DNA of 64,000 nt from Candidatus Flemingiibacterium sp. Its GTDB lineage: Bacteria; Bacillota; Clostridia; Oscillospirales; CAG-272. Both the position numbers and the translations under genes were made by a program. Positions 1-64,000 of this stretch are shown here, in pieces (position 1 is the first letter of the stretch; each line of letters opens with the position of its first letter). The stretch is taken from the NCBI GenBank assembly GCA_045636265.1, contig JAZTXD010000078.1, forward strand, positions 66,967 to 130,966. Reading direction: 5' to 3'. Below the pieces are notes generated by a model. The model worked only from the letters and a program-made list of their open reading frames with translations. It ran no database searches and was not told where the DNA came from.

Positions 1-156
1 TTTTGCGAGATCTTCCTGTGACCTGCCCGGCTCACGGCATATAGCCAGTGCAAAAGCGTAGTGTCCGCTTTGCAGATCTTCCGCCGAAACTCTGCTGTGC
101 CGATAGATCGCTTGTGAACGGCTGATGTTGTTAAGCATCTTCATAAATTTTGACAT
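1..156 (-). CDS. MarR-family winged-helix regulator, N-terminal part (gene runs off window start)
   Basis: Reverse-strand ATG at 154-156. My translation is MSKFMKMLNNISRSQAIYRHSRVSAEDLQSGHYAFALAICREPGRSQEDLAK, which is MarR-like. Truncated by the window edge, so absent from the ORF track. Confidence 0.5.
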   Translation of the reverse strand, partial: MSKFMKMLNNISRSQAIYRHSRVSAEDLQSGHYAFALAICREPGRSQEDLAK

Positions 157-175
157 AGTATACCTCAAAAACAAA

Positions 176-210
176 ATAGTTGCACCGGAAACAGTTTCCT
201 ATGCAACTAT
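176..210. promoter_or_regulatory. 35-bp near-perfect inverted repeat, candidate operator
   Basis: ATAGTTGCA-CC-GGAAAC-A-GTTTCC-TA-TGCAACTAT lies in the divergent intergenic region between the MarR-like gene and the 331 gene. Confidence 0.45.
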
Positions 211-330
211 TATACAATAAACACTCCGGTATGTCAAGTCTGAATTTATAGCAGAACATTATTGATATTTGGCACAATATATGGTATAATCATTGTGGAT
301 GATTGTAGAACCTAAAATGAGAGATGGATA

Positions 331-849
331 ATGAAAAAAATTATAGTTATCGGCTGTCCGGGAAGCGAAAAAACCACCTTCGCGGAAAAGCTGAACAAAA
401 AAATCGGCATACCGCTGTTTTACCTTGACGCAATCTGGCATAAGCCTGACCGAACCCATATTTCAAGAGAAGAATACGATGCGCGCCTTGCCGAGATTCT
501 CGCGCCTGACTCGTGGATCATAGACGGGAACTACAGTCGAACGGTAGAGCGGCGGATTGCGGCGTGCGACACGGTCTTTCTTTTTGATTTACCTATAGAG
601 GTTTGCCTTGACGGCGCAATTTCACGCCTTGGCAAGGAGCGATACGATATTCCGTGGATCGACACCGAGCTTGACCCGAATCTGAAAAAAGAGATTGAGG
701 AATTCGGTGACAAGAATCTCCCCACTATATACGCGCTGATTGACAAATATAAAGACGGCAAATCGGTTGTAATATTTAAAAGCCGAGAAGAAGCAGACAA
801 ATTTTTAAGTGGAGAAAAACTGTGGGAGAAGGTATGTAACAATGATTAA
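331..849 (+). CDS. P-loop NTPase, adenylate-kinase-like / topology-modulation (FlaR-type) family
   Basis: Walker A IGCPGSEKTT near the N-terminus, WIIDGNY, ~170 aa. Confidence 0.7.
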   Translation: MKKIIVIGCPGSEKTTFAEKLNKKIGIPLFYLDAIWHKPDRTHISREEYDARLAEILAPDSWIIDGNYSRTVERRIAACDTVFLFDLPIEVCLDGAISRLGKERYDIPWIDTELDPNLKKEIEEFGDKNLPTIYALIDKYKDGKSVVIFKSREEADKFLSGEKLWEKVCNND

Positions 850-1267
850 AGAACTTATGCACGATCCGATATTCCTCGCAGGAAAGTCGCAGATCGCTAC
901 AAAAGAGGATTTGCAGATCGCAAATGATCTGCTCGACACACTAACAGCACACAAAGACGCTTGCGTTGGCATGGCGGCGAATATGATCGGCGTAAAAAAG
1001 CGCATAATCGCGTTTCTCGATGAAAGCGGGAAAACTCCTACCTACACAGTAATGCTCAATCCCGAGATCATCAAAAAAGACGGCGCATATGACACAGAAG
1101 AAGGCTGTCTTTCCCTGCTCGGCGGTCCACGCCCCTGCAAACGGTACAAGTCTATAAAGGTACAGTATCAGACAGTAGAAATGCACACGCGCGTGAAGAC
1201 TTACACCGGTTTCACGGCGCAGATCATTCAGCATGAGGTGGATCATTTGAACGGAGTTTTGATATGA
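842..1267 (+). CDS. def: peptide deformylase
   Basis: Motifs GMAANMIGV, EGCLS and HEVDHLNG. ATG at 842 lies 8 nt after GGGAGAAGG. The ORF-track start at 809 is probably too far upstream. Confidence 0.9.
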   Translation: MIKELMHDPIFLAGKSQIATKEDLQIANDLLDTLTAHKDACVGMAANMIGVKKRIIAFLDESGKTPTYTVMLNPEIIKKDGAYDTEEGCLSLLGGPRPCKRYKSIKVQYQTVEMHTRVKTYTGFTAQIIQHEVDHLNGVLI

Positions 1268-1632
1268 GCAAGCTTAAAGAACGCGCGAAAAATCTGAAGT
1301 CGGACATTCCGGCGGTATTCCTCGCGCTAAAAGAAAAAAGAACCCCGTGGTATGCAAAAATCATCGCGGCAGCAGTTGTTGTATATGCGCTGTCGCCGAT
1401 CGACCTCATCCCCGATTTTATACCCGTTCTCGGTTATCTCGATGACCTCATCATTTTGCCTGCGCTGATCACATGGTGTGTCAAATGCATCCCCGACGAT
1501 GTGTTCGCCAATTGCAGAAGCCGGGCACAGGGATTGTGGGGCGGCGGTAAACCGGAAAAATGGTACTATTCCATTCCGTTTATTCTAATTTGGGTGGCAG
1601 TTATTGGCTTGGTTATTATTGCGTTCATTTGA
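1264..1632 (+). CDS. DUF1232 (YkvA-like) membrane protein
   Basis: SPIDLIPDFIPVLGYLDDL signature, C-terminal TM segment, 4-nt overlap with def. Confidence 0.7.
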   Translation: MSKLKERAKNLKSDIPAVFLALKEKRTPWYAKIIAAAVVVYALSPIDLIPDFIPVLGYLDDLIILPALITWCVKCIPDDVFANCRSRAQGLWGGGKPEKWYYSIPFILIWVAVIGLVIIAFI

Positions 1633-1822
1633 GAATAATCAAGCAGAGGGGGTCACATTTCGTGACCTCCGCTGTCTTTGCACTCACATTGCTGAGTATA
1701 CAATTTAGCCTTCATGAAAAACAAAATTAATTCAGATAAACCTCGATATACACTTGATAAATGGAATATTTTGTGATACAATGAAATATGTAGAGCAACA
1801 CCCAACTTACTTGGAGGATAAA

Positions 1823-3787
1823 ATGTACACAATAAATGTAATCACCCTGAATCCCGTGGTGAATTTTGCCGCAGAGGAGCTCAAAAAATATCTTCGCATG
1901 ATGATGCCCGAATGCGGCGAGATATTCATAAATTACGACCGAAATGCAAAGGACGGTTTAAAGCTCGGACTTATGAGCGATTTCGGACTTGACACAGCAG
2001 AGGCCGAGGACATAGTGCTCGACGATATTCTTCACATCGATACGGACGGCGAAAACGGCATTATCGCAGGAAGCAATCCGCGTTCAGTTCTGCTTGCGGT
2101 CTACCGTTACCTAAAGCAAAACGGATGTTTTTGGCTGTTCCCCGGAATCGACGGTGAATATGTGCCGCTTCGCACGGTTGGCGCGGTAAAGTATCATAAA
2201 ATGGCTGAATGCCGTTATCGCGGTCAGTGCAACGAGGGCGCGGAGTTTCAGCAGGATATGATGGACGTCATAGACTTCACGCCAAAGCTTGGCATGAATG
2301 TGTTTATGCTTGAGTTTGACACTCCCAAGGCTTACTATGACCATTACTACAACCACAAATATAATACGGCAAACCGCGAGCCTGAACCTATAACTGCCGC
2401 TACCGTAAAGCAGTGGAAACGTCAGTGCGAGGCGGAAATGGCAAAGAGAGGACTTCAGTTCCACGATATGGGCCATGGATGGACTGCAGAGCCGTTCGGC
2501 ATATCCTCGGTAAACGGCTGGGTAAAAGAGGCTGATAATCCGGTGCCGGAAGAATCCCGCGAAATGCTTGCAATGACAAACGGTGTTCGCGGACTTTGGA
2601 ACGGCGTGGCGCTCAATACACAGTTCTGTATGTCAAACCCCAAGGCTCGTGCTATTGTAGCAGATTATATTGTACAGTACGCAAAAATGCATCAGAATGT
2701 GGACTATCTTCACGTATGGCTTGCGGACGGAGCTCACAACCACTGCGAATGCGATGAATGCCTCAAAAAGACACCGTCTGATTATTACGTAATGCTGCTT
2801 AACGATATCGACGAGCGGCTTACAGCGGCAGGGCTTGACACACGTATTGTATTTATCTGTTACACCGATACAACATGGGCACCGCTCACGGAGAAATTTA
2901 TTAACACCAAACGCTTCTCCTTCATGCTTGCGGCGATAACAAGACTTTACTCTTCCCCCGTTCCGGAATATATTCCACAGGCGAAGCTTGCGCCGTATGA
3001 AAGAAACAAAGCCGATAGCTTCCCTGTTAAGGTTGAGGACTATATTCTTCACTCAAAAGAGTGGAAACGTGCCGGAGAATGCCCCTCCCTTGTATATGAA
3101 TATCACTTCTGGGTACATCAGCACCAGGATCCCGGCATGATGAAGTTTTCAAAGCTTATATACGATGATATCCGCGGATACAGAAAGAATGGCTTTGACG
3201 GACTTATAGAGGACGGTAGTCAGCGCAGCTATTTCCCAAACGGCTTCAATTTCTTTGTGTATGCCGAAACACTTTTTGATACAAGCGTTGACTTTGAGTC
3301 GCTGAAGCAGGACTATTTTTCCCACGCATACGGTAAGATCACAGATGATGTACTCGCATATTTCACCGAAATATCCGAGGCGTTTGATATAAATTACATT
3401 GCCAAGAATCTCAACGCGGCTGTAGGCGGTGACAGAAACGGCATGTGCTTCCATGCGCCGGAAAAAGCGGCTGCGTTCAGAAAAGTTAAAGATATTACGG
3501 CAAAGTATGCTCCTATATTCGATTCTAACAAAAACATGGAATACCGAGTGCAGACAGTGGCAATGCGTCTGCTGCGCCTGCATCTCGAATACTGTGAAAG
3601 TATGGCTGAAATATGGGCACTTGTATGCGAAGGTAAGCTTGATGAGGCGCTCGCCGCTGTTCAGTCTTTTGCGGATGATTTCGGCAAATACGAGCTTGAG
3701 ATAGAAACGTACTTTGACCATCGCATGTGCTTCTATTTCCTCGATCTTTTAATGAATTCGTCCAAAAATTTCTATACTGCAAACTGA
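1823..3787 (+). CDS. DUF4838-like protein (putative glycoside-hydrolase fold)
   Basis: 654-aa ORF with GGAGG 5 nt upstream of ATG 1823. The family call comes from my recollection of N-terminal and central motifs and is tentative. Confidence 0.5.
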   Translation: MYTINVITLNPVVNFAAEELKKYLRMMMPECGEIFINYDRNAKDGLKLGLMSDFGLDTAEAEDIVLDDILHIDTDGENGIIAGSNPRSVLLAVYRYLKQNGCFWLFPGIDGEYVPLRTVGAVKYHKMAECRYRGQCNEGAEFQQDMMDVIDFTPKLGMNVFMLEFDTPKAYYDHYYNHKYNTANREPEPITAATVKQWKRQCEAEMAKRGLQFHDMGHGWTAEPFGISSVNGWVKEADNPVPEESREMLAMTNGVRGLWNGVALNTQFCMSNPKARAIVADYIVQYAKMHQNVDYLHVWLADGAHNHCECDECLKKTPSDYYVMLLNDIDERLTAAGLDTRIVFICYTDTTWAPLTEKFINTKRFSFMLAAITRLYSSPVPEYIPQAKLAPYERNKADSFPVKVEDYILHSKEWKRAGECPSLVYEYHFWVHQHQDPGMMKFSKLIYDDIRGYRKNGFDGLIEDGSQRSYFPNGFNFFVYAETLFDTSVDFESLKQDYFSHAYGKITDDVLAYFTEISEAFDINYIAKNLNAAVGGDRNGMCFHAPEKAAAFRKVKDITAKYAPIFDSNKNMEYRVQTVAMRLLRLHLEYCESMAEIWALVCEGKLDEALAAVQSFADDFGKYELEIETYFDHRMCFYFLDLLMNSSKNFYTAN

Positions 3788-3805
3788 TGCATCTATACTC
3801 TAAAA

Positions 3806-3838
3806 AGGAGGTCACGGAATGTGACCTCCTTTGATTTT
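3806..3838 (+). terminator. rho-independent terminator
   Basis: AGGAGGTCAC-ggaat-GTGACCTCCT followed by TTGATTTT. Confidence 0.7.
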
Positions 3839-3913
3839 CATACAGAGAAAATGGCGGTGACCTTTAATATTTACGTGCAGTCAGAGTGCTAAAGTGGTCA
3901 AGTATGCGCTCGT

Positions 3914-3958
3914 AAAATGCCTCCCGAATTTTCGCGTAAGCTGCGATTCGGGAGACGT
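3914..3958. repeat. 45-nt direct repeat, copy 1 (contains hairpin CTCCCGAAT...ATTCGGGAG)
   Basis: 42/45 identical to 6738-6782 by hand alignment. Confidence 0.8.
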
Positions 3959-3960
3959 TT

Positions 3961-4701
3961 TTACATATCAAATAAAAATAATTCCATTTCTTTTTCAAAC
4001 GAGGATGCATCCGCACTTCGCCAATTTTTGGGACGGCGCCATGCTTCTTTTAATTCTCGTGCTTCCATTGCATCAAGCGCATAAGCTTTGACGAAAAGCA
4101 GTTCCTCCATTTCAAAATAATCACCGAGATACTGTTGACCGGTAGAACGAAGGTACCCTTGAAAGCCATATTTTTTTACAGCCTCTGTATAGCCTCTTGC
4201 AACAGCATAGCAAAGCTCTCTGCCATCAATGGTGTACTGAAATCGTCCTCCTGAATAAAGAAACTCGATTTTTATTGGGTCAGATACATTTTCAGGGAGG
4301 ACTTCTTCATCGGCAGAACGGCGAGAAAGAGTAATATCTATGATTCGGCCTTCTTCATCCCACGTGATAGGAATGGATTTGTAAAAACACTTGCCGTTTT
4401 CATCAGTGGGGTATTCCCACGGATCAACTCCGAATCTTCTCTTCCACAATCTGCGATGTAATCTGTGATAGTCAAATCCTTCGTTGTAAAGGCAATAAAC
4501 CGCAGTTAAAAAAGAAGAAAACTGATCCCCCATAACGCAACTCGGATAGAAATAGTGGTTATCGCCGCCTATCCTGAAGTGGACTTGCATAAAGTCCGCG
4601 CCAATGGGAGTCAGTCTGATTCGTGTCTGATAATTTCTCTTATTCAGTTTCAAAAAAACACCTATGCCATATCGGGCACGCACTACTAAACAGTAATGCA
4701 T
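3961..4701 (-). CDS. hypothetical protein
   Basis: 246-aa ORF with no motif I recognise. Confidence 0.5.
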   Translation of the reverse strand: MHYCLVVRARYGIGVFLKLNKRNYQTRIRLTPIGADFMQVHFRIGGDNHYFYPSCVMGDQFSSFLTAVYCLYNEGFDYHRLHRRLWKRRFGVDPWEYPTDENGKCFYKSIPITWDEEGRIIDITLSRRSADEEVLPENVSDPIKIEFLYSGGRFQYTIDGRELCYAVARGYTEAVKKYGFQGYLRSTGQQYLGDYFEMEELLFVKAYALDAMEARELKEAWRRPKNWRSADASSFEKEMELFLFDM

Positions 4702-4870
4702 TATAGAGTAACTCTTGTTGAGTTCGTTTTTATTATATCATATCTTCAATTGTTTGTCAATACAACTTTTTCTGGCATGAAAAATCAAAAGAAATATACT
4801 TTGCCGTGGCATTTAACGCGCCGCAGCCGACAAAGAAAAGGTGTTCGCACATAATATTCACGCAAAACTG

Positions 4871-4899
4871 TTGAAGTCATTGCCTGAACATGGTATAAT
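4871..4899 (+). promoter_or_regulatory. sigma-A type promoter (TTGAAG-17-TATAAT)
   Basis: Nearly the same sequence as the rhodanese promoter at 13180-13208. Confidence 0.55.
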
Positions 4900-4929
4900 T
4901 ATGGTAACACCAATCACACAGAGGGAGCC

Positions 4930-5075
4930 ATGATAAAGCTAACCCCAAAAATCCAAACGAAAAGCCATAATCACCGCAGTAAAGAGGCGGCGAGAAACTG
5001 GTGGTGCTTGGATATACGAGCATCGTGGAGTTCGGCGGCATCCTCGACCGGACTGGTGCGGTTGTTAGAGGAAAT
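4930..5075 (+). pseudogene. rhodanese-lipoprotein gene remnant (internal ~340-nt deletion plus frameshift)
   Basis: The 5' part aligns to 13242-13290 and the 3' part to 13631-13725 of the intact paralog. The junction falls at the shared CGCCGCAGT microhomology. Confidence 0.75.
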
Positions 5076-5141
5076 TAAGTATAGCGGTTCAATTTGGGGA
5101 CCGTAGCAGGCCAATATAATGACTCGAAAGAGGTGAATAAT

Positions 5142-5999
5142 ATGTCAACACTTAACGGAAAAACAGCGATTGTAACGGGCGCGAATTCGGGCATGGGTAT
5201 GGCAACTGCCGCCGCCCTTGCAGACATGGGCGCGGTTGTTGTCATGCTCTGCAGAAATGAAAAACGAGGCCGGGAAGCGCTGAACAAACTGTCGGAAAAG
5301 TCCGACCGGAAATTGGATCTTATGCTCTGTGACCTTGGGGATCTTTCCTCTGTCAAGGCGTTTACGGATGCATTCCGAGCCAAATACGAAAAACTCGATA
5401 TTCTTGTCAATAACGCAGGTTTCATCTCTCTTGATCGGCAAACCACAAAAGACGGATTTGAGCGGCAATTCGGAGTAAATCATCTCGGTCATTTTCTGCT
5501 GACGCTGAAGCTTGCTCACCTTATTCCAAGCGGCGGCCGAATCGTTAACGTGTCCTCCGGCGCACACAAGACAGGCAAGATTCATTTCGAGGATATCAAC
5601 TTGACCAGAGGCTTTAACGTCATTAAAGCATACTCGCAGAGCAAGCTTGCCAACGTGCTTTTTACACGAGAACTTGCGGCAAGGCTCAAAGATCACGGAA
5701 TTACGGTAAATTGCTGTCATCCGGGAGCGGTTGCCACGAACATCGGTATCAGCCGTGATACGGGCTTTGGAAAGACGGTTACCGGGATGCTGAAGCCGTT
5801 CTTTCAAACGCCAGAGCAAGGCGCGCGTACTGCGATTTATCTTGCGTCCAGCGAGGACGTAAGAGATGTCACTGGTGAGTATTTCTATCAGTGCAAAATT
5901 GCAAAGTCATCGAAACACTCAAAGGATATGGAGCTTGCAAAAAGATTTTTTGAATTCAGCGAACAGCTTGTGGGCTGCAGTTTTGAATTTGGAAATTAA
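5142..5999 (+). CDS. SDR-family oxidoreductase
   Basis: TGANSGMG cofactor motif, NNAG, YSQSK active site. RBS AAAGAGGTG precedes ATG 5142. Confidence 0.85.
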   Translation: MSTLNGKTAIVTGANSGMGMATAAALADMGAVVVMLCRNEKRGREALNKLSEKSDRKLDLMLCDLGDLSSVKAFTDAFRAKYEKLDILVNNAGFISLDRQTTKDGFERQFGVNHLGHFLLTLKLAHLIPSGGRIVNVSSGAHKTGKIHFEDINLTRGFNVIKAYSQSKLANVLFTRELAARLKDHGITVNCCHPGAVATNIGISRDTGFGKTVTGMLKPFFQTPEQGARTAIYLASSEDVRDVTGEYFYQCKIAKSSKHSKDMELAKRFFEFSEQLVGCSFEFGN

Positions 6000-6626
6000 A
6001 ACTGTGCCGCGGCAAACAAAGAAACGGCAATCAAGCCCACGATAACGTAAGTGGCAGACAAGCGATTCTTGTTAGCGACATTCTCGCCACGTGCTATAGT
6101 CAACGTGGTGAATCTTGCAGAGCTAATTTCACTCTTCCGAAGGCTTCATATCGCACTCGTAGGTGACAACGGTGGAGGGCGTTAAGTGCATCCCCGAAAA
6201 AAGCAAACGCCAAGCGTGCAGAAAGGCATGATTGAGCAAATGGCAGATGTGCTGGCTGGAAATCCGGCCATGCTGGCATTAACGCGCTTGCGTCGAGCGT
6301 GATGAGGAAAGAAAAGCTGAAGGCTGATGAAGAAAAGCGCGTTACCGAAATCAAAGCGCACAACGATAGGATCAATGCCCAAATCGCCGAAATAAATACC
6401 GTACTTGCCAAGCAAAAGCAATTTGCGAAGAAAACGCCGGCAAAATTTTCGGTGCCGGATCAAAGCTTAAGAAAGCAGCTAAGGCTGAAAGCAGTAGACT
6501 GGAATCAGAGATTAATTCTCTTAAGTTAAAGTTGAAGTAATTCGAACAAACTTTAGCGCTTAATCTTGCCGCAAATACTTTCGTAGGTAACATTCTGTGG
6601 TAAGATTGTTCATCCGTCAATACATT

Positions 6627-6710
6627 TTGCCGTTTGAATCAACGTCGCAGAAAATGCGGATTAGGTAGGTGCCATTTGGTTTTGAAATAATACTTGCCAT
6701 AGTTTTTCCG
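6627..6710 (-). pseudogene. tyrosine-integrase 5' remnant (27 codons)
   Basis: MASIISKPNGTYLIRIFCDVDSNGKMY* resembles an arm-binding N-terminus. The start and upstream ~60 nt are ~80% identical to the remnant at 30098. Confidence 0.5.
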
Positions 6711-6737
6711 CCTTGATGTCTGAAATTATGCCTTTCA

Positions 6738-6782
6738 AAAATGCCTCCCGAATTTTCGCATAAGCTGCGGTTCGGGAGGCGT
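6738..6782. repeat. 45-nt direct repeat, copy 2
   Basis: See 3914-3958. Confidence 0.8.
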
Positions 6783-6985
6783 GTGTATTGTAACTCTTTC
6801 GGTGGCAGTTGTCAATAGGTTTCGCAGATAACTGTTTGCGTCGCAATAGATAAATAAAAAGGGCGGCGATAGATAACCCATAAATGGTAAAAGCATTGAA
6901 CTACAGGTTATCATTTTATATTGAACTTTTTTCGGAATGTCGCGTGACTGCAGGATATTTCTTCGGCCGCAATATATGAAGATGC

Positions 6986-7900
6986 TCAACCTTTATTCTG
7001 CTTGTACGGGACTCGTGCAGATGGCACTAATTTCGATGCAGAATCCGTATGAACACTTTGATCATCGAAGAAAATATTTGCGCCAAACGCTTTCAAAACC
7101 TCGCTCTTTTCAATTCCGCCGAGGAAGAAGGCTTCATCAATTCGCACATCCCATGCACGCAGTGTGCGAACAACTCTCTCGTGCGCAGGAGCATTTCTCG
7201 CGGTTACAAGTGCTGTACGGATCGGGACGGCATCCTTGGGGAACTGTTGCTGTATGATTGAAATAGTTTTAAGTAGCTTAGCAAAAGGTCCTTCAGGCAA
7301 CGGATTTTTTGCATTTTCCTGTTCATGCTCGGTGAAAGCCTGCAGTCCTTTTTCCTGATAAACACGTTCTGCTTCATCTGAGAAAATTACCGCATCACCG
7401 TCGAATGCTATACGAATTTGAGTTATTTCGTTGTCAGCATTGATCGGGAGCTGATCGTGGCTGCAAATGATACCGGATGCCACATTTGCGTCGATTGCTT
7501 CCTGCACATCGTCCTCATTGGCAGACAAGAACAAATCGGTTTTAAACGCTCCGAGATACGGTGAAATCGAGGCTCCGCTAACCAATGATGCCCTGCTGAT
7601 ATTTAACTTGTAGTGTTCGATGGAATTAAAGATTCTAAGACTCGTATCAGCGCTGTTTTTAGACATAACTATAATTTCTGTCAAATACCGTCCGTCGGCA
7701 TTTAACTGCTGCAGCGCTTTAATCAGCGGGAAGGCGGTGCCGGGCTTTAGAATATCCTTCTCGTGTTCTATTTGATACGCAGAGTATTCTTCCAAACCGG
7801 ATTCTTCAAAAATCTTGTTTTCTGCCTCAAGATCAAATAAAGCTCGAGAAGAAACTCCTATTACCAATTTATCGTCTAACTTCAGCGGCATAACAATCAC
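6986..7900 (-). CDS. 5'-nucleotidase family protein (PF06189-like)
   Basis: KLVIGVSSRALFDL...AYQIEHE...PGTAFPLIKAL pattern typical of this family. Confidence 0.7.
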   Translation of the reverse strand: MIVMPLKLDDKLVIGVSSRALFDLEAENKIFEESGLEEYSAYQIEHEKDILKPGTAFPLIKALQQLNADGRYLTEIIVMSKNSADTSLRIFNSIEHYKLNISRASLVSGASISPYLGAFKTDLFLSANEDDVQEAIDANVASGIICSHDQLPINADNEITQIRIAFDGDAVIFSDEAERVYQEKGLQAFTEHEQENAKNPLPEGPFAKLLKTISIIQQQFPKDAVPIRTALVTARNAPAHERVVRTLRAWDVRIDEAFFLGGIEKSEVLKAFGANIFFDDQSVHTDSASKLVPSARVPYKQNKG

Positions 7901-8322
7901 CTCTCTTTTACAAGTTCCAAAGTCATATCATCCATTTCCCCGTCATAAAAACGTTCCAACACTTTATGAAACACCGAACCGTCTTCGCTGACAAGTGCAA
8001 ACAACGTCATAGATGACCGCAGCTTCAGCGCGTCGGTATGCCCGAATATATCTTTAGGATTTTTATTTTCATGCGCGAGTAATGCCTTACAAATCTCGAT
8101 AATCCGAGCAGACAGAACCGGATGCGCGAGATATGCTCTCGCTTCGGCAAGGTCGGCAATACCGTAGGCGTACGCCATCGAACTCATACCAAGACCGCGT
8201 AGTTGAGGAAAGATGTACCACATCCAATGCGAACGCTTTTTTCCGCGCTTGATTTCATCAAGTGCAGTTGCATATGTATGTTCCTGTGCTTCAATAAATC
8301 TATCTAAAGAATTGATGTCCAT
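7897..8322 (-). CDS. DUF1810 protein
   Basis: RFIEAQ...KRSHWMWYIFPQLRGLG...EARAYLAHPVL signature. Confidence 0.75.
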   Translation of the reverse strand: MDINSLDRFIEAQEHTYATALDEIKRGKKRSHWMWYIFPQLRGLGMSSMAYAYGIADLAEARAYLAHPVLSARIIEICKALLAHENKNPKDIFGHTDALKLRSSMTLFALVSEDGSVFHKVLERFYDGEMDDMTLELVKER

Positions 8323-8387
8323 ATTTTCTCCCGACTCGACTGTTTTTTATAAATCCATTATACCATGCATTTATGAACATTTCAATA

Positions 8388-10391
8388 TCATATGCAATTC
8401 ACGCAAACCTCTACGTGTATCTCTTCGCAGAACGCCTTGAACTTCTCCACAGCATCTTCACCGCCGAATTCTTTTTCAAGCATAGTTGCAAGCTTATTGC
8501 GCGTGCTGTATTTGAGGCGAAGCTGTACAAGAAACCGATTCGTGTTCGCTTCATCGAGCACAAGCGATGCATCATTATCAGTCAGCACTATGGTATTCTT
8601 ACAACTTGACAGAACAATTACTCTGCCGTCTGCCTGATATAATGTGTGCTGGCTGTCCATTATATCGTAGTGATGAGCCTCCCAAAAAGGATCGTTCCAG
8701 TTATCCTCCACACGTTCTGCATACTCTCGGTGAACTCGCTCTGCAGTTTTAGGCACTTGAATTTCTTCCACATTCCATTGCGGTTTACCCTTTTTCAGTA
8801 TGTGAACTTCGCCGCTTACATCAACCTGATACAGAAATCCCTCCTTCTCGTCTATGTAGTATCTTACAAAGAGATCCTTGTAAATATCATTCATCTCCCA
8901 ATGCATATCCTTTGTTTCGGGATAATTCTGCATCTCATACATAGCATCAATAAGTCCACTGTAATACCACGCCTGCATCTCTTTCGGCGCGTTGAATCGT
9001 TCCCACAGCTCATCCCCGATCTCCTTGTAGTCTGCCCACAGTCGGCGAAGGTTGGAGAGCTTATCTGCCATTGCCGACATCTTTACTCGAATATTCTCCT
9101 CGGGGAGCTTTGTAAGTGTATATAGCTTGCGATAATACCAACATCTGCGTTTGTCTTCGGTGTGAGCATTAACGAGCGCAGCTACATCCGTACCGAATTT
9201 TCTGTAAATCTCAAGAAGCGTAGCATCGGTATCCTCAAGCGTGTCGTGGAGAATGCCTGCACAGAGCAGATTGGTGTCGGCGTTCATTCGCGTGAGTATC
9301 TGTAATGCCTCAATAGGATGCAAGATATACGGTGTATTTGTGCCTTTTGCTGATGCGCCTCTGTGACACTCCATAGCGTAGGCAATCGCATCTTCGAGCT
9401 TGCCATTGTTTTCGCGGATTATTTTACGTTCGTTCCACGCTTGTACGTTTCCGTTCCATACTGTGCGATAGTGACTAACCGTGCTCTCATCTCCGATAAA
9501 ACAAAGCGCCATATAGTAACCGCCGTTAATATGCAGCCAATCAGAGAGCGTATGCAGCGCAGTTTCAATCGCTTCATCGGACGAATCTGTGTCGGCAATA
9601 AATGTTGGAACAGATACAATATGGTAATCATTTGCACGAACTTTTTCAAGCTCATTCCACAGAATATCGCCGTTGCCAATTTCAGAAACATTCAGACACG
9701 GTAATGTAGCATCAAGCTCAACACCTTCCGGAACTTCGGCAAAAAAACCAATAAGATTCTGTCGGTCTTCTGGAATCAGCACCTCGAAAATACGCTTTAT
9801 ATTGCTTTTTGATAGCCAGAACGAATTTCCCCACGGATTGATCAGGACACCGTCAACATTGGGATTTTTCATAATCTTATCGAAAAACTTCTCAATTTTT
9901 TCAACCGCTGTGGACGTGTCCTCGCCCATTTTGACTGCGTCTGCGTTCGTAAATGCGGCATAAGCTACTGAATCGTTATCAAGACTGATTGTTCTGATTT
10001 TGAAGCGCATATCTTTATGCGTTTCTATTACCGTACCAACATCCAGACCGTTGGAAAGAAGTGTTTCAACATCTTCATCTGATATTTCTATCGGGACTAT
10101 AAAACTGTCGCCGTTAAGTATTGCCTGGCGAATCGATTCAAGAACCGCAACAAAACTCTCTTGTGTGAAGTTTTCTCCTTCACCGATGAGTACGTCGATT
10201 GTTTTTTCAACTTTGAGAAGTGTTTCTGTCTGCTCGAGTGAGTCGATTCGAATGATAGGTGTTCTCTTGTTGTTTTCTTGCTCACACTCTTTTATAAATT
10301 TCATTGCTTCTTCCTCCGTAATGTCCTCGTAGTCTGTAATCTCGTTCTCAATTTTCCAAAGGTTGGGCATGGGCTCCCACTTTTCTTGCAT
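8388..10391 (-). CDS. Multidomain protein: SseB-like N-terminal region + RelA/SpoT-type HD hydrolase domain + unknown C-terminal domain
   Basis: HD core YILHPIEALQIL...AGILHDTLEDT...FG..VAALVNAHTEDK. N-terminal AAFTNADAV...GVLINPWG is SseB-like (tentative). Confidence 0.65.
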   Translation of the reverse strand: MQEKWEPMPNLWKIENEITDYEDITEEEAMKFIKECEQENNKRTPIIRIDSLEQTETLLKVEKTIDVLIGEGENFTQESFVAVLESIRQAILNGDSFIVPIEISDEDVETLLSNGLDVGTVIETHKDMRFKIRTISLDNDSVAYAAFTNADAVKMGEDTSTAVEKIEKFFDKIMKNPNVDGVLINPWGNSFWLSKSNIKRIFEVLIPEDRQNLIGFFAEVPEGVELDATLPCLNVSEIGNGDILWNELEKVRANDYHIVSVPTFIADTDSSDEAIETALHTLSDWLHINGGYYMALCFIGDESTVSHYRTVWNGNVQAWNERKIIRENNGKLEDAIAYAMECHRGASAKGTNTPYILHPIEALQILTRMNADTNLLCAGILHDTLEDTDATLLEIYRKFGTDVAALVNAHTEDKRRCWYYRKLYTLTKLPEENIRVKMSAMADKLSNLRRLWADYKEIGDELWERFNAPKEMQAWYYSGLIDAMYEMQNYPETKDMHWEMNDIYKDLFVRYYIDEKEGFLYQVDVSGEVHILKKGKPQWNVEEIQVPKTAERVHREYAERVEDNWNDPFWEAHHYDIMDSQHTLYQADGRVIVLSSCKNTIVLTDNDASLVLDEANTNRFLVQLRLKYSTRNKLATMLEKEFGGEDAVEKFKAFCEEIHVEVCVNCI

Positions 10392-10437
10392 AATTATTAT
10401 ACCGCAGCATCAGTCCAAAAAAACGGACACATTTAGA

Positions 10438-10466
10438 TTGACATATCCGTTTTGGCGTGGTATAAT
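10438..10466 (+). promoter_or_regulatory. consensus sigma-A promoter TTGACA-17-TATAAT
   Basis: Read directly from the sequence, 30 nt upstream of the ARH start. Confidence 0.65.
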
Positions 10467-10498
10467 TAATATAATAAATCACATCATCGGAGGTGCCT

Positions 10499-11506
10499 AT
10501 GTCAATCAAGGATAAATACCTCGGATGTCTTATCGGCGGAGCTGTCGGCGATGCGCTTGGATATCCGGTGGAATTTAATACCTACACTCAAATACTCGCG
10601 CGGCACGGCGACGATGGCATAAACGATTATTTCCTCACAAACGACACCGCGCTTATCTCCGACGATACACAAATGACGCTGTTCACTGCCGAAGGTTTGC
10701 TTATGTTCGATGATGACAAACTCACGTCAATATACAACTGTTACCGCGAGTGGGCAGCAATGCAGATTGAGGGATATCCCCTTTCCGAACCGATTTCGCG
10801 CCTTTCTAAATATCCGGAACTTTACGAATCCCGCGAACCCGGACGCACCTGCATATTAAGCCTTGTACATAACGAGCGTGGCAGTGTCGCACATCCTATG
10901 AACGACAGCAAAGGCTGTGGCGGAATAATGCGTGTTGCACCGGTTGGTCTGTATTACAACATAACGAAGACTTCCACCGCTGAAATCTCGAAAATTGCTG
11001 CTGAAGCCGCCGCACTTACCCACGGTCATGAGCTGGGATATATTCCTGCCGCGATACTCGGGCATATGTGTGCTGTTTTGGCTCAAACAGACATGACTGT
11101 TCCCGATGCACTGACAGATGCGGTAAACACCGCAAAAATGCTGTTCGGCGACACAGAGAATATGAAATGTCTGCAAAATCTTATAGAAAAAGCCGTAGAG
11201 CTATCGAAAGCCAACATTCCCGACATTGATGCAATAACACAGCTCGGCGAGGGCTGGGTTGCCGAGGAAACGCTGGCGATAGCGGTGTACTGTTCGCTCA
11301 AATACAGCGACAACTTCGAAAAAACCATAGTTGCGTCGGTCAACCACAGCGGTGACAGCGATTCCACGGGTGCAGTAACGGGTAATATTATGGGTGCACA
11401 TCTGGGACTATCTGCGATACCGCAGAAATACACCGAAAATCTCGAATTGTACGACCTCATAAAGAGCACCGCGGACGAGCTTTACCGTGCCGCATACGAT
11501 ATGTGA
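10499..11506 (+). CDS. ADP-ribosylglycohydrolase family protein
   Basis: DKYLGCLIGGAVGDALGYPVEF N-terminal signature and C-terminal HSGDSDSTGAV metal-site motif. Confidence 0.85.
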   Translation: MSIKDKYLGCLIGGAVGDALGYPVEFNTYTQILARHGDDGINDYFLTNDTALISDDTQMTLFTAEGLLMFDDDKLTSIYNCYREWAAMQIEGYPLSEPISRLSKYPELYESREPGRTCILSLVHNERGSVAHPMNDSKGCGGIMRVAPVGLYYNITKTSTAEISKIAAEAAALTHGHELGYIPAAILGHMCAVLAQTDMTVPDALTDAVNTAKMLFGDTENMKCLQNLIEKAVELSKANIPDIDAITQLGEGWVAEETLAIAVYCSLKYSDNFEKTIVASVNHSGDSDSTGAVTGNIMGAHLGLSAIPQKYTENLELYDLIKSTADELYRAAYDM

Positions 11507-11519
11507 AGGAGAACACAAA

Positions 11520-12500
11520 ATGGCAGGAAACCAGAAAATAAAGATACTCTACCTTATGAAAATACTCCTTGAGGGCACCGATGACGAGCGCGGTATGACG
11601 CTTGAGGAGATTACAAACGCCCTCGCGTCTTACGGCATAAATGCCGAGCGCAAAACGCTGTACGATGATTTTGAAACACTTCGTGTATTCGGTCTGGACA
11701 TCGAGAAGCGTAAGGATAAACAGGTACGCTATCACGTTGTCAGCCGCACATTCGAGCTTCCCGAGCTGAAGCTTCTCGTTGACGCGGTGCAGGCTTCAAA
11801 ATTCATCACGCATAAAAAGAGCATCGAGCTTATCAACAAACTTGAAACGCTCACGAGCGCAAATCAGGCGCGTACACTCAACCGCCAGGTATTCGTTGCT
11901 GGGCGTATTAAGACGATGAACGAGAGTATCTATTACACCGTTGACTACATTCACGAGGCACTGTCAGCGAACAAGAAGCTGTCATTTCACTATTTCGAGT
12001 GGAACGAGAAAAAGGAGCGTGTACTCCGCCACGACGGCAGAGTTTACGTTGTGAGTCCTTTCGCGCTGACGTGGGATGACGAAAACTACTATATGATAGC
12101 ATACGACTCCCTCTCTGAGAGCGTACGGCATTATAGAGTTGATAAAATGCTGAAAATCAAGGTACTCGACGAGCCGCGTGACGGTGCGGAAGCGTTCAAG
12201 GATTTCGATATGGCGGCATACGCGAAGAAGACGTTCGGTATGTTCGGCGGCAAAGAAGAAGCGGTAACGCTTCGCTGCAAAAATCACCTTGCGGGAGTTA
12301 TCATTGACCGCTTCGGAAACGACTTGCTCTTTTCAAAGGTGGACGACGAGCATTTCGAGGTGCGCGTAAAAGTTGCTGCAAGTCCGCTGTTCCTGACATG
12401 GGTTATGAACTTCGGCGCAGATATGCGGATAGTTTCACCGAACAATGTAAAAGACGAGCTTGTGAAGCTTGCAAAGGTTGCGATTGCACAGTATGAATAA
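11520..12500 (+). CDS. HTH + WYL domain transcriptional regulator
   Basis: N-terminal wHTH (ILYLMKILLEGTDDERGMTLEEI), central WYL-type region, RBS GAAGGAG upstream of ATG 11520. Confidence 0.75.
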   Translation: MAGNQKIKILYLMKILLEGTDDERGMTLEEITNALASYGINAERKTLYDDFETLRVFGLDIEKRKDKQVRYHVVSRTFELPELKLLVDAVQASKFITHKKSIELINKLETLTSANQARTLNRQVFVAGRIKTMNESIYYTVDYIHEALSANKKLSFHYFEWNEKKERVLRHDGRVYVVSPFALTWDDENYYMIAYDSLSESVRHYRVDKMLKIKVLDEPRDGAEAFKDFDMAAYAKKTFGMFGGKEEAVTLRCKNHLAGVIIDRFGNDLLFSKVDDEHFEVRVKVAASPLFLTWVMNFGADMRIVSPNNVKDELVKLAKVAIAQYE

Positions 12501-12505
12501 AATTT

Positions 12506-12546
12506 GAGCCGATTGCGTCCCCGCAATCGGCTCTGTCCGTTTTTTA
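12506..12546 (+). terminator. rho-independent terminator
   Basis: GAGCCGATTGCG-tccc-CGCAATCGGCTC followed by a T-run. Confidence 0.8.
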
Positions 12547-12609
12547 GGACTCTTGACGTGGTACAATGTATACAGTAGAAAAAGCTGAACAAAAACGGAG
12601 GACAATCAC

Positions 12610-13014
12610 ATGAAAAACATATTCGTAACAATCACAGGACAGAACCATTACCTCGGCATGAAGCCGTACAAGGTCGGTCGCATCGTAAAGCTTGTGAAGG
12701 ATGTTGATAATGAGCACGATGAAAATGCAATTGCTGTTCTTCTCCCGTTTATAGACGTAATCGGATATGTTGCTAACAGCACCAATACTGTATTCCAGGG
12801 TACATACAGCGCAGGACGCCTTTACGATAAAATAGATGATTCAGCGCTTGCAGAGATAATGTTTATTACTCATTCGAGTGTAATCGCGCGTGTGCTTTCG
12901 GAGGATGAGAAAAGCGAATTCAAGAAAGCGAACGGCATCGGAGTAGATGAGAGTGACAGCGAAACGACGAGAGAAGAACAGAAATCCAAGCCGCTTTCGA
13001 AAATCGGGTTTTAG
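12610..13014 (+). CDS. HIRAN domain protein
   Basis: VTITGQNHY...VKLVKDVDNEHDENAIAV pattern (HIRAN NxxDxNAI core). Confidence 0.65.
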   Translation: MKNIFVTITGQNHYLGMKPYKVGRIVKLVKDVDNEHDENAIAVLLPFIDVIGYVANSTNTVFQGTYSAGRLYDKIDDSALAEIMFITHSSVIARVLSEDEKSEFKKANGIGVDESDSETTREEQKSKPLSKIGF

Positions 13015-13179
13015 TTAAAAATATTTTTCACCTCGCTTGACGCTCCTCTTAGTGTGAATGCTATAATTTCATACGGAGATAAGTATAACAATAGGGATGA
13101 ACGAATCGTTCATCCCTTCAATATTTGCGCCGCAAAAAAGAAAGAAAAAGTGAATCTGTCTATTATTCACGGAAAGTTG

Positions 13180-13208
13180 TTGAAGTGTCCGCCTGAACAT
13201 GGTATAAT
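13180..13208 (+). promoter_or_regulatory. sigma-A type promoter (TTGAAG-17-TATAAT)
   Basis: Read directly from the sequence, upstream of the rhodanese gene. Confidence 0.55.
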
Positions 13209-13241
13209 TATTATAACATACATCATACCACGGAGAAAAGC

Positions 13242-13733
13242 ATGACAAGACCAAATCCAAAAATAAAACAAAAAAGCATAATCGCCGCAGTCATGCTCGT
13301 GCTTGCCGCTGCGATGAGCGCGTGCGCGATGGATTCACATAAAACAACCGATACCGAAGCAAACGGAGAACTTCAAATACAGGAGAGTGAAATTATGAAC
13401 AAAGAACAGACGAACACCTACCGTCAGATCAGCATGGAAGAAGCGGTGATAATGATGCAGGAAGAAAGCGATTACATCATCCTCGACGTGCGCAGAGCCG
13501 ATGAATTCGCCGAGGGGCATATCCCGAACGCAATCAATGTTGCAAACGAGGACATCGGCACGGACGAGATTGGGGAGCTTCCCGACAAGGAGCAGCTTAT
13601 CATGGTCTACTGCCGAAGCGGTCGCCGCAGTAAAGAGGCGGCGGAAAAGCTGGTGGCGCTCGGATATACGAATATCGTGGAGTTCGGCGGTATACTTGAT
13701 TGGACGGGCGATGTTGTTAGTGAAAACGAATGA
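13242..13733 (+). CDS. rhodanese-domain lipoprotein
   Basis: Signal peptide with lipobox AMSAC. Active-site loop CRSGRRS. Confidence 0.85.
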   Translation: MTRPNPKIKQKSIIAAVMLVLAAAMSACAMDSHKTTDTEANGELQIQESEIMNKEQTNTYRQISMEEAVIMMQEESDYIILDVRRADEFAEGHIPNAINVANEDIGTDEIGELPDKEQLIMVYCRSGRRSKEAAEKLVALGYTNIVEFGGILDWTGDVVSENE

Positions 13734-13790
13734 TTTTTCGCGGCTCAAATTTTTAACCGCAGCAATCAAAGACAAAGCGAGGAGATTACA

Positions 13791-14471
13791 ATGAAAGACG
13801 AATGCCTTATTTGCGGCGCACCGCTTAAATACCTTGAAACCGACGAGGTGATGGAATGCGCCGTCTGCCACAAAAAAGAAAACAGCAAGACCGCTTGCGA
13901 AAACGGTCACTACATATGCAACGAGTGCCACACGCAAGGAATGGACAGCATCATCGGCGTATGCCTTGGCGAAAAGTCGAAGAATCCTATTGAGATTATG
14001 CAAAAGATGATGGCACTTCCCTTCTGCCATATGCACGGTCCCGAGCATCATGTTATGGTCGGCTCGGCGCTTCTTACGGCGTACAAGAACGCAGGCGGTG
14101 ATATTGCTCTGCCCAAAGCTTTATCCGAAATGCAGGCGAGGGGCAAGAAAGTTCCCGGCGGTGCTTGCGGATTTTGGGGAGCGTGCGGTGCCGGTATCAG
14201 CGCAGGAATGTTCGTGTCTATCGTGACGGGCTCTACTCCGCTTGCAAATGAAGCATGGGGGCTTTCCAACAAGATGACATCTTCCGCCCTCGGTGCTATC
14301 GGTGAAATCGGCGGTCCACGCTGCTGTAAGCGCGATTCTTACACCGCTATAATCAAGGCGGTGGAGTTTGCGAAGGCACATCTCGGTGTGGAAATGGAGC
14401 TTGACGAGATCAAGTGTATTCATGCGGAGCAGAATAATCAGTGCATCGGCGTGAGGTGCCCCTTTAGATAA
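13791..14471 (+). CDS. Cys-rich protein, DUF5714-like
   Basis: N-terminal CxxC...CxxC zinc-ribbon-like motifs and conserved FCHMHGPEHH. Family name from memory. Confidence 0.5.
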   Translation: MKDECLICGAPLKYLETDEVMECAVCHKKENSKTACENGHYICNECHTQGMDSIIGVCLGEKSKNPIEIMQKMMALPFCHMHGPEHHVMVGSALLTAYKNAGGDIALPKALSEMQARGKKVPGGACGFWGACGAGISAGMFVSIVTGSTPLANEAWGLSNKMTSSALGAIGEIGGPRCCKRDSYTAIIKAVEFAKAHLGVEMELDEIKCIHAEQNNQCIGVRCPFR

Positions 14472-14518
14472 ACAATGTAGGGACAGGCGTCCTCGACTGT
14501 CCGTTAGGGAGTGAAATA

Positions 14519-14896
14519 ATGAAAAAGAAGATAGCATTTATTTGCGTACATAATTCCTGCCGTAGTCAGGTCGCAGAAGCCCTCGGTAAGCATCTGCGCG
14601 GTGATGAGTTCGAATTCTACTCGGCAGGAACCGAAACTAAACCGCAGATCAATCAGGATGCGGTCAGACTGATGAAAGAGCTTTACGGCATAGATATGGA
14701 GCAAACACAGTACAGCAAAACCGTAGACAAGATACCGCCACCCGACGTCGCTATTTCAATGGGATGCGATGTGGGATGCCCGTTCATCGGCAGAGCCTTC
14801 GACGATGATTGGTGTCTGCCCGATCCGACGGGAAAGGACGATGCGGCTTTTATCGAGGTAATCAAGCAGATTGAGGCGAATATCCGCAAGCTGTAG
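14519..14896 (+). CDS. arsC: arsenate reductase / low-molecular-weight phosphatase family
   Basis: CVHNSCRS (CX5R-S) P-loop at the N-terminus and GCDVGCP downstream cysteines. Confidence 0.75.
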   Translation: MKKKIAFICVHNSCRSQVAEALGKHLRGDEFEFYSAGTETKPQINQDAVRLMKELYGIDMEQTQYSKTVDKIPPPDVAISMGCDVGCPFIGRAFDDDWCLPDPTGKDDAAFIEVIKQIEANIRKL

Positions 14897-14935
14897 AGGC
14901 GAGCGGTTAAACATAAATTTACTTGTGAGGATATC

Positions 14936-15237
14936 ATGCTGATCGCTTTAATTGTTGTCGGACTTGTGGGTGCTCTTTTGGTTGTACTTGGCTATCTGAT
15001 ATGGAAAAAAATAACGCTGCTTCACGATTATAATTATTACAAAGTGTCGGCAGAAGACAAAAGGATTTTTGCACAATATCGGGACTTGGGATTTTTACTA
15101 TTGGTATCGTTCTTCTGATTACTGCTGTCATTCTCGGTATTACAAATTCTGAGTGGAGATTCATTGCCTTTGCGGTTGGATTTGTGATAGGAATTGCTCT
15201 CCTTATTTATGCGGAAAACAGATATAAGTCCAAGTAA
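14936..15237 (+). pseudogene. small multi-TM membrane protein interrupted by a frameshift near an A-run (~15056-15062)
   Basis: Frame 1 stops at 15118. The adjacent frame continues ...GLGIFTIGIVLLITAVILGITNSEWRFIAFAVGFVIGIALLIYAENRYKSK* to 15237. Confidence 0.45.
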
Positions 15238-15314
15238 AACGGTAGATAGGAATATGACGAGGAAACTCATACGATATCGATAAATAAAAATGATCGAACT
15301 ATATAAAGCCAAGG

Positions 15315-15350
15315 GGGCTGACAGACGCATACTGTCAGCCCTGAAATTTT
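15315..15350 (+). terminator. rho-independent terminator
   Basis: GGGCTGACAG-acgcata-CTGTCAGCCC followed by TGAAATTTT. Confidence 0.75.
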
Positions 15351-15385
15351 AACTAAAATATTTTTAAGATTTTTTTGAAATTCTC

Positions 15386-15414
15386 TTGACATCCTTTGAG
15401 AAACATGGTAGAAT
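15386..15414 (+). promoter_or_regulatory. sigma-A promoter TTGACA-17-TAGAAT
   Basis: Read directly from the sequence. Confidence 0.55.
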
Positions 15415-15450
15415 TCTAATAGAATCTATAAATTGGGAGGCTCAACCTAT

Positions 15451-15792
15451 ATGAATTATGAAAAGATTATTGTTGAATTGTTGGGAAGAATCCAAGTATT
15501 AGAGGAACAGGTAGCAATATTGATGAAAAATCAAAGTGACGAACAAGAAATCAATAAAATCGGCACAGCACAAATTCGCCAGTATATCGAAGAGTTAAAA
15601 GAATCTGCTAAAAAATCCGGAAAGAAAGAAATTACTTTGAAATCCGGTCACATCCATGAAGATCTCAATCTCAAAAGTGCAATGCCGCAGGTTTGCAATG
15701 CCATGAGGCAATCAATGATAGATGGCGACGTTGTAATACACACCACACCAAGCGGTTATTCCTCAACCATTGAAATTAAATATAATATCTGA
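15451..15792 (+). CDS. hypothetical protein
   Basis: ATG 15451 follows GGGAGG. 113 aa with no recognised motif. Confidence 0.5.
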   Translation: MNYEKIIVELLGRIQVLEEQVAILMKNQSDEQEINKIGTAQIRQYIEELKESAKKSGKKEITLKSGHIHEDLNLKSAMPQVCNAMRQSMIDGDVVIHTTPSGYSSTIEIKYNI

Positions 15793-15914
15793 TAGAGGTT
15801 TACAATGGCAAGAAAAGCGAATAAACCGGGCAGAAGACTGGGGCTATTTATTGGTGGTATGCTTTTTGGTCTTATAAGAGGAATATTCTTCAAAAATAAG
15901 TATTGAGGTTACAT

Positions 15915-16430
15915 ATGCGAACAACCAAAGTCATCGTCCTTCCTTATGATGCGGCATGGAAATCAGCTTTTGAAGAAATAAAGCAAAAAATCGAAGCCGC
16001 AATCGGCGATTTGATCGTCGGCATAGAACACGTGGGAAGCACGTCTGTGGAAGGGATGTCAGCGAAGCCTTGCATTGACATTGATGTGATCATCAAGGAT
16101 TACGGCGTATTTGATGCCGTAGTGCGCAAATTAGAAACGATCGGCTACATCCACGAGGGTGACCTTGGAATTAAGAACAGAGAGGCGTTCAAATATTCGG
16201 AGAAGCCGCATCTCATGAGGCACCATTTGTATGTGTGCCCCGAGTATTCAGAGGAGCTGCACCGACATATTGCGTTCCGAGATTTTCTGCGGAGTAATCC
16301 CGAGGCGGCGAGGAAGTACAGTCAGATAAAAGAAACCGCCGCGCAGTTGTTTCCGGACGATATTGATAAGTACATCGAATATAAATCGCCGTGCATAGAG
16401 GAATTGTATGCGATGTGCAGGTTGAAGTGA
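15915..16430 (+). CDS. GrpB family protein
   Basis: IEHVGSTSVEGMSAKPCIDIDVII signature. Confidence 0.8.
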   Translation: MRTTKVIVLPYDAAWKSAFEEIKQKIEAAIGDLIVGIEHVGSTSVEGMSAKPCIDIDVIIKDYGVFDAVVRKLETIGYIHEGDLGIKNREAFKYSEKPHLMRHHLYVCPEYSEELHRHIAFRDFLRSNPEAARKYSQIKETAAQLFPDDIDKYIEYKSPCIEELYAMCRLK

Positions 16431-16449
16431 GTTTTAAGGAGAAAATGTT

Positions 16450-16845
16450 ATGAGCGCATTTGACAGCAGCGAATTTGAAAAGCATAAGGCTGAAGCAAAA
16501 GAAAAATGGGGTGTGACCGACGCATACAAGGAGCACGCGGAGAAGACGAAGAATTATTCCAAGGATAAGTGGAACGATCTTGTCGGAGAAATGAACGATA
16601 TTTTCGCGGAGTTCGCGGTGTGCATAAAAAACGGTAATGCACCGGATTCTGCCGAAGCACAGGCGCTTGTCAAAGCTCTGCAGAGCCATATCAGCGAGAA
16701 TTACTACACCTGCACAAACGAGATTTTGTCGGGACTTGGTCAGATGTACGTGGCGGACGAGCGGTTCAAGGCTAACATCGACAAGCACGCGGACGGCACG
16801 GCGGCGTTTGTTTGTGAGGCGATTGGAACTTATTGTGGGAAATAA
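16450..16845 (+). CDS. TipAS antibiotic-recognition domain protein (stand-alone)
   Basis: YYTCTNEILSGLGQMYVADERFKANIDKHADGTAAF motif. Confidence 0.7.
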   Translation: MSAFDSSEFEKHKAEAKEKWGVTDAYKEHAEKTKNYSKDKWNDLVGEMNDIFAEFAVCIKNGNAPDSAEAQALVKALQSHISENYYTCTNEILSGLGQMYVADERFKANIDKHADGTAAFVCEAIGTYCGK

Positions 16846-16893
16846 CGGGCAAAATTTGCGCCGCAGTAAACAATGAATAAACGAGGGACGAAT

Positions 16894-17928
16894 ATGCTAA
16901 CCTACACATATATTTCAAAAGGAAAATTCGGCTTGGTTGAGAAACCAAAGCCTACACTTCTGCACAAACGTGATGCAATAGTCCGTGTTACACTCGCCAG
17001 CATCTGCTCCAGCGACCTCCACATCAAGCACGGCAACGTGCCGAGAGCGGTGGAGGGAATCACAGTCGGTCACGAGATGGTCGGTATCGTGGAGGAGGTC
17101 GGCTCTGCGGTGACGAACGTAAAGCCAGGCGACAGAGTTACGGTGAATGTGGAAACCTTCTGCGGCGAGTGCTTCTTCTGCAAGAAGGGATTTGTCAACA
17201 ACTGCACCGACACGAACGGTGGCTGGGCGCTTGGTTGCCGTATTGACGGCGGTCAAGCGGAGTACGTTCGCGTGCCTTTTGCGGATCAGGGGCTTAATAA
17301 GATTCCCGATACTGTGACCGACAGACAAGCTCTGCTCGTTGGCGACGTTCTTGCCACGGGATATTGGGCAGCAAAGATTTCGGAAATTACCGAGGACGAT
17401 ACCGTTCTTATCATCGGCGCAGGCCCCACGGGGATTTGTACGCTTCTTTGCGTGATGCTGGAGAATCCCAAGCGCATTATCGTGTGCGAGAAGGACGAGA
17501 ACCGCATAAAATTTGTGAATGAACATTATCCCGATGTGGTGACGGTTACGCCTGAAGAATGCCTTGATTTCGTTCGCGAGAACAGCGATCACGGCGGCGC
17601 TGATGTAGTGCTTGAGGTTGCAGGTGCGAAGAACACCTTTGAGCTTGCATGGGTGTGCGCGCGACCGAATGCGATTGTGACGGTGGTGGCGCTTTACGAC
17701 AAGGCGCAGACTCTACCTCTGCCCGATATGTACGGCAAGAATCTGACCTTCAAGACCGGCGGCGTTGACGGTTGCGATTGCGAGAAAACGCTGAAGCTCA
17801 TCGCAGATGGCAAGCTCGATACCGCGCCCCTGATCACGCATACCTATCCACTTGCGAAGATCGATGAGGCATATGAGTTGTTTGAAAATAAGCGTGACGG
17901 AGTTATTAAGGTTGCGGTGGAGTGTTGA
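16894..17928 (+). CDS. zinc-dependent alcohol dehydrogenase (MDR family)
   Basis: GHEMVG catalytic-zinc motif, CGECFFCKKG...C structural-zinc motif, GAGPTG Rossmann motif. Confidence 0.85.
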   Translation: MLTYTYISKGKFGLVEKPKPTLLHKRDAIVRVTLASICSSDLHIKHGNVPRAVEGITVGHEMVGIVEEVGSAVTNVKPGDRVTVNVETFCGECFFCKKGFVNNCTDTNGGWALGCRIDGGQAEYVRVPFADQGLNKIPDTVTDRQALLVGDVLATGYWAAKISEITEDDTVLIIGAGPTGICTLLCVMLENPKRIIVCEKDENRIKFVNEHYPDVVTVTPEECLDFVRENSDHGGADVVLEVAGAKNTFELAWVCARPNAIVTVVALYDKAQTLPLPDMYGKNLTFKTGGVDGCDCEKTLKLIADGKLDTAPLITHTYPLAKIDEAYELFENKRDGVIKVAVEC

Positions 17929-17971
17929 TAATTGTTCTGCCGTAAACAAAGAAAAGGCGCAATAAAAGAAA

Positions 17972-18010
17972 GCCGCAGAATTCAAAAATGAGTTCTGCGA
18001 CTTTCATTTT
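17972..18010. terminator. bidirectional terminator between adh (+) and the Ubl operon (-)
   Basis: CGCAGAA/TTCTGCG stem with T-runs on both strands. Confidence 0.6.
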
Positions 18011-18024
18011 TAGATTTACTGCAT

Positions 18025-19188
18025 TTAATCTAAGCTCGGGATGATAAGATTTTGACCGATATATATCTTATTTACATCGGAAATGCCGTTTAGAGCCATT
18101 ATTATCCTGTAGTTTGATAGGTAGTCCAAGCCGTTCTTGATGCAAATTGAAGACAAAGAGTCTCCTGCTTCGACGGTATACATGATGAAGTCAATACTGT
18201 TTTCACTTTGAGAAGGCATATCGGTGCTTGAATTATCCTGTTGTTGTTCGATATAACTTTTTAATTCAGTTAGCAGAATCTCTTGGTTTTCCAATTCGAT
18301 CTCATGATTTTCCAATTTGCTCAATAGATCTGCAGCCGTAGTTTTATCTGAACTATCAAGAATTCCATCAATAAAATAACTTTGTAAAGTTGTTATTTCA
18401 GCACCCTGTCTTTCAATTATATCTCTTTGTGCATCTAATGCTTCATTAAAGTCTGAAACAATCTCATTTTGTTTATCAATACGTTCCTGATAGTCTTTAT
18501 ATAATGAAATCAAGGAAATCCCCATAATTAGCGATATGACACTTAATATAGATACAACAGAAATTAGCGCCTTATTTGAGTTCCGCTTTGGCTGGACTAT
18601 CTCTTTTTTGATTTGTTCAATCTTAATTGGTTTGCCCACATCGTCATAGACATAGTACCCTTTGAGTTTTTCAATTTTTCCGTTTTTCCATTGGAAGAAT
18701 CCACGAATATTTTGAATCGGGTCAATTACATAGGCAATCTGGAATGGAAGATTAAAGAAATTCTCTTGGATAAACATGTCGTAATTTGACAAGAAAATTC
18801 CGTAGTTTGGATGCGTATGCTGCCAACCGATTATCTTCTTGTCCGGATACAAACGCTCGTGTTCCGAATGAATGTAGTCCCATGTCTCATGGGTAAAAGT
18901 AAGGGTGGAGGCAGAGGCGTCCGTGTATTTGGCTTCAACAAAGTTAGAGATTATCACATTTGTTTTTCCGAGCTCTTGACAGTAATCACCGAGGAGGATA
19001 CTGCCAAGTTCTTTGCTTGTGTCTGAAGCTGACAATTTTTCAAGTGCCTTGTAAATATCCTGTTTGATATATACCTTCACATCATCATTCTCAATTTCTC
19101 CGAAAGTCAAGAAATTCATAGGAAGTTGAACACTGCCAGTATCTTCTGTTTTTTCTTCTCCAAATTCTATTTCGAAATTCCTATCCAC
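18025..19188 (-). CDS. membrane-anchored JAB/JAMM (MPN+) metallopeptidase with extracytoplasmic coiled coil and C-terminal LysM domain
   Basis: IIGWQHTHPNYGIFLSNYD (HxH-x7-S-x2-D), one TM (ALISVVSILSVISLIMGISLISL), LysM YTVEAGDSLSSICIKNG...IYIGQNLIIP. GTG start 7 nt after GGAGG. Confidence 0.85.
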   Translation of the reverse strand: MDRNFEIEFGEEKTEDTGSVQLPMNFLTFGEIENDDVKVYIKQDIYKALEKLSASDTSKELGSILLGDYCQELGKTNVIISNFVEAKYTDASASTLTFTHETWDYIHSEHERLYPDKKIIGWQHTHPNYGIFLSNYDMFIQENFFNLPFQIAYVIDPIQNIRGFFQWKNGKIEKLKGYYVYDDVGKPIKIEQIKKEIVQPKRNSNKALISVVSILSVISLIMGISLISLYKDYQERIDKQNEIVSDFNEALDAQRDIIERQGAEITTLQSYFIDGILDSSDKTTAADLLSKLENHEIELENQEILLTELKSYIEQQQDNSSTDMPSQSENSIDFIMYTVEAGDSLSSICIKNGLDYLSNYRIIMALNGISDVNKIYIGQNLIIPSLD

Positions 19189-19200
19189 TATATTACCTCC

Positions 19201-20097
19201 TTATACAAACAGTATCGCAGTTAACAATGCATATCCAATAAGCGTAAGAACAGTAGCAGTAGTATTTACACCGCAATTTTTCAGAATAAACTGCGTTTTA
19301 TACGGCTCGCTCATGGTTTTAGCTTGATTGGCTTTGTTTTCAAGGAATTTCATATAAATATCGTTTCCAAAAACGCCAAGGACAATATACCCTGCAAACA
19401 AGAGCAACGAAAGAAAAACGGAACCAATTAGTGATAGCAAAAACGCCACTCCAAGAAGACCCGCACCATAACCATACATTTTTCGGTATATCATCCAATA
19501 AGGCGTAACCAAAAAAGCTGCCCAGTTCCACGATGTATTCTTGTTGTTTGATTTTAATTCTCGAAATTTTGGGATATAGTATTCCGCCTTAATTCCGATA
19601 AGCTGTTGAACATCATAATCAATGACGGTGCTTTGCTGTGATTGATAGCTATTATACCCATTAGAGTTATAATTGTTTGACGAATCAACATAGGAATAAA
19701 GATTTGTGCTTGCAGGATTTACTCGTGTATAAGCTATGGCCTGATGCTCTTGTTCAAAGCCCGTTGTAAGCCTATTGCCACACTTAGAACAAAACGAAGA
19801 AGAAGCATTGCTTTGTGCTCCGCATTTCGTGCAGTAAACCACACTGGATGGCGTATCATTTCTCCTTACGTCATCATAATTCATGTGGTTTGTGGTAACA
19901 GATGTAATAGTATCATCTGCAGACTTTATTGTACCAAGGCAGCCGAAAGTAGTACAGCCTTGATTTTCAACCCAACAATCTTTGTGGTGTGGCATATCGC
20001 ACTCGCTACAAACAACTATCGCATCATTAGACTTAAATTCGGTTTTGCAGAAAGGACAAATCTTGCCGGTATAATCATTCACCGATATTTCCTCCAT
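19201..20097 (-). CDS. RING/PHD-type (C4HC3) zinc-finger + zinc-ribbon protein with C-terminal multi-TM DUF2628-like domain (E3-like, paralog 3)
   Basis: CPFC-x12-CSEC-x3-HH-x2-C-x6-C-x4-C, then CTKCG-x10-CSKCG, then NWAAFLVTPYWMIYRKMYGYG. ATG 20097 is preceded by GGAGG. The track's longer ORF to 20313 is the alternate frame of the neighbour's repeat. Confidence 0.8.
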   Translation of the reverse strand: MEEISVNDYTGKICPFCKTEFKSNDAIVVCSECDMPHHKDCWVENQGCTTFGCLGTIKSADDTITSVTTNHMNYDDVRRNDTPSSVVYCTKCGAQSNASSSFCSKCGNRLTTGFEQEHQAIAYTRVNPASTNLYSYVDSSNNYNSNGYNSYQSQQSTVIDYDVQQLIGIKAEYYIPKFRELKSNNKNTSWNWAAFLVTPYWMIYRKMYGYGAGLLGVAFLLSLIGSVFLSLLLFAGYIVLGVFGNDIYMKFLENKANQAKTMSEPYKTQFILKNCGVNTTATVLTLIGYALLTAILFV

Positions 20098-21217
20098 CTT
20101 CGTTTGGTTCTTGGAGTGCATCATCTGTTGAAGCATTTGTTGAGTCATCTGTTGAAACATCTGCCGAGTCATCTGTCGAAGCGTCTGCCGAGTCATCTGT
20201 CGAAGCATCTGCTGAGTCATCTGTTGAAGCATCTGCTGAGTCATCCGTTGACTCGTCAGTTGCATCATCGTCAGAAGTGCTATTGTCAGAAGTGCTATTG
20301 TCAGAAGAATCATCTATTGTTTCGCCACCCGGTATAGTTGGCTCAGATTCTGGTTTAACAAAAATTCCCGCCTGGCTCAAAATGTCACTTAAATCTTCAA
20401 TTTGGCTGTTCAGTCCTTCGATTTCGGATGTTTGGGAAGAAATAAGCTGATGCATATATGCAAGACTTTGGTTTGCAGAGTCAACAAGTGTTCGCTGTTG
20501 GCTTTCAATTTTTTCAAGTTTGTTATTCGTTGAAATGTTGGAGAAAATCAAAAATACAACTGCAACGGAAAGGATAGCGAGTAGGATATTTTTTCCACTA
20601 AAAATTGTTGTATCTTCTTTTTGAACTACTTCATCATTCTCCACATCTACATCAATGTTTACACCGGTTTTATCATAAATGTAAAATCCTTTACACTTTT
20701 CGATTTTTCCGTTAATCCAGAAATAGAATCCCTCAATATTCTGGATTGGGTCAACTACGTAAGCAACTTGATGGTCCTCGTTAAAGAAATTTTGATGAAT
20801 AAATCTATCATATTCAGACAGAAAAATACCGAAGTCCGGATGCGTATGAATCCAACCTACAATTTTTTTGCCTTTATGCTTTTTTTCGATTTCTTTATGT
20901 ACATGCTCCCATGTTTCATGGGTGAACTTCAAAGTGGTGGGGGTTGAATCACAATGTTTAGCTTCAACAAAACCGCTAATTACAATATTAGTTTTTCCAA
21001 ATTCTTCAATTACCGAACCAACAAGCATACCGCCACTTTCGTTGGTAGTTTTATTCTCGGTAAAGTTATGAATCTCTTTGTACGCCTTTTGCGAAATATA
21101 TATGTTTTTGTTTTCTTCTACACGCTCGCCAATAGGGAGAATGTTCTGGGGCAGTACGTTCTCCGGCATTTCTGTTGCAATATTCTTTTTTATTTTGTTT
21201 TTTGCTTTCTTAGCCAT
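20075..21217 (-). CDS. membrane-anchored JAB/JAMM metallopeptidase with coiled coil and acidic STDDSADA-repeat tail
   Basis: ESGGMLVG...IVGWIHTHPDFGIFLSEYD, one TM, 8-aa tandem repeats at the C-terminus. ATG 21217 follows GGGAG. Confidence 0.85.
   Translation of the reverse strand: MAKKAKNKIKKNIATEMPENVLPQNILPIGERVEENKNIYISQKAYKEIHNFTENKTTNESGGMLVGSVIEEFGKTNIVISGFVEAKHCDSTPTTLKFTHETWEHVHKEIEKKHKGKKIVGWIHTHPDFGIFLSEYDRFIHQNFFNEDHQVAYVVDPIQNIEGFYFWINGKIEKCKGFYIYDKTGVNIDVDVENDEVVQKEDTTIFSGKNILLAILSVAVVFLIFSNISTNNKLEKIESQQRTLVDSANQSLAYMHQLISSQTSEIEGLNSQIEDLSDILSQAGIFVKPESEPTIPGGETIDDSSDNSTSDNSTSDDDATDESTDDSADASTDDSADASTDDSADASTDDSADVSTDDSTNASTDDALQEPNEDGGNIGE
20121..20300. repeat. coding tandem repeat: 6 x 24 nt (20121-20264) then 2 x 15 nt (20271-20300)
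   Basis: Units TCATCTGTTGAAGCATCTGCTGAG and variants, read directly from the sequence. Confidence 0.9.
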
Positions 21218-21222
21218 CTTTC

Positions 21223-22116
21223 TTACTCCCATACATCAATATCGAAATCCGTTCTTTCCCTCGGATCATATTGTAATGTAATATTTTTCTTTTTTTGATA
21301 TATTAACAAAACAGCAAACACGATATTTCCAATTAAAGATACTCCTGCAATGAAGAACGCAACATAAGTAACCATAGGAAGCTGCTCGTTATCGTAGTAA
21401 TCAGTTTTGTTTTCTTCGTTTTCATTTTCTGCCGTATAAGGCAGAGTTACTTCTGGCACTTCGATGTTTTGCAAAACATTTCCGTTTGTGTTTAACTCAA
21501 TTCCAAGAGATATAAGATAACTGCAAATCCTTGTTATCGGAATTGCCAGACCAATCCCTTCACTATCAAACATTTTTAATGTATTCATTCCAAGAACTTC
21601 GCCAGCATCATTAAGCAAGGGGCCGCCGCTATTACCCTCATTGATAGGGGCATCAATTTGAATATAAGAACGTTTTCCGATTATTCTCTCCTTAGCGGAA
21701 ACGCCACCTTTGGTAAGGGTATAGGCCATGCCCTTGGGGGCACCTATAGCATAAATATCATCACCAGTTTTCATTGTTGAAAGATCAGCAACCGTCAAAA
21801 AAGGAAAACTGACATCATTCACAACCAAAACAGCTATATCTTCATCCTCATTTATACCAAGAACAGATGCACCATACTCAGTACCTCCATAAGTGACGAC
21901 AGAGATACGTTTAGTGTTTTCAATAACGTGTGCGTTAGTTACTATGCAGTTTTCACCGATAGCAAACCCGCTGCCCATAGAATTCCCAGAGTATATGACG
22001 AAAACTGATTCATAAGCGTTTTCGGCTTCAAAGCCTATTGCACTCACGGATAAAGCGGAGGCGAATACTACCGCCACCACAATCATCAAAGAGAGTAATC
22101 CTCTGATTGGTTTCAC
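21223..22116 (-). CDS. exported trypsin-like (S1/HtrA-type) serine protease with C-terminal membrane anchor
   Basis: Signal peptide ...ALSVSA. Catalytic triad contexts TNAHV, DIAVL and GNSGGPL. C-terminal TM. GTG start after AGGAGG. Confidence 0.85.
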   Translation of the reverse strand: MKPIRGLLSLMIVVAVVFASALSVSAIGFEAENAYESVFVIYSGNSMGSGFAIGENCIVTNAHVIENTKRISVVTYGGTEYGASVLGINEDEDIAVLVVNDVSFPFLTVADLSTMKTGDDIYAIGAPKGMAYTLTKGGVSAKERIIGKRSYIQIDAPINEGNSGGPLLNDAGEVLGMNTLKMFDSEGIGLAIPITRICSYLISLGIELNTNGNVLQNIEVPEVTLPYTAENENEENKTDYYDNEQLPMVTYVAFFIAGVSLIGNIVFAVLLIYQKKKNITLQYDPRERTDFDIDVWE

Positions 22117-22140
22117 GATATTACTCGCCTCCTAATCCAT

Positions 22141-24030
22141 TTATTTAGTATTAAACACCAGCACAGAGTTGCCTATTGCAATTGCATCACCTTGACGCAA
22201 TACATGGCGTACTGTTTTCTGACCATTTACGATGGTGCCCATAGGAGTACCGCAGTCGGTCAAAACATACTTGCTACCTTCAAGCTTGATGTCGCAGTGA
22301 TGCGGACCGACAAGCTTATCTTTGAACAGTACAATGGTGTTTTTGCCGTTGTTACCAATGCTCGTGGTTCCTGCAAATACAAGATACTCTTTACCTTCAA
22401 ATTCACCACGGATAACTTTAAGCCATGCAGCTTTTGCAAACTGTTCAAGCAGACCGACACCTACGCCAATCAAAATGCCCATCACACCAATGGCAACACC
22501 TCTGGCAACGACGTCATTGGGGATAACATCGCAAACATAGTTAAACAGGAAACCGCCGATAAAGGCTCCCACCAAACCACCAAGAGCGCAGAAAAGTATA
22601 CGCTTCTTTTCCGGCTTTATTAAGCCGGCCGATACGCCAATACCGAGACCCATGATAGCCCAGCCCAAGCCGCGAATGAGTGCAGCTGTGAAATCGGCAG
22701 GATCATCTCCCAAAAGTTCAGCGTACATCCACTGTGCCAAGTAACCACTTATAAATCCGATAACAAGTGATACACAAGCGCCGATCAGTGCATATTTGAT
22801 TGCCTTTTCTTTAGAACCATAGTAGATTCCTTCACCAATTCCAAGGAACAATCCAATAAAGAGTGCAATAGCAGCAGACCAAAGAGCTGTACTTGTTCTT
22901 GTAACAATCGCCAGCGCATCCCAAAGGTCATCCTCATCTTCATCGTAAGTGTTCTCATACACTTCATAGAGAGCGTCATTTGCTTTATCATCATACGCTG
23001 AATAATCTTCAAGATAATCTATTGCTTTGTCTGATGCTCCATTTGAGAGCCAATCAGTGAAAGTGTTGCTTGCCTCGGCGTTTTTGTTTTCTTTTTTGCA
23101 ATACGCTTCAAATTCGTCGTATGCTTTCTCCCATGCAGAATCGGCTTTTGCTGTATATTCGAGATACTCAACAAATTCTGAACGTCCACAAAGTCTGGCG
23201 GCAGTCACGTCACTTGTAAGATTAGTTTCTGTTAACTCAGAAACACCAAATCCAATAAATGAACCTATTAAAGCCCAAAGTAAACCTTTGACTAAAATAG
23301 TCTTGAAATTCAGCTTGTTACTCTTTACTGTTCCACCGTGAGATACCGTTTGCATTCTCTGAGCAGTGGGGACAAACTCTATCCCGGCAAGTTCTTCAGC
23401 GGTAATCTCGAAGTCGTTCTCGTCAGTTTTTTCCAACACAGCAACAGGAGCAACGGTGGTATCGGGAGCAATATCTGTAGGAACTTCGGGGGCAGTAGTC
23501 GTATCTTCCATTACTGAGCCATCATCCCCAAACAAGTCAATCTCAACAACTTCTTTTGAAGAAGCATAGTCAGCGATATATAGGTCTATATTCCCAACCG
23601 GGAACAAGTGCTTGTTTTCCATAGCCCATTGAGCTGCGTCCGCAGACAGAGGGCTATAAGAGTTCCATGACTTGTACTGAATCATATCACCTATATTTAT
23701 GATAATATCGCTCAAAGATTCTCCCGCACCCCAGATATCTCCAATGCAAATTTGTCCATCACGGAAGTTTGGATGCCAAATGGGTGTAAGAATTTTACAG
23801 ATAGGTTTATAACGAGGATAATCAGCATGGAGAGTTATTTCAATTTCATGCCTACCTAAAGTTTCAATTCTACCGTCTTCTAAGAGGTAAATACCGTTCA
23901 CAAAATATGTAACGTGATATTTTTCCGGCAGCTCATCACCAATGGGCGTAACGATAATATTTTTGTGACCAGTAAAGTCTTTTTTTACTTGCTCATAGTC
24001 AGAGGCAAGTCGTCTCATTCTTGCAGTCAT
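22141..24030 (-). CDS. E2 (UBC-fold) ubiquitin-conjugating-enzyme-like domain fused to a polytopic membrane region and a C-terminal FHA-like domain
   Basis: N-terminus RLASDYEQVKKDF...YPRYKPICKILTPIWHPNFRDGQICIGDIW...SPLSADAAQW (HPN 86-88, Cys95). About 6 predicted TM helices. C-terminus IGNNGKNTIVL...HHCDI...YVLTDCGTPMGTIVNGQK...GDAIAIGNSVLVF. Confidence 0.85.
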   Translation of the reverse strand: MTARMRRLASDYEQVKKDFTGHKNIIVTPIGDELPEKYHVTYFVNGIYLLEDGRIETLGRHEIEITLHADYPRYKPICKILTPIWHPNFRDGQICIGDIWGAGESLSDIIINIGDMIQYKSWNSYSPLSADAAQWAMENKHLFPVGNIDLYIADYASSKEVVEIDLFGDDGSVMEDTTTAPEVPTDIAPDTTVAPVAVLEKTDENDFEITAEELAGIEFVPTAQRMQTVSHGGTVKSNKLNFKTILVKGLLWALIGSFIGFGVSELTETNLTSDVTAARLCGRSEFVEYLEYTAKADSAWEKAYDEFEAYCKKENKNAEASNTFTDWLSNGASDKAIDYLEDYSAYDDKANDALYEVYENTYDEDEDDLWDALAIVTRTSTALWSAAIALFIGLFLGIGEGIYYGSKEKAIKYALIGACVSLVIGFISGYLAQWMYAELLGDDPADFTAALIRGLGWAIMGLGIGVSAGLIKPEKKRILFCALGGLVGAFIGGFLFNYVCDVIPNDVVARGVAIGVMGILIGVGVGLLEQFAKAAWLKVIRGEFEGKEYLVFAGTTSIGNNGKNTIVLFKDKLVGPHHCDIKLEGSKYVLTDCGTPMGTIVNGQKTVRHVLRQGDAIAIGNSVLVFNTK

Positions 24031-24047
24031 ACTATGTCTAATCCTCC

Positions 24048-24521
24048 TTAATCATTTCCTTTAGTAGGCTTTACGACATTGATTTTAAGCGCAGATATAC
24101 AAGCAATGAGAAGTCCCACGCAAATATAAATTCCCTTACTAATCTGAGCAGCCGCAATTTTGCCACCTCTGAGACATGCCTCAATAATGTAATTATAGGC
24201 ATAGCCACCAACATATTCAGTCATAGTGTATGAACTGATGTAATCGGATGGGGCACTGATACCAATACCAACAATTAACATAATAATTCCAACAGCTAAA
24301 CAGCCGACCGGAATAACATTGCTCATTATAGTTTTTTTGACATCAATTTTATCCTTCTGTCCGTTTTTTAGTTTGATGTTCATGTTGTACTGCTGGATGG
24401 GAGTAGGTTCAGATGCCGCCTGTGTATTGCATCTCTCGCCACATTGGGGACAAAAAGATGCATTTATATCAAGTTCTGTTCCGCATTTGAAACAGAACTT
24501 TTTGTTTGCTTCAGTATTCAT
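24048..24521 (-). CDS. zinc-ribbon membrane protein
   Basis: CFKCG-x10-CPQCG followed by 2-3 TM segments. Confidence 0.65.
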   Translation of the reverse strand: MNTEANKKFCFKCGTELDINASFCPQCGERCNTQAASEPTPIQQYNMNIKLKNGQKDKIDVKKTIMSNVIPVGCLAVGIIMLIVGIGISAPSDYISSYTMTEYVGGYAYNYIIEACLRGGKIAAAQISKGIYICVGLLIACISALKINVVKPTKGND

Positions 24522-24538
24522 AATAATTCTCCTTCAAT

Positions 24539-25726
24539 TTACATCCCTTCAAAAACTTCTGCTTCATCTGATGTAAATTCATAATATGTAGTATTCGCAC
24601 CAACCCTGCCACCAATAATGTGTAACACTGGAATACCAATATCAAAAGGCGTTTTATCAAGGAAATCTTCTTCGCCTTTAATGGAATGAACACTATCAAA
24701 AGTCATTTGATTGCCACATTTTGGACAAGTCAGCATATTGCCTTTGAGCTTATGAACCGGCGTGAATAAATCCTTACATTCGCCGCAAGAGCATTTAGCA
24801 GTCGTAGCAATGTCCCTATCAAAATCGAGAACAGCTTTTTCTCCGAGTTCATTTCGGATTTCTGCTAAAATTTCTTTGAGAGTGATTGTTTTAACAGACC
24901 AGGGCTTTTCTACAATCTTTTCGTATGTATCATGGCTCATGCAGTCCTCTTTACGTTGATACTCCACGACATAGGAATCATGTGTTAAACCATTAAATAC
25001 ATATCCCTTGCCTGCAAGAGTAGGAAGATTTCTGTCTGCATGGAGCAACTTCAGCATTTCTTGCACTTGGATGCCTGCGATAATCGATGAAGAAGTTGGA
25101 GTGGTAGGAATTTTACCCTCCGCCATCTGCTCGTGGGTAAGCAAAGCGCAGGATTTGCGCTTGTTAATCAGCATCCAGTCCGTTTCGGTCATGGTGCATT
25201 CATAGCAAGCCCCCTGCCCGGGGATGAAGACGCGGGCAAAGCCGTTAAGCGCTTCGATAGCGCCATCAATCCAAGGTCGATCCACCTTGTAGCATGACTG
25301 GTTAATGGAAAGACGTGCCTCACGGTTATCCAAACCACCCAAAACCACATTCATTCTGCGGAACACACCCAAGCCAACATCATCAATAATGTTAGCAATA
25401 AACGCCTTAGCCTTGACATCAGGATTCATTTCCTTAGCCCGCTCGGCAGCAACTTCCGCCTTATAACGGCCCACATCACGCGCTCTGTAAAGAACTGATC
25501 GAGTGAGGTTGGTGCTTTCAATGGCATCCATATCGTATACAAGGATTCTACCGATGCCCAACAAAGCCAGATTCTTAATCAATTCATTTCCGATAGCACC
25601 AGCGCCTACGACCATGATAGTTGCATTTTTTAGCCGCTCCTGATCCCACCAGGGAATCAGCCGAAGACGAGCGTAGCGGTCTTCTTCAAAGTCAGAGCTT
25701 TTCAGCTCAAGGGTATCATTCTCCAT
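24539..25726 (-). CDS. E1-like adenylyltransferase (ThiF/MoeB/UBA family)
   Basis: VVGAGAIGNE nucleotide loop, NLTRS, GLDNREAR, CYEC and CSCGEC...CPKCG zinc motifs, candidate crossover-loop Cys in KRKSCALL. Confidence 0.9.
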   Translation of the reverse strand: MENDTLELKSSDFEEDRYARLRLIPWWDQERLKNATIMVVGAGAIGNELIKNLALLGIGRILVYDMDAIESTNLTRSVLYRARDVGRYKAEVAAERAKEMNPDVKAKAFIANIIDDVGLGVFRRMNVVLGGLDNREARLSINQSCYKVDRPWIDGAIEALNGFARVFIPGQGACYECTMTETDWMLINKRKSCALLTHEQMAEGKIPTTPTSSSIIAGIQVQEMLKLLHADRNLPTLAGKGYVFNGLTHDSYVVEYQRKEDCMSHDTYEKIVEKPWSVKTITLKEILAEIRNELGEKAVLDFDRDIATTAKCSCGECKDLFTPVHKLKGNMLTCPKCGNQMTFDSVHSIKGEEDFLDKTPFDIGIPVLHIIGGRVGANTTYYEFTSDEAEVFEGM

Positions 25727-26001
25727 TACATTGCACCTGCTGTAATTTCAGGCTGAAGACGAAGAACATCACCGTCTTTGATACCAGCTTCGGCAAGTGT
25801 TTGAGCTTCAAGCAGCTGCCTGCCGGTGACCTTATGGATAAACTTATAGCTAATGGGGTTGCCATCGGGACCGACAGAGGGGAGTTTAATTTTCTCCACA
25901 AGCTTTACCATGATAATGCCGCACTTAATGTCGTCCGGCAGACCAACTTTCTGTTCTTTGTTGCCAGTAGCATCCACAATAATTACATTAACTTTTGCCA
26001 T
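25726..26001 (-). CDS. ubiquitin-like beta-grasp protein (Ubl)
   Basis: 91 aa. ...TLAEAGIKDGDVLRLQPEITAGAM* is the classic Ubl C-terminal pattern. Its stop overlaps the E1 start (ATGTAATGG). Confidence 0.75.
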   Translation of the reverse strand: MAKVNVIIVDATGNKEQKVGLPDDIKCGIIMVKLVEKIKLPSVGPDGNPISYKFIHKVTGRQLLEAQTLAEAGIKDGDVLRLQPEITAGAM

Positions 26002-26031
26002 TTTAGTATTCTCCTTATTATTTTAGTTGCA

Positions 26032-26907
26032 TTAATCTAATAAGTTTTCGAGTGCTCTGTAGCAGGCGAGAAACTCATCAGTAATTTCGTTGTTATTATC
26101 ACTATATGAGTTGTAGTTGCCGGAAGGGTCTGTTGCAAGGCTGTAAAATTCTGTATACACGTTATACAAATCTTTTACTGCGTCACAGAGGTCTTCAATC
26201 TCATCTAAATCTTCTTCAGAAATATGTTCGGGAACTTTTTTGAGTTCAGAGTATAAGTCCTTCATTTGAGTGTCATACTCTCCAGCCTGGTCGATTTCAT
26301 CAGACTTATCAATCAACGCAAGCAAAATTGCAGTATCGATATCAGCTCCGTGCTTGTCTTCCCAAATGTTCTCATACCAATACTTCTGGACAGTATCGGC
26401 AATGTCTTCAAGATTAGCCCCGGCAGTTATAGACAAGGTAAGGAAATCTTCGACATTTTCAATGTACTCTTTCCTTGCTTCCTCAGCCTTCTTTTCACCT
26501 ATTGTTTTAGAAATGAAGAAACCGAGAGCAGCAACGACTACCAAAACAACTGCAATTACAATGGGGAGAGCTTTCGATTTTGCCTTTTTCTTTTCAATCC
26601 CCGTATTGAACTGGCTGATAGCAGTGTTGACATTAGTATCTACGGCCATGCCAACTTTTTGTCCACACTTAGAACAGAACTCCTGTCCGGCACCCAATGT
26701 AGCTCCGCAATTATTGCAGGCAGCAATAGGATTAGTTCCTTTTTCTTCGTAATGCTGCTCAGAGCAACCGAAAGTAGTGCACCCCTTGTTTTCTTCCCAA
26801 CACCCATCGTGGTGGGGAATGTTGCAAGCAGGGCATACTTTCACACCGTCTCCTTCTTTAATCTCCGTTTTGCAAAACGGACAAGTTTTTCCCACATAGT
26901 TTTCCAT
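26032..26907 (-). CDS. RING/PHD-type (C4HC3) zinc-finger + zinc-ribbon single-pass membrane protein (E3-like, paralog 2)
   Basis: CPFC-x12-CPAC-x3-HH-x2-C-x6-C-x4-C, CNNCG-x10-CSKCG, TM ALPIVIAVVLVVVAALGFFI, acidic helical C-terminal domain. Confidence 0.8.
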   Translation of the reverse strand: MENYVGKTCPFCKTEIKEGDGVKVCPACNIPHHDGCWEENKGCTTFGCSEQHYEEKGTNPIAACNNCGATLGAGQEFCSKCGQKVGMAVDTNVNTAISQFNTGIEKKKAKSKALPIVIAVVLVVVAALGFFISKTIGEKKAEEARKEYIENVEDFLTLSITAGANLEDIADTVQKYWYENIWEDKHGADIDTAILLALIDKSDEIDQAGEYDTQMKDLYSELKKVPEHISEEDLDEIEDLCDAVKDLYNVYTEFYSLATDPSGNYNSYSDNNNEITDEFLACYRALENLLD

Positions 26908-26932
26908 ATTATCAAACCTCCATAATTAATAA

Positions 26933-28153
26933 TTAGTCCCATTTATATTCAGAAACTTTACTTGTAATTTTCGAGTTCTGCTTCTTTACATTAGAAATAG
27001 CATTGTCTACACTTTTTTCCTTGGTATCTTTACTCGAATAATACGTTGAATAAGCAACGGAAGGCCGCTTATTTATGTAGTTGTGATAGTCTTCGTATTT
27101 TTTATACAGCTCATTTAATGAAGAATATAATTTCTTATATTCTTCAGGTGCGTGCTTCAGTTCCAGCATAATTAATTCCAACGCACTCATATTTTGGTTT
27201 GCTATAGAAAGAGAATTTTCGAAAGCTTGCGCAGTATCAGCATCTACTACATAAGTATAGCCGTTTGCATACCGTGACCAATAATAATAGACCATATAAG
27301 AAGAACCGCTGTAAAGCCTGGACATAGCAGTTGAAATATCAGCATCATAAAGATCGGTATACAAAAGCGTGTTGTATACACAACCGCCAAGCACTTTATC
27401 AAGGTCATATCCTCGCGAAATCAGAGCATATGCAATCTGAGCATCCGATAAATAATCGTTTTTTATCTCTGCGATCTTGCTTTCGCTGTCCGAAAAGCCT
27501 TCAAGTGAAAGAAGAATCTCAATTGCATCAAAATGATTGTTGTTTTCGAACAGCTTAATTGCATCATCATATTTTTCTTGTTTTATGGCATTTTCGCAAT
27601 TTATGATTTGTTCTTCGCTGTCCTTAAAACCTCCTAATTCCTTGAATAAACTAATCGCACTTTCGTAGTCGCCGTTGGTGTACATTTCCTTTGCTTCTTG
27701 ATATTTAGCATTCGGAGCAAAATATAAGAACCAAGAAACAACAATACCGGCAATAACAGCACACACGATAATCGGCAACCATATAGTCAAAAACCTTTTT
27801 TTCTTTTTCTTGGCATTTGTAATATTGCGATTGAATTCTTCTATCGAGCGGTTTGCCTCATGTGTAACCGCAGTGTTGTTGCCGCAAGATGGACAGAACA
27901 AATCTCCGTCATTAAATATTGCTCCGCAGATTGTACATTTCTTTTCTGTCATTATCGCGTTTTGCTCAACGCCTGTTGCAGGTTCGCCTTCCAAGGTGTT
28001 ATGCTGTGAACAGTTTGGCGAAGAACAGCCTTTGTTTTCTTCCCAACAACCGCTGTGATGGGGAATGTTGCAAGCAGGGCAGACTTTTACATTATCTTCC
28101 TCTTTGATTTCCGTTTTGCAAAACGGACAAATTTTCCCAATGTAGTTTCCCAT
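26933..28153 (-). CDS. RING/PHD-type (C4HC3) zinc-finger + zinc-ribbon single-pass membrane protein with TPR-like repeats (E3-like, paralog 1)
   Basis: Same Cys/His spacing. CTICG-x10-CPSCG. One TM. Repeats ...GDYESAISLFKELGGFKDSEE... and ...HFDAIEILLSLEGFSDSES... Confidence 0.8.
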   Translation of the reverse strand: MGNYIGKICPFCKTEIKEEDNVKVCPACNIPHHSGCWEENKGCSSPNCSQHNTLEGEPATGVEQNAIMTEKKCTICGAIFNDGDLFCPSCGNNTAVTHEANRSIEEFNRNITNAKKKKKRFLTIWLPIIVCAVIAGIVVSWFLYFAPNAKYQEAKEMYTNGDYESAISLFKELGGFKDSEEQIINCENAIKQEKYDDAIKLFENNNHFDAIEILLSLEGFSDSESKIAEIKNDYLSDAQIAYALISRGYDLDKVLGGCVYNTLLYTDLYDADISTAMSRLYSGSSYMVYYYWSRYANGYTYVVDADTAQAFENSLSIANQNMSALELIMLELKHAPEEYKKLYSSLNELYKKYEDYHNYINKRPSVAYSTYYSSKDTKEKSVDNAISNVKKQNSKITSKVSEYKWD

Positions 28154-28224
28154 GGAAATCCTCCTAAAGACAAACTTGTTTTATTGCTTAAGTCGCCCTG
28201 CGACATTATAACAATAGGTAGTGA

Positions 28225-28914
28225 TTACTTTAAATCATGCGGCAGACACATATCACACGGTTCATACTCGCCGTTTTCAAGCTCTTCAATCGTCATCCGA
28301 CGAATATTGTTTTTTCCCTTTACAAAAATGCATTTTTCTTCGTGATACTTATTTCCGGCTGAAGTCAAATAGTATTCGCCATAATAGTGGTGTTCCTTTT
28401 GAATGGCGTTAAATACTGTTAAACCGATTGCAGATACTATAAGCAGAGCGACTACAATGCTGACAACCTTTCTATGGCTCTTGATAGTATTGAGAGCTTT
28501 ACGACCAATACCGTTGCTTAAAATATAATGGGTAAATTCGTTCGCTTCATATTCCTCAACAACATCTTTTCCTATAACGGGATAGGAGGAAAGATGTCCA
28601 CAGTATATGTGCCCCTCCTCGTGAGCCAACACCAAGCGTTTTTCATCATCAGAAAGGTCTTCGTGCAAAAAAACGAGTCGCCGTTGCTTATCAGCAAAGG
28701 TAAAGCCTTTTGATTTGTCTATAGCTTCTTCAATACCCAATGCTTCAATTAACGTGGTTACGTTTTCATCATTGAATATATGGTTATATTCAATGATGGT
28801 ATATCCTTGCAACTTGATGATTCGACATAAATCTTCAAGTGTCACCTCATTCAAGTTATATTCGATGAGAAACGCTCTCGCTTTTGCTTTAATGTCATTC
28901 TTCATTGATATCAT
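28225..28914 (-). CDS. ImmA/IrrE-family zinc metallopeptidase with TM segment and C-terminal Cys-rich tail
   Basis: HEXXH motif in LVLAHEEGHIYCGH, TM VVSIVVALLIVSAIGLTVF, tail KYHEEKC...PCDMC. Confidence 0.8.
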   Translation of the reverse strand: MISMKNDIKAKARAFLIEYNLNEVTLEDLCRIIKLQGYTIIEYNHIFNDENVTTLIEALGIEEAIDKSKGFTFADKQRRLVFLHEDLSDDEKRLVLAHEEGHIYCGHLSSYPVIGKDVVEEYEANEFTHYILSNGIGRKALNTIKSHRKVVSIVVALLIVSAIGLTVFNAIQKEHHYYGEYYLTSAGNKYHEEKCIFVKGKNNIRRMTIEELENGEYEPCDMCLPHDLK

Positions 28915-29452
28915 TTTTTTGGATAGACCTTAATGCTTTCATAGCTTCAACATCCTTGGAAGAAGGTATAGCATTCAACAAGCTGATTCCGCCAAAAGAT
29001 TTTACGACGGCTTCACTGGGGAGTTGTGTGCACCTCGCATACTCTACCATAATCATTGAATTGATTGCTTGTTTGGCTTTCTCATCCAGGTATTCAAGAA
29101 TATCCTCTGCTTGATTTCCCAAAATTGAGCTGAGACCGAAACTGGAATAGTCCATACCATCATTAAACCGAATAACTAACTCCTTGGGAAATAAGGAAAG
29201 CATACGCAGCATTTTATGTGTTTTTTGATTGTGATCAAAAAACAACACTAAAGAAAGATATGTGCTCCACGACATTCTTCTGACTTTACGTTCAATCGCA
29301 CTGTAAGTTTGGCGAGAAACGCCTATAAGATTTGCCAATTCTTCTTGTGATATTTCCGCGTGTGTTCTTAGTGCAGGCAAGTTTGGCGTAAGTGTTGCAA
29401 TAAACTCGTCCTTTTCTGCATCAGTCAGCAACCATTTTGATACAGATTCCAT
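28895..29452 (-). CDS. XRE-family HTH regulator (first gene of the Ubl operon)
   Basis: ISQEELANLIGVSRQTYSAIERKVRRMSWSTY. Confidence 0.8.
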   Translation of the reverse strand: MESVSKWLLTDAEKDEFIATLTPNLPALRTHAEISQEELANLIGVSRQTYSAIERKVRRMSWSTYLSLVLFFDHNQKTHKMLRMLSLFPKELVIRFNDGMDYSSFGLSSILGNQAEDILEYLDEKAKQAINSMIMVEYARCTQLPSEAVVKSFGGISLLNAIPSSKDVEAMKALRSIQKNDINEE

Positions 29453-29540
29453 CTAAAGACTCCCTTCCTCATAGTTTAGTTTATTGATTTTATAAAACAT
29501 TTAAATTGATAACAAAGTAAGATTCACAACTATATATATG

Positions 29541-29569
29541 ATTATACACCATGTTGTCAGATTTGTCAA
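29541..29569 (-). promoter_or_regulatory. perfect consensus sigma-A promoter TTGACA-17-TATAAT for the Ubl operon, with a TTGACAA-ATC-TGACAA direct half-site repeat over the -35
   Basis: The reverse strand reads TTGACAaatctgacaacatggtgTATAAT, ~90 nt upstream of the XRE start. Confidence 0.65.
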
Positions 29570-29689
29570 TATGCTATCAAAAAAAGAATAAAAATGTCGC
29601 AAAAACGTCGTAGATTTTACATTACAATCTGAATTGCCATCGTTTTTTATTTTAACCGTAACATCTTCTATCAACATACCTCTAAATTT

Positions 29690-30098
29690 TTACGCGGGGC
29701 AATTCCATATTTTTCTATAAAAAAAGTGAATCATTTTAGAATCGGGCGAATCAATGTACAATTTTAACTTAATGGTATTTGTAAAACGCCCAAAAGCGTA
29801 AAACACAAAATAGGATTTTAGTCCCACGATCTCGCCGCAGCGACAGCCGGTGAACAACACAACTTCGATCACAGCACGGATAGTGTAGCGTCTCACTTTC
29901 AAGCGCTGTGAGCGTCCGATGTCATCCTCGATATATTCGAGCTTGTACGCGGAGCGGAGCACAAGTCGTATACCGCTTGACTGTGCTTGCGGCGAGATTT
30001 CCTTCGCGTCCGTCAAATCTCTTTTTCGCGGTGGAGAGATACTGAATAAATTGCTGAATATGGGAGATACCGTTTGGTCTTAAAATAATGCTTGCCAT
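29690..30098 (-). pseudogene. tyrosine recombinase remnant (frameshifted and truncated)
   Basis: MASIILRPNG... then the SAM-like segment ...LAASTVKRY..., then in another frame ...VVLFTGCRCGEIVGLK. No catalytic C-terminal half. Confidence 0.65.
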
Positions 30099-30278
30099 AG
30101 ATTTCCCTCCTTGATGGCTAAGATTATGCACCTCAGAAATGAACGAATCGTTATTTCTTCCCAAGGGTAGAACCGATAGCCTCTACCATTTGCAGACTGC
30201 GACATTTGAAACCTATGTACTAAACTATGTACTGGCGTCTACCATCGGCAAATTCAGTGTAAGGAGCAAAACAAAAAA

Positions 30279-30298
30279 TCCGCACCTCAAAGTGCGGA
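30279..30298 (-). terminator. terminator after the serine recombinase gene
   Basis: TCCGCAC/GTGCGGA stem followed by a T-run on the reverse strand. Confidence 0.65.
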
Positions 30299-30303
30299 AA
30301 AAG

Positions 30304-31836
30304 TCAGTGAATACAAAGAAAAATCGGGAATCGTAAGATTCCCGATCCTGGTCTAACACCTTTAGTTATATCCGAACTTTTTAGATCTGAAAACAGAACT
30401 GTTTTTGCATCACGTTTGTAGTTGAATGTGAAAAGAAGACGGTCGTTATAAACGAATATGGCATTGACGAAGGTATCGATCAATCGTTTGCGCTGTTCCA
30501 ACACTGTTATGTCGTATTCGCGCATACGCTCGAACCAAAATCTCACTTGTTCCTCGGTAAGTAGTGGACGCTTCATCTTTTCTTTAATGATCTCTGTTTC
30601 AATGTTGCGGTGCTTTTCTTCAAGCGCATCCAATCGTTTCTTGGTCATAGGGGTAATGATACCTTGTTCAATGGCATTCAGCATATTGTTGATTGCCTTT
30701 TTCGCTTCGGCAAGCTCGTGTTCAAGATGGGGAATAACAGTGTTTTCTTTTTGCTGAAACTCCATAAACATATGAACAATATCGTCAATCAGGTTATCAT
30801 CGTGTAGTGCCTTTCTTATTTCCTCCACGACAATATCCTCGATCCAAGCCTTGCGTAGAGGTTTCATATGACAACCTGTATGTTTTTTTGCGCTGACACA
30901 CTTGTAATAATGATACACCTGCTTGGTTGCACTTGTGCCGGATTCTCCCACCATTAAGGACTTACATTCACCACAGAACAATTTTGTAGTGAGAATATAA
31001 TCGTCTTCTGCTTTGTGACGAGCGGGAGCTTTTTTGTTTTTAGCGATTTTCTCTTGAACTCGGTCAAACAAATCTTTTGGAACGATAGCAGGGATACCAT
31101 CGGGGACAACGATATCACGATAAATGTATTCGCCTATATAACGTCGATTTTTTAAAAGACTTGCCACGTTGTCTATACTGATACGACCGCCGCGCGTATT
31201 CTTGACTTCGTGCTGATTCAGTATAGCGGCAATCTCACTCATTGTCATACCTTCATCATAGTTTTGATATGCTTCTAAAACAAAAGGTGCGGTAAGCGGA
31301 TCGATATGATAATTTTGTTCCTTGTCGGTCGTATATCCGATAGGAAGTGTGCCGCCGTTATATTTGCATTTCAGCGCGTTCTCGGTGTGTCCGCGAATAA
31401 CCTTTTCGGATAGATCGGCAGAGTAGTATTCCGCCATACCTTCAAGTACGGATTCCAAAAGAATACCTTCAGAGCCTTCGGAGATAGATTCTGTCGCTGA
31501 CATAACCTTAACGCCATTGCGCTTTAGAACCGCTTTGTAGTTTGCGGAGTCGTAACGGTTACGTGCAAAACGGTCGAGTTTCCATACGATGGCTAAATCG
31601 AAGTTGCGCTTTGCGCTGTCCTTAATCATCTTTTGAAAATCGGGGCGTTTATCTGTCTTAGCAGAGAAGGCACGGTCAATATACTCACCAACTACCGAGA
31701 TATCATTCTTTCGCGCAAAGGCATAACACTCGCGAAGCTGACCTTCAATAGACTCTTCACGCTGATTTTCACTTGAATAACGCGCATATATCACGGCTCG
31801 CATAGAACTCTCGTTGTTTATTTTCTTCTTTGTCAT
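30304..31836 (-). CDS. large serine recombinase
   Basis: AVIYARYSSENQ catalytic-Ser motif, resolvase domain, recombinase domain, Cys-rich zinc ribbon CGEC...YYKC, C-terminal coiled coil. Confidence 0.9.
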   Translation of the reverse strand: MTKKKINNESSMRAVIYARYSSENQREESIEGQLRECYAFARKNDISVVGEYIDRAFSAKTDKRPDFQKMIKDSAKRNFDLAIVWKLDRFARNRYDSANYKAVLKRNGVKVMSATESISEGSEGILLESVLEGMAEYYSADLSEKVIRGHTENALKCKYNGGTLPIGYTTDKEQNYHIDPLTAPFVLEAYQNYDEGMTMSEIAAILNQHEVKNTRGGRISIDNVASLLKNRRYIGEYIYRDIVVPDGIPAIVPKDLFDRVQEKIAKNKKAPARHKAEDDYILTTKLFCGECKSLMVGESGTSATKQVYHYYKCVSAKKHTGCHMKPLRKAWIEDIVVEEIRKALHDDNLIDDIVHMFMEFQQKENTVIPHLEHELAEAKKAINNMLNAIEQGIITPMTKKRLDALEEKHRNIETEIIKEKMKRPLLTEEQVRFWFERMREYDITVLEQRKRLIDTFVNAIFVYNDRLLFTFNYKRDAKTVLFSDLKSSDITKGVRPGSGILRFPIFLCIH

Positions 31837-31901
31837 GATATCACATCCTTTCTGCCAAGAGTATAACAGATACTAAATTTTCTTGCAAATGTGCGAGATA
31901 A

Positions 31902-32774
31902 TTATGCCGAAAATTTTTCAGTAATTTGTTTTTTGATTCTCTCAATACGCTTTCTGATACCGCTTGCATTGGCATATCCGTAATCTTTTGCAAGCGCAGT
32001 ATAGGTCTCTCCATTGGCATGGCGCACCAAGAGCTCACGATCTTCGGGTGAAAGTAAAGCAAGACATTGTTCAAGATACACTTTGTCGATGACCTCGGAG
32101 GTAACGTCTGTTGCATCATCCAAAGGATATGGTGTATATTGACCGCTTGCATCTTTGGGCCCACCGCGCTCAATAGATACCTTTTCTACAAGCTGACCGC
32201 CGCTCATGTGCTCAATTTTGCGCTTAGCGTTTTGCAGAGAGTAATTGTTAGGCTTGCCATGATTGTAGTCCGAATAGTCGGGCAACTCTTTGAAAATCTC
32301 TGCGATCTGAGGAAGATTCATCAAATAAGCGTTTATATCCCACTCGCGTTTCAAAAGCTCATCAATATTATCCTCGGTATATCCCTTGTCTGCCATTGCT
32401 TTGATCAGCGCATCACGAACCTCGGGTGTGCCTTGGATAAGGGTAGTGTAATAAGTAACGGTATCGTAAAACGCTTTATAAAACAACATCAGCGGATTAT
32501 CTTCGCCCGAAAAGTGTGATGGCGGAAACGCCAAACTCAAATCGTGGCGCGTATCCATACTTGTCGCTTTAACCATCTGCACAAGATCCTTAAGATATTT
32601 TACCACCTCTGGCGGCATTTCTTTAAGAGGAAGGGAGACTGCGATATTAGATATGTCAAGCGCATCGTCTCTGTTTTTATCTACGACCTCCTGCACAGTT
32701 CCGTTACCAATCGTGTTTACAAGCGCAGTTACAAATTCATCCGCACTTTGTTGAATAGTTCTTTCTTCTGCCAA
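31902..32774 (-). CDS. hypothetical protein with C-terminal sigma-70 region-4-like HTH
   Basis: LLSPEDRELLVRHANGETYTALAKDYGYANASGIRKRIERI. Confidence 0.55.
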   Translation of the reverse strand: MAEERTIQQSADEFVTALVNTIGNGTVQEVVDKNRDDALDISNIAVSLPLKEMPPEVVKYLKDLVQMVKATSMDTRHDLSLAFPPSHFSGEDNPLMLFYKAFYDTVTYYTTLIQGTPEVRDALIKAMADKGYTEDNIDELLKREWDINAYLMNLPQIAEIFKELPDYSDYNHGKPNNYSLQNAKRKIEHMSGGQLVEKVSIERGGPKDASGQYTPYPLDDATDVTSEVIDKVYLEQCLALLSPEDRELLVRHANGETYTALAKDYGYANASGIRKRIERIKKQITEKFSA

Positions 32775-32779
32775 TAGTT

Positions 32780-33394
32780 TTACCTCCTGTTAATTCTTTT
32801 CAAAACGTGCTCTGCCACGCCTTGAATGATAATGTTATCGTAGATCTGATTTGGATAGCTCTCCTTATCTTCATTCTCTGCAATCAATATAACCTTGCGC
32901 TTGGAGCGATCATAGGATAGTGTTTTGAGAGTAGCCGAGTCATCGATCAATGCAACTACGATATCTCCCTCATTAGCGGTGTTCTGCTTACGGATCAACA
33001 CTAAGTCGCCGCTATCGATTCCTGCGTTAATCATAGAATGACCTTTTGCTCGAAGCCAAAAGTATTCGCCTTTGCCGATGAAATCGGTTGGAATCGGTAA
33101 AGAATCATCGTACTGCTCCTCTGCATAGATCGGAGAGCCGCAGGCGATATCACCGCTGATTGGTGCGTGGAACTTGCCTTGCAGTTCTTCAATGTAGGGT
33201 GTAATGATGTGTCGCCCGTCAAAATACAGTTTGTCCATTTCTGTCATACGGTGCAGATATTTGTGTACCGTTCCCACCGCCAAAGAGAGGCTTCGCGAGA
33301 TCTCCGCAATCGTCGGAGAGTAGCTGTTTTCGTTGTAATATTCGTCTACAAAGGCGATAATCCTCTGCATCGTTTCTTCGCTTAAATATCGCAT
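32780..33394 (-). CDS. LexA-like repressor (wHTH + S24 peptidase)
   Basis: N-terminal PTIAEISRSLSLAVGTVHKYL. Cleavage-region analog GDIACGSPI. GHSM (Ser) and ATLKTL (Lys). Confidence 0.8.
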   Translation of the reverse strand: MRYLSEETMQRIIAFVDEYYNENSYSPTIAEISRSLSLAVGTVHKYLHRMTEMDKLYFDGRHIITPYIEELQGKFHAPISGDIACGSPIYAEEQYDDSLPIPTDFIGKGEYFWLRAKGHSMINAGIDSGDLVLIRKQNTANEGDIVVALIDDSATLKTLSYDRSKRKVILIAENEDKESYPNQIYDNIIIQGVAEHVLKRINRR

Positions 33395-33436
33395 ATGTGT
33401 ACCTCAACGCATAAATGAAAATATATTCGCGATAGA

Positions 33437-33465
33437 ATTATAGCATACTTTTGAGAGTTTGTCAA
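33437..33465 (-). promoter_or_regulatory. perfect consensus promoter TTGACA-17-TATAAT for the LexA-like gene
   Basis: The reverse strand reads TTGACAaactctcaaaagtatgcTATAAT. Confidence 0.65.
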
Positions 33466-33596
33466 TAGGGCAGCGATATTTTTAGCATTGAGCTTTAGCA
33501 TTGAAAAATAGTGAAAATAGTGGACGCAATTTTCGCAATCGCAAACTTTCTGTTTGAAAGCGAAAACCAAAAATTCGACAATTTTATATATAACCC

Positions 33597-33625
33597 TTGA
33601 AATTTTTGCCTCATTATGTTATAAT
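33597..33625 (+). promoter_or_regulatory. promoter TTGAAA-17-TATAAT for the helicase/R-M operon
   Basis: Read directly from the sequence, 43 nt upstream of ATG 33668. Confidence 0.65.
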
Positions 33626-33667
33626 GTATACTGTATTATTATTTCATTTGTTTTTTAGGAGTGTAAT

Positions 33668-33880
33668 ATGGCTGCAAGTTATAAAAAACTCTGGAAATTG
33701 CTGATTGACCGTGATATGAAGAAGAAAGATCTTCGTGAACTGACTAAACTCAGCTCCTCAACCATTGCCAAAATGACAAAGAATGAACCCGTTAGTACCG
33801 ACGTCCTTATTAAAATCTGCTCGGTACTTAATTGTGATGTCGGAGATATTATGGAGATCGTTCCCGATAGTAAGGAGTGA
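33668..33880 (+). CDS. small XRE-family HTH protein (controller-like)
   Basis: LWKLLIDRDMKKKDLRELTKLSSSTIAKMTKNEPVSTDVLIKICSVLNCDVGDIMEIV. 4-nt overlap with the next gene. Confidence 0.8.
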   Translation: MAASYKKLWKLLIDRDMKKKDLRELTKLSSSTIAKMTKNEPVSTDVLIKICSVLNCDVGDIMEIVPDSKE

Positions 33881-36800
33881 TTATGGAGCTTTTAGATAAT
33901 GTAAATAAAACGCTCAAAGACGATTTGAGTGATACAATACGGGAAGGAAGTCGCGTGTCTATTGCTGCGGCGTGCTTCTCTATGTATGCTTTTCAAGAAC
34001 TGAAAAAGCAGCTTGAAGGTATTGACGAGTTAAGATTTATATTTACCTCTCCAACCTTTACCACCGAGAAAACGAAAAAGGAAAGCCGTGAATTCTACAT
34101 TCCAAGACTGAGCCGCGAGAAGAGCTTATATGGAACAGAGTTTGAGGTTCGTCTGCGCAATGAGCTTACGCAGAAAGCGATTGCCAAGGAATGTGCAGAA
34201 TGGATCAGGAGCAAGGTTGCGTTCAAGTCCAACATTACTGGCGAAATGCTGATGGGCTTTGCAAATGTCGATGAGACAAGCTATTCGCCCATCAATGGCT
34301 TTACAACGGTTGACCTCGGTTGTGAGCGCGGAAACAATATGTTCACTGCTATTATGAAGACCTCTGCTGTTGAAAATAGTCGTTATTACCTCAGTAAATT
34401 TGATGAGATTTGGAGTGACCCTTCTCGCCTTCAGGACGTAACAGAAGAGGTTATCGAGAGCATTTCTACGGCATACAACGAGAACTCTCCCGACTTCATT
34501 TACTTTGTAACGTTGTTCAATATTTTCAGCGAGTTTCTTGAGGATATTTCCGAGGACGTTCTTCCCAATGAAGCTACCGGATTCAAGGAAAGCAAGATTT
34601 GGAGCATGCTCTACAACTTCCAAAGAGATGCCGTTCTTGCAATCATCAATAAGCTTGAAAAATTCAACGGTTGTATTCTTGCGGACAGCGTAGGTCTCGG
34701 TAAAACATTTACCGCTCTGGCTGTTATCAAATACTACGAGAACAGAAACAAGTCCGTTCTTGTTCTTTGTCCCAAAAAGCTTTCAAACAACTGGAACACC
34801 TTCAAGGACAACTACCTTAATAACCCTATCGCATCGGATAGACTGCGCTACGACGTGCTTTATCACACCGACCTTTCGAGAACTCACGGAACGTCGAACG
34901 GTCTTGATCTTGACCGCTTGAATTGGGGCAACTACGACTTGGTGGTTATTGATGAATCGCACAACTTCCGCAACGGAGGAAAATCCGACATTGAAAATGA
35001 GAAAGAAAATCGTTACCTCAGACTGCTCAACAAGGTTATCCGTCAAGGAGTTAAGACTAAGGTTTTGATGCTCTCGGCAACTCCGGTTAATAACCGCTTC
35101 AACGATCTTAAAAACCAGCTTGCGCTTGCCTACGAGGGCAATTCCTCTCTAATTAACGGAAAGCTCAATACAAAGAACTCCATTGAAGAGATCTTCCGTC
35201 AGGCACAGCGAGCATTCAATGCTTGGAGCAAGCAGGAGCCTCAAAATAGAACAACCGAAAATCTTCTTAAGATGCTCGACTTTGATTTCTTTGAGGTTCT
35301 TGACTCGGTAACGATTGCACGTTCCAGAAAGCACATTGAAAAATACTACGATACAACCGACGTGGGCTCGTTCCCACAGCGCCTCAGACCGATATCGCTC
35401 TATCCTCCGCTCACCGACTTGGAGGGTGCTATAAACTACAACGAGATATTCGAGCAGCTTATGCTTCTGAATCTCGCAATCTACACTCCCTCTCACTACA
35501 TACTTGACAGCAAGAAAATCAAGTACGCTGAGCTCTATGACGATGAGAGAGTCAGCGTAGGATTTACACAGGCGAACCGTGAGCAAGGTATTCGCCGCTT
35601 GATGGCTATCAATTTGATGAAGCGTATGGAAAGCTCTGTGGCTTCCTTCAGACTCACACTCGGCAGAATTGATGACCTGATTAAAACCACTATTGAAACA
35701 ATTGACAACTTTAATAAGTACGCTGATACGCAGCTTAATCTTGAGGATATTTCTCACCTTACCGACTTTGACTTCGATGATCAGAACGCCGATGAGCTCT
35801 TCTCGTTTGGCAAAAAAGTTAAAATCAGTCTGGGAGATATGGACTATCTCTCATGGCGAAGAGATTTGAACAAGGATAAAGAAATCCTTGACTTGCTTAC
35901 CGTAATGGTGGCGGACATTACTCCCGAGCACGATAGTAAGCTTCAAGAGCTGTTTGACGTCCTCAAGAACAAGATTGAGAACCCCATCAATCCCGATAAC
36001 CGCAAGGTGATTATCTTCACTGCGTTCTCGGATACGGCAGAATATCTGTACGAGAACGTAAGCAAGTACATTCTCAAGAAATTCCGCTTGAATACGGCTA
36101 TGGTTACGGGCTCGGTTGAGGGACGCTCAACTGTACCGCGCCTGCGCTGTGATCTTAACAATGTTCTAACGTGCTTCTCACCCATATCCAAGGGTAAGGC
36201 GCTTTTGATGCCGAATGATAATACCGAGATTGACGTGCTCATCGCAACAGACTGTATCTCGGAAGGTCAGAACCTTCAGGACTGCGATTTCCTCATCAAC
36301 TACGATATTCACTGGAACCCCGTTCGTATTATTCAGCGATTCGGACGTATCGACCGTATTGGCAGTAAGAATGAGCGCATCCAGCTTGTGAACTTCTGGC
36401 CCGATGTTACTCTTGACGAATATATCGACCTCAAGGCGCGTGTTGAAACTCGTATGAAGATCGTTGACATGACGGCGACCGGTGATGACAACATCCTTGC
36501 TGAGGAAAAGGCAGAGCTTGAATACAGAAAAGCTCAGCTCAAGCGCTTGCAGGAAGAGGTTGTTGACATTGAGGAAATGTCCAGCGGTATTTCAATTATG
36601 GATCTCGGTCTTAATGAGTTCCGCCTTGACTTGCTTGAATACGTAAAGACAAATCCCGATCTTGATAAGACTCCGTTTGGACTTCATGCAGTAGCAGAAG
36701 CAAAAGAGGATTGTCCTCCCGGTGTCGTATTTATCTTAAAGAATCGCTCCAACAGCGTAAATATCGATAATCAGAACAGACTCCATCCGTTCTATATGGT

Positions 36801-37503
36801 TTATATCAGCGAGGACGGAGAGGTCGTCTGTGATCACTTGTCTCCAAAGGCTATGCTTGATAAGCTTAGATTCCTTTGCAAAGGCAAGACGGCTCCCGTT
36901 CCGGAGCTTTACCGTCAGTTCAATAAGGAAACAAAGGACGGACGTGATATGGCGGACATCTCAGCATTGCTTGGCGATGCAATTTCCTCCGTCATTCAAA
37001 CCAAGGAAGAAAGCGAGATTGACGCATTTCTTGGTGGCAGTCAGATGAGTTTCCTTTCAAATGAAATCAAGGGACTTGATGACTTCGAACTTATCTGCTT
37101 CCTCGTTATTAAAGAGCCAAGCACTCCAATCGTAAAAAAGACTCCGTTCAGATTGGTTGTTGCAGGCGGTCGCGAGTTCGAGAACTACAAGCTTCTTTCA
37201 ACTCAGCTCGACAAGTATCTCCCCGACATCATCAAAACCCATGACATTATCATTCTCAGCGGTTGCGCTAAAGGTGCCGATAGTCTGGGTGAGCAGTATG
37301 CTCGTGAGCACGGATTTGCGATTGAACAGCATCCGGCTGCCTGGGAGCGTTACGGCAATGCTGCAGGCCCTATCAGAAACAAGGAAATGACAGGTGTAGC
37401 AGATGCAGTTGTTGTTTTCTGGGATGGAAAGTCCAGAGGAAGCAGAAGTATGATCAACTGCGCCAAGGAACAAGGCATTCCTTGCAAGATCGTAAGATAC
37501 TAA
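33877..37503 (+). CDS. SNF2-family helicase with C-terminal SLOG/DUF2493-like domain
   Basis: ILADSVGLGKTF (I), VVIDESHNFRN (II), LSATPVNN (III), QRFGRIDRIG (VI). C-terminal ~125 aa carry SGCAKGADSLGEQYA...AAGPIRNKEM...VVVFWDGKSRGS. Confidence 0.85.
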   Translation: MIMELLDNVNKTLKDDLSDTIREGSRVSIAAACFSMYAFQELKKQLEGIDELRFIFTSPTFTTEKTKKESREFYIPRLSREKSLYGTEFEVRLRNELTQKAIAKECAEWIRSKVAFKSNITGEMLMGFANVDETSYSPINGFTTVDLGCERGNNMFTAIMKTSAVENSRYYLSKFDEIWSDPSRLQDVTEEVIESISTAYNENSPDFIYFVTLFNIFSEFLEDISEDVLPNEATGFKESKIWSMLYNFQRDAVLAIINKLEKFNGCILADSVGLGKTFTALAVIKYYENRNKSVLVLCPKKLSNNWNTFKDNYLNNPIASDRLRYDVLYHTDLSRTHGTSNGLDLDRLNWGNYDLVVIDESHNFRNGGKSDIENEKENRYLRLLNKVIRQGVKTKVLMLSATPVNNRFNDLKNQLALAYEGNSSLINGKLNTKNSIEEIFRQAQRAFNAWSKQEPQNRTTENLLKMLDFDFFEVLDSVTIARSRKHIEKYYDTTDVGSFPQRLRPISLYPPLTDLEGAINYNEIFEQLMLLNLAIYTPSHYILDSKKIKYAELYDDERVSVGFTQANREQGIRRLMAINLMKRMESSVASFRLTLGRIDDLIKTTIETIDNFNKYADTQLNLEDISHLTDFDFDDQNADELFSFGKKVKISLGDMDYLSWRRDLNKDKEILDLLTVMVADITPEHDSKLQELFDVLKNKIENPINPDNRKVIIFTAFSDTAEYLYENVSKYILKKFRLNTAMVTGSVEGRSTVPRLRCDLNNVLTCFSPISKGKALLMPNDNTEIDVLIATDCISEGQNLQDCDFLINYDIHWNPVRIIQRFGRIDRIGSKNERIQLVNFWPDVTLDEYIDLKARVETRMKIVDMTATGDDNILAEEKAELEYRKAQLKRLQEEVVDIEEMSSGISIMDLGLNEFRLDLLEYVKTNPDLDKTPFGLHAVAEAKEDCPPGVVFILKNRSNSVNIDNQNRLHPFYMVYISEDGEVVCDHLSPKAMLDKLRFLCKGKTAPVPELYRQFNKETKDGRDMADISALLGDAISSVIQTKEESEIDAFLGGSQMSFLSNEIKGLDDFELICFLVIKEPSTPIVKKTPFRLVVAGGREFENYKLLSTQLDKYLPDIIKTHDIIILSGCAKGADSLGEQYAREHGFAIEQHPAAWERYGNAAGPIRNKEMTGVADAVVVFWDGKSRGSRSMINCAKEQGIPCKIVRY

Positions 37504-37520
37504 AATAAGGAGACGTTGAA

Positions 37521-38123
37521 ATGCTCGGTTTTCCAAAGAAATCGGAACTGCGAAAGCCGCTTCATAAGAAGGCGATTTTCGAGAGATTAAAACTGAATAC
37601 AGCTCAGCAGGATCGAGTGGATACCGACATTTCACGACTCTACTTCGTCAATGAGATCTCGCCGTTCAGCGTGGGTATTGCAGAGGGCGAGACGGTAAAA
37701 ATGTTCCACGTCATTCTCGTGTCCCTCAAGCGAAAGGACTATGATGAGCGAACCATCTCAATGTTATTCCGTTTGATCGACAACAATATGGTTCTCGTGC
37801 TTGAGTATGAGAATGAAAGCCGTGTAGCTATTTATCACGGAAAGTTGATACAGACCGAATGGAAGCCTACCGAGTCATTTTCTTACGCTTTGCAAGGACT
37901 TGATCTTGATTCGGTTTGGAATAACCTGATCATTCAAATCGGCAACATCGAAATGGATGAGGGCAACACAATTGACGAACAGATTGCCGTAGACGAGCAG
38001 CGCGCAAAACTTCTCAAAGAAATAGATAGACTTGAAAAGCTCGCCCGCGCTGAAAAGCAGCCGAAGAAAAAATTTGAGTTGGTGCAACAGATAAACAAAC
38101 TAAAGGATGGTGAAAATAAGTGA
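37521..38123 (+). CDS. DUF4391 domain protein
   Basis: MLGFPKKSELRKPLHKKAIFE... and overall pattern recalled for DUF4391. Always seen by me next to SNF2 + methylase genes. Confidence 0.65.
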   Translation: MLGFPKKSELRKPLHKKAIFERLKLNTAQQDRVDTDISRLYFVNEISPFSVGIAEGETVKMFHVILVSLKRKDYDERTISMLFRLIDNNMVLVLEYENESRVAIYHGKLIQTEWKPTESFSYALQGLDLDSVWNNLIIQIGNIEMDEGNTIDEQIAVDEQRAKLLKEIDRLEKLARAEKQPKKKFELVQQINKLKDGENK

Positions 38124-38968
38124 GAAAAAGTATATTTGATATTGCATCTGCGTCTATAAATATTTCAAATGAAGTTGACCGAATTGTTTCCATGTCTATT
38201 AACGAAAAGACCACTTACTATTCACCATACGACCTCTCGCTTTTTGAGTTTGTAGATAAACGTTGTTTTCGTGATTGGATTTATAGAGGTCACTTTGTTG
38301 ATGTGAAAGATTTTTTGGATGCTATCAATTATAATGAAATTAAAAAAGCCTCCAAAAATGATAATGTTGATGCCTTTATGACACTAATAGAGGTGACATA
38401 TAATTTTTGGAATTTAGCACATCGCGATATTGTTGATGAAAAAACAGGGAGTAAGTGGCAAAACAATTTTTATCATTTACGAGATGTTATGCTTGATAAT
38501 TTAGAGAAATACAACCACAAAGCTTATATTGACGATGAACGAGTTTTAATTATTGAAGATAAGCCCGAAGTCACTGCGGTGGCAGAAATTGTTGAACAAG
38601 ATTTGGCAATAGACATTATCCGGTACAATCATCGTTCTCTGCAAGGTGAATTGGATTTGAAGAAGACCATTTTGCTTTCACTTGGTGCTGAATTAGAGCC
38701 AAGGCGAAAAGAATTGCAGGTGCTTAACAAACAGCTGTCTGAAGATATTTTCTTTATGCTGAACAATCTTAATGTAAGACATAACAACAGAAGCAAGAAG
38801 GATAAGAATTACAAAGAATATGTGGCAAAAATGCGAAAAGACCGTCTCGAAAAATGGTACGATGAATTGTATGAAATGATGTTGCTTGCGTTTTTGCTTT
38901 TGGATAATGTTGAGCGAACATCCCAAGTAAAAGAATTGAAGGACAAAATTGTGGGAGGAACAAACTAA
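38120..38968 (+). CDS. hypothetical protein (AT-rich insert)
   Basis: 282-aa ORF overlapping both neighbours by 1-4 nt. No recognised motif. Confidence 0.55.
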   Translation: MRKSIFDIASASINISNEVDRIVSMSINEKTTYYSPYDLSLFEFVDKRCFRDWIYRGHFVDVKDFLDAINYNEIKKASKNDNVDAFMTLIEVTYNFWNLAHRDIVDEKTGSKWQNNFYHLRDVMLDNLEKYNHKAYIDDERVLIIEDKPEVTAVAEIVEQDLAIDIIRYNHRSLQGELDLKKTILLSLGAELEPRRKELQVLNKQLSEDIFFMLNNLNVRHNNRSKKDKNYKEYVAKMRKDRLEKWYDELYEMMLLAFLLLDNVERTSQVKELKDKIVGGTN

Positions 38969-40848
38969 TGGATAAATTAAAAATGCACAGTCTGAACAAG
39001 GTTGACGATAATATAAAGAAGATTGGAGCCCTGTTCCCGAACTGCTTGACCGAGAGGAAGAACGACGCGGGTGAGGTAGAGTATGCCATTGATTTTGAAT
39101 TGCTGAAGCAAGAGCTTTCTACCGTTATTGTAGAGGGCAACGAGGAACGCTATCAGTTTACTTGGCCCGACAAGAAGAAGTCTATACTTGCTGCCAATGC
39201 TCCAATCAGCGATACTTTACGCCCCTGTCGTGAGGAAAGTGTGGATTTTGACAATACCGAAAATCTCTATATTGAAGGCGATAATCTCGCGGTTCTCAAA
39301 CTTCTTCAGGAAACATATCTCGGTAAGATTAAGATGATCTATATTGATCCTCCCTATAATACAGGCAACGACTTCGTTTATAATGACGATTTTGCAGAGA
39401 GCGTGGATGAATATCTTGCGCATAGTGGTCAGTTTGATGACGAAGGAAATAGGCTTTTCTCAAATACAGAAAATAACGGTAGATTTCATACGGATTGGCT
39501 AAATATGCTTTATCCTCGACTTAAATTAGCCAAAGACCTCCTTACGGATGATGGCGTTATTTTCATAAGCATTGATGAAAACGAAGTGCAAAATCTCAGA
39601 AAGCTATGCGATGAAATTTTCGGCGAACATAATTTCATTTCACAATTAGGCTGGCAGAAGGTATACTCTCCCAAAAATCAAGCGCGATACTTTTCCAATG
39701 ATTACGAATTCATTTTGTGCTACTGCAAAAACATTGAACACTTTTCATTAAGATTGCTTCCCAGAACGGCAGAAATGAACGCGCGCTACAAAAATCCTGA
39801 TAATGATCCTCGTGGAGATTGGAAACCGGGAGATTGTGTTGGAAGTGGAGAAAGAAAGAACGGATACTATGATGTTATTAGTCCTATAACAGGAAAAGTG
39901 TTCAATGTTCCACAGGGCAAACACTGGGTATATGCACCTGAAACAATGAAGCAATTACTTGAAGATAATCGAATCTATTTTGGTAAGGACGGTAATGCTT
40001 TCCCTGCAGTAAAACAATTCTTGTGTGACGTGAGTGGTCGAAGAGCTTCCAGTTTGTTAATGTATGAAGATTACGGTCATACTGACATGGCGAAAAAGGA
40101 CTTAATAAAATTGTTCCAAGATCTTGTGAAGGTTCCGTTTGATACACCAAAGCCTGTAAAGTTGATTAAGATGTTGAGTATTTTAGGAAGTAACGAAAAC
40201 GATATTATTCTTGACTTCTTCTCGGGATCAGCTACCACTGCACAGTCAATTTTTGAATTGAATGCAGAAGATGAAAAAAGTAATAGAAAATTTATCTTGG
40301 TACAACTCCCTGAGCCCTTAGAAAACAACGATGGTGCGGCTAAAATAGGACTTCACACCATAAGTGATGTTGGAAAGGAAAGAATTAGACGCGCGGCGGA
40401 AAAAGTAAAAGAGGAAAATGGAATAATGGCTCATGATCTCGATCTTGGCTTCCGTGTTCTCAAGGTTGATTCTTCCAATATGAAAGATGTTTACTATAAT
40501 CCCGCCGAATATGAACTTAGCATATTTGATATGCTTACCGACAATATCAAGGAAGATAGAACCCCCGAGGATCTTTTGTTCCAAGTGATGCTTGACCTTG
40601 GCGTGCTTCTTTCCAGCAAGATTGAGGAAACAACTATCGCGGGCAAGAGAGTATTCAATGTAGCTGACGGATTCCTTATTGCTTGCTTTGACGAGCTTGT
40701 AACCGAGGAGACCATTACCGCTATCGCAAAGCAGAAACCCTATTACTTTGTAATGCGCGACAGCTCTATGGCATCCGACAGTGTTGCAACCAACTTTGAG
40801 CAAATCTTCGCAACGTATAGCCCTGATACAGAAAGAAAGGTGCTGTAA
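38968..40848 (+). CDS. mod: site-specific DNA methyltransferase, type III Mod-like (beta-class N6A/N4C)
   Basis: Motif IV IYIDPPYNTGNDF precedes motif I LDFFSGSATTAQS. Confidence 0.9.
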   Translation: MDKLKMHSLNKVDDNIKKIGALFPNCLTERKNDAGEVEYAIDFELLKQELSTVIVEGNEERYQFTWPDKKKSILAANAPISDTLRPCREESVDFDNTENLYIEGDNLAVLKLLQETYLGKIKMIYIDPPYNTGNDFVYNDDFAESVDEYLAHSGQFDDEGNRLFSNTENNGRFHTDWLNMLYPRLKLAKDLLTDDGVIFISIDENEVQNLRKLCDEIFGEHNFISQLGWQKVYSPKNQARYFSNDYEFILCYCKNIEHFSLRLLPRTAEMNARYKNPDNDPRGDWKPGDCVGSGERKNGYYDVISPITGKVFNVPQGKHWVYAPETMKQLLEDNRIYFGKDGNAFPAVKQFLCDVSGRRASSLLMYEDYGHTDMAKKDLIKLFQDLVKVPFDTPKPVKLIKMLSILGSNENDIILDFFSGSATTAQSIFELNAEDEKSNRKFILVQLPEPLENNDGAAKIGLHTISDVGKERIRRAAEKVKEENGIMAHDLDLGFRVLKVDSSNMKDVYYNPAEYELSIFDMLTDNIKEDRTPEDLLFQVMLDLGVLLSSKIEETTIAGKRVFNVADGFLIACFDELVTEETITAIAKQKPYYFVMRDSSMASDSVATNFEQIFATYSPDTERKVL

Positions 40849-41387
40849 TGCTTCCTCAAATGAGCTTTAACTTCAACGGCTTTTATCAAACATGGCTTAT
40901 GCTTGACGAAAAAGTAAAAAACGGTAAAACCGATTGCTATTTGATACCTTGGATCGTCAATGGAGCGTTTGCGTGTGAAGTTGGAATAAAATATATATTG
41001 GCTCAAAATCAAATTGGCTTTAAAAAAGAACACCTCTTACATGAGCTATATAATTTGTTGCCGGATAAGCACAAAGCGGAAATATCAAAAGATTTGTACG
41101 AACAATGTCCCGGATATACATTGGAGCATTTCAATCAAGAAATTTTATTATTATCCGATTCATTCTGCAATTTCAGATATTCTTACGAAAACACGCTAAC
41201 GTTAGATATCAATTTTTTCAAGATTTGGTGTCAAGCAATTTTTAAGCAAGTAAATGCTTATCCAATATATGATTTGGTGGAACGTACCGGCGAATCTGAT
41301 ATTACCGAAGATGAACTTGACCAAAAGCTGCTGGAAGCACAGAACGAAATGCTTTGTAAGCTAAAGAAGAAGGAAAAGCGGAAATAA
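40848..41387 (+). CDS. hypothetical protein (AT-rich insert)
   Basis: 179-aa ORF, TAATG overlap with mod. Confidence 0.5.
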   Translation: MLPQMSFNFNGFYQTWLMLDEKVKNGKTDCYLIPWIVNGAFACEVGIKYILAQNQIGFKKEHLLHELYNLLPDKHKAEISKDLYEQCPGYTLEHFNQEILLLSDSFCNFRYSYENTLTLDINFFKIWCQAIFKQVNAYPIYDLVERTGESDITEDELDQKLLEAQNEMLCKLKKKEKRK

Positions 41388-41422
41388 CAAAAGGTAAATT
41401 TCAATGAAAGGATAACAAAACA

Positions 41423-42121
41423 ATGAGATATCATAGACACATGCGAAATTGGATGACAGCGATTTCTGCTATATTTCTTCTTACAACTATTCTTTTTTCT
41501 TACTTGCAAGAAAAATATTCATGCATTACCGTTTTTGCAATAATAAATAACATTTCGATTTGTATCCTTACAGGCTGTTTAATAGCATTGTTGCAGTTTA
41601 TCATAGGTTATCACAATGCAAAACATGATCACCTTTTGTTGTTTTATAAAAGCATAATTTTGCTTGAGGACAAAATCATTTATTATCCCTATCAACGTTT
41701 GGGGTTTGTTGATGCCGTTTCTGGATTGAAAGATATAAGAGAAGTATTAAATTTTTATTCTGAATCAGTAATTTCATCTTATCGACAAATTGATTTTGAT
41801 GGACGTTGTGACAAGGCGTTGATTTCTGCTCAAACATTATTCACACTATACAAAGATCAGATTGAACCTTTCAAAGAATTCAGAGATACGCTTTGTGATG
41901 GAATTAGATTTATGGACAAAACAGAAGTGGATTTAATTTGCGAAGGAGTCATAGATATTCCAGATGCTACAAGAAAAATGAATGAACTACTGCAAGAAAA
42001 AGAAAAAGCCGTCCAAGATGCTTACAACGATGAAAATGCACGAAAAAAACGTAATGAGGCATACGAAATCTTAGAAACCTATTTGTTTGGCAAATCATCC
42101 AAACAGAAGAAATCAAAATAA
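41423..42121 (+). CDS. hypothetical membrane protein (AT-rich insert)
   Basis: Two or three N-terminal TM segments (AISAIFLLTTILFSYL, ICILTGCLIALLQFIIGY). Confidence 0.5.
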   Translation: MRYHRHMRNWMTAISAIFLLTTILFSYLQEKYSCITVFAIINNISICILTGCLIALLQFIIGYHNAKHDHLLLFYKSIILLEDKIIYYPYQRLGFVDAVSGLKDIREVLNFYSESVISSYRQIDFDGRCDKALISAQTLFTLYKDQIEPFKEFRDTLCDGIRFMDKTEVDLICEGVIDIPDATRKMNELLQEKEKAVQDAYNDENARKKRNEAYEILETYLFGKSSKQKKSK

Positions 42122-42152
42122 GCGATACTATTGCTTAAAAGGAGGTGGACAA

Positions 42153-42884
42153 ATGACGGAACGCATATACCCTGAAGGAGCAAGAAATAATATGCTCGCA
42201 GGAATGTATAGCGAAATCGCTATGGAAGCATATTTCCATGCTACAAAATATTATCGCGTTATTCGAGAAAACGATTATTCTGCTTTTGTAGGATATGAAT
42301 TGTCAGAACTGAATAAGTACATAGTCAAAACTGTTGTTTTTTCTGCCATGTCCATAGAATCTTTTCTAAATGATTATGCTGCTGCATGTTTGGGCGATTC
42401 GGAGTTCTATTCTAATTTTGACAAATTATCTACCATTGGAAAATTTCAGTTGATTGCAAAGTTTATCTTAAAAAGTAAAGTTGAAAAGGACAAGAAATAT
42501 TACTTTTATTTAAAAACGTTGTTTACATTAAGAGATTCTTACATACATAACAAAAGCACTTCATTTGATACTGAGGGCTATGCTACCTTGGAAGAATATT
42601 TGGATTACGCACAAGAAGCATACAAAGAAGAGTTGTCAGAAAAATCATGGAGTTTTGATAAGGACGAAATTGACACCGATTATAGAGGAGCAACCAATGC
42701 CTTGAAAGCAATTAAAGAAATTGCTCTGTATTTTGATGAAAACGATGCAAGGCAAATTGCAATGCATAGATTATTTCATCCGTTGGGATTGCAATTAGGT
42801 AGTGAAAAGGAAAAAGAATACAAGGCAATGGTGTTTTCAGAATTAGGCATTAAGGTGGACGAAAATTATGAAATTCAAATTTAA
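42153..42884 (+). CDS. hypothetical protein with possible HEPN-type Rx4H motif (AT-rich insert)
   Basis: ATG 42153 follows AAGGAGG. LFTLRDSYIHNKS contains R-x4-H. All-helical composition. Confidence 0.45.
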   Translation: MTERIYPEGARNNMLAGMYSEIAMEAYFHATKYYRVIRENDYSAFVGYELSELNKYIVKTVVFSAMSIESFLNDYAAACLGDSEFYSNFDKLSTIGKFQLIAKFILKSKVEKDKKYYFYLKTLFTLRDSYIHNKSTSFDTEGYATLEEYLDYAQEAYKEELSEKSWSFDKDEIDTDYRGATNALKAIKEIALYFDENDARQIAMHRLFHPLGLQLGSEKEKEYKAMVFSELGIKVDENYEIQI

Positions 42885-45800
42885 GATACAACAATACCAA
42901 ACCGACGCGGTTGATGCGGTTGTCCGCGTATTTGATGGACAGCCCTATCAAGATCACGTCAGTTACAGAAGAGATATAGGACAAGCTCAAGTACAGCAAA
43001 TGACATTTTCCGTTGGCGAAAACGGAGAAGTTGAGGATATTGAAACCGGCTTCAAGAACGCGAGTCTTGAGCTTTCCGACGATCAGCTTCTCAGGACAAT
43101 ACAGAAAATTCAGTCGCAGAACAACATTAAGCTCTCTTCGAGCTTGATTAGCGGTAAAAACTGCGGTCGATGCAGCCTTGATATCGAGATGGAAACAGGT
43201 ACAGGTAAGACGTACGTTTATATCAAGACGATGTTCGAGCTGAACAAGAAATACGGCTGGTCCAAGTTCATTGTCGTAGTTCCTTCCATTGCTATTCGTG
43301 AGGGCGTTAAGAAATCATTCGAGATTACCGCCGATCACTTTATGGAGCACTATGGCAAGAAAGCGCGTTTCTTTATCTACAATAGCGCAAACCTTGAACA
43401 GCTTGATAACTTCTCGTCGAGCTCCGGCATCAACGTCATGATCATCAATACTCAGGCGTTCGCCGCTTCGCTCAAAGAAGACGGAAGAAGCAAAGAAGCA
43501 CGTATTATCTTCACTAAGCGTGATAACTTTGGCTCCCGTAAGCCCATTGAAGTTATTGCTGCCAGCCGTCCTATCATCATTATGGACGAACCGCAGAAAA
43601 TGGGCGGCGAGGTGACACAGAATGCGCTGAAGAACTTTAATCCGCTCTTTACCATTAACTATTCTGCAACACACAAAACCCAGCACAACCTTGTTTACGT
43701 GCTTGACGCGCTTGATGCATTCAACAAGCGTTTGGTAAAGAAGATCGAGGTTAAGGGCTTTGAAGTTAAAAACTTCCGTGGAACCGATAAGTACCTCTAT
43801 TTCGAGAGCATCATTCTTTCCAAGAAGAAGCCGCCTATGGCTCGTATCGAGCTTGAGATCGGTTACAACAAGTCCATTAACCGTGAGACTCGTATTCTCG
43901 GTGTAGGCGATGATCTGTTCTATATCTCGCAGGAAATGGAGCAGTATCGTGGTTATACGATATCCGAGGTGGATCCTATCAGAAACACCGTTACCTTTAC
44001 AAACGGCGAAACAATGAAAGCCGGAGAAATTGTCGGTGATATATCCGAAAAGGATATGCGCCGCATCCAGATCAGAGAGACTATTATTTCTCACTTTGAA
44101 AAGGAAGAAAAGCTCTTTAATATGGGCATTAAGACGCTTTCTCTGTTCTTCATTGACGAGGTTGCCAAGTACCGTCAGTATGATGAGAACGGCGACGAGG
44201 TTCTCGGAGAGTACGGTCGTATGTTCGAGGAAGAATATATCAGTGTTCTCAACGAATACACCACGCTCCTTGATACGCCTTATCAGAGATATCTTCGTGA
44301 GACTTGCTCGGACGTTTCTGCCGTACATAGAGGATACTTCAGTATTGATAAGAAGACCGGTCGTAGCATAAACAGTGAGCTCAAGCGTGGTAGTGAGTTC
44401 TCTGACGATATTTCGGCTTACGACTTGATTCTCAAGAACAAGGAAAGACTGCTTTCCTTTGATGAACCTACAAGATTTATCTTCTCACATTCCGCTCTCC
44501 GGGAAGGCTGGGATAACCCCAACGTATTTCAGATCTGTACCTTGAAGCACTCCGACAGCCAAACGGCAAAACGCCAAGAGGTTGGTCGTGGCCTTCGTTT
44601 GTGCGTAAGCCAGTCCGGTAACAGAATGGACGCTGAGAGCTGCGGCCCTACTGTACACGATATAAACCTGCTTACCGTTATTGCGAGCGAGAGCTACCGT
44701 AACTTCGTAACCGATCTTCAGTCCGATATTAAGACCGTTCTTTACGATAGACCTACAGTCGCTACCAGTGAATACTTCAACGGCAAGTACGTTAAGGTCA
44801 ACGACGTTCCTACGCTCATTGATAAGACAACTGCCGACACCATTGAATTCTACCTCATAAGCAACGGCTACGTTGATATGAAGCGTAAAATCACAGATAA
44901 GTATCGCATGGACGTTCAGATGGGAACTGTTGCTCCACTTCCTGAAGAGCTCCTTCCTATGACCGAGGGCGTTCAGGCACTTATTCAGTCGGTTTACGAT
45001 GATTCTATTCTTGACGATATGTTTGCCGATGCAAAGGAAGCTGCCGTTACGGATAACCCCTTGAACGATAACTTCGCTAAGAAAGAGTTCCAAGCACTCT
45101 GGAAACAGATCAATCACCGCTACGCCTACACTGTTGACTTTGACAGTGCAGAGCTGATTGCCAAGGCGATTGCTCACATTGATGAAAAGCTCTTCGTATT
45201 CGAGCTTCAGTACACCACTTCTATCGGAAGACAGAAAACCGAAATGAACGAGTACGAGGTTGGAAGAGGCGATTCATTCGGTTCTGTTAAGACGAGAACT
45301 CAGACGCTTCATCAGGCGGCAACGAGTCAGATCAAGTACGACCTTATCGGTAAAATCGCCGCAGGTACGACTTTGACGAGAAAAACTATTGCAGCGATCC
45401 TCAAGGGATTACGTCAGGATAAGATTTATATGTTCAAGAATAACCCGGAGGAATTTATCTCTAAGGTTATCAAGCTTATCAACGAGCAGAAGGCGACTAT
45501 GATCGTTGAGCATATTTCCTACAACCCCATTGAGGGAGAGTTTGACAGCGGTATCTTTACTGCGGAAAAGAGCAAACAGGCCTTTGATAAAGCGTTTAGA
45601 GCTGAGAAGGCTATTCAGGACTACGTATTTACCGACGGTTCTGCCGAGCAAAGCATCGAGCGCAGATTTGCGCAGGATCTTGATGCTGCCGCAGAGGTTT
45701 GTGTGTACGCAAAGCTCCCCAAGGGCTTCCATATACCCACTCCCGTTGGCAACTACTCGCCTGACTGGGCTATTGCTTTCTACGAGGGCTCTGTGAAGCA

Positions 45801-45978
45801 TATCTACTTTGTTGCGGAAACGAAAGGCACTATGGAGAGCCTTAATCTTCGTCCTATTGAGCAAGCAAAGATTTCCTGTGCAAAGAGACTCTTCAACGAG
45901 ATCTCCACAAGTCAGGTAAGATATCACGACGTTGATAGTTACCAAAGTTTGCTGAACATTATGGGGGCGTTAAAATAA
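42868..45978 (+). CDS. res: type III restriction enzyme Res subunit (helicase + PD-ExK nuclease)
   Basis: METGTGKTYVY (Walker A), IIMDEPQK (DEAH-like), SALREGWDNPNV, C-terminal YSPDW...FVAETKG nuclease motif. Confidence 0.9.
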   Translation: MKFKFKIQQYQTDAVDAVVRVFDGQPYQDHVSYRRDIGQAQVQQMTFSVGENGEVEDIETGFKNASLELSDDQLLRTIQKIQSQNNIKLSSSLISGKNCGRCSLDIEMETGTGKTYVYIKTMFELNKKYGWSKFIVVVPSIAIREGVKKSFEITADHFMEHYGKKARFFIYNSANLEQLDNFSSSSGINVMIINTQAFAASLKEDGRSKEARIIFTKRDNFGSRKPIEVIAASRPIIIMDEPQKMGGEVTQNALKNFNPLFTINYSATHKTQHNLVYVLDALDAFNKRLVKKIEVKGFEVKNFRGTDKYLYFESIILSKKKPPMARIELEIGYNKSINRETRILGVGDDLFYISQEMEQYRGYTISEVDPIRNTVTFTNGETMKAGEIVGDISEKDMRRIQIRETIISHFEKEEKLFNMGIKTLSLFFIDEVAKYRQYDENGDEVLGEYGRMFEEEYISVLNEYTTLLDTPYQRYLRETCSDVSAVHRGYFSIDKKTGRSINSELKRGSEFSDDISAYDLILKNKERLLSFDEPTRFIFSHSALREGWDNPNVFQICTLKHSDSQTAKRQEVGRGLRLCVSQSGNRMDAESCGPTVHDINLLTVIASESYRNFVTDLQSDIKTVLYDRPTVATSEYFNGKYVKVNDVPTLIDKTTADTIEFYLISNGYVDMKRKITDKYRMDVQMGTVAPLPEELLPMTEGVQALIQSVYDDSILDDMFADAKEAAVTDNPLNDNFAKKEFQALWKQINHRYAYTVDFDSAELIAKAIAHIDEKLFVFELQYTTSIGRQKTEMNEYEVGRGDSFGSVKTRTQTLHQAATSQIKYDLIGKIAAGTTLTRKTIAAILKGLRQDKIYMFKNNPEEFISKVIKLINEQKATMIVEHISYNPIEGEFDSGIFTAEKSKQAFDKAFRAEKAIQDYVFTDGSAEQSIERRFAQDLDAAAEVCVYAKLPKGFHIPTPVGNYSPDWAIAFYEGSVKHIYFVAETKGTMESLNLRPIEQAKISCAKRLFNEISTSQVRYHDVDSYQSLLNIMGALK

Positions 45979-45990
45979 GATTATAATAAC

Positions 45991-46027
45991 AGCCGCGGTA
46001 TGAGCACGATGCGCTCATACCGCGGCT
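45991..46027. terminator. bidirectional terminator (14-bp perfect stem)
   Basis: GCCGCGGTATGAGC...GCTCATACCGCGGC between the convergent res and tnpV genes. Confidence 0.8.
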
Positions 46028-46033
46028 TGTTCG

Positions 46034-46384
46034 TTAATGGAAAATTGTTTCGTTTATCACGATTTCTTCTGCATCGTGTTTGGCGTTGTTCATTTCTTGA
46101 ACCCACAGGAGAGGGTTTGTAGCTTTGAGTTCTTCTGTGATGCTGCGATCTTTCGCCAAGCGGGAGATGGTGAGTTCGATCTGTCGCTTTGCTTCCTGCT
46201 CGGTGTCGTAGAGGTGCTGATTGAGCGTGCACGAGGTAAGGAGCGTGGTGTAGGTGCCGCGGCGGTGCTTCTTGAGATAGTCGAGGCGCAGTTTGCCATA
46301 CTTTCCGATGGGGTAATTGGTCTGCTTGGGGAGAGTCAAGTCGGGATACATAATGCCGTTTCTTTCTGTGTAAGTTAATTCCAT
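46034..46384 (-). CDS. tnpV: TnpV-like protein
   Basis: MELTYTERNGIMYPDLTLP...GKYGKLRLDYLKKHRRGTYTTLL pattern of Tn4451-family TnpV. Confidence 0.75.
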   Translation of the reverse strand: MELTYTERNGIMYPDLTLPKQTNYPIGKYGKLRLDYLKKHRRGTYTTLLTSCTLNQHLYDTEQEAKRQIELTISRLAKDRSITEELKATNPLLWVQEMNNAKHDAEEIVINETIFH

Positions 46385-46635
46385 AATCAAATTCTCCAAT
46401 CAAATATTTTTTACAAGGTCATTTTACCATTTTTGTCGAACGTCGGCAAATGTGTGAAATGGCTTTTTCTTTTTTTACTCCGAAAACTTCGGAGCAAGTT
46501 GCGCTGAAGATGGGAATAAAAAATATTTTTTGAAGCTCAGGACAAATTTCGCGTTTTCGATACGGTGTATTAGTGAGAGAACTTCGGTGCAACTTGCACC
46601 GAAGTAAAAAAGCAAAATTTGAAGGAGAAAACAAA

Positions 46636-47559
46636 ATGAACGAAATGCTTGAACAATTGAAGATTGATCCCGAATTTGAAAAGGTCATCCCACCGCTGAC
46701 CAAAGACGAGTACCATCAGCTTGAAGAAAATATTCTTGACGATGGCAGGATCATGATGCCGATTGCCGTGTGGGGTGACATCATTGTGGACGGACACAAC
46801 CGCTATCGTATCGCCCGTGAGTATGGGGATATTCCGTTCTCAACAACACAGCTAACCTTTGCCAATCGTCACGAGGCGATTGCTTGGATATGTAAAAACC
46901 AGCTTGGCAGGCGCAATCTGAGCGATGAGCAGAAGGCATATTTGCTCGGTAAACGCTATTCCGCCGAGAAGCAGATCGAGATGCTACGCGATGAAAACGG
47001 CAGGTTTACTCCGTTGGGACAAAATGACCCAACGGGTGATAGCGTTCGTACAAGCGAGCGTATTGCAAAAGAAATTGGCAAGAGCGAGAAGTACGTAAGA
47101 CGGGCAGATGAATACGCGCGAGCGCTTGATCTTGCAGATAGCGTTTGTCCCGGTGTTAAGAAAGATATATTGTTTGGCGTAATCAATCCTACGACCAAAG
47201 AGGTGGTTGCATTGCTGAAAGCAAACGAGAATGAATTTCCCGATATGATTGATGAGCTTCGAGGAATTAAAAAGCAGGATGAAGAGAAGCTCGAAGAAAG
47301 AGAGCCGTTAAGACGACCTATTGAGGAGAGTATTGTCGATGTAAGTATGGTTGGACTCGCCAATATGTTCATCGACGGTATAAACAATTATCTTACAAGA
47401 TTTCCAAAGTTGCGACTTGATCCTGCGTATATTCCTCGCACGTTAGAAGTAATCGAAGCTGTTCACGATTATTTGGATGAGGTGAAAAAAGATCTTTTGG
47501 ATGCGCTCGCAGAAAGTAATGTTAATACGGACAAACCTCAATCGGAGCAAGAATTATAA
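46636..47559 (+). CDS. ParB-like N-terminal domain protein
   Basis: IIVDGHNRYRIAREYG motif. ATG 46636 follows GAAGGAG. Confidence 0.7.
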   Translation: MNEMLEQLKIDPEFEKVIPPLTKDEYHQLEENILDDGRIMMPIAVWGDIIVDGHNRYRIAREYGDIPFSTTQLTFANRHEAIAWICKNQLGRRNLSDEQKAYLLGKRYSAEKQIEMLRDENGRFTPLGQNDPTGDSVRTSERIAKEIGKSEKYVRRADEYARALDLADSVCPGVKKDILFGVINPTTKEVVALLKANENEFPDMIDELRGIKKQDEEKLEEREPLRRPIEESIVDVSMVGLANMFIDGINNYLTRFPKLRLDPAYIPRTLEVIEAVHDYLDEVKKDLLDALAESNVNTDKPQSEQEL

Positions 47560-47865
47560 CCTCGTGCCAAGATGGCACGAAGCGAAATAGAGAGTGGTAT
47601 GGGTCAAAATGACCCATACCAAAACGAAAATCCTCCATACATAGTGCTTATGCACACCGCCTAAGACCACGCCGTAAATCTTCAAGGAAGGAGGCTCAAC
47701 ATAGTCTGCGGTACGGTTGACGGCAAGAACGAGGGAGATTAGAGACGAGCCACCTTACGGTATAGGGCTCTGTCCTATACTGTAACAAGCATAGCAAACG
47801 TGGCTACGCCCGCTTGCCCGTCTTTGCTTCGGCGCAAAGACACTTTAGGGAGGTGTCCCTAATAC
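47560..47865 (+). promoter_or_regulatory. hairpin-rich non-coding region, oriT candidate
   Basis: Five inverted repeats: 47562-47580, 47595-47621 (11-bp stem), ~47761-47779, 47820-47841 and 47845-47862. They lie immediately upstream of mobC and the relaxase gene. Confidence 0.45.
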
Positions 47866-48161
47866 CCTCGGAATCTACAACACAGGAGGACAATATTATC
47901 GAAAACAAAAAGAAAGAAGAAGTGATCCGCTTCAAGACAACGACGGATCATAAAGCAAAAATCGAACGTGCTGCCGAAAAGCGAGGACTTACGGTATCCG
48001 AGTATCTTCGCCAATCGGTCAATGCAAAGATGAGTCGCGAACGTCCGATGGATTGGTATCCCACCATTGAACGTCTTGAAACCATCTGCGCGGGAGCAGA
48101 TGGAGAAACGAGAGCAGCACTAATTGATCTCATCCGTTCACTCTACAAAGGGGGGGCTTGA
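47814..48161 (+). CDS. mobC: MobC-like ribbon-helix-helix relaxosome accessory protein (start uncertain)
   Basis: IRFKTTTDHKAKIERAAEKRGLTVSEYLRQSV. The track start is TTG 47814. AGGAGG at 47885-47890 suggests a start nearer 47895-47922. Confidence 0.65.
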   Translation: MPVFASAQRHFREVSLIPSESTTQEDNIIENKKKEEVIRFKTTTDHKAKIERAAEKRGLTVSEYLRQSVNAKMSRERPMDWYPTIERLETICAGADGETRAALIDLIRSLYKGGA

Positions 48162-49549
48162 TGGCAGTAACGTCAATATGGGCGGTGCATCGGTCTATCA
48201 AGGATGCTTTGGATTACGCTGCCAATCCCGAAAAGACCGAGAACCCGAATGAAGAAGATCTCCGTCGTCTTATGGATTACGCCGAAAATCCCGACAAGAC
48301 GGAACAAAGGTATCTGATCAGCGGTGTGAACTGTCTGCCCGAGTTTGCCTATGAACGAATGATGGAGACCAAGCGAAGATACGGAAAGTACGGCGGTATC
48401 GTCGCCTACCACGGATACCAAAGCTTCAAGCCCGGTGAGGTCACACCTGAGCAATGCCACGCGCTCGGGGTGGAGCTTGCCAAACGGTTGTGGGGTGACA
48501 AATATGAGGTGCTTGTAGCCAGCCACCGAGATCATGAGCATCTGCACAACCACTTTATTCTCAATAGCGTTAGCTTCAAGGACGGAGAAAAATTCCATTG
48601 CCCGCCGTACTATCACGATACAGTAATGGCACCTGAGTCGGACAAGCTCTGTCTTGAACACAATCTCTCGGTTATTCAGAACCCACAGAGAAAACGCGCT
48701 CCATACGTCGCGTATATGGCTGAGAAGAAAGGTAAGCCATCTCACAGAACGCTATTGAAGATGGACATCGACGATGCTATCGCGGATTGTATGTTGCCAA
48801 GTCATTTGCAATTTGCATTAATCCGCCGCGGTTACACCTATTTGCGAGGGAAGGAGTACAAGCATCCGTGTGTGATCGCAAAAGGATGGAAGCGCCCTAT
48901 CCGTATTGACAATCTCGGGGAGCGTTACACACCCGAAGCTATCGAGAAAAGGATTCTTTCAAGGCGGGAATATCGCACGCCGTACTATCCGAGCCGCCCG
49001 CCGCTTTACGAGATTTGGAAACGGCGCAAGGGATACGATCAGCACAATACCGTGGAGCTTATTTTTATGATCGTGCTTGAACTATTCGGCATTGATACAA
49101 GCGGCAAAGTGATTCCGAACGACAACTACCAAGAGCCGCTTTCACCCGCCATGCGCCAAGAGCAGATCTATTTAGAGCGATATATGGAAACGGTCAATCT
49201 TATCAATCGCAATGATCTTGGTGCTACCGAAAAAGTACAGGAGTTCATCAACGACAAGGAGGCAGAGATGGCTATGATGCTTTCGGCACGTAACAAGATC
49301 GACAACCGCCGCCGCAGAGCCACTACCGATGCTGAAAAAGACGAATGTTCACTTAAGCGTAAAGCAATCTCAAAAGAATTGAAAATGCTTCGCCACGATA
49401 TCAACTTGGCTAAGGGGATATTCCCAATGATCGACAATCTAAAAGAAAAGCTCCGCATCGAAATGGAGCAAGAACAAGAAATGTTCCCGAGAGAAACGGG
49501 AGCGCAAATCAAATCTAAAATTAAAAGAAATGAGGGCAGAAACAGATGA
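48161..49549 (+). CDS. relaxase / mobilization nuclease
   Basis: His-cluster SHRDHEHLHNHFILN and N-terminal SIKDALDYAANPEKT. Confidence 0.85.
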   Translation: MAVTSIWAVHRSIKDALDYAANPEKTENPNEEDLRRLMDYAENPDKTEQRYLISGVNCLPEFAYERMMETKRRYGKYGGIVAYHGYQSFKPGEVTPEQCHALGVELAKRLWGDKYEVLVASHRDHEHLHNHFILNSVSFKDGEKFHCPPYYHDTVMAPESDKLCLEHNLSVIQNPQRKRAPYVAYMAEKKGKPSHRTLLKMDIDDAIADCMLPSHLQFALIRRGYTYLRGKEYKHPCVIAKGWKRPIRIDNLGERYTPEAIEKRILSRREYRTPYYPSRPPLYEIWKRRKGYDQHNTVELIFMIVLELFGIDTSGKVIPNDNYQEPLSPAMRQEQIYLERYMETVNLINRNDLGATEKVQEFINDKEAEMAMMLSARNKIDNRRRRATTDAEKDECSLKRKAISKELKMLRHDINLAKGIFPMIDNLKEKLRIEMEQEQEMFPRETGAQIKSKIKRNEGRNR

Positions 49550-50445
49550 TAACCAATTCAAACAAAAGAATCGAGACCACCGTTAATTACAATTTGGATA
49601 TGTTCACTCCGATGAACAACCACCCATTCCAAGTCCGCGATGACAGCGATATGCAGCAGTTGATGGAGAGCATCAAGGAGTACGGCGTAATTGTGCCGAT
49701 CCTTGTCCGCCCCAATCCAATTGAGGGCGGAGCAAAGTATGAGATCGTTTCGGGACACCGTCGATATGAAGCCTGCAAGCGTCTTGGCATTGAGGATATC
49801 CCCGTGATCGTTCGCAACTTGGATGATGACGAGGCAATTCTTGCAATGGTGGATTCTAATCTTCACAGAGAGCAATTGCTCCCCTCAGAAAAAGCATTCG
49901 CGTACAAAATGAAGTTTGATGCACTCAAACGGCAGGGAGCAAGGAGTGATTTAACTTCGGAGCAAGTTGCACCAAAGTTATCGACCGAGATTATCGCAGA
50001 ACAAGAGAACACGAGCAAGGACACGATCAAACGGTATATCCGTTTGACAAAGCTGATCAAGCCCCTGCTTGATTTAGTGGACGAGGGTAAAATCGCACTG
50101 ACACCTGCTGAAAAATTATCTTTTCTCAAGGAGGAAGAACAACGCGCTCTTGCTGAGTTGATTCAAGACTATGAAGCCACCCCGTCGCTTTCTCAGGCGG
50201 TAAAGCTGAAAGAAATGAGCGCGATGCAGCTGCTTGACGCGGATATGATGTTCGAGATTATGAGCAGCCCGAAGCCAAATCAAAAAGAAATGCTAAAGCT
50301 TGATTTGGAAGCACTTCGAGATTTCTTTCCCGATTATACTCCGAAAGATATTGAAAGTGCAATTCTGCGAATCTTAAGCGAGTGGAAAAAGAAAGAACTA
50401 AACAAAGTTCAGAGCCGCAACAGTTGGGATAGAGACGGGAGGTAA
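49546..50445 (+). CDS. ParB/RepB/Spo0J family protein
   Basis: EIVSGHRRYEACKRLG and LLPSEKAFAYK. Confidence 0.85.
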   Translation: MITNSNKRIETTVNYNLDMFTPMNNHPFQVRDDSDMQQLMESIKEYGVIVPILVRPNPIEGGAKYEIVSGHRRYEACKRLGIEDIPVIVRNLDDDEAILAMVDSNLHREQLLPSEKAFAYKMKFDALKRQGARSDLTSEQVAPKLSTEIIAEQENTSKDTIKRYIRLTKLIKPLLDLVDEGKIALTPAEKLSFLKEEEQRALAELIQDYEATPSLSQAVKLKEMSAMQLLDADMMFEIMSSPKPNQKEMLKLDLEALRDFFPDYTPKDIESAILRILSEWKKKELNKVQSRNSWDRDGR

Positions 50446-50459
50446 AATATTTGGAATTG

Positions 50460-50678
50460 ATGAAGCGAACAATATATTTTCTGTTATGGCTGATTCAAGA
50501 TAAAAGTGCCGAATATAAACCTCGTTCTTATATTCCAAAGCACGAGATCGAAGCAATCGTTCGTACCTTCTTTCCGGCGGTAGCAGCATTCTTTGAAACA
50601 GAAGAAGGCAATCGCGAGTTTGAGGAATGGAAGGCAAAGAAAGAAGCTGAGAAGAACGCCAAGGAGAAATCCGCCTAA
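50460..50678 (+). CDS. tnpW: TnpW-like small protein, copy 1
   Basis: WLIQDKSAEYKPRSYIPKHEIEAIVRTFFPAVAAFF.... Only 2 aa differ from copy 2 over the shared region. Confidence 0.65.
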   Translation: MKRTIYFLLWLIQDKSAEYKPRSYIPKHEIEAIVRTFFPAVAAFFETEEGNREFEEWKAKKEAEKNAKEKSA

Positions 50679-50914
50679 ACAGAAAACCTGTGCCGCGTAT
50701 CGCGACACAGGCATACATAAAAGCTTCATCATAAACTTAATGAAACCGTACCCGATAGGTAATTGCTTGTCGGGTACGGTTTTCCTTTTTATCTACAGCT
50801 ATGTTGTGTGCAAAAAACAAAGAATCCGAACGCATCCCCAATTAGGAATAAGTTCGGATTATCTTTGTTTGGTCTGAGTGAAGTGACTTGAACTTGCGGC
50901 CTCTACCACCCCAA
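50485..50914. repeat. ~430-nt direct repeat, copy 1 (tnpW 3' part + two terminator hairpins + third hairpin + tRNA-Pro 3' fragment)
   Basis: Hand alignment to 54977-55408 gives ~17 mismatches in the first ~165 nt and ~6 in the last ~265 nt. Confidence 0.9.
50869..50914 (-). other. degenerate copy of the tRNA-Pro 3' segment (att-like site A)
   Basis: TGGTCTGAGTGAagtGACTTGAACTTGCGGCCTCTACCACCCCAA versus 59081-59125, 3 mismatches. Confidence 0.8.
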
Positions 50915-50919
50915 TGGGC

Positions 50920-51101
50920 CTATGCACCAGGATTTTGAGGCTTTATCGTGCCATATCTCGGAATATCGTGCCGTATTTACGCTTTTTACGCCCTTTTTGG
51001 CGATTTTCGTGTTACCCCTTCTATGTACATTTGGTGCATAATCATACCTACTATGCACCAACACTATGCACCAACACTATACACTGAATCACTATGCAAT
51101 C
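50920..51101. repeat. cluster of short direct repeats (CTATGCAC-type x5; TATCGTGCC x2 spaced 20 nt)
   Basis: ACTATGCACCAAC at 51050 and 51063. Variants at 50920, 51076 and 51091. TATCGTGCC at 50944 and 50964. Confidence 0.7.
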
Positions 51102-51262
51102 GGCAAAATCGGGGGCTTCGGTACTTTTATTGTAACTTTGTTTGGTTCATTTGTCAAGTGCATTTGGGAAAATTCCTTATTGTTTATATTTATGTCCATA
51201 CGCCAACCACTTACTAAAACATTGATTTTGCAAAGAATTAACAAATGCTTGCAGTATTCTTC

Positions 51263-51291
51263 TTGACAAAGCGAGTATAATAAGCTATAAT
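51263..51291 (+). promoter_or_regulatory. perfect consensus promoter TTGACA-17-TATAAT
   Basis: Read directly from the sequence, upstream of 51342. Confidence 0.6.
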
Positions 51292-51341
51292 ATTGTTACA
51301 ATATTATTGCACTGCAACAAATCACTAAACGAGGTGTCAGC

Positions 51342-52631
51342 ATGAAAGTAATCGAAAGAAAAAAGTATCTTGATGAGCTTATCGCAAAAAAGGAAAATGG
51401 CTCAATCAAAATTATTACCGGTATCAGAAGATGCGGAAAAAGTTTTTTGCTTTTTGAAATATATTATGACTACCTATATTCACTTGGAATCGACAAGGAT
51501 CACATAATCACTCTTGCTCTTGATGATGACGCAAATCGTGAATACCGTGATCCGGATAAGCTATCAGAGTATTTACGCTCAAAAGTAACAGATAAAGAAA
51601 AAACATACTACATTTTACTCGATGAAGTGCAGTTTGCCATATCGGATGAAGAACTGAAAAGCGGTGAGCAAATCAGACTATACGGTGTTCTCAATGGACT
51701 TTTACGATTAAGAAACGTTGATATTTATGTCACCGGAAGTAACTCTAAGTTTTTATCCTCCGATGTTATGACAGAATTCCGGGGCAGAGGCGATGAAGTA
51801 CGTGTTCTTCCTCTTTCTTTTGCTGAATTTTTTTCTGCATACGATGGGGACAAATACGAGGCGTTCAATGAGTATTCCACTTACGGTGGTTTGCCATTGG
51901 TGCTGGCACGCAAAGGTGATAAAGAAAAATCGAAGTACTTGACGGATCTGCTTAACAATCTGTATATAAAAGATGTAATAGAGCGAAACAAGCTTCAGGG
52001 AAACGTTATTATGGAGTCACTTGTTGATATCTTGGCTTCTTCCGTCGGATCACTGACCAATCCGCCCAAGCTCGCAAATACATTTTCTTCAAATCAGTTA
52101 AAAACAAATGCCAATACCATATCCACTTATATAGAACATTTAAGAAACGCATTTATATTAGAACGTGCGGAAAGATACGATGTTAAGGGTAAAAAGTATA
52201 TCAGTAGCCCGTACAAATATTATTTTACCGACATCGGAATCCGTAATGCTAAGTTGAATTTTCGCCAACAGGAACAAACTCACATTATGGAAAACATTAT
52301 CTACAACGAGCTTATAATGCGCGGGTACAATGTGGACGTCGGAGTTGTGGATTACTTCGGTACTGATAAAACCGGAAAGCGTGTTTTAATTCATTCGGAA
52401 GTAGATTTTGTTTGCAATGTAGGTAGTCAAAGATACTATATTCAGTCTGCTTTTTCAATTCCAGACGAAGAAAAAATGAAGCAAGAGCAGGCTTCTCTCG
52501 ATCATATAGGAGATTCGTTCAAGAAAATTATTATTGTACAGGACCATGTTAAGGCTTGGAGAAATGAAAAAGGCTATTTAATTATGAATATATTGGATTT
52601 CTTACTTGATGAAAACAGCCTTGATAATTGA
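51342..52631 (+). CDS. AAA-superfamily ATPase with DUF4143-type C-terminal domain
   Basis: Walker A GIRRCGKSF, Walker B ILLDEVQ, ~430 aa COG1373-like architecture. Confidence 0.75.
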   Translation: MKVIERKKYLDELIAKKENGSIKIITGIRRCGKSFLLFEIYYDYLYSLGIDKDHIITLALDDDANREYRDPDKLSEYLRSKVTDKEKTYYILLDEVQFAISDEELKSGEQIRLYGVLNGLLRLRNVDIYVTGSNSKFLSSDVMTEFRGRGDEVRVLPLSFAEFFSAYDGDKYEAFNEYSTYGGLPLVLARKGDKEKSKYLTDLLNNLYIKDVIERNKLQGNVIMESLVDILASSVGSLTNPPKLANTFSSNQLKTNANTISTYIEHLRNAFILERAERYDVKGKKYISSPYKYYFTDIGIRNAKLNFRQQEQTHIMENIIYNELIMRGYNVDVGVVDYFGTDKTGKRVLIHSEVDFVCNVGSQRYYIQSAFSIPDEEKMKQEQASLDHIGDSFKKIIIVQDHVKAWRNEKGYLIMNILDFLLDENSLDN

Positions 52632-52867
52632 TATTTTTTACGAAAGACTAATGGTACAGCCTTTATATAGAAATAGAATGACAGAAAATGAGCATAGACT
52701 AAGACTTCAATTCCTCCGCAAAGTAATATCATTATACGACAGTTTGTCAAATTACGATTATTGTATTACAAAAGTTATCGCCGAGAATAGCGTAAAGACT
52801 AATCTCGGCGGCATTCTTTTAGTCGATTATTACTCACTACATAATTCCAGCAATAAACGCGACAACA

Positions 52868-53010
52868 ATCACAAAATTCCGGCTCAATTTGCCTCAAAAA
52901 TCACAAAATTCCGAAATAACATAATTATTTCGCAAAATTTCGCAAAAAACACTGTAGATTTCGTTATCGTTTCGCTAAATTTTGTTATCATTTCGCTAAA
53001 TTTCGCTATT
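52868..53010. repeat. iteron-like direct repeats
   Basis: ATCACAAAATTCCG x2 (52868, 52900), TTTCGCAAAA x2 (52928, 52938), 21-nt GTTATC(G/A)TTTCGCTAAATTT x2 in tandem (52963, 52984). Confidence 0.75.
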
Positions 53011-53020
53011 ATGCGAAATC

Positions 53021-54364
53021 TCACTCCCGAATCCGCCTCTCATACTCCTCAATTCGCACCTTCCCGGCAATCGCCTTATCTCTATACATCTTTGCCCAAT
53101 CCGACCAGGTCCGAAATTCGGACTTGGTCATTTTCTTTTTGAGAACCCTTGCATAGTGATTCTTGTACGCCCGATTGTACGCAAGCCAAACAGGATCGCT
53201 CTTGCACTTCTCCTCATACTTCTTGTGCGCACCAATATCGCGGCAGGTTTTGCCGCTTGTTCCCTTCACTGCACGCTCGCAGAAGTCGTAGTACCGCCCC
53301 GATGTCAGCAGGAAATACTTGCCGCAATGCACACACCGCTTGGGAATAAATCCGCTACGCAGTCCGCGAAAGAAATCGAAGTATAGAAACGCCGACAGGC
53401 TGTTGAACGTATATACATCGCACCAGAGGGATTTGTTTCCTTGCTTGATTGGCTTACATTCAAGCGACATCACGCCAGAGGGCTTGATGATTTGCCGTTC
53501 CTCCACCTTTACATATTTCTCGTAAACCTCTGCAATCTCTGCATCCGTCAAAAACTTGACACGTGAGTGAATGTATTCATCGAGAAATCGCCCGTAGGTA
53601 TCCGCCAAATGTGTCAGCGTGTCGAGCAGATCGATGTACGGCTCAATCAGCGCACGCAGATCGTTGTTGAGAAGCTCCGCGCCGAGATAATCCTCCAGCT
53701 CCTGATCGTCGTTGTACCAGTAAGGCTGAAAGTGACGCATATCGTCCTTTGACGTCAAAACCGATTCGAGCACGTGGCTGTCGTAGAAGCCGTAGTCACG
53801 CTCCTTATACCTTACATCCTCATGAAAAGAGTACTGCTCGGTGGGATCTTCAAAGCCTTCCTCGTAATCTTCTTCATCCTCCTCGAGGGGATCGAACATT
53901 TTCTTTATGGTATCTTCGGGTACACCACGCTCGCGCATTTTTTCTTTCTCATCATCCTGCTCCGCACGTGTTGCTCGGTCGTCGTAGTGCTTATCAAACA
54001 TCGACGAGTGCAGACTGAGGCAGTGAATCAGATCCTCGTGATCAAACGTGTCTGGATTCGTTATATACCGGTACAGCGGGAGCTTACACAAAAGCTCCTT
54101 CACGTCGTTCAGAACCTTTTGCGCTCTGTATACGTTCTTGTCGTAATTCTCCCAAGCGCTGTAATTTACATCAAATTTGAACAGCATAGTCTGCAGTAAG
54201 GATTTTAACTCATCACGCATAAGTGCGAGATCATGCTCGGGATGATAATCGAACAGCTTGCAGAGCACCTCGCAAGTTTGATAATGATGCTTTTTATCTA
54301 TGATACAAGTATTCCCCGAATAATACGCGGTAATCTTAAACGGATTCTGCGGCAGCTTCGCCAT
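53021..54364 (-). CDS. hypothetical protein with C-terminal Cys cluster
   Basis: 447-aa ORF. CVHCGKYF...DFCER...GKTC motif near the C-terminus. No confident family assignment. Confidence 0.55.
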   Translation of the reverse strand: MAKLPQNPFKITAYYSGNTCIIDKKHHYQTCEVLCKLFDYHPEHDLALMRDELKSLLQTMLFKFDVNYSAWENYDKNVYRAQKVLNDVKELLCKLPLYRYITNPDTFDHEDLIHCLSLHSSMFDKHYDDRATRAEQDDEKEKMRERGVPEDTIKKMFDPLEEDEEDYEEGFEDPTEQYSFHEDVRYKERDYGFYDSHVLESVLTSKDDMRHFQPYWYNDDQELEDYLGAELLNNDLRALIEPYIDLLDTLTHLADTYGRFLDEYIHSRVKFLTDAEIAEVYEKYVKVEERQIIKPSGVMSLECKPIKQGNKSLWCDVYTFNSLSAFLYFDFFRGLRSGFIPKRCVHCGKYFLLTSGRYYDFCERAVKGTSGKTCRDIGAHKKYEEKCKSDPVWLAYNRAYKNHYARVLKKKMTKSEFRTWSDWAKMYRDKAIAGKVRIEEYERRIRE

Positions 54365-54713
54365 GAAAAATCACTCCCTCACGCAAAAATAGTCGAAAAA
54401 TTTACAAACTTTTTTATTTCTGTTTAGCAATCTCGTTGTCATCAAAAAATATTTTTCGCCAAAAAATCTTTTCAAAATGTCAGATAAATGAGTTTAATTG
54501 TGTCAAAAAGCATTGCTGTATAAGGCAAAATCAAATATATGAATATTTTGTAAATCTGTGTCGGTTAGATAACAAAATAGATAACCGTAGAGATAGTATA
54601 CATTATCTATTGTGTTTTGTCAAGATGTGTGGTAAAATTTTGTTGTCGACAAAACAAGGCTCCGACGATCTGCGCAGAGTATGTTCGGAGTACAAAAAAC
54701 ACGGAGGTAAATA

Positions 54714-54976
54714 TTGAACGGAGAATTTAATTTCGATGAAGAATTACGACGGCAGCAGCTTGAGTTCCTTGGACTCGCAGGCCTTGATACACGGGATGCG
54801 GACACGCTGGTGAGCACGCCGATGAAGTCAACGCCCTTCGTTGTGTCCGAGCTGATACCGCAGGGGCTTCACATCATCGGCGGCGCATCGAAGATCGGTA
54901 AATCGTGGCTGATGCTTTGGCTCGGGTTACGGGTTGCACGCGGTGAGCCGATATGGAATTATGAAACAAGTCAAGG
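54714..54976 (+). pseudogene. 5' fragment of an AAA (RepA/AAA_25-like) ATPase gene truncated at the repeat junction
   Basis: ...LIPQGLHIIGGASKIGKSWLMLWLGLRVARGEPIW... includes the Walker A, then the sequence switches to the tnpW repeat at ~54977. Confidence 0.6.
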
Positions 54977-55170
54977 TATGGTTGATTCAAGATAAAAGTG
55001 CTGAATATAAACCTCGCTCTTATGTCCCAAAATATGAGATCGAAGCAATCGTTCGTACTTTCTTCCCAGCGGTAGCTGCATTCTTTGAAACCGAAGAAGG
55101 TAATCGTGAGTTTGAGGAATGGAAGGCTAAGAAAGAAGCAGAGAAGAACGCCAAGGAGAAATCCGCCTAA
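54961..55170 (+). CDS. tnpW: TnpW-like small protein, copy 2 (chimeric 5' end)
   Basis: MKQVKVWLIQDKSAEYKPRSYVPKYEIEAIV.... The first ~5 codons come from the truncated AAA gene read in another frame. Confidence 0.5.
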   Translation: MKQVKVWLIQDKSAEYKPRSYVPKYEIEAIVRTFFPAVAAFFETEEGNREFEEWKAKKEAEKNAKEKSA

Positions 55171-55408
55171 ACAGAAAACCTGTGCCGCGTATCGCGACAC
55201 AGGCATACATAAAAGCTTCATCATAAACTTAATGAAACCGTACCCGATAGGTGGTTGCTTGTCGGGTACGTTTTTCCTTTTTATCTACAGCTATGTTGTG
55301 TGCAAAAAACAAAGAATCCGAACGCATCCCCAATTAGGAATAAGTTCGGATTATCTTTGTTTGGTCTGAGTGACAAGACTTGAACTTGCGGCCTCTACCA
55401 CCCCAAGG
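54977..55408. repeat. ~430-nt direct repeat, copy 2
   Basis: See 50485-50914. Confidence 0.9.
55362..55408 (-). other. exact 47-nt copy of the tRNA-Pro 3' segment (att-like site B)
   Basis: Identical to 59081-59127. Confidence 0.9.
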
Positions 55409-55759
55409 CAAATTTTGCGTTTGCTGTTCCCTGCTCTTTTCACATATCAGAGCGCGAGTCCCGCGCGGTTGGTATTCCAAGCAAAAAGCAATGTTCGCAC
55501 TATCTATTGTCGCGTGCATTGTTCATTATCCGAAAGTATACACAGCCGTCCGCGTCCTATTCAGCCATAGCCATATAAACGCATACAGCAAAACCAAATC
55601 TCGCCATAGCGAATAGTACACAAAGAAATACAGCAATGCCCCTGTAACGCTCGTACACGCGATACAAGGGCTTTTTTGCTGTTTATATACATCCATGCAC
55701 CCCACAGTGTTAGAATGTATTTTTGGATTGGCTGTAGGGTTTTGCATAGGGTGTATCAG

Positions 55760-56227
55760 TTATTGCGTTAGCATTTTGTGAGGCTGATATTTTATTCCTT
55801 TTTCTTTTGCTTCTTTTATTTTTTGTAAATTATATCCGTTTACATATGTGTTTTCCTCTGTATTGAAAAATGGTTTTCTTTCACGGTGAAATCCCGTAAT
55901 CCAATCGATTGATATATTATAAAATAATGCTATTAGAGATAATTTCATTATGTTCACTGAATACCCCTCTTGTTCATATCTCCAATATTCTTTTTGTGAT
56001 ACATCAAGTATATTTGCAAGTTCTTCTTGTGTAAGTTTGTTTTCTTTACGTAATAGTTTAATATTCCTATTTATCATTGTGTATTCAGATGTTTTGTATC
56101 TTTCTATGTGTGGTAGTTGTGCTATTGCCTCATCCATTCCAAGTTCTTTTTTTGTTTGCTGGAATTTTTCCCATTGCTCCGCTGTTAGTTCTTCTTTTAG
56201 TATCGTATCGTTTAAAATATTTGACAT
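55760..56227 (-). CDS. XRE-family HTH regulator
   Basis: LRKENKLTQEELANILDVSQKEYWRYEQEGYSVNIMKL. Confidence 0.8.
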   Translation of the reverse strand: MSNILNDTILKEELTAEQWEKFQQTKKELGMDEAIAQLPHIERYKTSEYTMINRNIKLLRKENKLTQEELANILDVSQKEYWRYEQEGYSVNIMKLSLIALFYNISIDWITGFHRERKPFFNTEENTYVNGYNLQKIKEAKEKGIKYQPHKMLTQ

Positions 56228-56255
56228 ATATACCTCACAAATTTTTATTTACCCC

Positions 56256-56310
56256 TTGACAAACGGCACATCTGCCGTTATAATATAAATATGGCATATC
56301 TGCCGTAAAT
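56256..56310 (+). promoter_or_regulatory. perfect consensus promoter TTGACA-17-TATAAT with two palindromic operator copies
   Basis: ACGGCAcatcTGCCGT fills the spacer (56263-56278). tGGCAtatcTGCCGT is repeated at 56292-56306. The XRE gene lies divergently. Confidence 0.65.
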
Positions 56311-56379
56311 ACATTATAGCGCATGTTTTATTGTTTGTCAAGGATTTTTTAATAAATTAAAAGTTCAAAGGAGAATCAC

Positions 56380-56640
56380 ATGCAACAATACACACACCTT
56401 AATCCCGATGATGCATACCACGCTACAGTAGAAACAGAAAACCATGATTTTGTGGTCCATGTTGCAACAAACGACCTTGATGCATTCTTGTATTGGCTTA
56501 ATAGTTTTTGCAATATGTTCCCTAACGTCTATTGGATATCACACGGCATAGGCAAAGCAGATGCAAAGTCTGCCGAGTGTCCTATATATGACCGTGTATA
56601 CTACATGAGGGAAAGGATTTTGAAAGGGTGGTCCATATGA
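56380..56640 (+). CDS. hypothetical protein
   Basis: 86-aa ORF after AAAGGAG, first gene downstream of the promoter. Confidence 0.5.
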   Translation: MQQYTHLNPDDAYHATVETENHDFVVHVATNDLDAFLYWLNSFCNMFPNVYWISHGIGKADAKSAECPIYDRVYYMRERILKGWSI

Positions 56641-56963
56641 CATTTTCAACTTCAGACATACAAAACCGCATACAAGAAATAGAGCGCGACTACTTCGAGC
56701 TTGCAGGACATGTGTTCGTCCGAGAGTGCATTGACCTTTATTTGAATGGCGAATTACAAAACATAGGCAAATATGACACAGAAGCAATATTGTTTTTGCG
56801 TGATGATAATATCGACCATATGCGGCAGATGCTTGAAGCAATGGAAACCAATATGCGAGTAGTACATACTTTTGCTAATTCCATGGCGCATAAGGCATCC
56901 AAAAATAAGACGATACGTCTTGTTAACTACAAGAATAATCCGAAATATTTCAATCGCAAATAA
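56628..56963 (+). CDS. hypothetical protein
   Basis: 111-aa ORF overlapping the previous stop. Confidence 0.5.
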   Translation: MVHMTFSTSDIQNRIQEIERDYFELAGHVFVRECIDLYLNGELQNIGKYDTEAILFLRDDNIDHMRQMLEAMETNMRVVHTFANSMAHKASKNKTIRLVNYKNNPKYFNRK

Positions 56964-57051
56964 GACGAAACGTCTTGTTTTACTGTCCAATAAAACGGAC
57001 AGTACCATGTTGCATATCGTGACATGGTTTACAGTCTACATACCTTCCATA

Positions 57052-57112
57052 ACGCTACGCGCCGCAACGCGCACCGCGCGTGCGCGCGAAGCGTAGAAGG
57101 CGAAAGCCTTCT
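57052..57112. promoter_or_regulatory. GC-rich nested palindromes, candidate rolling-circle origin
   Basis: GCGCAC-cgcgc-GTGCGC and AGAAGGC-gaaa-GCCTTCT sit in otherwise AT-rich DNA, 60 nt upstream of rep. Three AT-rich hairpins precede them at 56964-57040. Confidence 0.4.
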
Positions 57113-57171
57113 ATTTAACTTGATTATATATGAATATTAGGGTAAATCTGTTAGAAAGGTGATAATTTCAC

Positions 57172-58197
57172 ATGGGTATCAAATGCGGATATGTTTTCAA
57201 TGATAAGACTGGCGAACGTGTAAACATACGCCCATATAAACGAGATATCGTCACACTTATAGAGAGTGGAAATATAACAGAGATACGCTATACTGACGTT
57301 TATTCACACGGGGGAACTATAAGACGTATATCAAAAGATGAGTACTTTGATATACGTGACGGAGAAGTCAAACAAATAGAGCATCACGTAAAACGTGTTG
57401 ATGATACACAATCTGTAAAGCGTTCTATGAAGCAAGCACGCGATATTATCAATGCAAATTGTACTGTCCCTGATAACTGTTTATGGATTACCTTTACATA
57501 TGCCGATAATATGCGAGATAGGAATAAACTGTATAATGATTTCAAAAACTTCAAGAAAAAGTTTGATATAACATACTCATATGACCGCTATATTCTCGCT
57601 GTAGAACCACAAGAGCGTGGAGCATGGCATATTCACATGATTGCAATATTTACCAAAAAAGCGCCGTTTATTCCTAATGAACTACTTCGTAAATTATGGG
57701 GACACGGTTTTGTTAGTATAAAAGCTCTTGACAATGTTGATAATGTCGGTGCATATCTTACGTCCTATCTATCCGATATCCCCGTAGAGGAGTACAGCGG
57801 ACAAGCAAAAGGCGAAATAAAAGAAGTAGAAACTACAGACGAAAACGGAAACAAGGTCACAAAGAAATATATCAAAGGTGCACGCCTTAAAATGTACCCA
57901 GCTGGCATGCATATTTTTAGGTGGTCGCGCAACTGTGTAAAGCCTACAATCACAAAGACTACAGCTGAAATAGCCGAAAAGAAAGTTGAGGGTTTAACAC
58001 CTACATATGAAACTACAAAGAGCATACAGAGCGAAGAAACTGATTTTTCAGCGATTATCAATATTCGAGCATACAACCGGGTAAGGAGCGACAAATGCAA
58101 TTCACAGAATATGTCAAAGAATGGCTTGAACTCAAAAAGACAGAATTACGTAAATCCACATATGATGCATATTGCAACTACATATACAGACACATAA
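57172..58197 (+). CDS. rep: rolling-circle replication initiator (HUH endonuclease)
   Basis: Motif I CLWITFTYA, motif II (HUH) GAWHIHMIAIF, motif III VGAYLTSYLSD (Y-x3-Y). Confidence 0.7.
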   Translation: MGIKCGYVFNDKTGERVNIRPYKRDIVTLIESGNITEIRYTDVYSHGGTIRRISKDEYFDIRDGEVKQIEHHVKRVDDTQSVKRSMKQARDIINANCTVPDNCLWITFTYADNMRDRNKLYNDFKNFKKKFDITYSYDRYILAVEPQERGAWHIHMIAIFTKKAPFIPNELLRKLWGHGFVSIKALDNVDNVGAYLTSYLSDIPVEEYSGQAKGEIKEVETTDENGNKVTKKYIKGARLKMYPAGMHIFRWSRNCVKPTITKTTAEIAEKKVEGLTPTYETTKSIQSEETDFSAIINIRAYNRVRSDKCNSQNMSKNGLNSKRQNYVNPHMMHIATTYTDT

Positions 58198-59036
58198 TAC
58201 CATACTTTTTACATCTTCAAGTGGAATTAGAAAATCTAACCCCGTTAATGATAAAGAAGTATGTCAATGATAAACTGCAAGGCGGTCGGCTTGACGGTAA
58301 AATAGGCGGTCTAACTGACGTATCGGTTCGCAAGCATCTTAACGTAATAAAACAAGCTCTTAACGATGCTGTTTTATATGGCTACATATCCGTAAACCCT
58401 GCGCAAGCAGTAAAAATGCGGCGAAGATTTACGCCGTTATCAGATAATATAAATTATCTTACAACCGATGAAGCAAAAGCAATATTGTCAATGCTTGAAC
58501 AATACCCCGTGATACATCTTGCTGTTATGCTCTCCTTGTTTTACGGTCTGCGTAAATCCGAAGTTCTCGGTTTGCGTTGGTCTGCGATAGACTTTGAATA
58601 TGATGTTTTTTGTATAAACCATACTGTAGTAAAAAGTAACACTATAGAAGCTGGGAACCAAACAAAGACAGAGGGAAGCAAGGCAAGATATCAATTACTC
58701 CCGATTGTAAAAAACGCTCTGCAAGCGCACAAAGCACGCACAGAGCATATACAGAGCGAATACGTCTTTACACGGTCGGACGGTTCTGTAATGCGACCTG
58801 ACAGCCTTACACGCACATTTCAACGGTGTTTAAAACGTCATGGTTTTAAAAAGATGCGATTTCACGACCTGCGGCACAGTACCGCTACCATACTATTTGA
58901 CCAAGGTTGGAGTATCGAAGATGTTCGACAATGGTTACGGCATAGCGACATAGAAACGACTTTTAATATCTACAATCACTATCAAGAGTATCGAAAAATC
59001 CTTGTAGGAAAAGACATTTCAAAAATATTTGCATAG
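58095..59036 (+). CDS. int: tyrosine site-specific integrase
   Basis: GLRKSEVLGLRW (Arg), RFHDLRHSTAT (HxxR), LRHSDIETTFNIYNHY (H...Y). Confidence 0.9.
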   Translation: MQFTEYVKEWLELKKTELRKSTYDAYCNYIYRHIIPYFLHLQVELENLTPLMIKKYVNDKLQGGRLDGKIGGLTDVSVRKHLNVIKQALNDAVLYGYISVNPAQAVKMRRRFTPLSDNINYLTTDEAKAILSMLEQYPVIHLAVMLSLFYGLRKSEVLGLRWSAIDFEYDVFCINHTVVKSNTIEAGNQTKTEGSKARYQLLPIVKNALQAHKARTEHIQSEYVFTRSDGSVMRPDSLTRTFQRCLKRHGFKKMRFHDLRHSTATILFDQGWSIEDVRQWLRHSDIETTFNIYNHYQEYRKILVGKDISKIFA

Positions 59037-59051
59037 TAAAAAAGCAAAAAA

Positions 59052-59080
59052 GCGGTGGATTACCTCCACCGCCCTTTTGT
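59052..59080 (+). terminator. terminator after int
   Basis: GCGGTGGA-ttacc-TCCACCGC followed by CCTTTTGTT. Confidence 0.7.
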
Positions 59081-59156
59081 TGGTCTGAGTGACAAGACTT
59101 GAACTTGCGGCCTCTACCACCCCAAGGTAGCGCGCTACCAACTGCGCCACACCCAG
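59081..59156 (-). tRNA. tRNA-Pro (anticodon GGG)
   Basis: Hand-folded 76 nt: acceptor CTGGGTG/CACTCAG, D arm GCGC-AGTTGGTA-GCGC, anticodon arm CTACC-TTGGGGT-GGTAG, T arm GCAAG-TTCAAGT-CTTGT, discriminator A, encoded CCA. Confidence 0.85.
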
Positions 59157-59240
59157 ATACCCAACGCATAATATTATATCACACCAGAATGCGTTTGTCA
59201 ATAGTTTTTTATAATATTTCTAATTTTTTTGACAATAAAA

Positions 59241-59276
59241 AGCAGTATGCTCCGTATCGCCGCGGCACATACTGCT
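59241..59276 (-). terminator. terminator after sigE
   Basis: AGCAGTATG/CATACTGCT stem followed by TTTTTATT on the reverse strand. Confidence 0.7.
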
Positions 59277-59281
59277 TTTAT

Positions 59282-60034
59282 TTATACCTTACTGCGAAGC
59301 TCTTCTTGAAGCCTTGCAAGAATCTTCTTCTCAAGCCGAGAAATGTACGACTGCGATATACCAAGCATATCCGCAACCTCCTTTTGCGTAAGCTCCTTCC
59401 CTCCTCCGATGCCGTAACGTAATTTTATTATTTCCCTCTCGCGCTCATTAAGATTTGACAGCGCCTCGTTTATCGTCCTCTTTTCTTCTATCGCCTCTAT
59501 CCCACGAGATACATCATCTTCATCAGCACCAAGCACGTCTGAAAGCAGCAGCTCATTCCCGTCCCAATCCACACTTAACGGCTCGTCTATCGATATATCG
59601 TGATGCCCCGACCATTTGCGTATGTACATTAAAATTTCATTCTCGATGCACCTTGACGCGTACGTCGCAAGCTTGATATTCTTGTCCGCGCGGAACGTGT
59701 TCACCGCTTTGATAAGTCCGATAGTCCCTATGGATATCAGATCCTCAAGACCTGCCCCCGTATTTTCAAACTTCTTGGCTATATACACAACCAGCCGCAA
59801 GTTGTGCTCCACAAGCTTACTTCGCGCCCCAGAACAAATCTCCGTGTTTTCATCCTCAAGCATCTCAATAACAGCCGATTCCTCTTCCGGTGTCAGCGGC
59901 GGTGGAAGTGTGTCCGCTCCGTTCACGTAATAAACTCCGTGTGTCGAGCCTGTGGATGCAAGCGTATCGATTATACGTTTTGATAAGCGAAGTCCGCACT
60001 CGCGTATGTAAAAAATCAAATCATACAGCTTCAT
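59282..60034 (-). CDS. sigE: sporulation sigma factor SigE (pro-sigma-E)
   Basis: Pro-sequence then [31 protein letters not shown], region 4 [21 protein letters not shown]. Lies directly downstream of spoIIGA. Confidence 0.9.
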
Positions 60035-60046
60035 ATGATTACCCTT

Positions 60047-60979
60047 TCATAAATTCAGTAATATCTGTGGGATTATGCCGTCACATCCGTCATATTCCCC
60101 ACCGTTTACATCAATCCCAACAAGCGCATCAATATCTTTGCCGTCAACCGAAAGCTTATCCGGACGAAAGCAAAGCATTATTCCCTGCCCCATCACGCTT
60201 CTTATAGGGACAAATCTGGCACCGCACAGCATCTCATCTGGTACAGCCGTAATCTTATCCGGTGCCATTGCGCCGTCAATAAGTGCCACCGGGAGAATAC
60301 CGTACAGCTTCGATACGGATACTATTATCACCGGCTTCCCTGAAATCGGGTCGCGCAGTAAGTTTCCGCTGTCCGACAAAAGCTCAAGTGTCACACTTTT
60401 TTGATAAGCCCCAAGCGTCAGCGTCACATGTTCGCGCGACAGCTTATGGTCCCGAATCTTTCCGTATACAAGACTCACCGTACCTGCCGCTGCCGCCGCA
60501 AATATAAAGATAAGCGGTGACATATCCGCAGCGCCGTAATCCTGACGGTACGCCGAAACATTAGCCCCACGGCTCATAAATCCGTACAGCACGGTCATAG
60601 CACCGCCAAGCCCCACGCTTACAGCTATATAAGACAGCGTCAATACCGGTAACACAGTACGTTTCCCGGTTGCCGCAGACGTCATAACAGCGGCACACAG
60701 TACAGCGCCTATAAATATCACAATCTGCCAAAAAGGGGACGCGGTATAAGGTTCAAGGAGCGCAATCATCAGCGACCAAAGTGCGCCGATAACACAGGCA
60801 ATACTCATTCGCCCGGGGCGTATCTTTGTATGCGAGAGCTTAAACGTTATGTAAAGCGCCAGGAAATCCATTGAAAAATTTACGATCAGCAATGAATCGG
60901 CGTATATAACCGTGGCGCTCCCCCCTTGTTTACCGGATGCTATAATTATACACCCGGCGGCACAAAAAATTTGTCGCAA
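60047..60979 (-). CDS. spoIIGA: sigma-E processing peptidase SpoIIGA (start uncertain)
   Basis: VIYADSLLIVNFSMDFLALYITFKL N-terminal pattern, 5 TM, C-terminal aspartic-protease-type domain. The true start is probably near 60910, after GGGGGGAG and a TGTATAAT -10 element. Confidence 0.8.
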   Translation of the reverse strand: MRQIFCAAGCIIIASGKQGGSATVIYADSLLIVNFSMDFLALYITFKLSHTKIRPGRMSIACVIGALWSLMIALLEPYTASPFWQIVIFIGAVLCAAVMTSAATGKRTVLPVLTLSYIAVSVGLGGAMTVLYGFMSRGANVSAYRQDYGAADMSPLIFIFAAAAAGTVSLVYGKIRDHKLSREHVTLTLGAYQKSVTLELLSDSGNLLRDPISGKPVIIVSVSKLYGILPVALIDGAMAPDKITAVPDEMLCGARFVPIRSVMGQGIMLCFRPDKLSVDGKDIDALVGIDVNGGEYDGCDGIIPQILLNL

Positions 60980-61087
60980 AAAAACGGCAAAACATTAAAA
61001 AATATCCTGCCGGGTTACGTATAATTTCGCTGCACATCGGAGAAAATTATTGTGTACCTCATAAAGCTTTATGAAAGGAAATTATAT

Positions 61088-61309
61088 ATGTTAGACAAAA
61101 TCGCACTTATTTTAGCCATAATCGGCGGCCTCAACTGGGGAAGCATTGGCATTTTCAAGTTTGACCTTGTCGCGTGGATCTGCGGCGGTCAGGGCACGCT
61201 CTTCGCGCGCATCATCTACACAATAGTAGGTCTTGCGGCGGTATGGTGCATTTCCCTTTTATTCCGCGAAACCGATCACGTTGAAGAAGACGTTTCCATG
61301 AGAAGCTGA
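61088..61309 (+). CDS. DUF378 membrane protein
   Basis: LILAIIGGLNWGSIGIFKFDLVAWICGG. Confidence 0.8.
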   Translation: MLDKIALILAIIGGLNWGSIGIFKFDLVAWICGGQGTLFARIIYTIVGLAAVWCISLLFRETDHVEEDVSMRS

Positions 61310-61319
61310 AACAAAACGA

Positions 61320-61345
61320 GCCTCCCTCTACGAGGGAGGCTTTTT
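61320..61345 (+). terminator. rho-independent terminator
   Basis: GCCTCCCTC-tac-GAGGGAGGC followed by TTTTT. Confidence 0.85.
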
Positions 61346-61467
61346 ACTGTAAAATCAATTCACAATAGAGTTTTTCTCAATTAACGAGATGTAGACAACT
61401 GCCAAAATTTACTGTATAATATAATTACAATCGGGCCGACAAGTAATTTATTTGGAGGACATATACT

Positions 61468-62562
61468 ATGAGTTTTGGTAAAATAATAAAAAAACTTCGC
61501 CGCGAGCGCGACATGACGCAGGAACGGCTCGCCGAAATTTTGTCGATTTCTCCCCAGGCAGTGAGCCGTTGGGAAACTGATATGGCAATGCCTGATATCT
61601 CGCTGATTGCTTCACTCTGTAATCTCTTTAACATCACATCTGACGAGCTTTTGGAGATTGATCTTTCTCACAAGAAAGAGAATGTCAAAGCCATCTGTAA
61701 GGAGGCAGAAAAATATTCTGATAGAGGCTACTTGGAAGAAGCCAGAAAAATACTTGAAGACGGGCTGAACAAATATCCCAACGACCTCGAAATAGTATAT
61801 AATCTTATGTACTTATCTTCCTTCCAACGCGATAAAACTGGGGATAAGAAGTATCTGGATGAGGCAATCAAATGGGGCGAAAAACTTCTTGCACAGAGCA
61901 CCGACGATACCCAAAGACATGGCGCCATTCAAATTCTATGCTATTCTTATCGGGATGCCGGACGCTTGAACGAAGCTGTTAGGATGGCAGAATCCATGCC
62001 GTTTATGTGCATTTCCCAAGAATCGCTGCTTAGTACTATTTATTCCGGGGATAAAGAGTATGCTTCAAAACAGAGGGAGGCTATAAATTTGTTACAGTTC
62101 CTATCCAACAGTTTATCTTCTCTGCAAACAAAGTTAGATTCCGGTGACTACGCTTACACTGACGGTGAATGTGCCATCCTACGCGACAAACGCATAGCAC
62201 TGCTGAATTTGTTTTTTGAGAACGGTGATTTTGGATTTTACCACACACATCTTTATGACACGCACAGAGATCAGGCTATATACTATGCAAAGAAGTGCGA
62301 GGATGATATGGCGCTAAAGCATCTGCACTCAGCGGCGGAGCACGCCATTAAATTTATCACCTCACATGATGAGCAGAGGACCTCGCTTGTATTTCGCGGC
62401 ATGAGTGGCGGAAGCTGGTCAACGAACACTACAGATAATGATGCCAGCCGTATGCTTGCGACTATGGGAAGCTCTGTTTTTGACAGAGTTCGTGAAAGAG
62501 ATGATTTTGTTAAAATCAAAGAACAACTTCGTGAGTATTCCGGTGCGTGGGATGTGAAATAA
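61468..62562 (+). CDS. XRE-family HTH protein with TPR-like C-terminal region
   Basis: IIKKLRRERDMTQERLAEILSISPQAVSRWETDMAMPDISLI. Confidence 0.75.
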   Translation: MSFGKIIKKLRRERDMTQERLAEILSISPQAVSRWETDMAMPDISLIASLCNLFNITSDELLEIDLSHKKENVKAICKEAEKYSDRGYLEEARKILEDGLNKYPNDLEIVYNLMYLSSFQRDKTGDKKYLDEAIKWGEKLLAQSTDDTQRHGAIQILCYSYRDAGRLNEAVRMAESMPFMCISQESLLSTIYSGDKEYASKQREAINLLQFLSNSLSSLQTKLDSGDYAYTDGECAILRDKRIALLNLFFENGDFGFYHTHLYDTHRDQAIYYAKKCEDDMALKHLHSAAEHAIKFITSHDEQRTSLVFRGMSGGSWSTNTTDNDASRMLATMGSSVFDRVRERDDFVKIKEQLREYSGAWDVK

Positions 62563-62605
62563 CCGGATACCTTTGTTAATGCTAAGTTGACAGAATATAA
62601 AGGTT

Positions 62606-62633
62606 GCCTCCGATAAAGACGCTTATCGGAGGC
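62606..62633. terminator. bidirectional terminator
   Basis: GCCTCCGATAA...TTATCGGAGGC between convergent genes. Confidence 0.75.
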
Positions 62634-62666
62634 TCACTTATATTCAAAATTTCTTTTGGGGTATTC

Positions 62667-64000
62667 TCAAATATTAAACAGCAGCGCGTCGTATGTCGGG
62701 AAGGGCCAATACTCTTCGCTGACTATTGCTTCAAGCTCGTCAGCGGCAGCACGAACGCTGTTCATTGTGGGAATGATCTCGTCGCGGATGAAGAACATAA
62801 GCTCATAGTGTCCCTCTATCTTGTGGCTCTCGGAAACCGCGTACTCCAGCGCACCTATTCCCTCGTGAAGCTCGCTTGCAAGCGTGGAGAGCTTGTTTAC
62901 AAGCTCACATTCAACATCAACGGGTGCACCAATAGCCTTTGCCGCCACAGCGGTTTCGGAAATGTCGCGTATATACTTCATAACCGCTGGAACTATCTGT
63001 TTTTTTGCCATATCGAGCATTGTAAGCGCCTCGATATTGATAGTCTTGCAGTAGCTCTCCATGTGTATATCGTCACGTGAGTGCATTTCGGTTTCGGTAA
63101 AGACCTTATGGCGCTCATACATAGCGATATTCTTCTCTGCAACAAAGCAAGGAAGTGCATCGGGAGTTGTTCGCAGGTTAAGAAGTCCGCGGCGCTCTGC
63201 CTCGGCAACCCACTCGTCGGAATAGTTGTTTCCATTGAAGATAATACGCTTATGCTGGTGATATATGTCCTTGATAAGCTTTCCGACAGCTTTGTTGAAG
63301 TCCTCGCCTGCCGCAACTGCCGCTTCGAGTCTGTCCGCAATACGCGAAAGCTCCTCGGCAACTATGGTATTAAGCGTAAGATTCGGTCCGGATACGGAGT
63401 GTGATGCGCCGACGCTTCTGAATTCAAACTTGTTTCCGGTGAATGCAAACGGAGATGTACGGTTTCTGTCGGTTGTATCCTTTGCGAATTTCGGAAGCAC
63501 ATCCGCTCCGATTTCCATAAACGCACGCTTATGTACATCGTATTCGGTATCGTTTTCGATAGATTCGAGAATTTCCGTAAGCTCGTCGCCAAGGAACATG
63601 GAAATTATCGCGGGGGGGGCTTCATTTGCACCAAGGCGGTGATCGTTGCCTGCGCTCGCCACAGATACACGGAGAAGATCCTGGAAATCGTCAACCGCGG
63701 CTATAACTGCACACAGGAACAAAAGGAACTGTGCGTTCTCGGAAGGTGTGTCGCCCGGCTCAAGAAGGTTCACGCCTTCTTTTGTGGCGATAGCCCAGTT
63801 ATTATGCTTACCGGAACCGTTTACGCCTGCAAACGGCTTTTCATGGAGAAGGCATACCAGTCCGTGACGTCCGGCTATCTTCTTCATGGTTTCCATTGTT
63901 AACTGATTATGGTCAGTGGCAAGGTTTGTGGTACCGTAAATCGGAGCTAACTCATGCTGTGCCGGAGCCGCCTCGTTATGCTCTGTCTTGGCAAGGACGC
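62667..64000 (-). CDS. glnA: glutamine synthetase type III, C-terminal part (continues past window end)
   Basis: ...EHNEAAPAQHELAPIYGTTNLATDHNQLTMETMKKIAGRHGLVCLLHEKPFAGVNGSGKHNNW.... The frame is open to position 64000. Confidence 0.9.
   Translation of the reverse strand, partial: VLAKTEHNEAAPAQHELAPIYGTTNLATDHNQLTMETMKKIAGRHGLVCLLHEKPFAGVNGSGKHNNWAIATKEGVNLLEPGDTPSENAQFLLFLCAVIAAVDDFQDLLRVSVASAGNDHRLGANEAPPAIISMFLGDELTEILESIENDTEYDVHKRAFMEIGADVLPKFAKDTTDRNRTSPFAFTGNKFEFRSVGASHSVSGPNLTLNTIVAEELSRIADRLEAAVAAGEDFNKAVGKLIKDIYHQHKRIIFNGNNYSDEWVAEAERRGLLNLRTTPDALPCFVAEKNIAMYERHKVFTETEMHSRDDIHMESYCKTINIEALTMLDMAKKQIVPAVMKYIRDISETAVAAKAIGAPVDVECELVNKLSTLASELHEGIGALEYAVSESHKIEGHYELMFFIRDEIIPTMNSVRAAADELEAIVSEEYWPFPTYDALLFNI

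Follow-up and report, generated by a model that had tools for sequence, protein, structure and literature searches.

The twelve tightly packed genes at 18025-29452 of the window (the whole 64,000-nt stretch of DNA analysed here) probably encode a membrane-embedded ubiquitin-like (Ubl) conjugation system that is carried on an integrative mobile island and has a conflict or defence role at the membrane. Support is good for a thioester E1-E2-RING-JAB cascade acting on the inner face of the membrane, and a defence role is plausible. The composition proposed in the first-pass annotation, a Ubl, an E1, an E2, three RING-type proteins and two JAB peptidases, was borne out by profile searches, conserved catalytic residues, synteny, and two AlphaFold models compared using Foldseek. 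In the Pfam profile search, each claimed domain passed its curated gathering score (Ubl, E1, E2 with FHA, RINGs, JABs, LysM, trypsin-like, XRE and ImmA). Transmembrane (TM) segments were predicted in 9 of the 12 products, in line with the membrane anchoring that had been claimed, and the predicted N-in topology places the RING, JAB and E2 domains all on one membrane face.

All twelve open reading frames were confirmed on the minus strand, which is the strand of every gene and promoter given below. The XRE and ImmA genes overlap by 20 nt and are followed by gaps of 71 nt (ImmA to RING-like 1), 25 nt (RING-like 1 to RING-like 2) and 30 nt (RING-like 2 to Ubl), a 1-nt overlap (ATGA) between Ubl and E1, and gaps of 17, 17 and 24 nt (E1 to Zn-ribbon protein, Zn-ribbon protein to E2, E2 to protease). 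From the protease onward there are only short overlaps or gaps, the final gap before JAB 2 being 12 nt. The predicted consensus promoter was also found: a sigma-70 site, TTGACA-17-TATAAT (29541..29569), precedes the XRE start by 89 nt and is the sole 12/12 match in 17600-30400. Promoter-like matches were not enriched in the region overall (30 observed versus 33 expected), so the promoter evidence consists of this one perfect, well-placed site. An internal promoter-like site, TTTAAA-18-(TG)TATAAT (28205..28234; 10/12 match with TG), occurs just past the ImmA stop. On the other side, the operon ends at a bidirectional intrinsic-terminator hairpin (17974..17999) with T-rich tails on both strands, situated between JAB 2 and a convergent ADH gene. 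GC content across the operon was 0.37-0.43 versus 0.44-0.50 on its left, which agrees with the AT-rich location described earlier.

The same gene order was found in the species-representative genomes of 63 Clostridia species, which shows that the operon is not a chance arrangement. Among loci with sufficient flanking sequence, 31/31 contained Ubl, E1, E2-FHA, RING and JAB. Catalytic residues were at least 95% conserved among 30-54 orthologues, including GAGAiGNE, CxxC and C194 of the E1, HPN..C95 of the E2, the His, Asp and Ser triad of the protease, and the JAMM motifs of both JABs. Conservation was 0.75-0.89 in cytoplasmic domains versus 0.18-0.50 in ectodomains.

The Ubl (25726..26001; 91 aa; Pfam YukD, 4e-12) has a YukD-type beta-grasp fold and ends in ...LRLQPEITAG-AM. 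The sequence ...LRLQPEITAG was present in every Ubl compared (n=52); it was followed by a stop in 10, by 1-9 variable residues in 29, and by an in-frame run into a membrane protein in 13. In 10 related loci, the partner fused in frame to the Ubl was a Zn-ribbon/2-TM protein of the type described below. An invariant Gly followed by variable tails or fusions implies endoproteolytic maturation after the Gly, and the removable tail or fusion resembles that of ubiquitin precursors. The pN/pS of the Ubl was 0.057 (pS saturated, ~0.8) versus 0.16-0.44 for partner genes; selection on it is purifying and ubiquitin-like. Relatives of this Ubl are named EsaB/YukD by NCBI. Separately, we note that conservation as extreme as that of the Ubl is unusual among defence components.

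The E1 (24539..25726; 395 aa; ThiF, 1e-54) comprises an adenylation domain, a crossover-loop Cys194 and a C-terminal domain with a 4-Cys cluster. Judging from position and conservation only, Cys194 is probably the catalytic Cys. The next gene encodes a 157-aa Zn-ribbon protein with two predicted TM segments (24048..24521; Zn_Ribbon_1, 1e-6). The 629-aa E2 protein (22141..24030) consists of a UBC fold with HPN...Cys95 (UQ_con, 1e-8), ~6 TM helices and an FHA domain (2e-11). Its PDB matches were eukaryotic E2s for the UBC part and GarA for the FHA part, and within it conservation was 0.86 for the E2 domain, 0.89 for the FHA domain and 0.37 for the outside loop. The FHA assignment stood as a domain (Pfam 2e-11), but of a non-canonical kind that lacks the phosphothreonine-binding Arg, Ser and Asn.

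Three proteins carry a C4HC3 domain followed by a Zn ribbon and membrane segments: RING-like 1 (26933..28153; 406 aa; Prok-RING_1, 9e-15; N-terminus inside, TM 121-139) with a TPR-like ectodomain, RING-like 2 (26032..26907; 291 aa; Prok-RING_1, 8e-11) with a TM and a four-helix-bundle ectodomain, and RING-like 3 (19201..20082; Prok-RING_1, 1e-12) with a multi-TM DUF2628 region (1e-5). The TPR-like repeats reported for RING-like 1 did not hold at the Pfam threshold, its TPR/ANAPC3 matches scoring under the cut-off. The AF2 model of RING-like 2 had a pLDDT of 83, and its ectodomain showed weak Foldseek likeness to Tar/Tsr ligand-binding domains. The start of RING-like 3 is likely the GTG at 20082, which has GGAGG 8 nt upstream and would give an N-terminus parallel to those of RING-like 1 and 2; the listed ORF (370 aa, to 20313) is lengthened by a tandem repeat read in another frame. 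The RING-like domain has eight invariant ligands in a C4HC3 cross-brace. A RING-only AF2 model of RING-like 2 (pLDDT 97) had RNF126, RNF13, RNF165 and EL5 as its top Foldseek matches, and the leading ones were RING E3s bound to E2~Ub. However, with E-values of 0.03-0.3, and with about equal sequence scores against RING-H2 and PHD fingers, the domain cannot be separated cleanly into RING or PHD. Of the claim of three RING-type E3-like proteins, the Prok-RING_1 domains held; the E3 role is one that we infer from the operon context.

JAB 1 (20075..21217; JAB, 6e-10; Prok-JAB, 3e-6) is a JAMM peptidase with a TM, a coiled coil and an acidic repeat ectodomain. Its E...HxHx7SxxD motif is kept in orthologues, a tandem repeat lies inside the gene at 20121-20251, and its start is probably at 21217 instead of the listed ORF start, 21232. 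JAB 2 (18025..19188; 387 aa; JAB, 6e-6; LysM, 3e-9) combines a JAMM peptidase with a TM, a coiled coil and LysM. The remaining enzyme is an HtrA/DegS-like trypsin-fold protease (21223..22116; 297 aa; Trypsin_2, 5e-29; NCBIfam degP/htrA, 1e-43) with an N-terminal signal/TM, a C-terminal TM anchor and no PDZ.

The first two genes encode a 185-aa XRE-family HTH repressor-like protein (28895..29452; HTH_3, 1e-7; HTH_31) and a 229-aa ImmA/IrrE-type Zn metallopeptidase (28225..28914; Peptidase_M78, 6e-7) with a conserved HExxH motif (HEeGH), one TM (150-168) and a Cys-rich C-terminal tail. This pair was found in 12-14 of 31 complete loci (XRE itself in 14/31), often after an integrase. Twelve packed genes are present here, but "twelve-gene operon" therefore overstates the core; the pair may be an ImmR/ImmA-type switch of the mobile element. 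Some defence operons, Ub-related ones included, are known to have CapH/CapP-like regulators upstream (10.1101/2022.04.27.489752). A large serine recombinase (30304..31836; Resolvase, Recombinase, Zn_ribbon_recom) lies directly upstream, a position held by tyrosine integrases in 7 related loci. With an RM-like cluster and a relaxase also in the window, the mobile and defence neighbours described at first reading were recovered.

From these features we infer the following route. A JAB peptidase would remove the 2-residue AM tail of the Ubl to expose Gly89, which the Uba-like E1 would adenylate and then bind as a thioester, probably on Cys194. The Ubl would pass to Cys95 of the E2, held in the membrane by its ~6 TM helices, whose FHA could serve as a phospho-independent module, perhaps a docking site for the Ubl or a partner; in T7SSb, YukD attaches to FHA domains (PMC12637312). 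The three membrane-anchored C4HC3 proteins would act as E3-like adaptors that deliver E2~Ubl to its targets on the cytoplasmic side of the membrane, and the two membrane-anchored JAMM peptidases would take the Ubl off again. Through its variable extracytoplasmic parts (LysM, four-helix bundle, TPR-like repeats, E2 loop and tethered HtrA-like protease), the system may respond to conditions in the cell wall or envelope. Where XRE/ImmA is present, derepression would follow the ImmR/ImmA or CapH/CapP style. The role we hold most likely is conflict or defence at the membrane, directed against phages or mobile elements.

The trans-membrane signalling or defence function first proposed stays putative. 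PADLOC assigned no system at the locus, giving only domain-level matches (E1, JAB, trypsin-like) and none for Ubl or RING; the flanks of ~50 related loci held chiefly housekeeping genes and integrases and few defence genes; and the system was not found in the phage, viral and plasmid collections searched. Nor do the products of the operon include a target or an effector such as a nuclease, pore, AAA+ unfoldase or proteasome. A minimal five-gene version (Ubl, E1, E2, JAB-LysM, RING) retains the JAB-TM-LysM and RING-TM architectures as core parts amid metabolic, housekeeping and cell-wall-precursor genes, with glmM and glmS a few genes off and no integrase seen beside it. Together with the lack of a PADLOC system, the absence from phage, viral and plasmid collections, the HtrA/DegS-like protease and the housekeeping-like selection on the Ubl, this favours a possible, if on balance unlikely, role in envelope homeostasis or membrane-protein quality control. 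In such a bacterial analogue of ERAD, the Ubl would modify host proteins of the membrane or of cell-wall synthesis according to peptidoglycan or envelope state, the membrane RINGs corresponding in role to Hrd1/Doa10 and the membrane E2 to Ubc6. However, the operon type is patchy across families and adjoined by integrases or recombinases, its ectodomains are highly variable, the present operon has a derepression switch such as mobile elements and defence operons employ (10.1101/2022.04.27.489752), and it encodes neither an unfoldase nor degradation machinery.

Opposing ligase and peptidase activities in one mobile operon beside an integrase or recombinase also recall the addiction-type role suggested by Aravind and co-workers for operons of mobile E1/E2/JAB type (PMC3417536). 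Proteins of the host would become unstable once conjugated and be rescued by the JABs, a selfish protein-level restriction-modification stabilising the island. We consider this improbable, as it leaves the membrane anchoring and the elaborate, variable, sensor-like ectodomains unexplained, and no obvious mobile element carries the minimal version. It is highly improbable that the Ubl acts non-covalently, as YukD/EsaB does in type VIIb secretion, stabilising FHA membrane complexes with the RING-like proteins as Zn-finger membrane partners or substrates and not as E3s. Its YukD family membership, the binding of YukD to the FHA domains that YukB carries (PMC12637312), the missing phosphothreonine-binding residues and the RING/PHD ambiguity would suit such a role, but EssC and WXG100 genes are absent from the operon and its conserved neighbourhood. 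Moreover, the E1, E2 and two JABs are strictly co-conserved with intact active sites, and the invariant C-terminal Gly with its removable tails or fusions points to activation chemistry.

Compared with known systems, the E1 and E2 resemble their eukaryotic counterparts more closely than ThiF/MoeB, the best PDB matches of the E1 being Uba1, UBA7, UBA3 and SAE2. Our literature search found no experimental characterisation of this operon family in bacteria. Its novelty had nevertheless been overstated: the type was reportedly predicted in silico by Burroughs in 2011, many gut Clostridia carry it, and reconstitution of an archaeal E1/E2/RING/Rpn11 operon is on record (PMC5654768, PMC6043591). The operon is an expanded variant of a type already known in silico.

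The twelve co-directional minus-strand genes described in the first-pass annotation were all recovered as ORFs, spaced by 71 nt or less or overlapping slightly. The consensus promoter reported ahead of them was also recovered, with a sigma-70 TTGACA-17-TATAAT element matching at 12 of 12 positions (29569-29541), 89 nt 5' of the first gene. Past the last gene there is a hairpin (17974-17999) with a T-rich tail on either strand, and a second promoter-like site with an extended -10 element (28234-28205) lies directly past the ImmA stop codon. JAB1 most likely begins at 21217. For RING3, the first 70-odd codons of the long ORF proved to be a 24-nt tandem repeat of the JAB1 coding region read in another frame; this N-terminal extension is spurious, and the long ORF start was rejected. 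A GTG codon at 20082, with GGAGG 8 nt upstream, gives a RING3 start, MNDYTGKICPFC, that parallels those of RING1 and RING2 and, judged from the sequence, is likely the correct one. The repeat itself (20121-20251; 24 nt, 5.5 copies) translates into acidic TDDSADAS units within the ectodomain of JAB1, possibly a length-variable surface region.

Pfam analysis placed every domain claimed for the operon above its gathering score: HTH_3, Peptidase_M78, three copies of Prok-RING_1, YukD (Ubl, 4e-12), ThiF (E1, 1e-54), UQ_con (E2, 35.3 bits against a cut-off of 27) together with FHA, Trypsin_2, two JAB domains and LysM. An NCBIfam search of the operon products returned no equivalog-level family assignment. 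Against solved structures, the E1 matched Uba1 best (4e-31), followed by UBA7, UBA3 and SAE2, with ThiF (8e-19) and MoeB (7e-17) both below the eukaryotic E1s. The top UBC matches of the E2 domain in the PDB were eukaryotic E2s, and a sequence search of the PDB with the Ubl was uninformative. Residue conservation was evaluated in alignments of 30-54 orthologues from related loci at a cut of ≥95%. Conserved at this level were the E2 motif WHPNF...QICIGD with Cys95; the E1 nucleotide loop GAGAiGNE, CxxC and crossover-region Cys194, which we infer to be the catalytic Cys; the JAMM motif E...HxHx7SxxD, intact in both JAB paralogues; the His, Asp and Ser of the protease; and the HExxH of ImmA. When the FHA domain was aligned with GarA, the pThr-contacting Arg, Ser and Asn were found to be replaced by Asn, Gly and Met, respectively, and these substitutions are conserved across orthologues. 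A canonical phosphothreonine-binding FHA was rejected because Arg (GR), Ser (SxxH) and Asn (NG) are all replaced; the domain reads as a real but non-canonical FHA.

The three Prok-RING_1 domains share eight invariant ligands of C4HC3 type and a near-invariant Trp past ligand 6. A profile search of PDB sequences retrieved the plant RING-H2 protein EL5 first (6e-4), with PHD fingers (Pygopus, MLL3) close behind, and then further RINGs. Foldseek matches of the whole RING2 chain were dominated by its helical ectodomain, and the RING domain was therefore modelled alone using AlphaFold (pLDDT 97). The best Foldseek matches of this model were RNF126, RNF13 (a membrane PA-TM-RING in complex with E2~Ub), RNF165, EL5 and RNF38, with PHD fingers interleaved; probabilities were 0.9-0.99 and E-values only 0.03-0.3, as expected at 50 residues. 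Since RING and PHD matches interleave, the fold is a RING/PHD-type cross-brace. The first-pass annotation had proposed a eukaryote-style E1-E2-E3-DUB cascade: its Ubl, E1, E2, RING and JAB domains are all present, but its E3 step stands less firmly, as the RING domain is not cleanly separable from PHD. From the strict co-occurrence of the RING-type proteins with E1, E2, Ubl and JAB, we infer an E3 function.

The Ubl C-terminus reads ...LRLQPEITAG in all 52 orthologues. The protein stops exactly at ...EITAG in 10 of the 52, carries 1-9 unrelated residues past it in 29 (AM in the window) and continues in frame into a membrane protein in 13. These fusions, which begin directly past ...EITAG, are to a Zn-ribbon/2-TM protein in ten loci (L003, L006, L019, L022-L024, L055-L057, L060) and to a signal-anchored or lipoprotein-like protein in three (L020, L026, L035). 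Tails and fusions past an invariant Gly, as in ubiquitin precursors, imply that the Ubl would be matured by endoproteolysis after this Gly; the obvious candidates for this step are the two JAB peptidases. All genes show saturated synonymous differences (pS ~0.8). The median pN of the Ubl is 0.048 and its pN/pS 0.057, compared with a pN/pS of 0.16 for E1, 0.25 for E2-FHA and 0.32-0.44 for the JABs and protease. At such saturation, the 87-99% amino-acid identity of the Ubl is therefore the result of selection, not of recent transfer. The Ubl thus resembles ubiquitin in three respects: near-invariance at saturated synonymous divergence, removable C-terminal tails and occasional Zn-ribbon fusions.

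Topology was predicted from hydropathy and flanking charge. As had been proposed, nearly all components are predicted to be membrane-anchored, with XRE, Ubl and E1 the only soluble products. The catalytic domains of the RING, JAB and ImmA proteins and the E2 and FHA domains are predicted to be cytoplasmic; the LysM domain, coiled coils, acidic repeats, TPR-like region, a 117-residue loop of the E2 protein and the protease domain are predicted to be extracytoplasmic. In the membrane proteins, identity to the window residue was 0.75-0.89 for cytoplasmic domains and 0.18-0.50 for extracytoplasmic parts. The RING2 ectodomain was predicted with high confidence to form a four-helix bundle, and its Foldseek similarity to chemoreceptor ligand-binding domains was weak and non-significant. 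The protease combines a trypsin fold with an N-terminal signal/TM anchor and a C-terminal TM anchor, and its signal peptide indicates that it works outside the cytoplasm; with these two anchors, a Bub-like cytoplasmic deconjugase was rejected. Extra ORFs abut the system in seven related loci (L014, L020, L022, L024, L026, L053, L059), encoding BspA-type LRR proteins and Zn-ribbon-TM proteins whose ectodomains are TPR-like or DUF5780, which suggests that the receptor-like membrane partners form a variable repertoire.

A scan of one genome per species identified 63 related loci, all in Clostridia; this number is a lower bound, as the scan retrieves by exact peptide patterns. Carriers belong to the Oscillospiraceae, Acutalibacteraceae, Lachnospiraceae, Ruminococcaceae, Christensenellaceae and other families, mostly as gut or rumen assemblies, and include at least two cultured organisms, Massiliimalia massiliensis and Lachnospiraceae bacterium MC2017. 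A few loci filed under non-Clostridia taxa look like binning errors. Gene order is conserved as (XRE-ImmA)-RING(s)-Ubl-E1-(Zn-ribbon TM)-E2/FHA-protease-JAB-RING-JAB. In the 31 loci with enough flank, Ubl, E1, E2-FHA, RING (1-3 genes) and JAB (1-2 genes) are always present, the protease occurs in 27, XRE in 14 and ImmA in 12. Searches of IMG/VR with E2-FHA, E1 and Ubl queries, and of INPHARED phages and PLSDB plasmids by tblastn of E2-FHA, did not find the system. A search of 1.84 billion cluster representatives yielded 186 at E ≤1e-30 and showed that the E2 domain and the 4TM-FHA module each recur in other architectures. One 838-aa protein (P0343) joins a relative of the E2 domain to both FHA and a Ser/Thr protein kinase, so that the E2-FHA link also recurs; other relatives of 450-920 aa have C-terminal regions of no known type.

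A minimal version of the operon was found in Anoxynatronum sibiricum (locus L064, 8492-12033), where it comprises Ubl (...EITAG-S), E1, a soluble 189-aa E2, JAB-TM-LysM and RING-TM. Its surroundings are housekeeping genes, with pta/ack, PFOR and cstA as neighbours and glmM and glmS a few genes away, and neither an integrase nor an XRE/ImmA regulator pair was found there. Because even this locus has RING-TM and JAB-TM-LysM, the membrane-anchored RING protein and the peptidoglycan-binding JAB are core features, not decoration.

The operon has a higher AT content than the sequence to its left, in line with the AT-rich island noted before, and the defence and mobile genes reported nearby were recovered. 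A minus-strand block (30304-33394) encodes a large serine recombinase, a 290-aa protein of no known type and a LexA-like S24 repressor, the recombinase and repressor lying directly upstream of the operon. An RM-like cluster follows on the plus strand (33877-45978), with a 1208-aa SNF2 helicase-YAcAr/SLOG protein, DUF4391, an N6/N4 methyltransferase, a 1036-aa ResIII helicase whose C-terminus is a restriction-endonuclease domain and several ORFs of no known type. Further along, a MobA/VirD2 relaxase and an AAA_14/DUF4143 ATPase are encoded on the plus strand (48158-52631). Together, the recombinase, repressor, RM-like cluster and relaxase suggest that an integrative mobilisable element has the operon at its edge. 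Seven related loci have a tyrosine integrase ~100 nt upstream of either XRE or the first gene. The flanks of ~50 loci, profiled crudely by ORFs in place of gene calls with two genes per side, are heterogeneous and mostly housekeeping, with RM or Abi genes just occasional. Elsewhere in the window, two adjacent ADP-ribosylglycohydrolase-sized ORFs (10493-11506 and 11487-12500; the domain scan covered the first) adjoin a 667-aa HD_4-domain protein on the opposite strand (8388-12500 overall).

At the upstream end of the operon, XRE (HTH_3) and an M78 peptidase (HExxH) are encoded by overlapping genes, and by their domains the pair reads as a switch of the ImmR/ImmA, DdrO/IrrE and CapH/CapP type. 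Switches of this type have been described ahead of defence operons, some of them ubiquitin-related (10.1101/2022.04.27.489752). As the pair is optional in related loci, it may belong to the mobile element. The ImmA-like peptidase had no Pfam match to a GAF domain such as CapP and IrrE have, and instead carries a TM helix with a Cys-rich tail. This conserved C-terminal tail past the helix, YH...C...CxxC (28225-28400), resembles by eye an Ada-type Zn-binding motif.

We consider it highly probable that conjugation proceeds through thioesters, in a cascade located on the cytoplasmic side of the membrane. In such a cascade, a JAB peptidase would mature the Ubl, E1 would adenylate it and form a Cys194 thioester, and the Ubl would pass to Cys95 of E2. 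The RING-type proteins would then help transfer to membrane-proximal targets, and JAB peptidases would undo the modification. The variable ectodomains, together with LysM and a tethered protease of HtrA-like type, would couple activity to the state of the envelope. YukD binds the FHA domains of YukB (PMC12637312), and by analogy the Ubl or a partner may dock on the non-canonical FHA.

As to what this cascade would serve, conflict or defence is the leading candidate, tentatively held. It is favoured by the mobility of the system, by its derepression switch and variable surfaces, and by Bil, CBASS and Bub as precedents. The same genes could instead maintain envelope homeostasis, a serious rival because the minimal system of A. 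sibiricum looks chromosomal and housekeeping-like. A more far-reaching reading, which we regard as rather doubtful, would make the operon the first RING-E3 cascade in bacteria and a ubiquitin-like signalling machine that spans the envelope, in which diversifying receptor-like RING/JAB proteins read peptidoglycan or surface events (phage attack, wall damage) and switch Ubl conjugation at the inner face, with a near-invariant tag released from fusion precursors. If true, bacteria would have a counterpart of the membrane E3 receptor/ERAD logic of eukaryotes, with a bearing on the origin of ubiquitin signalling.

To our knowledge, the experimentally characterised bacterial Ubl conjugation systems (type II CBASS, Bil and Bub) all lack an E3 and are all soluble. 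The present family of operons, common in human and animal gut Clostridia, extends this set by RING-type proteins and by an E2 and deconjugating peptidases that are anchored in the membrane, and its compact five-gene version is suited to reconstitution. Characterisation would test for RING-dependent E3 catalysis in bacteria, reveal what is tagged at a bacterial membrane and bear on models of how the eukaryotic E1-E2-E3 cascade arose.

The operon was compared with known systems. The defence device suggested in the first-pass annotation did not emerge from PADLOC, which for ten products gave domain-level matches to E1, JAB and trypsin only and no system. Bil (BilABCD, PMC10557695) also has separate Ubl, E1, E2 and JAB genes, resides in mobile islands and uses the thioester chemistry proposed for the present operon, but consists of four soluble proteins without RING or E3. 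PADLOC matches to Bil were weak and partial (BilD 1.5e-7, BilC 3e-3) with none to BilA or BilB (Ubl, E2) among the operon products, and an assignment to Bil was rejected. Type II CBASS (Cap2/Cap3) and 6A-MBL share an E1-type adenylation domain and a JAB peptidase with the operon, and some have CapH/CapP-like regulators upstream. Type II CBASS was rejected, as Pfam found no CD-NTase or effector among the 12 genes and its E1 and E2 are not fused but encoded separately; the "E1-E2" matches from PADLOC cover only E1 residues 10-190, the adenylation domain. Bub (6E/DUF6527, PMC11601596) likewise has Ubl, E1, E2 and a peptidase, and its Ubl can be a fusion pre-protein cleaved by a JAB domain (PMC11601596). 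Bub works through oxyester intermediates on Tyr and Ser and has a DUF6527 Ser-His protease, whereas the present operon has an invariant Cys in both the E1 loop and E2, no DUF6527 match among its products and an exported serine protease of trypsin fold with a signal peptide; Bub was rejected on these grounds. The T7SSb YukD/EsaB-YukB pair (PMC12637312) shares a YukD-family beta-grasp protein and a membrane protein with a phospho-independent FHA, but there YukD is not conjugated, whereas the present operon has E1, E2, RING and JAB. Type VIIb secretion was rejected, since no EssC/YukB ATPase, EssB or WXG100 was found among the operon products or conserved neighbours.

The closest reconstituted system is archaeal, the Ub/E1/E2/small-RING E3/Rpn11 operon of Caldiarchaeum subterraneum (PMC5654768, PMC6043591), which also has separate Ubl, E1, E2, RING-type and JAMM genes in one operon and a Ubl precursor processed by the JAMM enzyme. 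That system is soluble, with one RING, one JAMM and a true ubiquitin homologue ending in Gly-Gly, whereas the present system has a YukD-type Ubl ending in Ala-Gly, nearly all partners membrane-anchored with ectodomains, and a bacterial host.

In eukaryotes, the ERAD ligases Hrd1 and Doa10 work with the TM-anchored Ubc6, RNF13 is of the PA-TM-RING type, and ubiquitin is also made as a ribosomal-protein fusion precursor. The window system resembles the membrane ligases in its TM-anchored E2 and TM-anchored RING proteins with lumenal or extracellular domains, and resembles ubiquitin in an almost invariant Ubl with precursors fused to Zn-ribbon proteins, but its operon does not encode a Cdc48 or proteasome partner. 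We regard this as an analogy at the level of architecture.

Burroughs, Iyer and Aravind (Mol Biosyst 2011) reportedly predicted prokaryotic Ubl-E1-E2-RING-JAB operons and are said to be the source of Pfam Prok-RING_1. This prediction is cited in PMC3417536, PMC10557695 and PMC7159879, and RING-containing bacterial operons are still described as rare and uncharacterised in later work (PMC10557695; PMC11601603). Literature searches for experimental work on such operons found none. Like the 2011 type, the operon combines a YukD-like Ubl, a Uba-like E1, an HPN-Cys UBC-type E2, Prok-RING_1 and JAB with a sporadic, mobile distribution; the Ubl with C-terminal Gly, E1, E2, cross-brace RING-type domain, JAMM and operonic linkage of the five are all present. 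The five-gene A. sibiricum form matches the description attributed to the 2011 work, whereas the form in the window appears to be expanded: its three RING proteins differ in their ectodomains, there are two JABs, the E2 is fused to ~6 TM and FHA, and an HtrA-like protease tethered to the membrane, a Zn-ribbon protein with TM segments and the XRE/ImmA switch are added. The locus is not categorically new; we class it as an expanded, membrane-embedded form of a kind of operon already known in silico.

Follow-up and report, generated by a model that had tools for sequence, protein, structure and literature searches.

Bacterial Prok-RING_1 proteins carry transmembrane (TM) helices, as stated in the Pfam entry. 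An in silico study by Burroughs, Iyer and Aravind (Mol Biosyst 2011) reportedly predicted operons that combine a ubiquitin-like protein (Ubl), an E1, an E2, a RING E3 with Prok-RING_1 (PF14446) and a JAB peptidase, and its abstract is said to raise the possibility that operons of this kind conjugate YukD-like Ubls; the operon type analysed here is one already predicted on paper in 2011. In vitro reconstitution was achieved for an archaeal Ubl/E1/E2/RING/JAB set, that of Caldiarchaeum subterraneum (Hennell James et al. 2017, PMC5654768). The experimentally characterised bacterial Ubl conjugation that we found comprises Bil, CBASS-Cap2 and Bub, and a RING E3 is present in none of them. The Bub pathway employs a Ser nucleophile in the E2 and a Tyr in the E1, oxyester chemistry and a DUF6527 protease (PMC11601596). 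The YukD of type VII secretion (T7SS) is not conjugated (PMC1779556, PMC12637312).

Here we describe an E2 gene found in a window of 64,000 nucleotides, which is the whole stretch of DNA analysed and to which all coordinates refer. We consider it likely that its product is an E2 embedded in the cytoplasmic membrane and dedicated to one self-contained Ubl cascade of eukaryotic type, which would work at the inner membrane face. Full-text searches of the literature brought up no experimental study of this operon, and a preliminary description of the locus was right, as far as experiments are concerned, that no membrane-embedded E2-FHA fusion has been characterised: the same searches yielded none.

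Architecture of the E2 protein

The E2 is encoded by an ORF of 629 aa (22141-24030, on the minus strand, as are all genes and domains given below; the preliminary description named no strand), which starts with ATG and has an AAGGAGG Shine-Dalgarno sequence ~10 nt upstream. Its N-terminal part (aa 1-152, 23575-24030) had been read from the letters alone as a UBC-type E2 domain, and our analyses bear this out. In a Pfam profile search, aa 59-143 matched UQ_con (PF00179) with 35.3 bits (E 1e-8), above the Pfam cut-off of 27 bits, and phmmer aligned the domain to the eukaryotic E2-C, Rad6 and Ubc13 from the PDB at E 5e-7 to 1e-4. The AF2 model of the E2 domain only (pLDDT 91.2, pTM 0.88) displays the alpha/beta fold of the UBC/E2 superfamily, the presence of which had been named as a check of the assignment, and eukaryotic E2s made up all of the best 50 matches of this model in Foldseek against the PDB (TM scores 0.6-0.69). 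The likeness to eukaryotic E2s is moderate (TM ~0.65, rmsd 3-5 Å), and the C-terminal helices of the model appear shortened. The HPN triad occupies aa 86-88 (H86-P87-N88, 23767-23775), and the catalytic C95 (23746-23748), which pairs with the catalytic Cys of E2-C in the phmmer alignment, follows 7 residues past N88, exactly as first described and within the 7-8 residues characteristic of the superfamily. The suggestion that this E2 is nearer to canonical UBCs than to the E2s of Bil and CBASS also stands, since it passes the UQ_con cut-off, its top structural matches are all eukaryotic and the PADLOC E2/BilB models gave no significant match.

The E2 domain is connected to the membrane by an acidic, disordered cytoplasmic linker of ~90 aa (aa 153-241, 23308-23574, pLDDT <50). 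The mean identity of the linker is 52%, yet residues D206, F207, I209, L214, R225 and Q227 are conserved at 98% or more, and the alignment of homologues revealed the conserved linear motif NDFEITAEELAGIEFVPTAQRMQ (aa 205-227, 23350-23418). On the basis of hydrophobicity and the model, the first TM helix was assigned to aa 242-266 (TM1, 23233-23307). It is followed by a fast-evolving extracytoplasmic loop (aa 267-378, 22897-23232), the mean identity of which is 31% in the homologue alignment, as compared with 88% for the E2 and FHA domains; despite this divergence it is modelled as a helical bundle with pLDDT of 85-95. The preliminary description had noted here an acidic loop of ~130 aa; the acidity is real (30 D/E versus 10 K/R over aa 265-392), but the loop is only ~112 aa long. 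The remaining hydrophobic helices, TM2-TM6 (aa 379-532, 22435-22896), span ~aa 381-403, 407-439, 446-470, 475-502 and 507-532, so that the membrane region, earlier estimated at about six TM segments, indeed has six. Together with the C-terminal FHA domain (aa 533-629, 22144-22434) they form a conserved module, referred to below as 5TM-FHA. The positive-inside charge pattern supports a topology in which the E2 and FHA domains would both be cytoplasmic. The main points of the architecture first proposed all stand: the UBC domain is of canonical type, the acidic loop belongs to a membrane region of six TM segments, and the FHA domain is degenerate.

Genes of the operon

The E2 gene is located mid-way in an operon of 12 genes. 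The first two, in the direction of transcription, encode an XRE-type HTH regulator (28895-29452) and an M78 metallopeptidase that resembles ImmA/IrrE and has a TM segment (28225-28914), both identified by Pfam, and a perfect sigma-70 consensus is present at 29541-29569, by these two genes (28225-29452). Next are two RING proteins, RING_B (26933-28153) and RING_A (26032-26907), for which Pfam and TM prediction indicated a Prok-RING_1 domain, a Zn-ribbon, a TM segment and an extracytoplasmic domain, TPR-like in the former and helical in the latter. Then follow the Ubl (25726-26001), the E1 (24539-25726), a Zn-ribbon protein with two TM segments (24048-24521, Pfam), which in other loci (e.g. L003 and L055) continues the Ubl at its C-terminus as a fusion, and the E2 itself. 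Downstream of the E2 are an HtrA/DegP-like serine protease with conserved catalytic motifs, an N-terminal signal anchor and a C-terminal TM segment (21223-22116); JAB1, a JAMM deubiquitinase-like peptidase (HTHPx7SxxD) with a TM segment and an acidic repeat tail (20075-21232, Pfam and motif); RING_C, with Prok-RING_1, a Zn-ribbon and a DUF2628 membrane domain (19201-20097, Pfam), the true start of which is probably M73 of the long ORF; and JAB2, a JAMM peptidase with a TM segment, a coiled coil and a peptidoglycan-binding LysM domain (18025-19188, Pfam and motif). The JAMM motifs of both JABs are intact, and every accessory protein of the operon has at least one TM segment. An AAA+ ATPase, a proteasome or a recognisable tag reader was not detected in the operon. 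Co-operonic Ubl, E1, E2, Prok-RING E3 and JAB, the combination that defines the operon type of Burroughs et al. 2011, are all present and are conserved together in related loci. This complete setting, which the preliminary description did not recognise, explains what the E2 is for. A host-directed effector E2 was ruled out by the six TM helices and by the presence of its own E1 and Ubl.

The Ubl is a 91-aa protein of the YukD family (Pfam YukD, E 4e-12), which ends with LRLQPEITAG-AM. Its identity across loci is 86-98%, whereas the E2 reaches 51-82% and the accessory genes 35-70%, and the LRLQPEITAG end is invariant. In 10 loci the protein ends exactly at this AG, in most a variable tail of 1-9 aa follows, and in 13/52 loci the Ubl is translationally fused to a membrane protein. 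The invariant EITAG end would thus offer a conjugatable C-terminal Gly, either directly or after processing. Tails and fusions past the C-terminal Gly are shared with ubiquitin precursors, and extreme conservation together with fusion precursors are hallmarks of ubiquitin itself. The E1 is a ThiF-fold adenylating enzyme of 395 aa (Pfam ThiF, E 1e-54), and in the PDB the adenylation domains of eukaryotic Uba1, UBA3 and UBA2 match it better (E 4e-31 to 1e-24) than ThiF/MoeB do (1e-17 to 1e-19). Cys193 in its crossover loop is invariant across loci.

Distribution and genomic context

Clustering at 90% identity gives at least 799 protein clusters for the E2, which was present in 63 species-level genomes, almost all of gut or rumen Clostridia. 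Cultured carriers include Massiliimalia massiliensis (L044) and Lachnospiraceae bacterium MC2017 (L025). Co-occurrence was counted in the 63 Clostridia genome loci, with denominators that vary by gene (52, 45 or 40). Both the E1 and the Ubl accompany the E2 in 52/52 loci, a JAB in 45/45, the protease in 41/45, the downstream RING in 40/45 and the upstream RING in 36/40, while the HTH/M78 genes precede the operon in 16-19/40. Family-level matches for the E2, the Ubl and the RINGs were not obtained with PADLOC and NCBIfam.

This distribution bears on the possibility that the operon is an anti-phage or conflict system carried on mobile elements, similar to Bil and CBASS, in which extracytoplasmic sensing would lead to conjugation that disables an invader or triggers a response. 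The spread across Clostridia families is patchy, with E2 identities of 51-82% and some contigs binned into unrelated taxa; the GC content of the operon in the window is below that of its left flank, and its neighbours there include a serine recombinase, a restriction-modification island, a relaxase and ParB. An ImmR/ImmA-like HTH and M78 pair upstream in ~40% of loci and the fast divergence of extracytoplasmic domains point in the same direction, and a defence function is what the literature anticipates for Ubl/E1/E2/RING operons that await characterisation. Against this, the PADLOC E2/Bil models gave no match, and the flanks of ~50 loci (144 ORFs) were heterogeneous and mostly contained ordinary genes, ABC transporters being the commonest, without a clear defence-island signal (recombinases 5/144, ResIII 2/144). 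Moreover, phage or plasmid carriage was ruled out, as the E2 had no match in PLSDB plasmids, GenBank phages or IMG/VR. We regard a mobile conflict system as possible, though somewhat doubtful. More broadly, envelope-linked signalling or conflict is favoured over a housekeeping role.

The FHA domain and its parent module

The C-terminal domain, described earlier as FHA-like, proved to have the FHA fold: it matched PF00498 in Pfam (E 1.6e-11), and its 11-strand beta-sandwich superposed in Foldseek on the FHA domains of GarA/OdhI with a TM score of 0.94 and rmsd of 1.2 Å. The closest match by sequence was also of the GarA/OdhI type (E 1e-8). The residues that contact phosphothreonine (pThr) in canonical FHA domains, Arg (GR), Ser (SxxH) and Asn (NGT), are replaced by N560, G575 and M597. 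The loss of the Arg and Ser had been correctly recognised in the preliminary description, which also regarded the NG turn (VNGQ) as retained; this motif is indeed present, as a second, structural NG motif, but the pThr-contacting Asn of NGT is gone. At the Arg position, 57 of the 61 homologues have N and four have S, with Arg never found; Ser is kept at its own position in only 4/61. The full triad is absent in 61/61 homologues and in 77/77 relatives of the 5TM-FHA module. Since all three contacts are lost both here and across the parent family, the FHA domain is, judged from its residues, most likely phospho-independent.

The module itself, without an E2, forms at least 71 clusters at 50% identity, in which it carries FHA or HEAT N-termini and lies in housekeeping contexts. 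The five-TM bundle is joined to the FHA domain through a conserved junction (E529/K533/W536). TM2-6 and the FHA domain are, as read from these alignments, a pre-existing stand-alone module with a non-canonical FHA throughout, and one that constitutes a widespread membrane protein family without a described function.

One candidate partner of such a domain is the YukD-type Ubl of the operon, for which the FHA could serve as a non-covalent receptor; the E2 would then have a Ubl-binding site of its own, with which to build chains or keep the Ubl at the membrane. The non-canonical FHA domains of the T7SSb ATPase YukB/EssC offer a parallel: in the cryo-EM structure of the B. subtilis T7SSb, YukD is held non-covalently between the FHA domains of YukB and the DUF domain (PMC12637312); the Ubl here is of the same family, the FHA appears phospho-independent, and the two are the most conserved elements of the system. 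However, the 5TM-FHA module occurs in many genomes without a nearby Ubl, E1 or E2 (e.g. at locus L069), which argues that the ancestral partner of the module was not a Ubl, and the domain is nearer to the GarA type than to the EssC/YscD types in both sequence and structure. We therefore consider a Ubl receptor unlikely.

Alternatively, the FHA domain could be a working pThr reader that couples the E2, in a GarA/OdhI-like manner, to a Hanks-type Ser/Thr kinase elsewhere in the genome, its ligand being, for example, a Thr phosphorylated in a substrate or in the linker of the E2, which is Thr-rich and has a conserved I-T-x-E-E-L motif. The closest matches of the domain are canonical pThr-binding FHAs (GarA, OdhI, FhaA), and a distant relative (P0223/L066) joins the same type of E2 to a canonical FHA with GR and SRRH kept and to a Ser/Thr kinase, and has genes for a PP2C phosphatase and a Prok-RING protein as neighbours. 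The substitutions of Arg, Ser and Asn described above weigh against such a reader, as does the lack of a kinase in the operon and the window: Pfam detected no Ser/Thr kinase in the operon, in agreement with the preliminary description, and a crude regex check found no Hanks catalytic-loop motif in any frame of the window. The earlier framing of the FHA ligand as a question of a missing kinase is thus correct as to the operon, but it does not fit the loss of pThr contacts throughout the 5TM-FHA family, and a pThr reader seems quite improbable.

Proposed conjugation pathway

H86, P87, N88 and C95 are invariant in 61/61 close homologues, and these four, together with D98, W100, N123 and P127, likewise show no variation among 36 diverse relatives of the E2 domain. 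Two relatives of the same E2-TM-FHA architecture (P0137 and P0139) have HPN changed to HPS or HPL and have lost the Cys, and P0139, an orphan, has neither E1 nor Ubl beside it, which suggests that the scaffold has some conjugation-independent function; the contig of P0137 is too short to reveal its neighbours. These dead relatives would suit a non-catalytic, UEV-like scaffold, whose UBC domain only binds the Ubl or a RING while the chemistry takes place elsewhere, but the invariance of the catalytic residues and the constant co-occurrence of E1 and Ubl with the E2 make such a scaffold extremely improbable here.

Based on the domain identities and folds, the invariance of catalytic residues, the topology, the co-occurrence and the precursor-like ends of the Ubl, we infer the biochemical steps, the targets and the biological role of a membrane-embedded E2 cascade as follows. 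A JAB/JAMM peptidase would cut the YukD-type Ubl precursor after EITAG, freeing the tail or the fused membrane protein. The Uba1-like E1 would then adenylate the C-terminal Gly of the Ubl and carry the Ubl on Cys193, from which it would be handed to C95 of the E2, with Asn88 of HPN contributing the oxyanion hole. Three membrane-anchored RING E3s, each with a cytoplasmic RING and Zn-ribbon and a different extracytoplasmic domain, could bind the charged E2 and steer transfer to lysines of membrane-proximal targets, and the two membrane-anchored JABs may also undo the modification. The E2 appears to have been grafted onto the older, independent 5TM-FHA module via the extra TM helix and the variable extracellular helical bundle; the 5TM-FHA part would keep the E2 at the membrane, and its FHA would act as a phospho-independent protein-binding surface and not as a pThr reader.

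A more far-reaching reading is that of 'receptor-RING' ubiquitin signalling, in which envelope events would lead to conjugation of the near-invariant YukD-type Ubl at the inner membrane face. Single-pass RING E3s with interchangeable sensors (TPR-like, helical, Ig-like Big_2 or DUF2628) would act with a polytopic E2 that has a fast-evolving surface loop and whose FHA is a built-in non-covalent receptor for the Ubl or a partner. Taken as a whole, this reading is speculative and rather unlikely; if true, it would be the prokaryotic parallel to the ubiquitination that eukaryotes carry out with membrane-embedded machinery, as in ERAD or at receptors, and would provide the first YukD-family protein used as a covalent tag. 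A study of the membrane-embedded E2 and its operon would probe pre-eukaryotic E2-RING chemistry, ubiquitin precursor processing, covalent tagging by the YukD family and the role of a membrane-embedded E2 in bacteria.

Comparison with known systems

The locus resembles the T7SSb core in combining a YukD-family Ubl with a non-canonical membrane-proximal FHA in Firmicutes. Nevertheless, the Ubl here is accompanied by E1, E2, E3 and DUB partners and has a putatively processed Gly end, unlike T7SS YukD. An FtsK-like EssC/YukB ATPase, a YukC pseudokinase and WXG100 proteins were all absent from the operon and its flanks, which ruled out a T7SS link. GarA/OdhI-type regulators are the best match of the FHA by sequence and structure, but here their pThr-binding Arg, Ser and Asn are all replaced and the domain is welded to a five-TM bundle.

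With Bil (BilABCD), CBASS Cap2/Cap3 and Bub, the operon shares the bacterial E1/E2/Ubl/JAB logic, in which the Ubl is conjugated to protein targets. It differs from them in having RING E3s, and it lacks both an E1-E2 fusion and a CD-NTase. With the Bil profiles of PADLOC, the E2 gave no BilB match and the Ubl no match, and the E1 and JAB gave weak generic ones (BilD 1.5e-7, BilC 3e-3). Type II CBASS is defined by an E1-E2 fusion by a CD-NTase, whereas the E1 and E2 genes are separate here and no CD-NTase is present; as regards Bub, the Cys of the E2 is kept and DUF6527 is absent from the operon.

The best sequence and structure matches of the E2 all come from canonical eukaryotic class-I E2s (UbcH5/Ubc4, Rad6, Ubc13, E2-C), with which it shares the UBC fold, YPxxPP, HPN, the catalytic Cys and a downstream SPL. 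It differs from them in its low identity (~20-25%), in an Asn-Cys spacing one residue shorter and in the shortened C-terminal helices, at a TM score of ~0.65. Eukaryotic membrane E2s such as Ubc6 have a single tail anchor, whereas the present E2 is anchored by its own polytopic domain.

The Burroughs-2011-type operons, with the archaeal version of Caldiarchaeum, share with this locus a Ubl with a C-terminal Gly, an E1, an HPN-Cys E2, a small RING E3 and a JAB/Rpn11-like peptidase, and have in common with it that both E2 and E1 are eukaryote-like. One bacterial operon thus seems to hold the full eukaryotic logic, with a processed Ubl, a Uba1-like E1, an HPN-Cys E2, RING E3s and JAMM DUBs. Unlike in those systems, all components here are anchored in the membrane apart from the E1 and the Ubl, the E2 continues into six TM helices and an FHA domain, and the operon includes three RINGs and two JABs with extracytoplasmic domains as well as an HtrA-like protease.

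The E2 protein and its catalytic domain

The single minus-strand ORF that fills window positions 22141-24030 has an ATG start, preceded at about 10 nt by an AAGGAGG ribosome-binding site, and encodes a protein of 629 aa. Three Pfam matches were found in this protein, above or near the Pfam cut-offs: UQ_con at aa 59-143 (35.3 bits, cut-off 27), FHA at aa 556-620 (E 1.6e-11) and the FHA-like model Yop-YscD_cpl at aa 538-627; all of them lie far beyond chance. At least 799 homologous clusters were found at 90% identity, and the best 120 of them were all full length, 74-88% identical, and had the same three domains.

With phmmer, the E2 domain matched PDB sequences of eukaryotic E2-C, Rad6, Ubc13, E2-25K and others (E 5e-7 to 1e-3), and the segment WHPNF-RDGQICIG was aligned with WHPNVDQSGNICLD, so that C95 falls on the catalytic Cys. 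The preliminary description, made from the sequence alone, had pointed to an HPN triad followed by a Cys 7 residues later, and we located them at aa 86-88 and aa 95. H86, P87, N88 and C95 are invariant in 61/61 full-length homologues drawn from 63 genome loci. Among 36 diverse relatives of the E2 domain, spanning 37-96% identity, the invariant residues were R7, Y38, H61, Y71, P72, P76, H86, P87, N88 and C95, together with D98, W100, N123, P127, A132 and A133; they make up the well-known UBC landmarks YPxxPP, HPN, Cys and SPL.

The proposed UBC fold was borne out by structure prediction. The AF2 model of aa 1-160, built with the alignment of the 36 relatives, was confident (pLDDT 91.2, pTM 0.88) and comprised a helix (3-19), a strand meander and then helices 106-117 and 130-138. 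Its 50 best PDB matches in Foldseek were all eukaryotic E2s (TM 0.6-0.69), including Ubc5, Rad6, UbcH5, Ubc13, E2-C, Ube2g2 and Cdc34; the fit was moderate (rmsd 3-5 A), and the C-terminal helices appear shortened. Bil or Cap2 E2s were absent from these best matches, and the PADLOC E2 and BilB profiles gave nothing significant for this E2, which supports the earlier remark that it comes closer to canonical UBCs than Bil or CBASS E2s do.

Operon organization and conservation

The gene had been described alone, and its setting in a same-strand operon of 12 genes had been missed. On the minus strand, a perfect 12/12 sigma-70 consensus (TTGACA-17-TATAAT, 29541-29569) lies upstream of the HTH gene for an XRE-type regulator (28895-29452), which is followed by M78, an ImmA/IrrE-like peptidase with a TM segment (28225-28914). 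A promoter-like site with an extended -10 (28205-28234) is found just before RING_B (26933-28153), and the two sites suggest that the regulators and the conjugation genes are controlled separately. RING_B and RING_A (26032-26907) both combine Prok-RING_1, a Zn-ribbon and a TM with an extracytoplasmic domain, TPR-like in the former and helical in the latter. Next come the YukD-family Ubl (25726-26001), the ThiF-fold E1 (24539-25726), ZnR-TM, a 2-TM protein with a Zn-ribbon (24048-24521), the E2 gene, an HtrA-like protease with TM segments on both sides (21223-22116), JAB1 with JAB, TM and acidic repeats (20075-21232), RING_C with Prok-RING_1, Zn-ribbon and DUF2628 (about 19201-20097) and JAB2 with JAB, TM and LysM (18025-19188). 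Apart from E1 and Ubl, all operon proteins contain one or more TM segments; bacterial versions of Prok-RING_1 carry TM helices, according to its Pfam entry.

The JAMM motif HxHx7SxxD is kept in both JABs, as are the catalytic motifs of the protease. The best PDB matches of E1 were the active adenylation domains of eukaryotic Uba1, UBA7, UBA3 and UBA2 (E 4e-31 to 1e-24), with MccB, ThiF and MoeB ranking behind them, and its crossover-loop Cys193 is invariant. We also noticed a 24-nt tandem repeat of 5.5 copies (20121-20251), which encodes acidic DDSADAST repeats at the JAB1 C-terminus and is overlapped in another frame by a long RING_C ORF (19201-20313); since RING_C homologues have about 295 aa, its true start is probably 20097.

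The E2 was found in 63 species-level genomes, nearly all of them gut or rumen Clostridia (Oscillospiraceae, Acutalibacteraceae, Ruminococcaceae, Lachnospiraceae and Christensenellaceae), with the cultured Massiliimalia massiliensis among the carriers. Gene order is conserved among related loci. Counting only loci with enough flank, the E2 was accompanied by E1 and by Ubl in 52/52 cases, by the JABs in 45/45, by the protease in 41/45, by the downstream RING in 40/45, by the upstream RING in 36/40, and by HTH and M78 in 16-19/40. Identity to the window genes descends from Ubl (86-98%) through E1 (64-93%) and E2 (51-82%) to the accessory genes (35-70%). In another lineage the extracytoplasmic domain of the RING protein is an Ig-like Big_2, indicating that these domains are swapped between lineages.

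All 52 Ubl homologues have the sequence LRLQPEITAG in common. The protein ends exactly there in 10/52 loci, most Ubls carry 1-9 variable extra residues after EITAG (AM in the window), and in 13/52 loci (L003, L006, L019, L020, L022-L024, L026, L035, L055-L057 and L060) another protein is fused in frame directly after the invariant EITAG. These Ubls are joined to a Zn-ribbon-2TM protein, homologous to that encoded at window 24048-24521, or else to an extracytoplasmic domain with a TM anchor, and the fusions resemble eukaryotic ubiquitin fusion precursors. The near-invariant beta-grasp, the Gly end and the disposable tails or fusion precursors are the signature of a conjugated, DUB-processed modifier, in contrast to YukD of type VII secretion, which is not conjugated (PMC1779556; PMC12637312).

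Genomic surroundings

A GC drop at window 18-30 kb and the genes of a large serine recombinase, an S24 LexA-like repressor, a MobA/VirD2 relaxase and ParB (30304-33394 and 48158-50445) suggest that the operon lies within or next to an integrative mobilisable element. It is possible that the operon has a role in conflict or in a mobile element: its distribution is patchy, its GC is below that of the left flank, it adjoins the serine recombinase, the LexA-like repressor, a restriction-modification island, the relaxase and ParB, an ImmR/ImmA-like regulator pair is present at many loci, and the extracytoplasmic parts diverge fast. However, at about 50 loci the flanks consist mainly of ordinary genes, no copy was found in phage, plasmid or IMG/VR collections, and no PADLOC E2/Bil model matched.

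In the restriction-modification or defence island (33877-45978), an SNF2 helicase of 1208 aa carries a C-terminal YAcAr/SLOG domain; the island also holds DUF4391, an N6/N4 DNA methylase and a Res-helicase of 1036 aa that includes an endonuclease domain. Elsewhere in the window, the genes of an ADP-ribosylglycohydrolase and then a WYL/WCX regulator (10493-12500), near that of a 667-aa HD-domain protein (8388-10391), may be a small module of their own for regulation or defence.

Membrane region and linker

The six TM helices, anticipated as an approximately 6-TM region, were placed in agreement by hydropathy analysis and the full-length AF2 model (pLDDT 73) at aa 242-266, about 381-403, 407-439, 446-470, 475-502 and 507-532. 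Lys/Arg residues are abundant just ahead of TM1 (KSNKLNFK), in the turns TM2-3 (SKEKAIK) and TM4-5 (KPEKKR) and just after TM6, and these segments are therefore assigned to the inside, whereas the acidic TM3-4 and TM5-6 turns are assigned to the outside; this charge pattern fits an N-in/C-in topology with E2 and FHA both predicted to be cytoplasmic. The TM1-TM2 loop (aa 267-378) was modelled as a helical bundle (pLDDT 85-95) and is the least conserved part of the protein, with a mean identity of 31% vs 88% for the E2 and FHA domains, a pattern expected of a surface-exposed, fast-evolving domain.

The E2 domain is followed by an acidic linker (aa 153-241) predicted as disordered (pLDDT < 50). 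In this otherwise disordered and poorly conserved stretch before TM1 we noticed a conserved short linear motif, NDFEITAEELAGIEFVPTAQRMQ (aa 205-227; window 23350-23418, minus strand), in which conservation among the 61 homologues reaches at least 98% at D206, F207, I209, L214, R225 and Q227. The motif may serve to dock FHA, E1 or a RING.

A degenerate FHA domain in an independent 5TM-FHA module

The C-terminal FHA fold was confirmed with Foldseek by the FHA domains of GarA, OdhI and FhaA (TM 0.9-0.96, rmsd about 1 A). In the GarA alignment, N560 occupies the position of the phosphate-binding Arg and G575 that of the Ser of SxxH, just as the preliminary description had noticed. The NG turn was also thought to be retained (VNGQ); however, VNGQ is a second, structural NG motif, and the Asn of NGT is replaced by M597. 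At the Arg position, 57 of the 61 homologues have N and 4 have S; at the Ser position, G occurs in 41, A in 15, S in 4 and E in 1.

An exhaustive search for relatives among 1.8 billion representatives revealed three groups. Full-length E2-TM-FHA proteins are few; in at least 71 clusters the match covers only aa 375-629 (TM2-6 and FHA) and the N-termini differ, e.g. a second FHA or HEAT repeats; and in 48 clusters it is confined to the E2 domain, which stands alone or has other C-termini. One 5TM-FHA gene without E2 (L069:6448-9440) lies amid the housekeeping genes cdaA, ybbR and glmM, with no ubiquitin-like genes nearby. The R/S/N triad is present in 0/77 aligned module members, so the FHA degeneracy belongs to the module as such rather than reflecting a recent loss, and E529, K533, W536, G559, H578 and N602 are near-invariant, the first three pointing to a rigidly conserved TM6-FHA junction. 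The module is widespread outside ubiquitin-like operons and predates the E2 fusion, the E2 having been grafted onto it via the extra TM helix and the extracellular bundle. We know of no described function for this stand-alone membrane module.

The FHA domain most likely came with the 5TM module and offers a surface for phospho-independent interactions. An appealing though unlikely possibility is that it binds the YukD-type Ubl non-covalently, in the way that YukB FHA domains hold YukD in a T7SSb structure (PMC12637312); against it, the module also exists without any Ubl.

Other relatives depart from this scheme. P0137 (L064) and P0139 (L065:864-2621) keep the E2-6TM-FHA architecture, and we regard them as UEV-like because HPN is changed to HPS or HPL and the Cys has been lost. 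No E1 or Ubl is found near P0139, an orphan gene whose neighbours encode isochorismatase, LacI and Mur ligase. In the distant relative P0223 (L066:633-3149; also L067 and L068), an E2 of the same type is combined in one protein with Cys-rich repeats, a canonical FHA that keeps GR and SRRH, and a Ser/Thr kinase. It is preceded by a Prok-RING gene and followed by one for a PP2C phosphatase, and is an E2 wired directly to phospho-signalling.

Proposed mechanism and comparison with known systems

In the best-supported reading, a Ubl-conjugation cascade operates close to the membrane, and the protein serves it as its dedicated, membrane-anchored E2. The parts of this cascade and their co-occurrence are observed; from them we infer every chemical step, as well as the targets. 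JAB processing would expose the Gly of Ubl, which E1 would adenylate and bind as a thioester before the Ubl is passed to C95 of E2; the membrane-anchored RING E3s would then drive transfer to targets, and the JABs could reverse the modification.

The abstract of a 2011 paper by Burroughs et al. reportedly proposed that YukD-like Ubls might be conjugated by prokaryotic Ubl/E1/E2/RING/JAB systems, and the operon system belongs to this kind already predicted in silico. As far as we checked, it adds to the predicted picture a 5TM-FHA module that exists independently and whose FHA is degenerate throughout, the fusions of Ubl with membrane proteins, the UEV-like variants and the E2-FHA-kinase variants.

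Follow-up and report, generated by a model that had tools for sequence, protein, structure and literature searches.

The genes of eukaryotic ubiquitin encode precursors, namely polyubiquitin and the Ub-L40 and Ub-S27a fusions (S27a containing a zinc ribbon), from which a DUB releases the modifier. Type II CBASS (Cap2/Cap3) employs an E1-E2 fusion and has a CD-NTase as the conjugated protein. Prokaryotic tri-ligase systems of ubiquitin-like proteins (Ubls) with Prok-RING fingers were reportedly predicted computationally by Burroughs, Iyer and Aravind in 2011, and the Pfam family PF14446 was presumably defined on gene neighbourhoods of the type described here. The operon of Caldiarchaeum subterraneum encodes CsUb, an E1, an E2, a small RING protein and CsRpn11 (PMC6043591; PMC5654768), and the CsUb precursor, of 87 aa, is cut after Gly-Gly by CsRpn11, the JAB of that operon (PMC6043591). 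In the Bil system, the Gly of BilA is universally conserved while the residues after it, up to nine in number, are not, and the residue after this Gly blocks ATP binding until it is trimmed by the JAB BilC, which both pre-processes and deconjugates BilA, while the E1 and E2 use catalytic cysteines (10.1101/2023.09.26.559546). The oxyester-based Bub pathway is built on an E1 and E2 without catalytic cysteines (Ser/Tyr chemistry) and a Ser-His peptidase (PMC11601596), and YukD sits in ESAT-6/FtsK-type secretion loci (PMC1779556).

The window, by which we mean the whole stretch of 64,000 nucleotides that was analysed, carries an operon that encodes a Ubl, an E1, an E2-FHA protein, three RING proteins and two JABs, with its machinery tethered to the membrane (Table 1). 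The earlier note had placed a Ubl gene at 25726-26001 and described its product as ending in ...GAM; both the ORF and the ending are real, but the strand had to be corrected to minus. Read from 26001 to 25726, the gene comprises 91 codons and a TAA stop (25728-25726), and its product begins MAKVNVIIVD...GIKDGDVLRLQPEITAGAM and has the C-terminus ...LRLQPEITAG-AM, where Gly89 is GGT (25737-25735), Ala90 is GCA (25734-25732) and Met91 is ATG (25731-25729). That this is a genuine gene follows from the 893 homologues that a homology search returned at E<=1e-3 and from a match to Pfam PF08817 above the gathering threshold (47.1 bits; cut-off 27). No NCBIfam model reached its cut-off, the EccD match scoring 18.8 versus 95 bits. 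The AF2 model (pLDDT 85.5) is a beta-grasp of beta-beta-alpha-beta-beta topology, in which residues 79-85 (VLRLQPE) form the last beta strand and residues 88-91 are disordered (pLDDT <50). Among PDB structures the top Foldseek match was Caldiarchaeum ubiquitin (6fno_D, E 5e-7, TM 0.71), from a structure of its complex with an Rpn11 homologue, and further matches were to ubiquitin, SUMO and NEDD8 (E ~1e-6, TM ~0.7) and to BilA; the modelled protein is accordingly of the ubiquitin-type beta-grasp fold.

Table 1. Features of the Ubl operon in the order of transcription, with positions in the window.
Feature	Position	Strand	Basis or remark
Sigma-70 consensus promoter TTGACA-17-TATAAT, likely operon promoter	29541..29569	-	12/12 match; consensus match only
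HTH (28895-29452) and ImmA/IrrE-type M78 peptidase (28225-28914), operon head	28225..29452	-	Optional regulatory pair
Prok-RING_1, zinc ribbon, TM and TPR-like repeat protein, 406 aa, putative E3	26933..28153	-	PF14446 9e-15
Prok-RING_1, zinc ribbon and TM protein, 291 aa, putative E3	26032..26907	-	PF14446 8e-11
Ubl gene Shine-Dalgarno AAGGAG, strong	26011..26016	-	Anti-SD duplex -8.2 kcal/mol
Mature Ubl, Met1-Gly89, beta-grasp	25735..26001	-	Pfam YukD-type beta-grasp, AF2, Foldseek; Ala88-Gly89 invariant in alignment A1
E1 Shine-Dalgarno-like CAGCAGGTG, Thr-Ala-Gly-(Ala) codons of Ubl	25734..25743	-	Anti-SD duplex -7.1 kcal/mol
Two-residue C-terminal tail Ala90-Met91, predicted to be trimmed	25729..25734	-	Orthologue tails of 0-7 unrelated residues; pLDDT <50
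TAATG junction, Ubl stop and E1 start sharing base 25726	25724..25728	-	Sequence
E1: ThiF-type adenylation domain, crossover-loop Cys193, C-terminal zinc-Cys domain, 395 aa	24539..25726	-	Pfam ThiF 1.3e-54
Zinc-ribbon and transmembrane protein, 157 aa	24048..24521	-	Pfam; homologues fused to Ubl C-terminus in other genomes
E2: UBC fold HPN...Cys95, then TM segments, then C-terminal FHA	22141..24030	-	Pfam UQ_con, FHA
HtrA/trypsin-like serine protease, N-terminal signal peptide, C-terminal TM segment, accessory	21223..22116	-	Pfam
JAB/MPN+ paralogue 1: cytoplasmic JAB, TM segment, acidic repeat tail	20075..21232	-	Pfam
Prok-RING_1, zinc ribbon and TM protein	19201..20313	-	Pfam; orthologue matches
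JAB/MPN+ paralogue 2: TM segment, coiled coil, LysM	18025..19188	-	Pfam; best maturase candidate

The ...GAM ending had been taken in the earlier note to imply C-terminal processing, with variability after the Gly among orthologs singled out as a check and the lack of a conserved Gly in them as a refutation, and on both points the alignments support it. Gly89 was kept in all 80 loci (one per species; the locus search used alignment A2, which is narrower than the broad alignment A1) and was present in 238 of 256 aligned domains, with Ala-Gly in 236 of the 256. What follows the Gly in orthologues is a tail of 0-7 residues, mutually unrelated, and among the 65 non-fusion loci the numbers with tails of 0, 1, 2, 3, 4, 5, 6 and 7 residues were 15, 8, 8, 14, 11, 3, 5 and 1, respectively. 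About a quarter of the non-fusion orthologues (15/65) are therefore tail-less and need no trimming, so that precursor processing is no universal requirement of this Ubl family. At the other extreme, the Ubl is the N-terminal part of a fusion to a whole membrane protein in 15 of the 80 loci, where it is also the only local copy and its partner spans 107-318 residues; cleavage after the Gly would thus be obligatory in these loci, and the fused Ubl would reach the E1 only after a cut at the G|A junction, since no other Ubl is encoded nearby. That junction is G|A in 15/15 cases, i.e., P1' is Ala despite there being no nearby E1 start to constrain the DNA. The pattern of a fixed Gly and a variable tail, together with the fusions, supports the processing of a Ubl precursor. 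The body of the Ubl evolves more slowly than any other gene of the operon (median identity of 92%, versus 76% for the E1, 66% for the E2 and ~50% for the JABs), with a degree of conservation comparable to that of ubiquitin across eukaryotes.

More distant relatives include Ubl-G|C-Hint, Ubl-E2 and head-to-tail di-Ubl proteins. In the Hint-type relatives the same Ala-Gly end is fused directly to the catalytic Cys of the Hint domain, an arrangement that could yield a Ubl thioester without any E1. A natural Ubl-JAB-LysM fusion (P0197) also exists among the relatives; its AF2 model, computed from the single sequence, had a pLDDT of 37 and thus lends recognition between Ubl and JAB no structural backing.

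The proposal that the Ubl stop overlaps the E1 start and that the two genes are coupled likewise found support. The E1 ORF starts with ATG at 25726-25724, the junction string ATGTAATGG is real, and the overlap amounts to 1 nt (TAATG). Such 1-nt stop/start overlaps are common in bacterial operons and unremarkable alone. Across orthologous loci, the E1 gene lay directly 3' of the Ubl gene in 77 of the 79 with downstream sequence; the -1 overlap class was found in 15/64 loci, any overlap in 37/64 and a spacer of <=15 nt in 20/64, with overlap or such a spacer in 57/64 short-tail loci. By these counts it is the conservation of the tight Ubl-E1 junction, rather than the overlap itself, that exceeds chance. 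The duplex that CAGCAGGTG would form with the anti-SD ends 7 nt ahead of the E1 ATG, the E1 Shine-Dalgarno falls on the Ala-Gly codons of the Ubl in 50 of 52 loci, and these codons lie 6-11 nt upstream of the E1 start in 47 of 64. The Ala-Gly codons are predicted to act as the Shine-Dalgarno site of the E1, and with the conserved junction this supports the designation of Ubl and E1 as a translationally coupled pair, though not the stoichiometric expression that the earlier note suggested. As to other starts for the E1, the ATG at 25726 is the only in-frame start ahead of its conserved N-terminal residues, and the ATG of Met91 was dismissed since it belongs to the Ubl frame, with TAA as the next codon.

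Given this geometry, the tail looks less like a conserved propeptide than like something neutral that arises from the packing and overlap of the genes. It could instead be a regulatory safety catch that holds the Ubl inert until the peptidase is switched on by a signal, for instance damage to the envelope or infection by a phage, so that processing would be the controlled step of the pathway. The extracytoplasmic LysM or coiled-coil parts of the JABs could sense the envelope, and a post-Gly residue does block ATP binding in the Bil E1 structure, but tail presence follows the geometry of the E1 start and no feature of the operon, and with the tail so freely lost (see the 15 tail-less orthologues above) a catch is unlikely to be essential; we consider this role quite improbable.

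Consistent with a conjugated modifier, the neighbouring genes encode what would be a full set of partners. The best PDB relatives of the E1 were Uba1 (4e-31), UBA3 and SAE2, ahead of ThiF (8e-19), and its C193 and eight other Cys residues (nine in total) were kept in 76/76 sequences. The nearest PDB relatives of the E2 are eukaryotic E2s, and its motif WHPNF.D.QICIGDIW was invariant in 69/69 sequences; indeed, the catalytic residues of the E1, the E2 and both JABs are all invariant. In sequence, the E1, E2 and JAB have nearer relatives in eukaryotic Uba1, UBC and Rpn11 than in their Bil counterparts. The Prok-RING_1 ORF nearest the 3' end of the operon probably has its true start near 20097, given that the matches to orthologues set in only at residues 72-81. 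Two membrane proteins of the operon resemble partners to which the Ubl is fused elsewhere: the 157-aa zinc-ribbon protein shares 26-27% identity over residues 9-148 (tblastn) with the fusion partners in loci L002 and L004, and the extracytoplasmic part of the 406-aa Prok-RING_1 protein matches the partner in Ubl fusions (4e-9).

These observations bear on the idea that the Ubl is a non-covalent adaptor of the YukD/EsaB kind, never conjugated, whose ...GAM is a plain C-terminus and whose neighbouring E1 and E2 act on something else. The Ubl does share PF08817 membership (47 bits) and the beta-grasp fold with YukD/EsaB, its orthologues bear the NCBI name 'EsaB/YukD family protein', and YukD of B. 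subtilis was reported to be unconjugated (PMC1779556). Unlike YukD/EsaB, however, it has a flexible tail that closes with an invariant Ala-Gly, an E1 adjoining it, and, in the same operon, an E2, RINGs and JABs with catalytic residues intact, while the Ubl-G|C-Hint, Ubl-E2 and di-Ubl relatives point to chemistry at the Gly. Nor does the operon contain type VII secretion genes: ESX/T7SS domains (the FtsK-type EssC ATPase and WXG100) were absent from the 12 operon products and from the flanking products that were scanned. A purely adaptor function is, in our judgement, very improbable, and the database name would be misleading for what is probably a conjugated modifier.

Which peptidase would trim the Ubl was examined by co-occurrence. 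The two JABs and the ImmA peptidase had been put forward as candidate maturases in the earlier note; the JABs remain strong candidates, while ImmA does not. At least one JAB was present in 51/51 loci, and JAB is the sole peptidase type common to all of them. The residues E65, H129, H131, S139 and D142 of paralogue 1 and E60, H124, H126, S134 and D137 of paralogue 2 are invariant, and the nearest PDB relatives of paralogue 2 are Rpn11, CSN5 and AMSH, with a JAB sequence match to CsRpn11 (6fjv) at 6e-4. The LysM-bearing JAB, paralogue 2, is of the type that occurs in every locus and is the most likely maturase. A 24-nt repeat occurs at 20121-20251, in the gene of paralogue 1. Both JABs are membrane-anchored and the Ubl is soluble, which counts against maturation by a JAB.

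Another peptidase (ImmA/IrrE-type M78, HtrA-like or a housekeeping carboxypeptidase) might trim the Ubl, leaving the JABs as deconjugases only, and this seems the more worth weighing as the ImmA and HtrA-like peptidases are both encoded in the operon and a non-JAB peptidase matures the Ubl in Bub operons (PMC11601596). However, the ImmA/HTH pair was found in only 10 of 53 loci with >=4 kb of upstream sequence, and this rarity and its pairing with an HTH protein, as expected of a regulatory module, make ImmA a poor maturase candidate. The HtrA-like protease was missing from 13 of 51 loci, although tails or fusions persist in 11 of these 13, and its signal peptide implies that it should act outside the cytoplasm. 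Co-occurrence thus ruled out both as obligatory maturases. A carboxypeptidase is unfit because it could not release the Ubl from partners of 107-318 residues. Trimming by any of these we regard as unlikely.

We therefore favour, as the probable reading, that the 91-aa protein is made as a precursor, which a JAB trims after Gly89 to give a conjugatable Ubl for the E1 and E2. From the anatomy, conservation, fold, catalytic residues and co-occurrence described above we infer a cycle that extends from cleavage and the identity of the peptidase to thioester transfer, targets and a physiological role. The Ubl frame would read on to the first stop inside or just ahead of the E1 start, while its Ala-Gly codons would also serve as ribosome-binding site for the E1, which starts 6-11 nt further on, and the tail itself would have no sequence-specific role. 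A membrane-anchored JAB/MPN+ metallopeptidase, most likely the LysM protein (18025-19188), with its paralogue (20075-21232) possibly redundant, would cut after Gly89 and remove Ala-Met. Arbitrary tails would be tolerated because such a peptidase would remove anything after the Gly, be it a single residue or an entire fused membrane protein. The adjacent E1 would then adenylate the free carboxylate of Gly89, the Ubl would pass as a thioester from Cys193 of the E1 to Cys95 of the membrane-embedded E2, and the Prok-RING proteins may aid its ligation to targets on the cytoplasmic side of the membrane, with the same JABs probably reversing the modification.

We speculate, more tentatively, that the Ubl is a general cleavable N-terminal module which the JABs free from tails or from membrane proteins of the operon (zinc-ribbon-TM proteins and TPR-like lipoproteins), such that these loci would resemble eukaryotic ubiquitin-fusion precursor genes set in a membrane-embedded E1-E2-RING-DUB machine, the parts of which are nearer in sequence to Uba1, UBC and Rpn11 than are those of any characterised bacterial system; this wider reading is possible but doubtful.

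At least 578 species-level genomes, mostly of gut and rumen Clostridia, carry the Ubl operon, and cultivable carriers include Massiliimalia massiliensis, Clostridium weizhouense and Tissierella creatinini. A scan of IMG/VR gave no relative, and hence nothing to suggest that the operon is phage-borne, and a plasmid search returned only housekeeping ThiF/MoeB-like matches and one distant cyanobacterial operon. No experimental work on this type of operon came up in literature searches. PADLOC gave no system-level match for the operon, only domain-level ones, with no match to the BilA, BilB or BilC profiles and only a weak partial match to BilD (1.5e-7). Since the design of a Gly, a disposable tail and a trimming JAB has been proven for BilA/BilC and CsUb/CsRpn11, the tail is no novelty here. 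The value lies rather in its carrier, a complete and membrane-tethered E1/E2/RING/JAB/Ubl operon in which the catalytic residues are kept throughout. For reconstitution, Gly89 is the predicted reactive end, so constructs would best stop at G89, and the JABs are the likely maturases. The natural fusions offer ready cleavage substrates and point to operon membrane proteins as functional partners of the Ubl.

Of the described pathways, Bub was set aside given the invariant C193 of the E1 and C95 of the E2 and a peptidase that is a JAB, and type II CBASS given separate E1 and E2 genes and the lack of a CD-NTase. The resemblance to the eukaryotic precursors lies in the Ubl-zinc-ribbon-protein fusions and the head-to-tail di-Ubl found among the relatives; however, the partners here are operon membrane proteins, not ribosomal proteins, and the candidate processor is a JAB metalloprotease in place of a cysteine DUB. 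With Bil the operon shares the conserved Gly, the non-conserved tail, a JAB in the operon and catalytic Cys residues in the E1 and E2, but Bil has neither a RING E3 nor membrane anchoring, and the window operon has both. The Prok-RING tri-ligase systems likewise combine a Ubl, E1, E2, Prok-RING_1 (PF14446) proteins with transmembrane helices and a JAB. The Caldiarchaeum system is similar in that a single operon holds a Ubl, an E1, an E2, a RING-type E3 and an Rpn11-like JAB, and in that no PDB structure matches our Ubl better than CsUb. Conversely, the operon here is bacterial (Clostridia), the Ubl belongs to a YukD-type Pfam family and ends in Ala-Gly where CsUb ends in Gly-Gly, and its tails are of 0-7 residues or whole proteins as against the fixed nine residues of CsUb, while the RING and JAB proteins occur as several paralogues and, like the E2, are membrane-anchored, with FHA, LysM and TPR-like additions to this machinery.

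Every test run supported the reading of the Ubl, the ubiquitin-like protein of the window, as a precursor that is trimmed to expose its Gly89. The gene that the earlier note had placed at this position is real, but its strand is corrected to minus, and it encodes 91 residues, MAKVNVIIVDATGNKEQKVGLPDDIKCGIIMVKLVEKIKLPSVGPDGNPISYKFIHKVTGRQLLEAQTLAEAGIKDGDVLRLQPEITAGAM. In Pfam the protein scores 47 bits with PF08817 (YukD-type beta-grasp), whose cut-off is 27. An AlphaFold2 model computed from 32 diverse homologues (mean pLDDT 85.5) has the topology of ubiquitin, with strands at residues 3-10, 16-22, 51-56 and 79-85, a helix at 27-37 and residues 88-91 disordered, and the last strand does fall within GIKDGDVLRLQP, the stretch previously proposed for it. 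The top Foldseek match in the PDB was Caldiarchaeum subterraneum ubiquitin complexed with an Rpn11 homologue (6fno_D, E 5e-7, TM 0.71, 26% identity), followed by ubiquitin, SUMO, NEDD8 and the bacterial Bil Ubl. The NCBI name of the orthologues, 'EsaB/YukD family protein', masks their probable role as conjugated modifiers. The gene belongs to a 12-gene row that runs from a promoter match to ~18025.

Features of the Ubl operon and its surroundings (window coordinates)
Feature	Position	Strand	Remark
Promoter match, perfect	29569-29541	minus	TTGACA-17-TATAAT; head of operon
Gene 1, HTH		minus	
Gene 2, ImmA/IrrE-type M78 peptidase		minus	
Gene 3, Prok-RING_1 + zinc ribbon + TM	26933-28153	minus	406 aa
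Gene 4, Prok-RING_1 + zinc ribbon + TM		minus	291 aa
Shine-Dalgarno, strong	26016-26011	minus	AAGGAG; upstream of Ubl start
Gene 5, Ubl	26001-25726	minus	
Gly89 codon	25737-25735	minus	GGT
Ala90-Met91 codons	25734-25729	minus	
Ubl stop	25728-25726	minus	TAA
E1 start	25726-25724	minus	ATG; first base is last A of Ubl stop
Gene 6, E1		minus	395-aa ORF; ThiF 1e-54
Gene 7, zinc-ribbon/TM	24048-24521	minus	157 aa
Gene 8, E2 (UQ_con)		minus	TM segments, C-terminal FHA domain
Gene 9, HtrA-like serine protease		minus	signal peptide
Gene 10, JAB	20075-21232	minus	TM segment, acidic repeat tail
24-nt tandem repeat	20121-20251		5.5 copies, 89% match
Gene 11, third Prok-RING/TM	19201-20313	minus	as called
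Gene 12, JAB		minus	TM segment, LysM
HD-domain protein	8388-10391		
Tandem 337-aa ORFs	10493-11506, 11487-12500		first: ADP-ribosylglycohydrolase (Pfam)
Large serine recombinase	30304-31836		
LexA/S24-type repressor	32780-33394		
SNF2 helicase	33877-37503		1208 aa; C-terminal SLOG (YAcAr) domain

Ubl homologues at E<=1e-3 numbered 893 in a large protein database and 678 in a 50%-identity library. A locus scan with one genome per species gave at least 578 loci, of which the best 80 (L001-L080) were retained for comparison; their hosts are nearly all Clostridia, including Oscillospiraceae, Acutalibacteraceae, Lachnospiraceae, Christensenellaceae, Clostridium, Tissierella and Anoxynatronum. Clostridial operon contigs also occur in records labelled Escherichia coli, Synergistaceae/Synergistales, Roseiflexaceae and Sumerlaeota (L006, L041, L051, L055 and L077), which are either binning contaminants or cases of horizontal transfer. 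The Gly on which the precursor reading depends is kept in orthologues: ...[TI]AG stands at its position in all 80 of these best loci, and when all retrieved domains that cover the last strand are aligned to a profile, Gly occupies position 89 in 238 of 256, with Ala-Gly in 236. The exceptions comprise repeats inside multi-Ubl proteins, entries with a truncation or frameshift, and a small number of Ubl domains joined to other proteins. In a broad alignment of homologues, with identity down to 39%, the sole invariant columns are P22, G47, Y52, A88 and G89. In this ortholog comparison, which the earlier note had asked for, the residues after the Gly (the tail; Ala90-Met91 in the window) show no conservation. 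Among the 65 non-fusion loci of the best 80, tails of 0, 1, 2, 3, 4, 5, 6 and 7 residues occur in 15, 8, 8, 14, 11, 3, 5 and 1 loci, respectively. The tails are mutually unrelated (e.g. AM, AL, AV, RI, GEL, GVK, KQNG, SINE, GNYGK and RGENGK) and differ even where the Ubl bodies are 93-98% identical. By sequence, a fixed Gly combined with a variable tail is what classically marks a Ubl precursor. Across L001-L080, the Ubl body has a median identity of 92% to the window; E1 follows at 76%, E2 at 66%, the JABs at ~50% and the RING proteins at ~40%. The Ubl evolves far more slowly than any other gene of the operon, which echoes the extreme conservation of ubiquitin.

The tail itself can be explained from the junction with E1. 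In the window the Ubl stop and E1 start overlap by 1 nt, and the string ATGTAATGG had been read correctly across them. An overlap of some length was found in 37 of 64 loci (classes -1, -4, -8, -11, -14 and -17), while the stop lies 0-15 nt upstream of the E1 start in 20 and farther in just 7. The Gly codon ends 6-11 nt ahead of the E1 start codon in 47 of the 64, independent of tail length. The best pairing with the 16S anti-Shine-Dalgarno (anti-SD) sequence falls on the Ubl Ala-Gly codons (e.g. GCAGGTG) in 50 of 52 loci, with a median duplex energy of -8.5 kcal/mol versus -4.1 for random 20-mers; the duplex of the window (-7.1 kcal/mol) ends 7 nt before the E1 ATG. Based on this pairing and the spacing, the last two conserved Ubl codons would double as the E1 ribosome-binding site, and the tail would be whatever the Ubl frame encodes until the first stop, a probable by-product of the overlap with the E1 SD and start. 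In tail-less Ubls the stop immediately follows the Gly and a short spacer comes next, 2- and 3-residue tails are associated with TAATG or TGATG, and 4- to 6-residue tails with the ending ..NG[KE] result from out-of-frame reading through the E1 codons ATG-GAA-AAT-GA (Met-Glu-Asn-Asp). The overlap and the SD position support the translational coupling proposed in the earlier note as a conserved feature; they have no bearing on 1:1 stoichiometry.

In 15 of the best 80 of at least 578 loci, the Ubl frame runs on past ...EITAG-A into a complete protein. The partner in L001, L002, L004-L007, L059-L061 and L063 is a zinc-ribbon/TM protein homologous to the 157-aa protein that the window encodes separately, downstream of E1 (26-27% identity, residues 9-148). 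In L025, L040, L042, L044 and L046 the Ubl is joined to a TM/lipobox protein whose repeats are TPR-like ('GxYKDS') and which matches the extracytoplasmic part of the window 406-aa RING protein (BLASTP 4e-9). These fusions, which resemble eukaryotic ubiquitin-fusion precursor genes, appear to link the Ubl functionally to the membrane proteins of the operon. No second Ubl was seen within 10 kb either side of the fusion loci and, given that the fusion is the sole local Ubl, cleavage after the Gly must be obligatory there if the adjacent E1 uses it. Ala directly follows the Gly in 15 of 15 fusions, where no E1 start is near to constrain the DNA, which suggests a preferred cleavage site TAG/A; the window has a matching G/AM.

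Other architectures were seen among more distant homologues. Two metagenomic relatives of ~39% identity, P0209 (508 aa) and P0246 (1052 aa, also with a CHAT protease domain), are Ubl-Ubl-Hint fusions (Pfam PT-HINT, 5e-8 and 1e-11) in which the Cys of the Hint/intein-type domain immediately follows the Ubl terminal Gly (PEMTAG/CFPAG and PNVRAG/CFLQD); Hint chemistry at this junction would yield a Ubl thioester without E1. P0171 (211 aa), a head-to-tail di-Ubl with repeats each ending in PEM[IT]AG and a linker of ~14 residues, looks like a small polyubiquitin-type precursor. Further fusions (P0197, P0182, P0178 and P0243) include Ubl(EITAK)-JAB-LysM in P0197, Ubl(EITAE)-coiled coil-LysM in P0182, Ubl-JAB-like-Ubl and Ubl(RIEAG)-E2; since the terminal Gly is replaced in P0197 and P0182, their Ubl domains may serve for recognition without being cleavable. 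In a distant cyanobacterial relative, on Crinalium epipsammum plasmid pCRI9333.03 (7995-11472), the gene order is E1 - Ubl - Ubl - E2 - JAB; of the two Ubls, one ends in ...NAEGG-Y, a one-residue tail, and the paralogue, ending in ...YVEVS without Gly, looks like a non-conjugatable copy.

The JABs and the ImmA peptidase had been named as candidate maturases, and of these the JABs are the better supported. At least one JAB is present in 51 of 51 loci with at least 7.5 kb downstream (a single one in 15), and the E..HxH..S..D residues are invariant in both paralogues. The ImmA-like peptidase was identified in 10 of 53 loci with at least 4 kb upstream, 36 of the 43 that lack it have tails, and it is paired with the HTH gene in the manner of a regulatory module; it is ruled out as a required maturase. 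So is the HtrA-like protease, which is absent from 13 of the 51 loci, 11 of them still with tails or a fusion, and is expected to act outside the cytoplasm given its signal peptide. The constant presence and intact residues of the JAB, when the other two are often missing, make it the best-supported candidate maturase.

The nearest solved structures to E1, JAB and E2 by sequence are eukaryotic: Uba1 (4e-31), UBA3 and SAE2 for E1 (ThiF just 8e-19, MoeB 7e-17), Rpn11 (2e-8), CSN5 and AMSH, along with CsRpn11, for JAB, and UBC enzymes (5.5e-8) for E2. There is no variation across loci in E1 Cys193, which lies in the crossover loop (N.RKSC..L), in the E1 zinc cysteines or in the E2 motif WHPNF.D.QIC, and this argues for a working thioester cascade. 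The acidic STDDSADA repeats with which the first JAB ends are encoded by the tandem repeat, and the called start of the third RING gene (20313) overlaps this region by 239 nt; that start is probably wrong, as orthologue matches begin at residues 72-81, placing the true start near 20097. The operon is flanked by the recombinase, repressor and helicase on one side and the HD-domain protein and tandem ORFs on the other, and GC is ~0.40 at 20-32 kb versus ~0.45 at 1-16 kb and 0.43 at 32-36 kb; a defence island or a mobile element that has integrated may be present here.

PADLOC gave no defence-system match to the operon at system level, and no NCBIfam model scored at or above cut-off. Four assignments were rejected: Bil (profiles without match), Bub (catalytic cysteines present), CBASS (no E1-E2 fusion or CD-NTase) and a T7SS YukD locus (no secretion genes). 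In 2011, Burroughs, Iyer and Aravind reportedly made a computational prediction of operons with Ubl, E1, E2, prokaryotic RING and JAB; our literature search found no experimental papers on the Clostridial, membrane-tethered, YukD-type operon. The operon appears to be a widespread, eukaryote-like bacterial ubiquitination system, and the results give a concrete plan for its reconstitution. The origin of the tail, the exclusion of ImmA and HtrA and the Ubl fusions go beyond the earlier note, whereas trimming of a Ubl precursor is a known principle and not new, with experimentally established precedents in Bil and CsUb. In BilABCD, the residue after the Gly physically blocks ATP binding by the E1 and is removed by the JAB BilC (10.1101/2023.09.26.559546), and CsRpn11 cuts the 87-aa Caldiarchaeum CsUb-pre after Gly-Gly (PMC6043591); Bub operons use another peptidase, which cleaves a Ubl-E2 pre-protein behind a conserved Gly (PMC11601596). 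The window Ubl, as judged from its sequence, would share with BilA/BilC and CsUb/CsRpn11 a common rule of a conserved Gly, disposable residues after it and a JAB.
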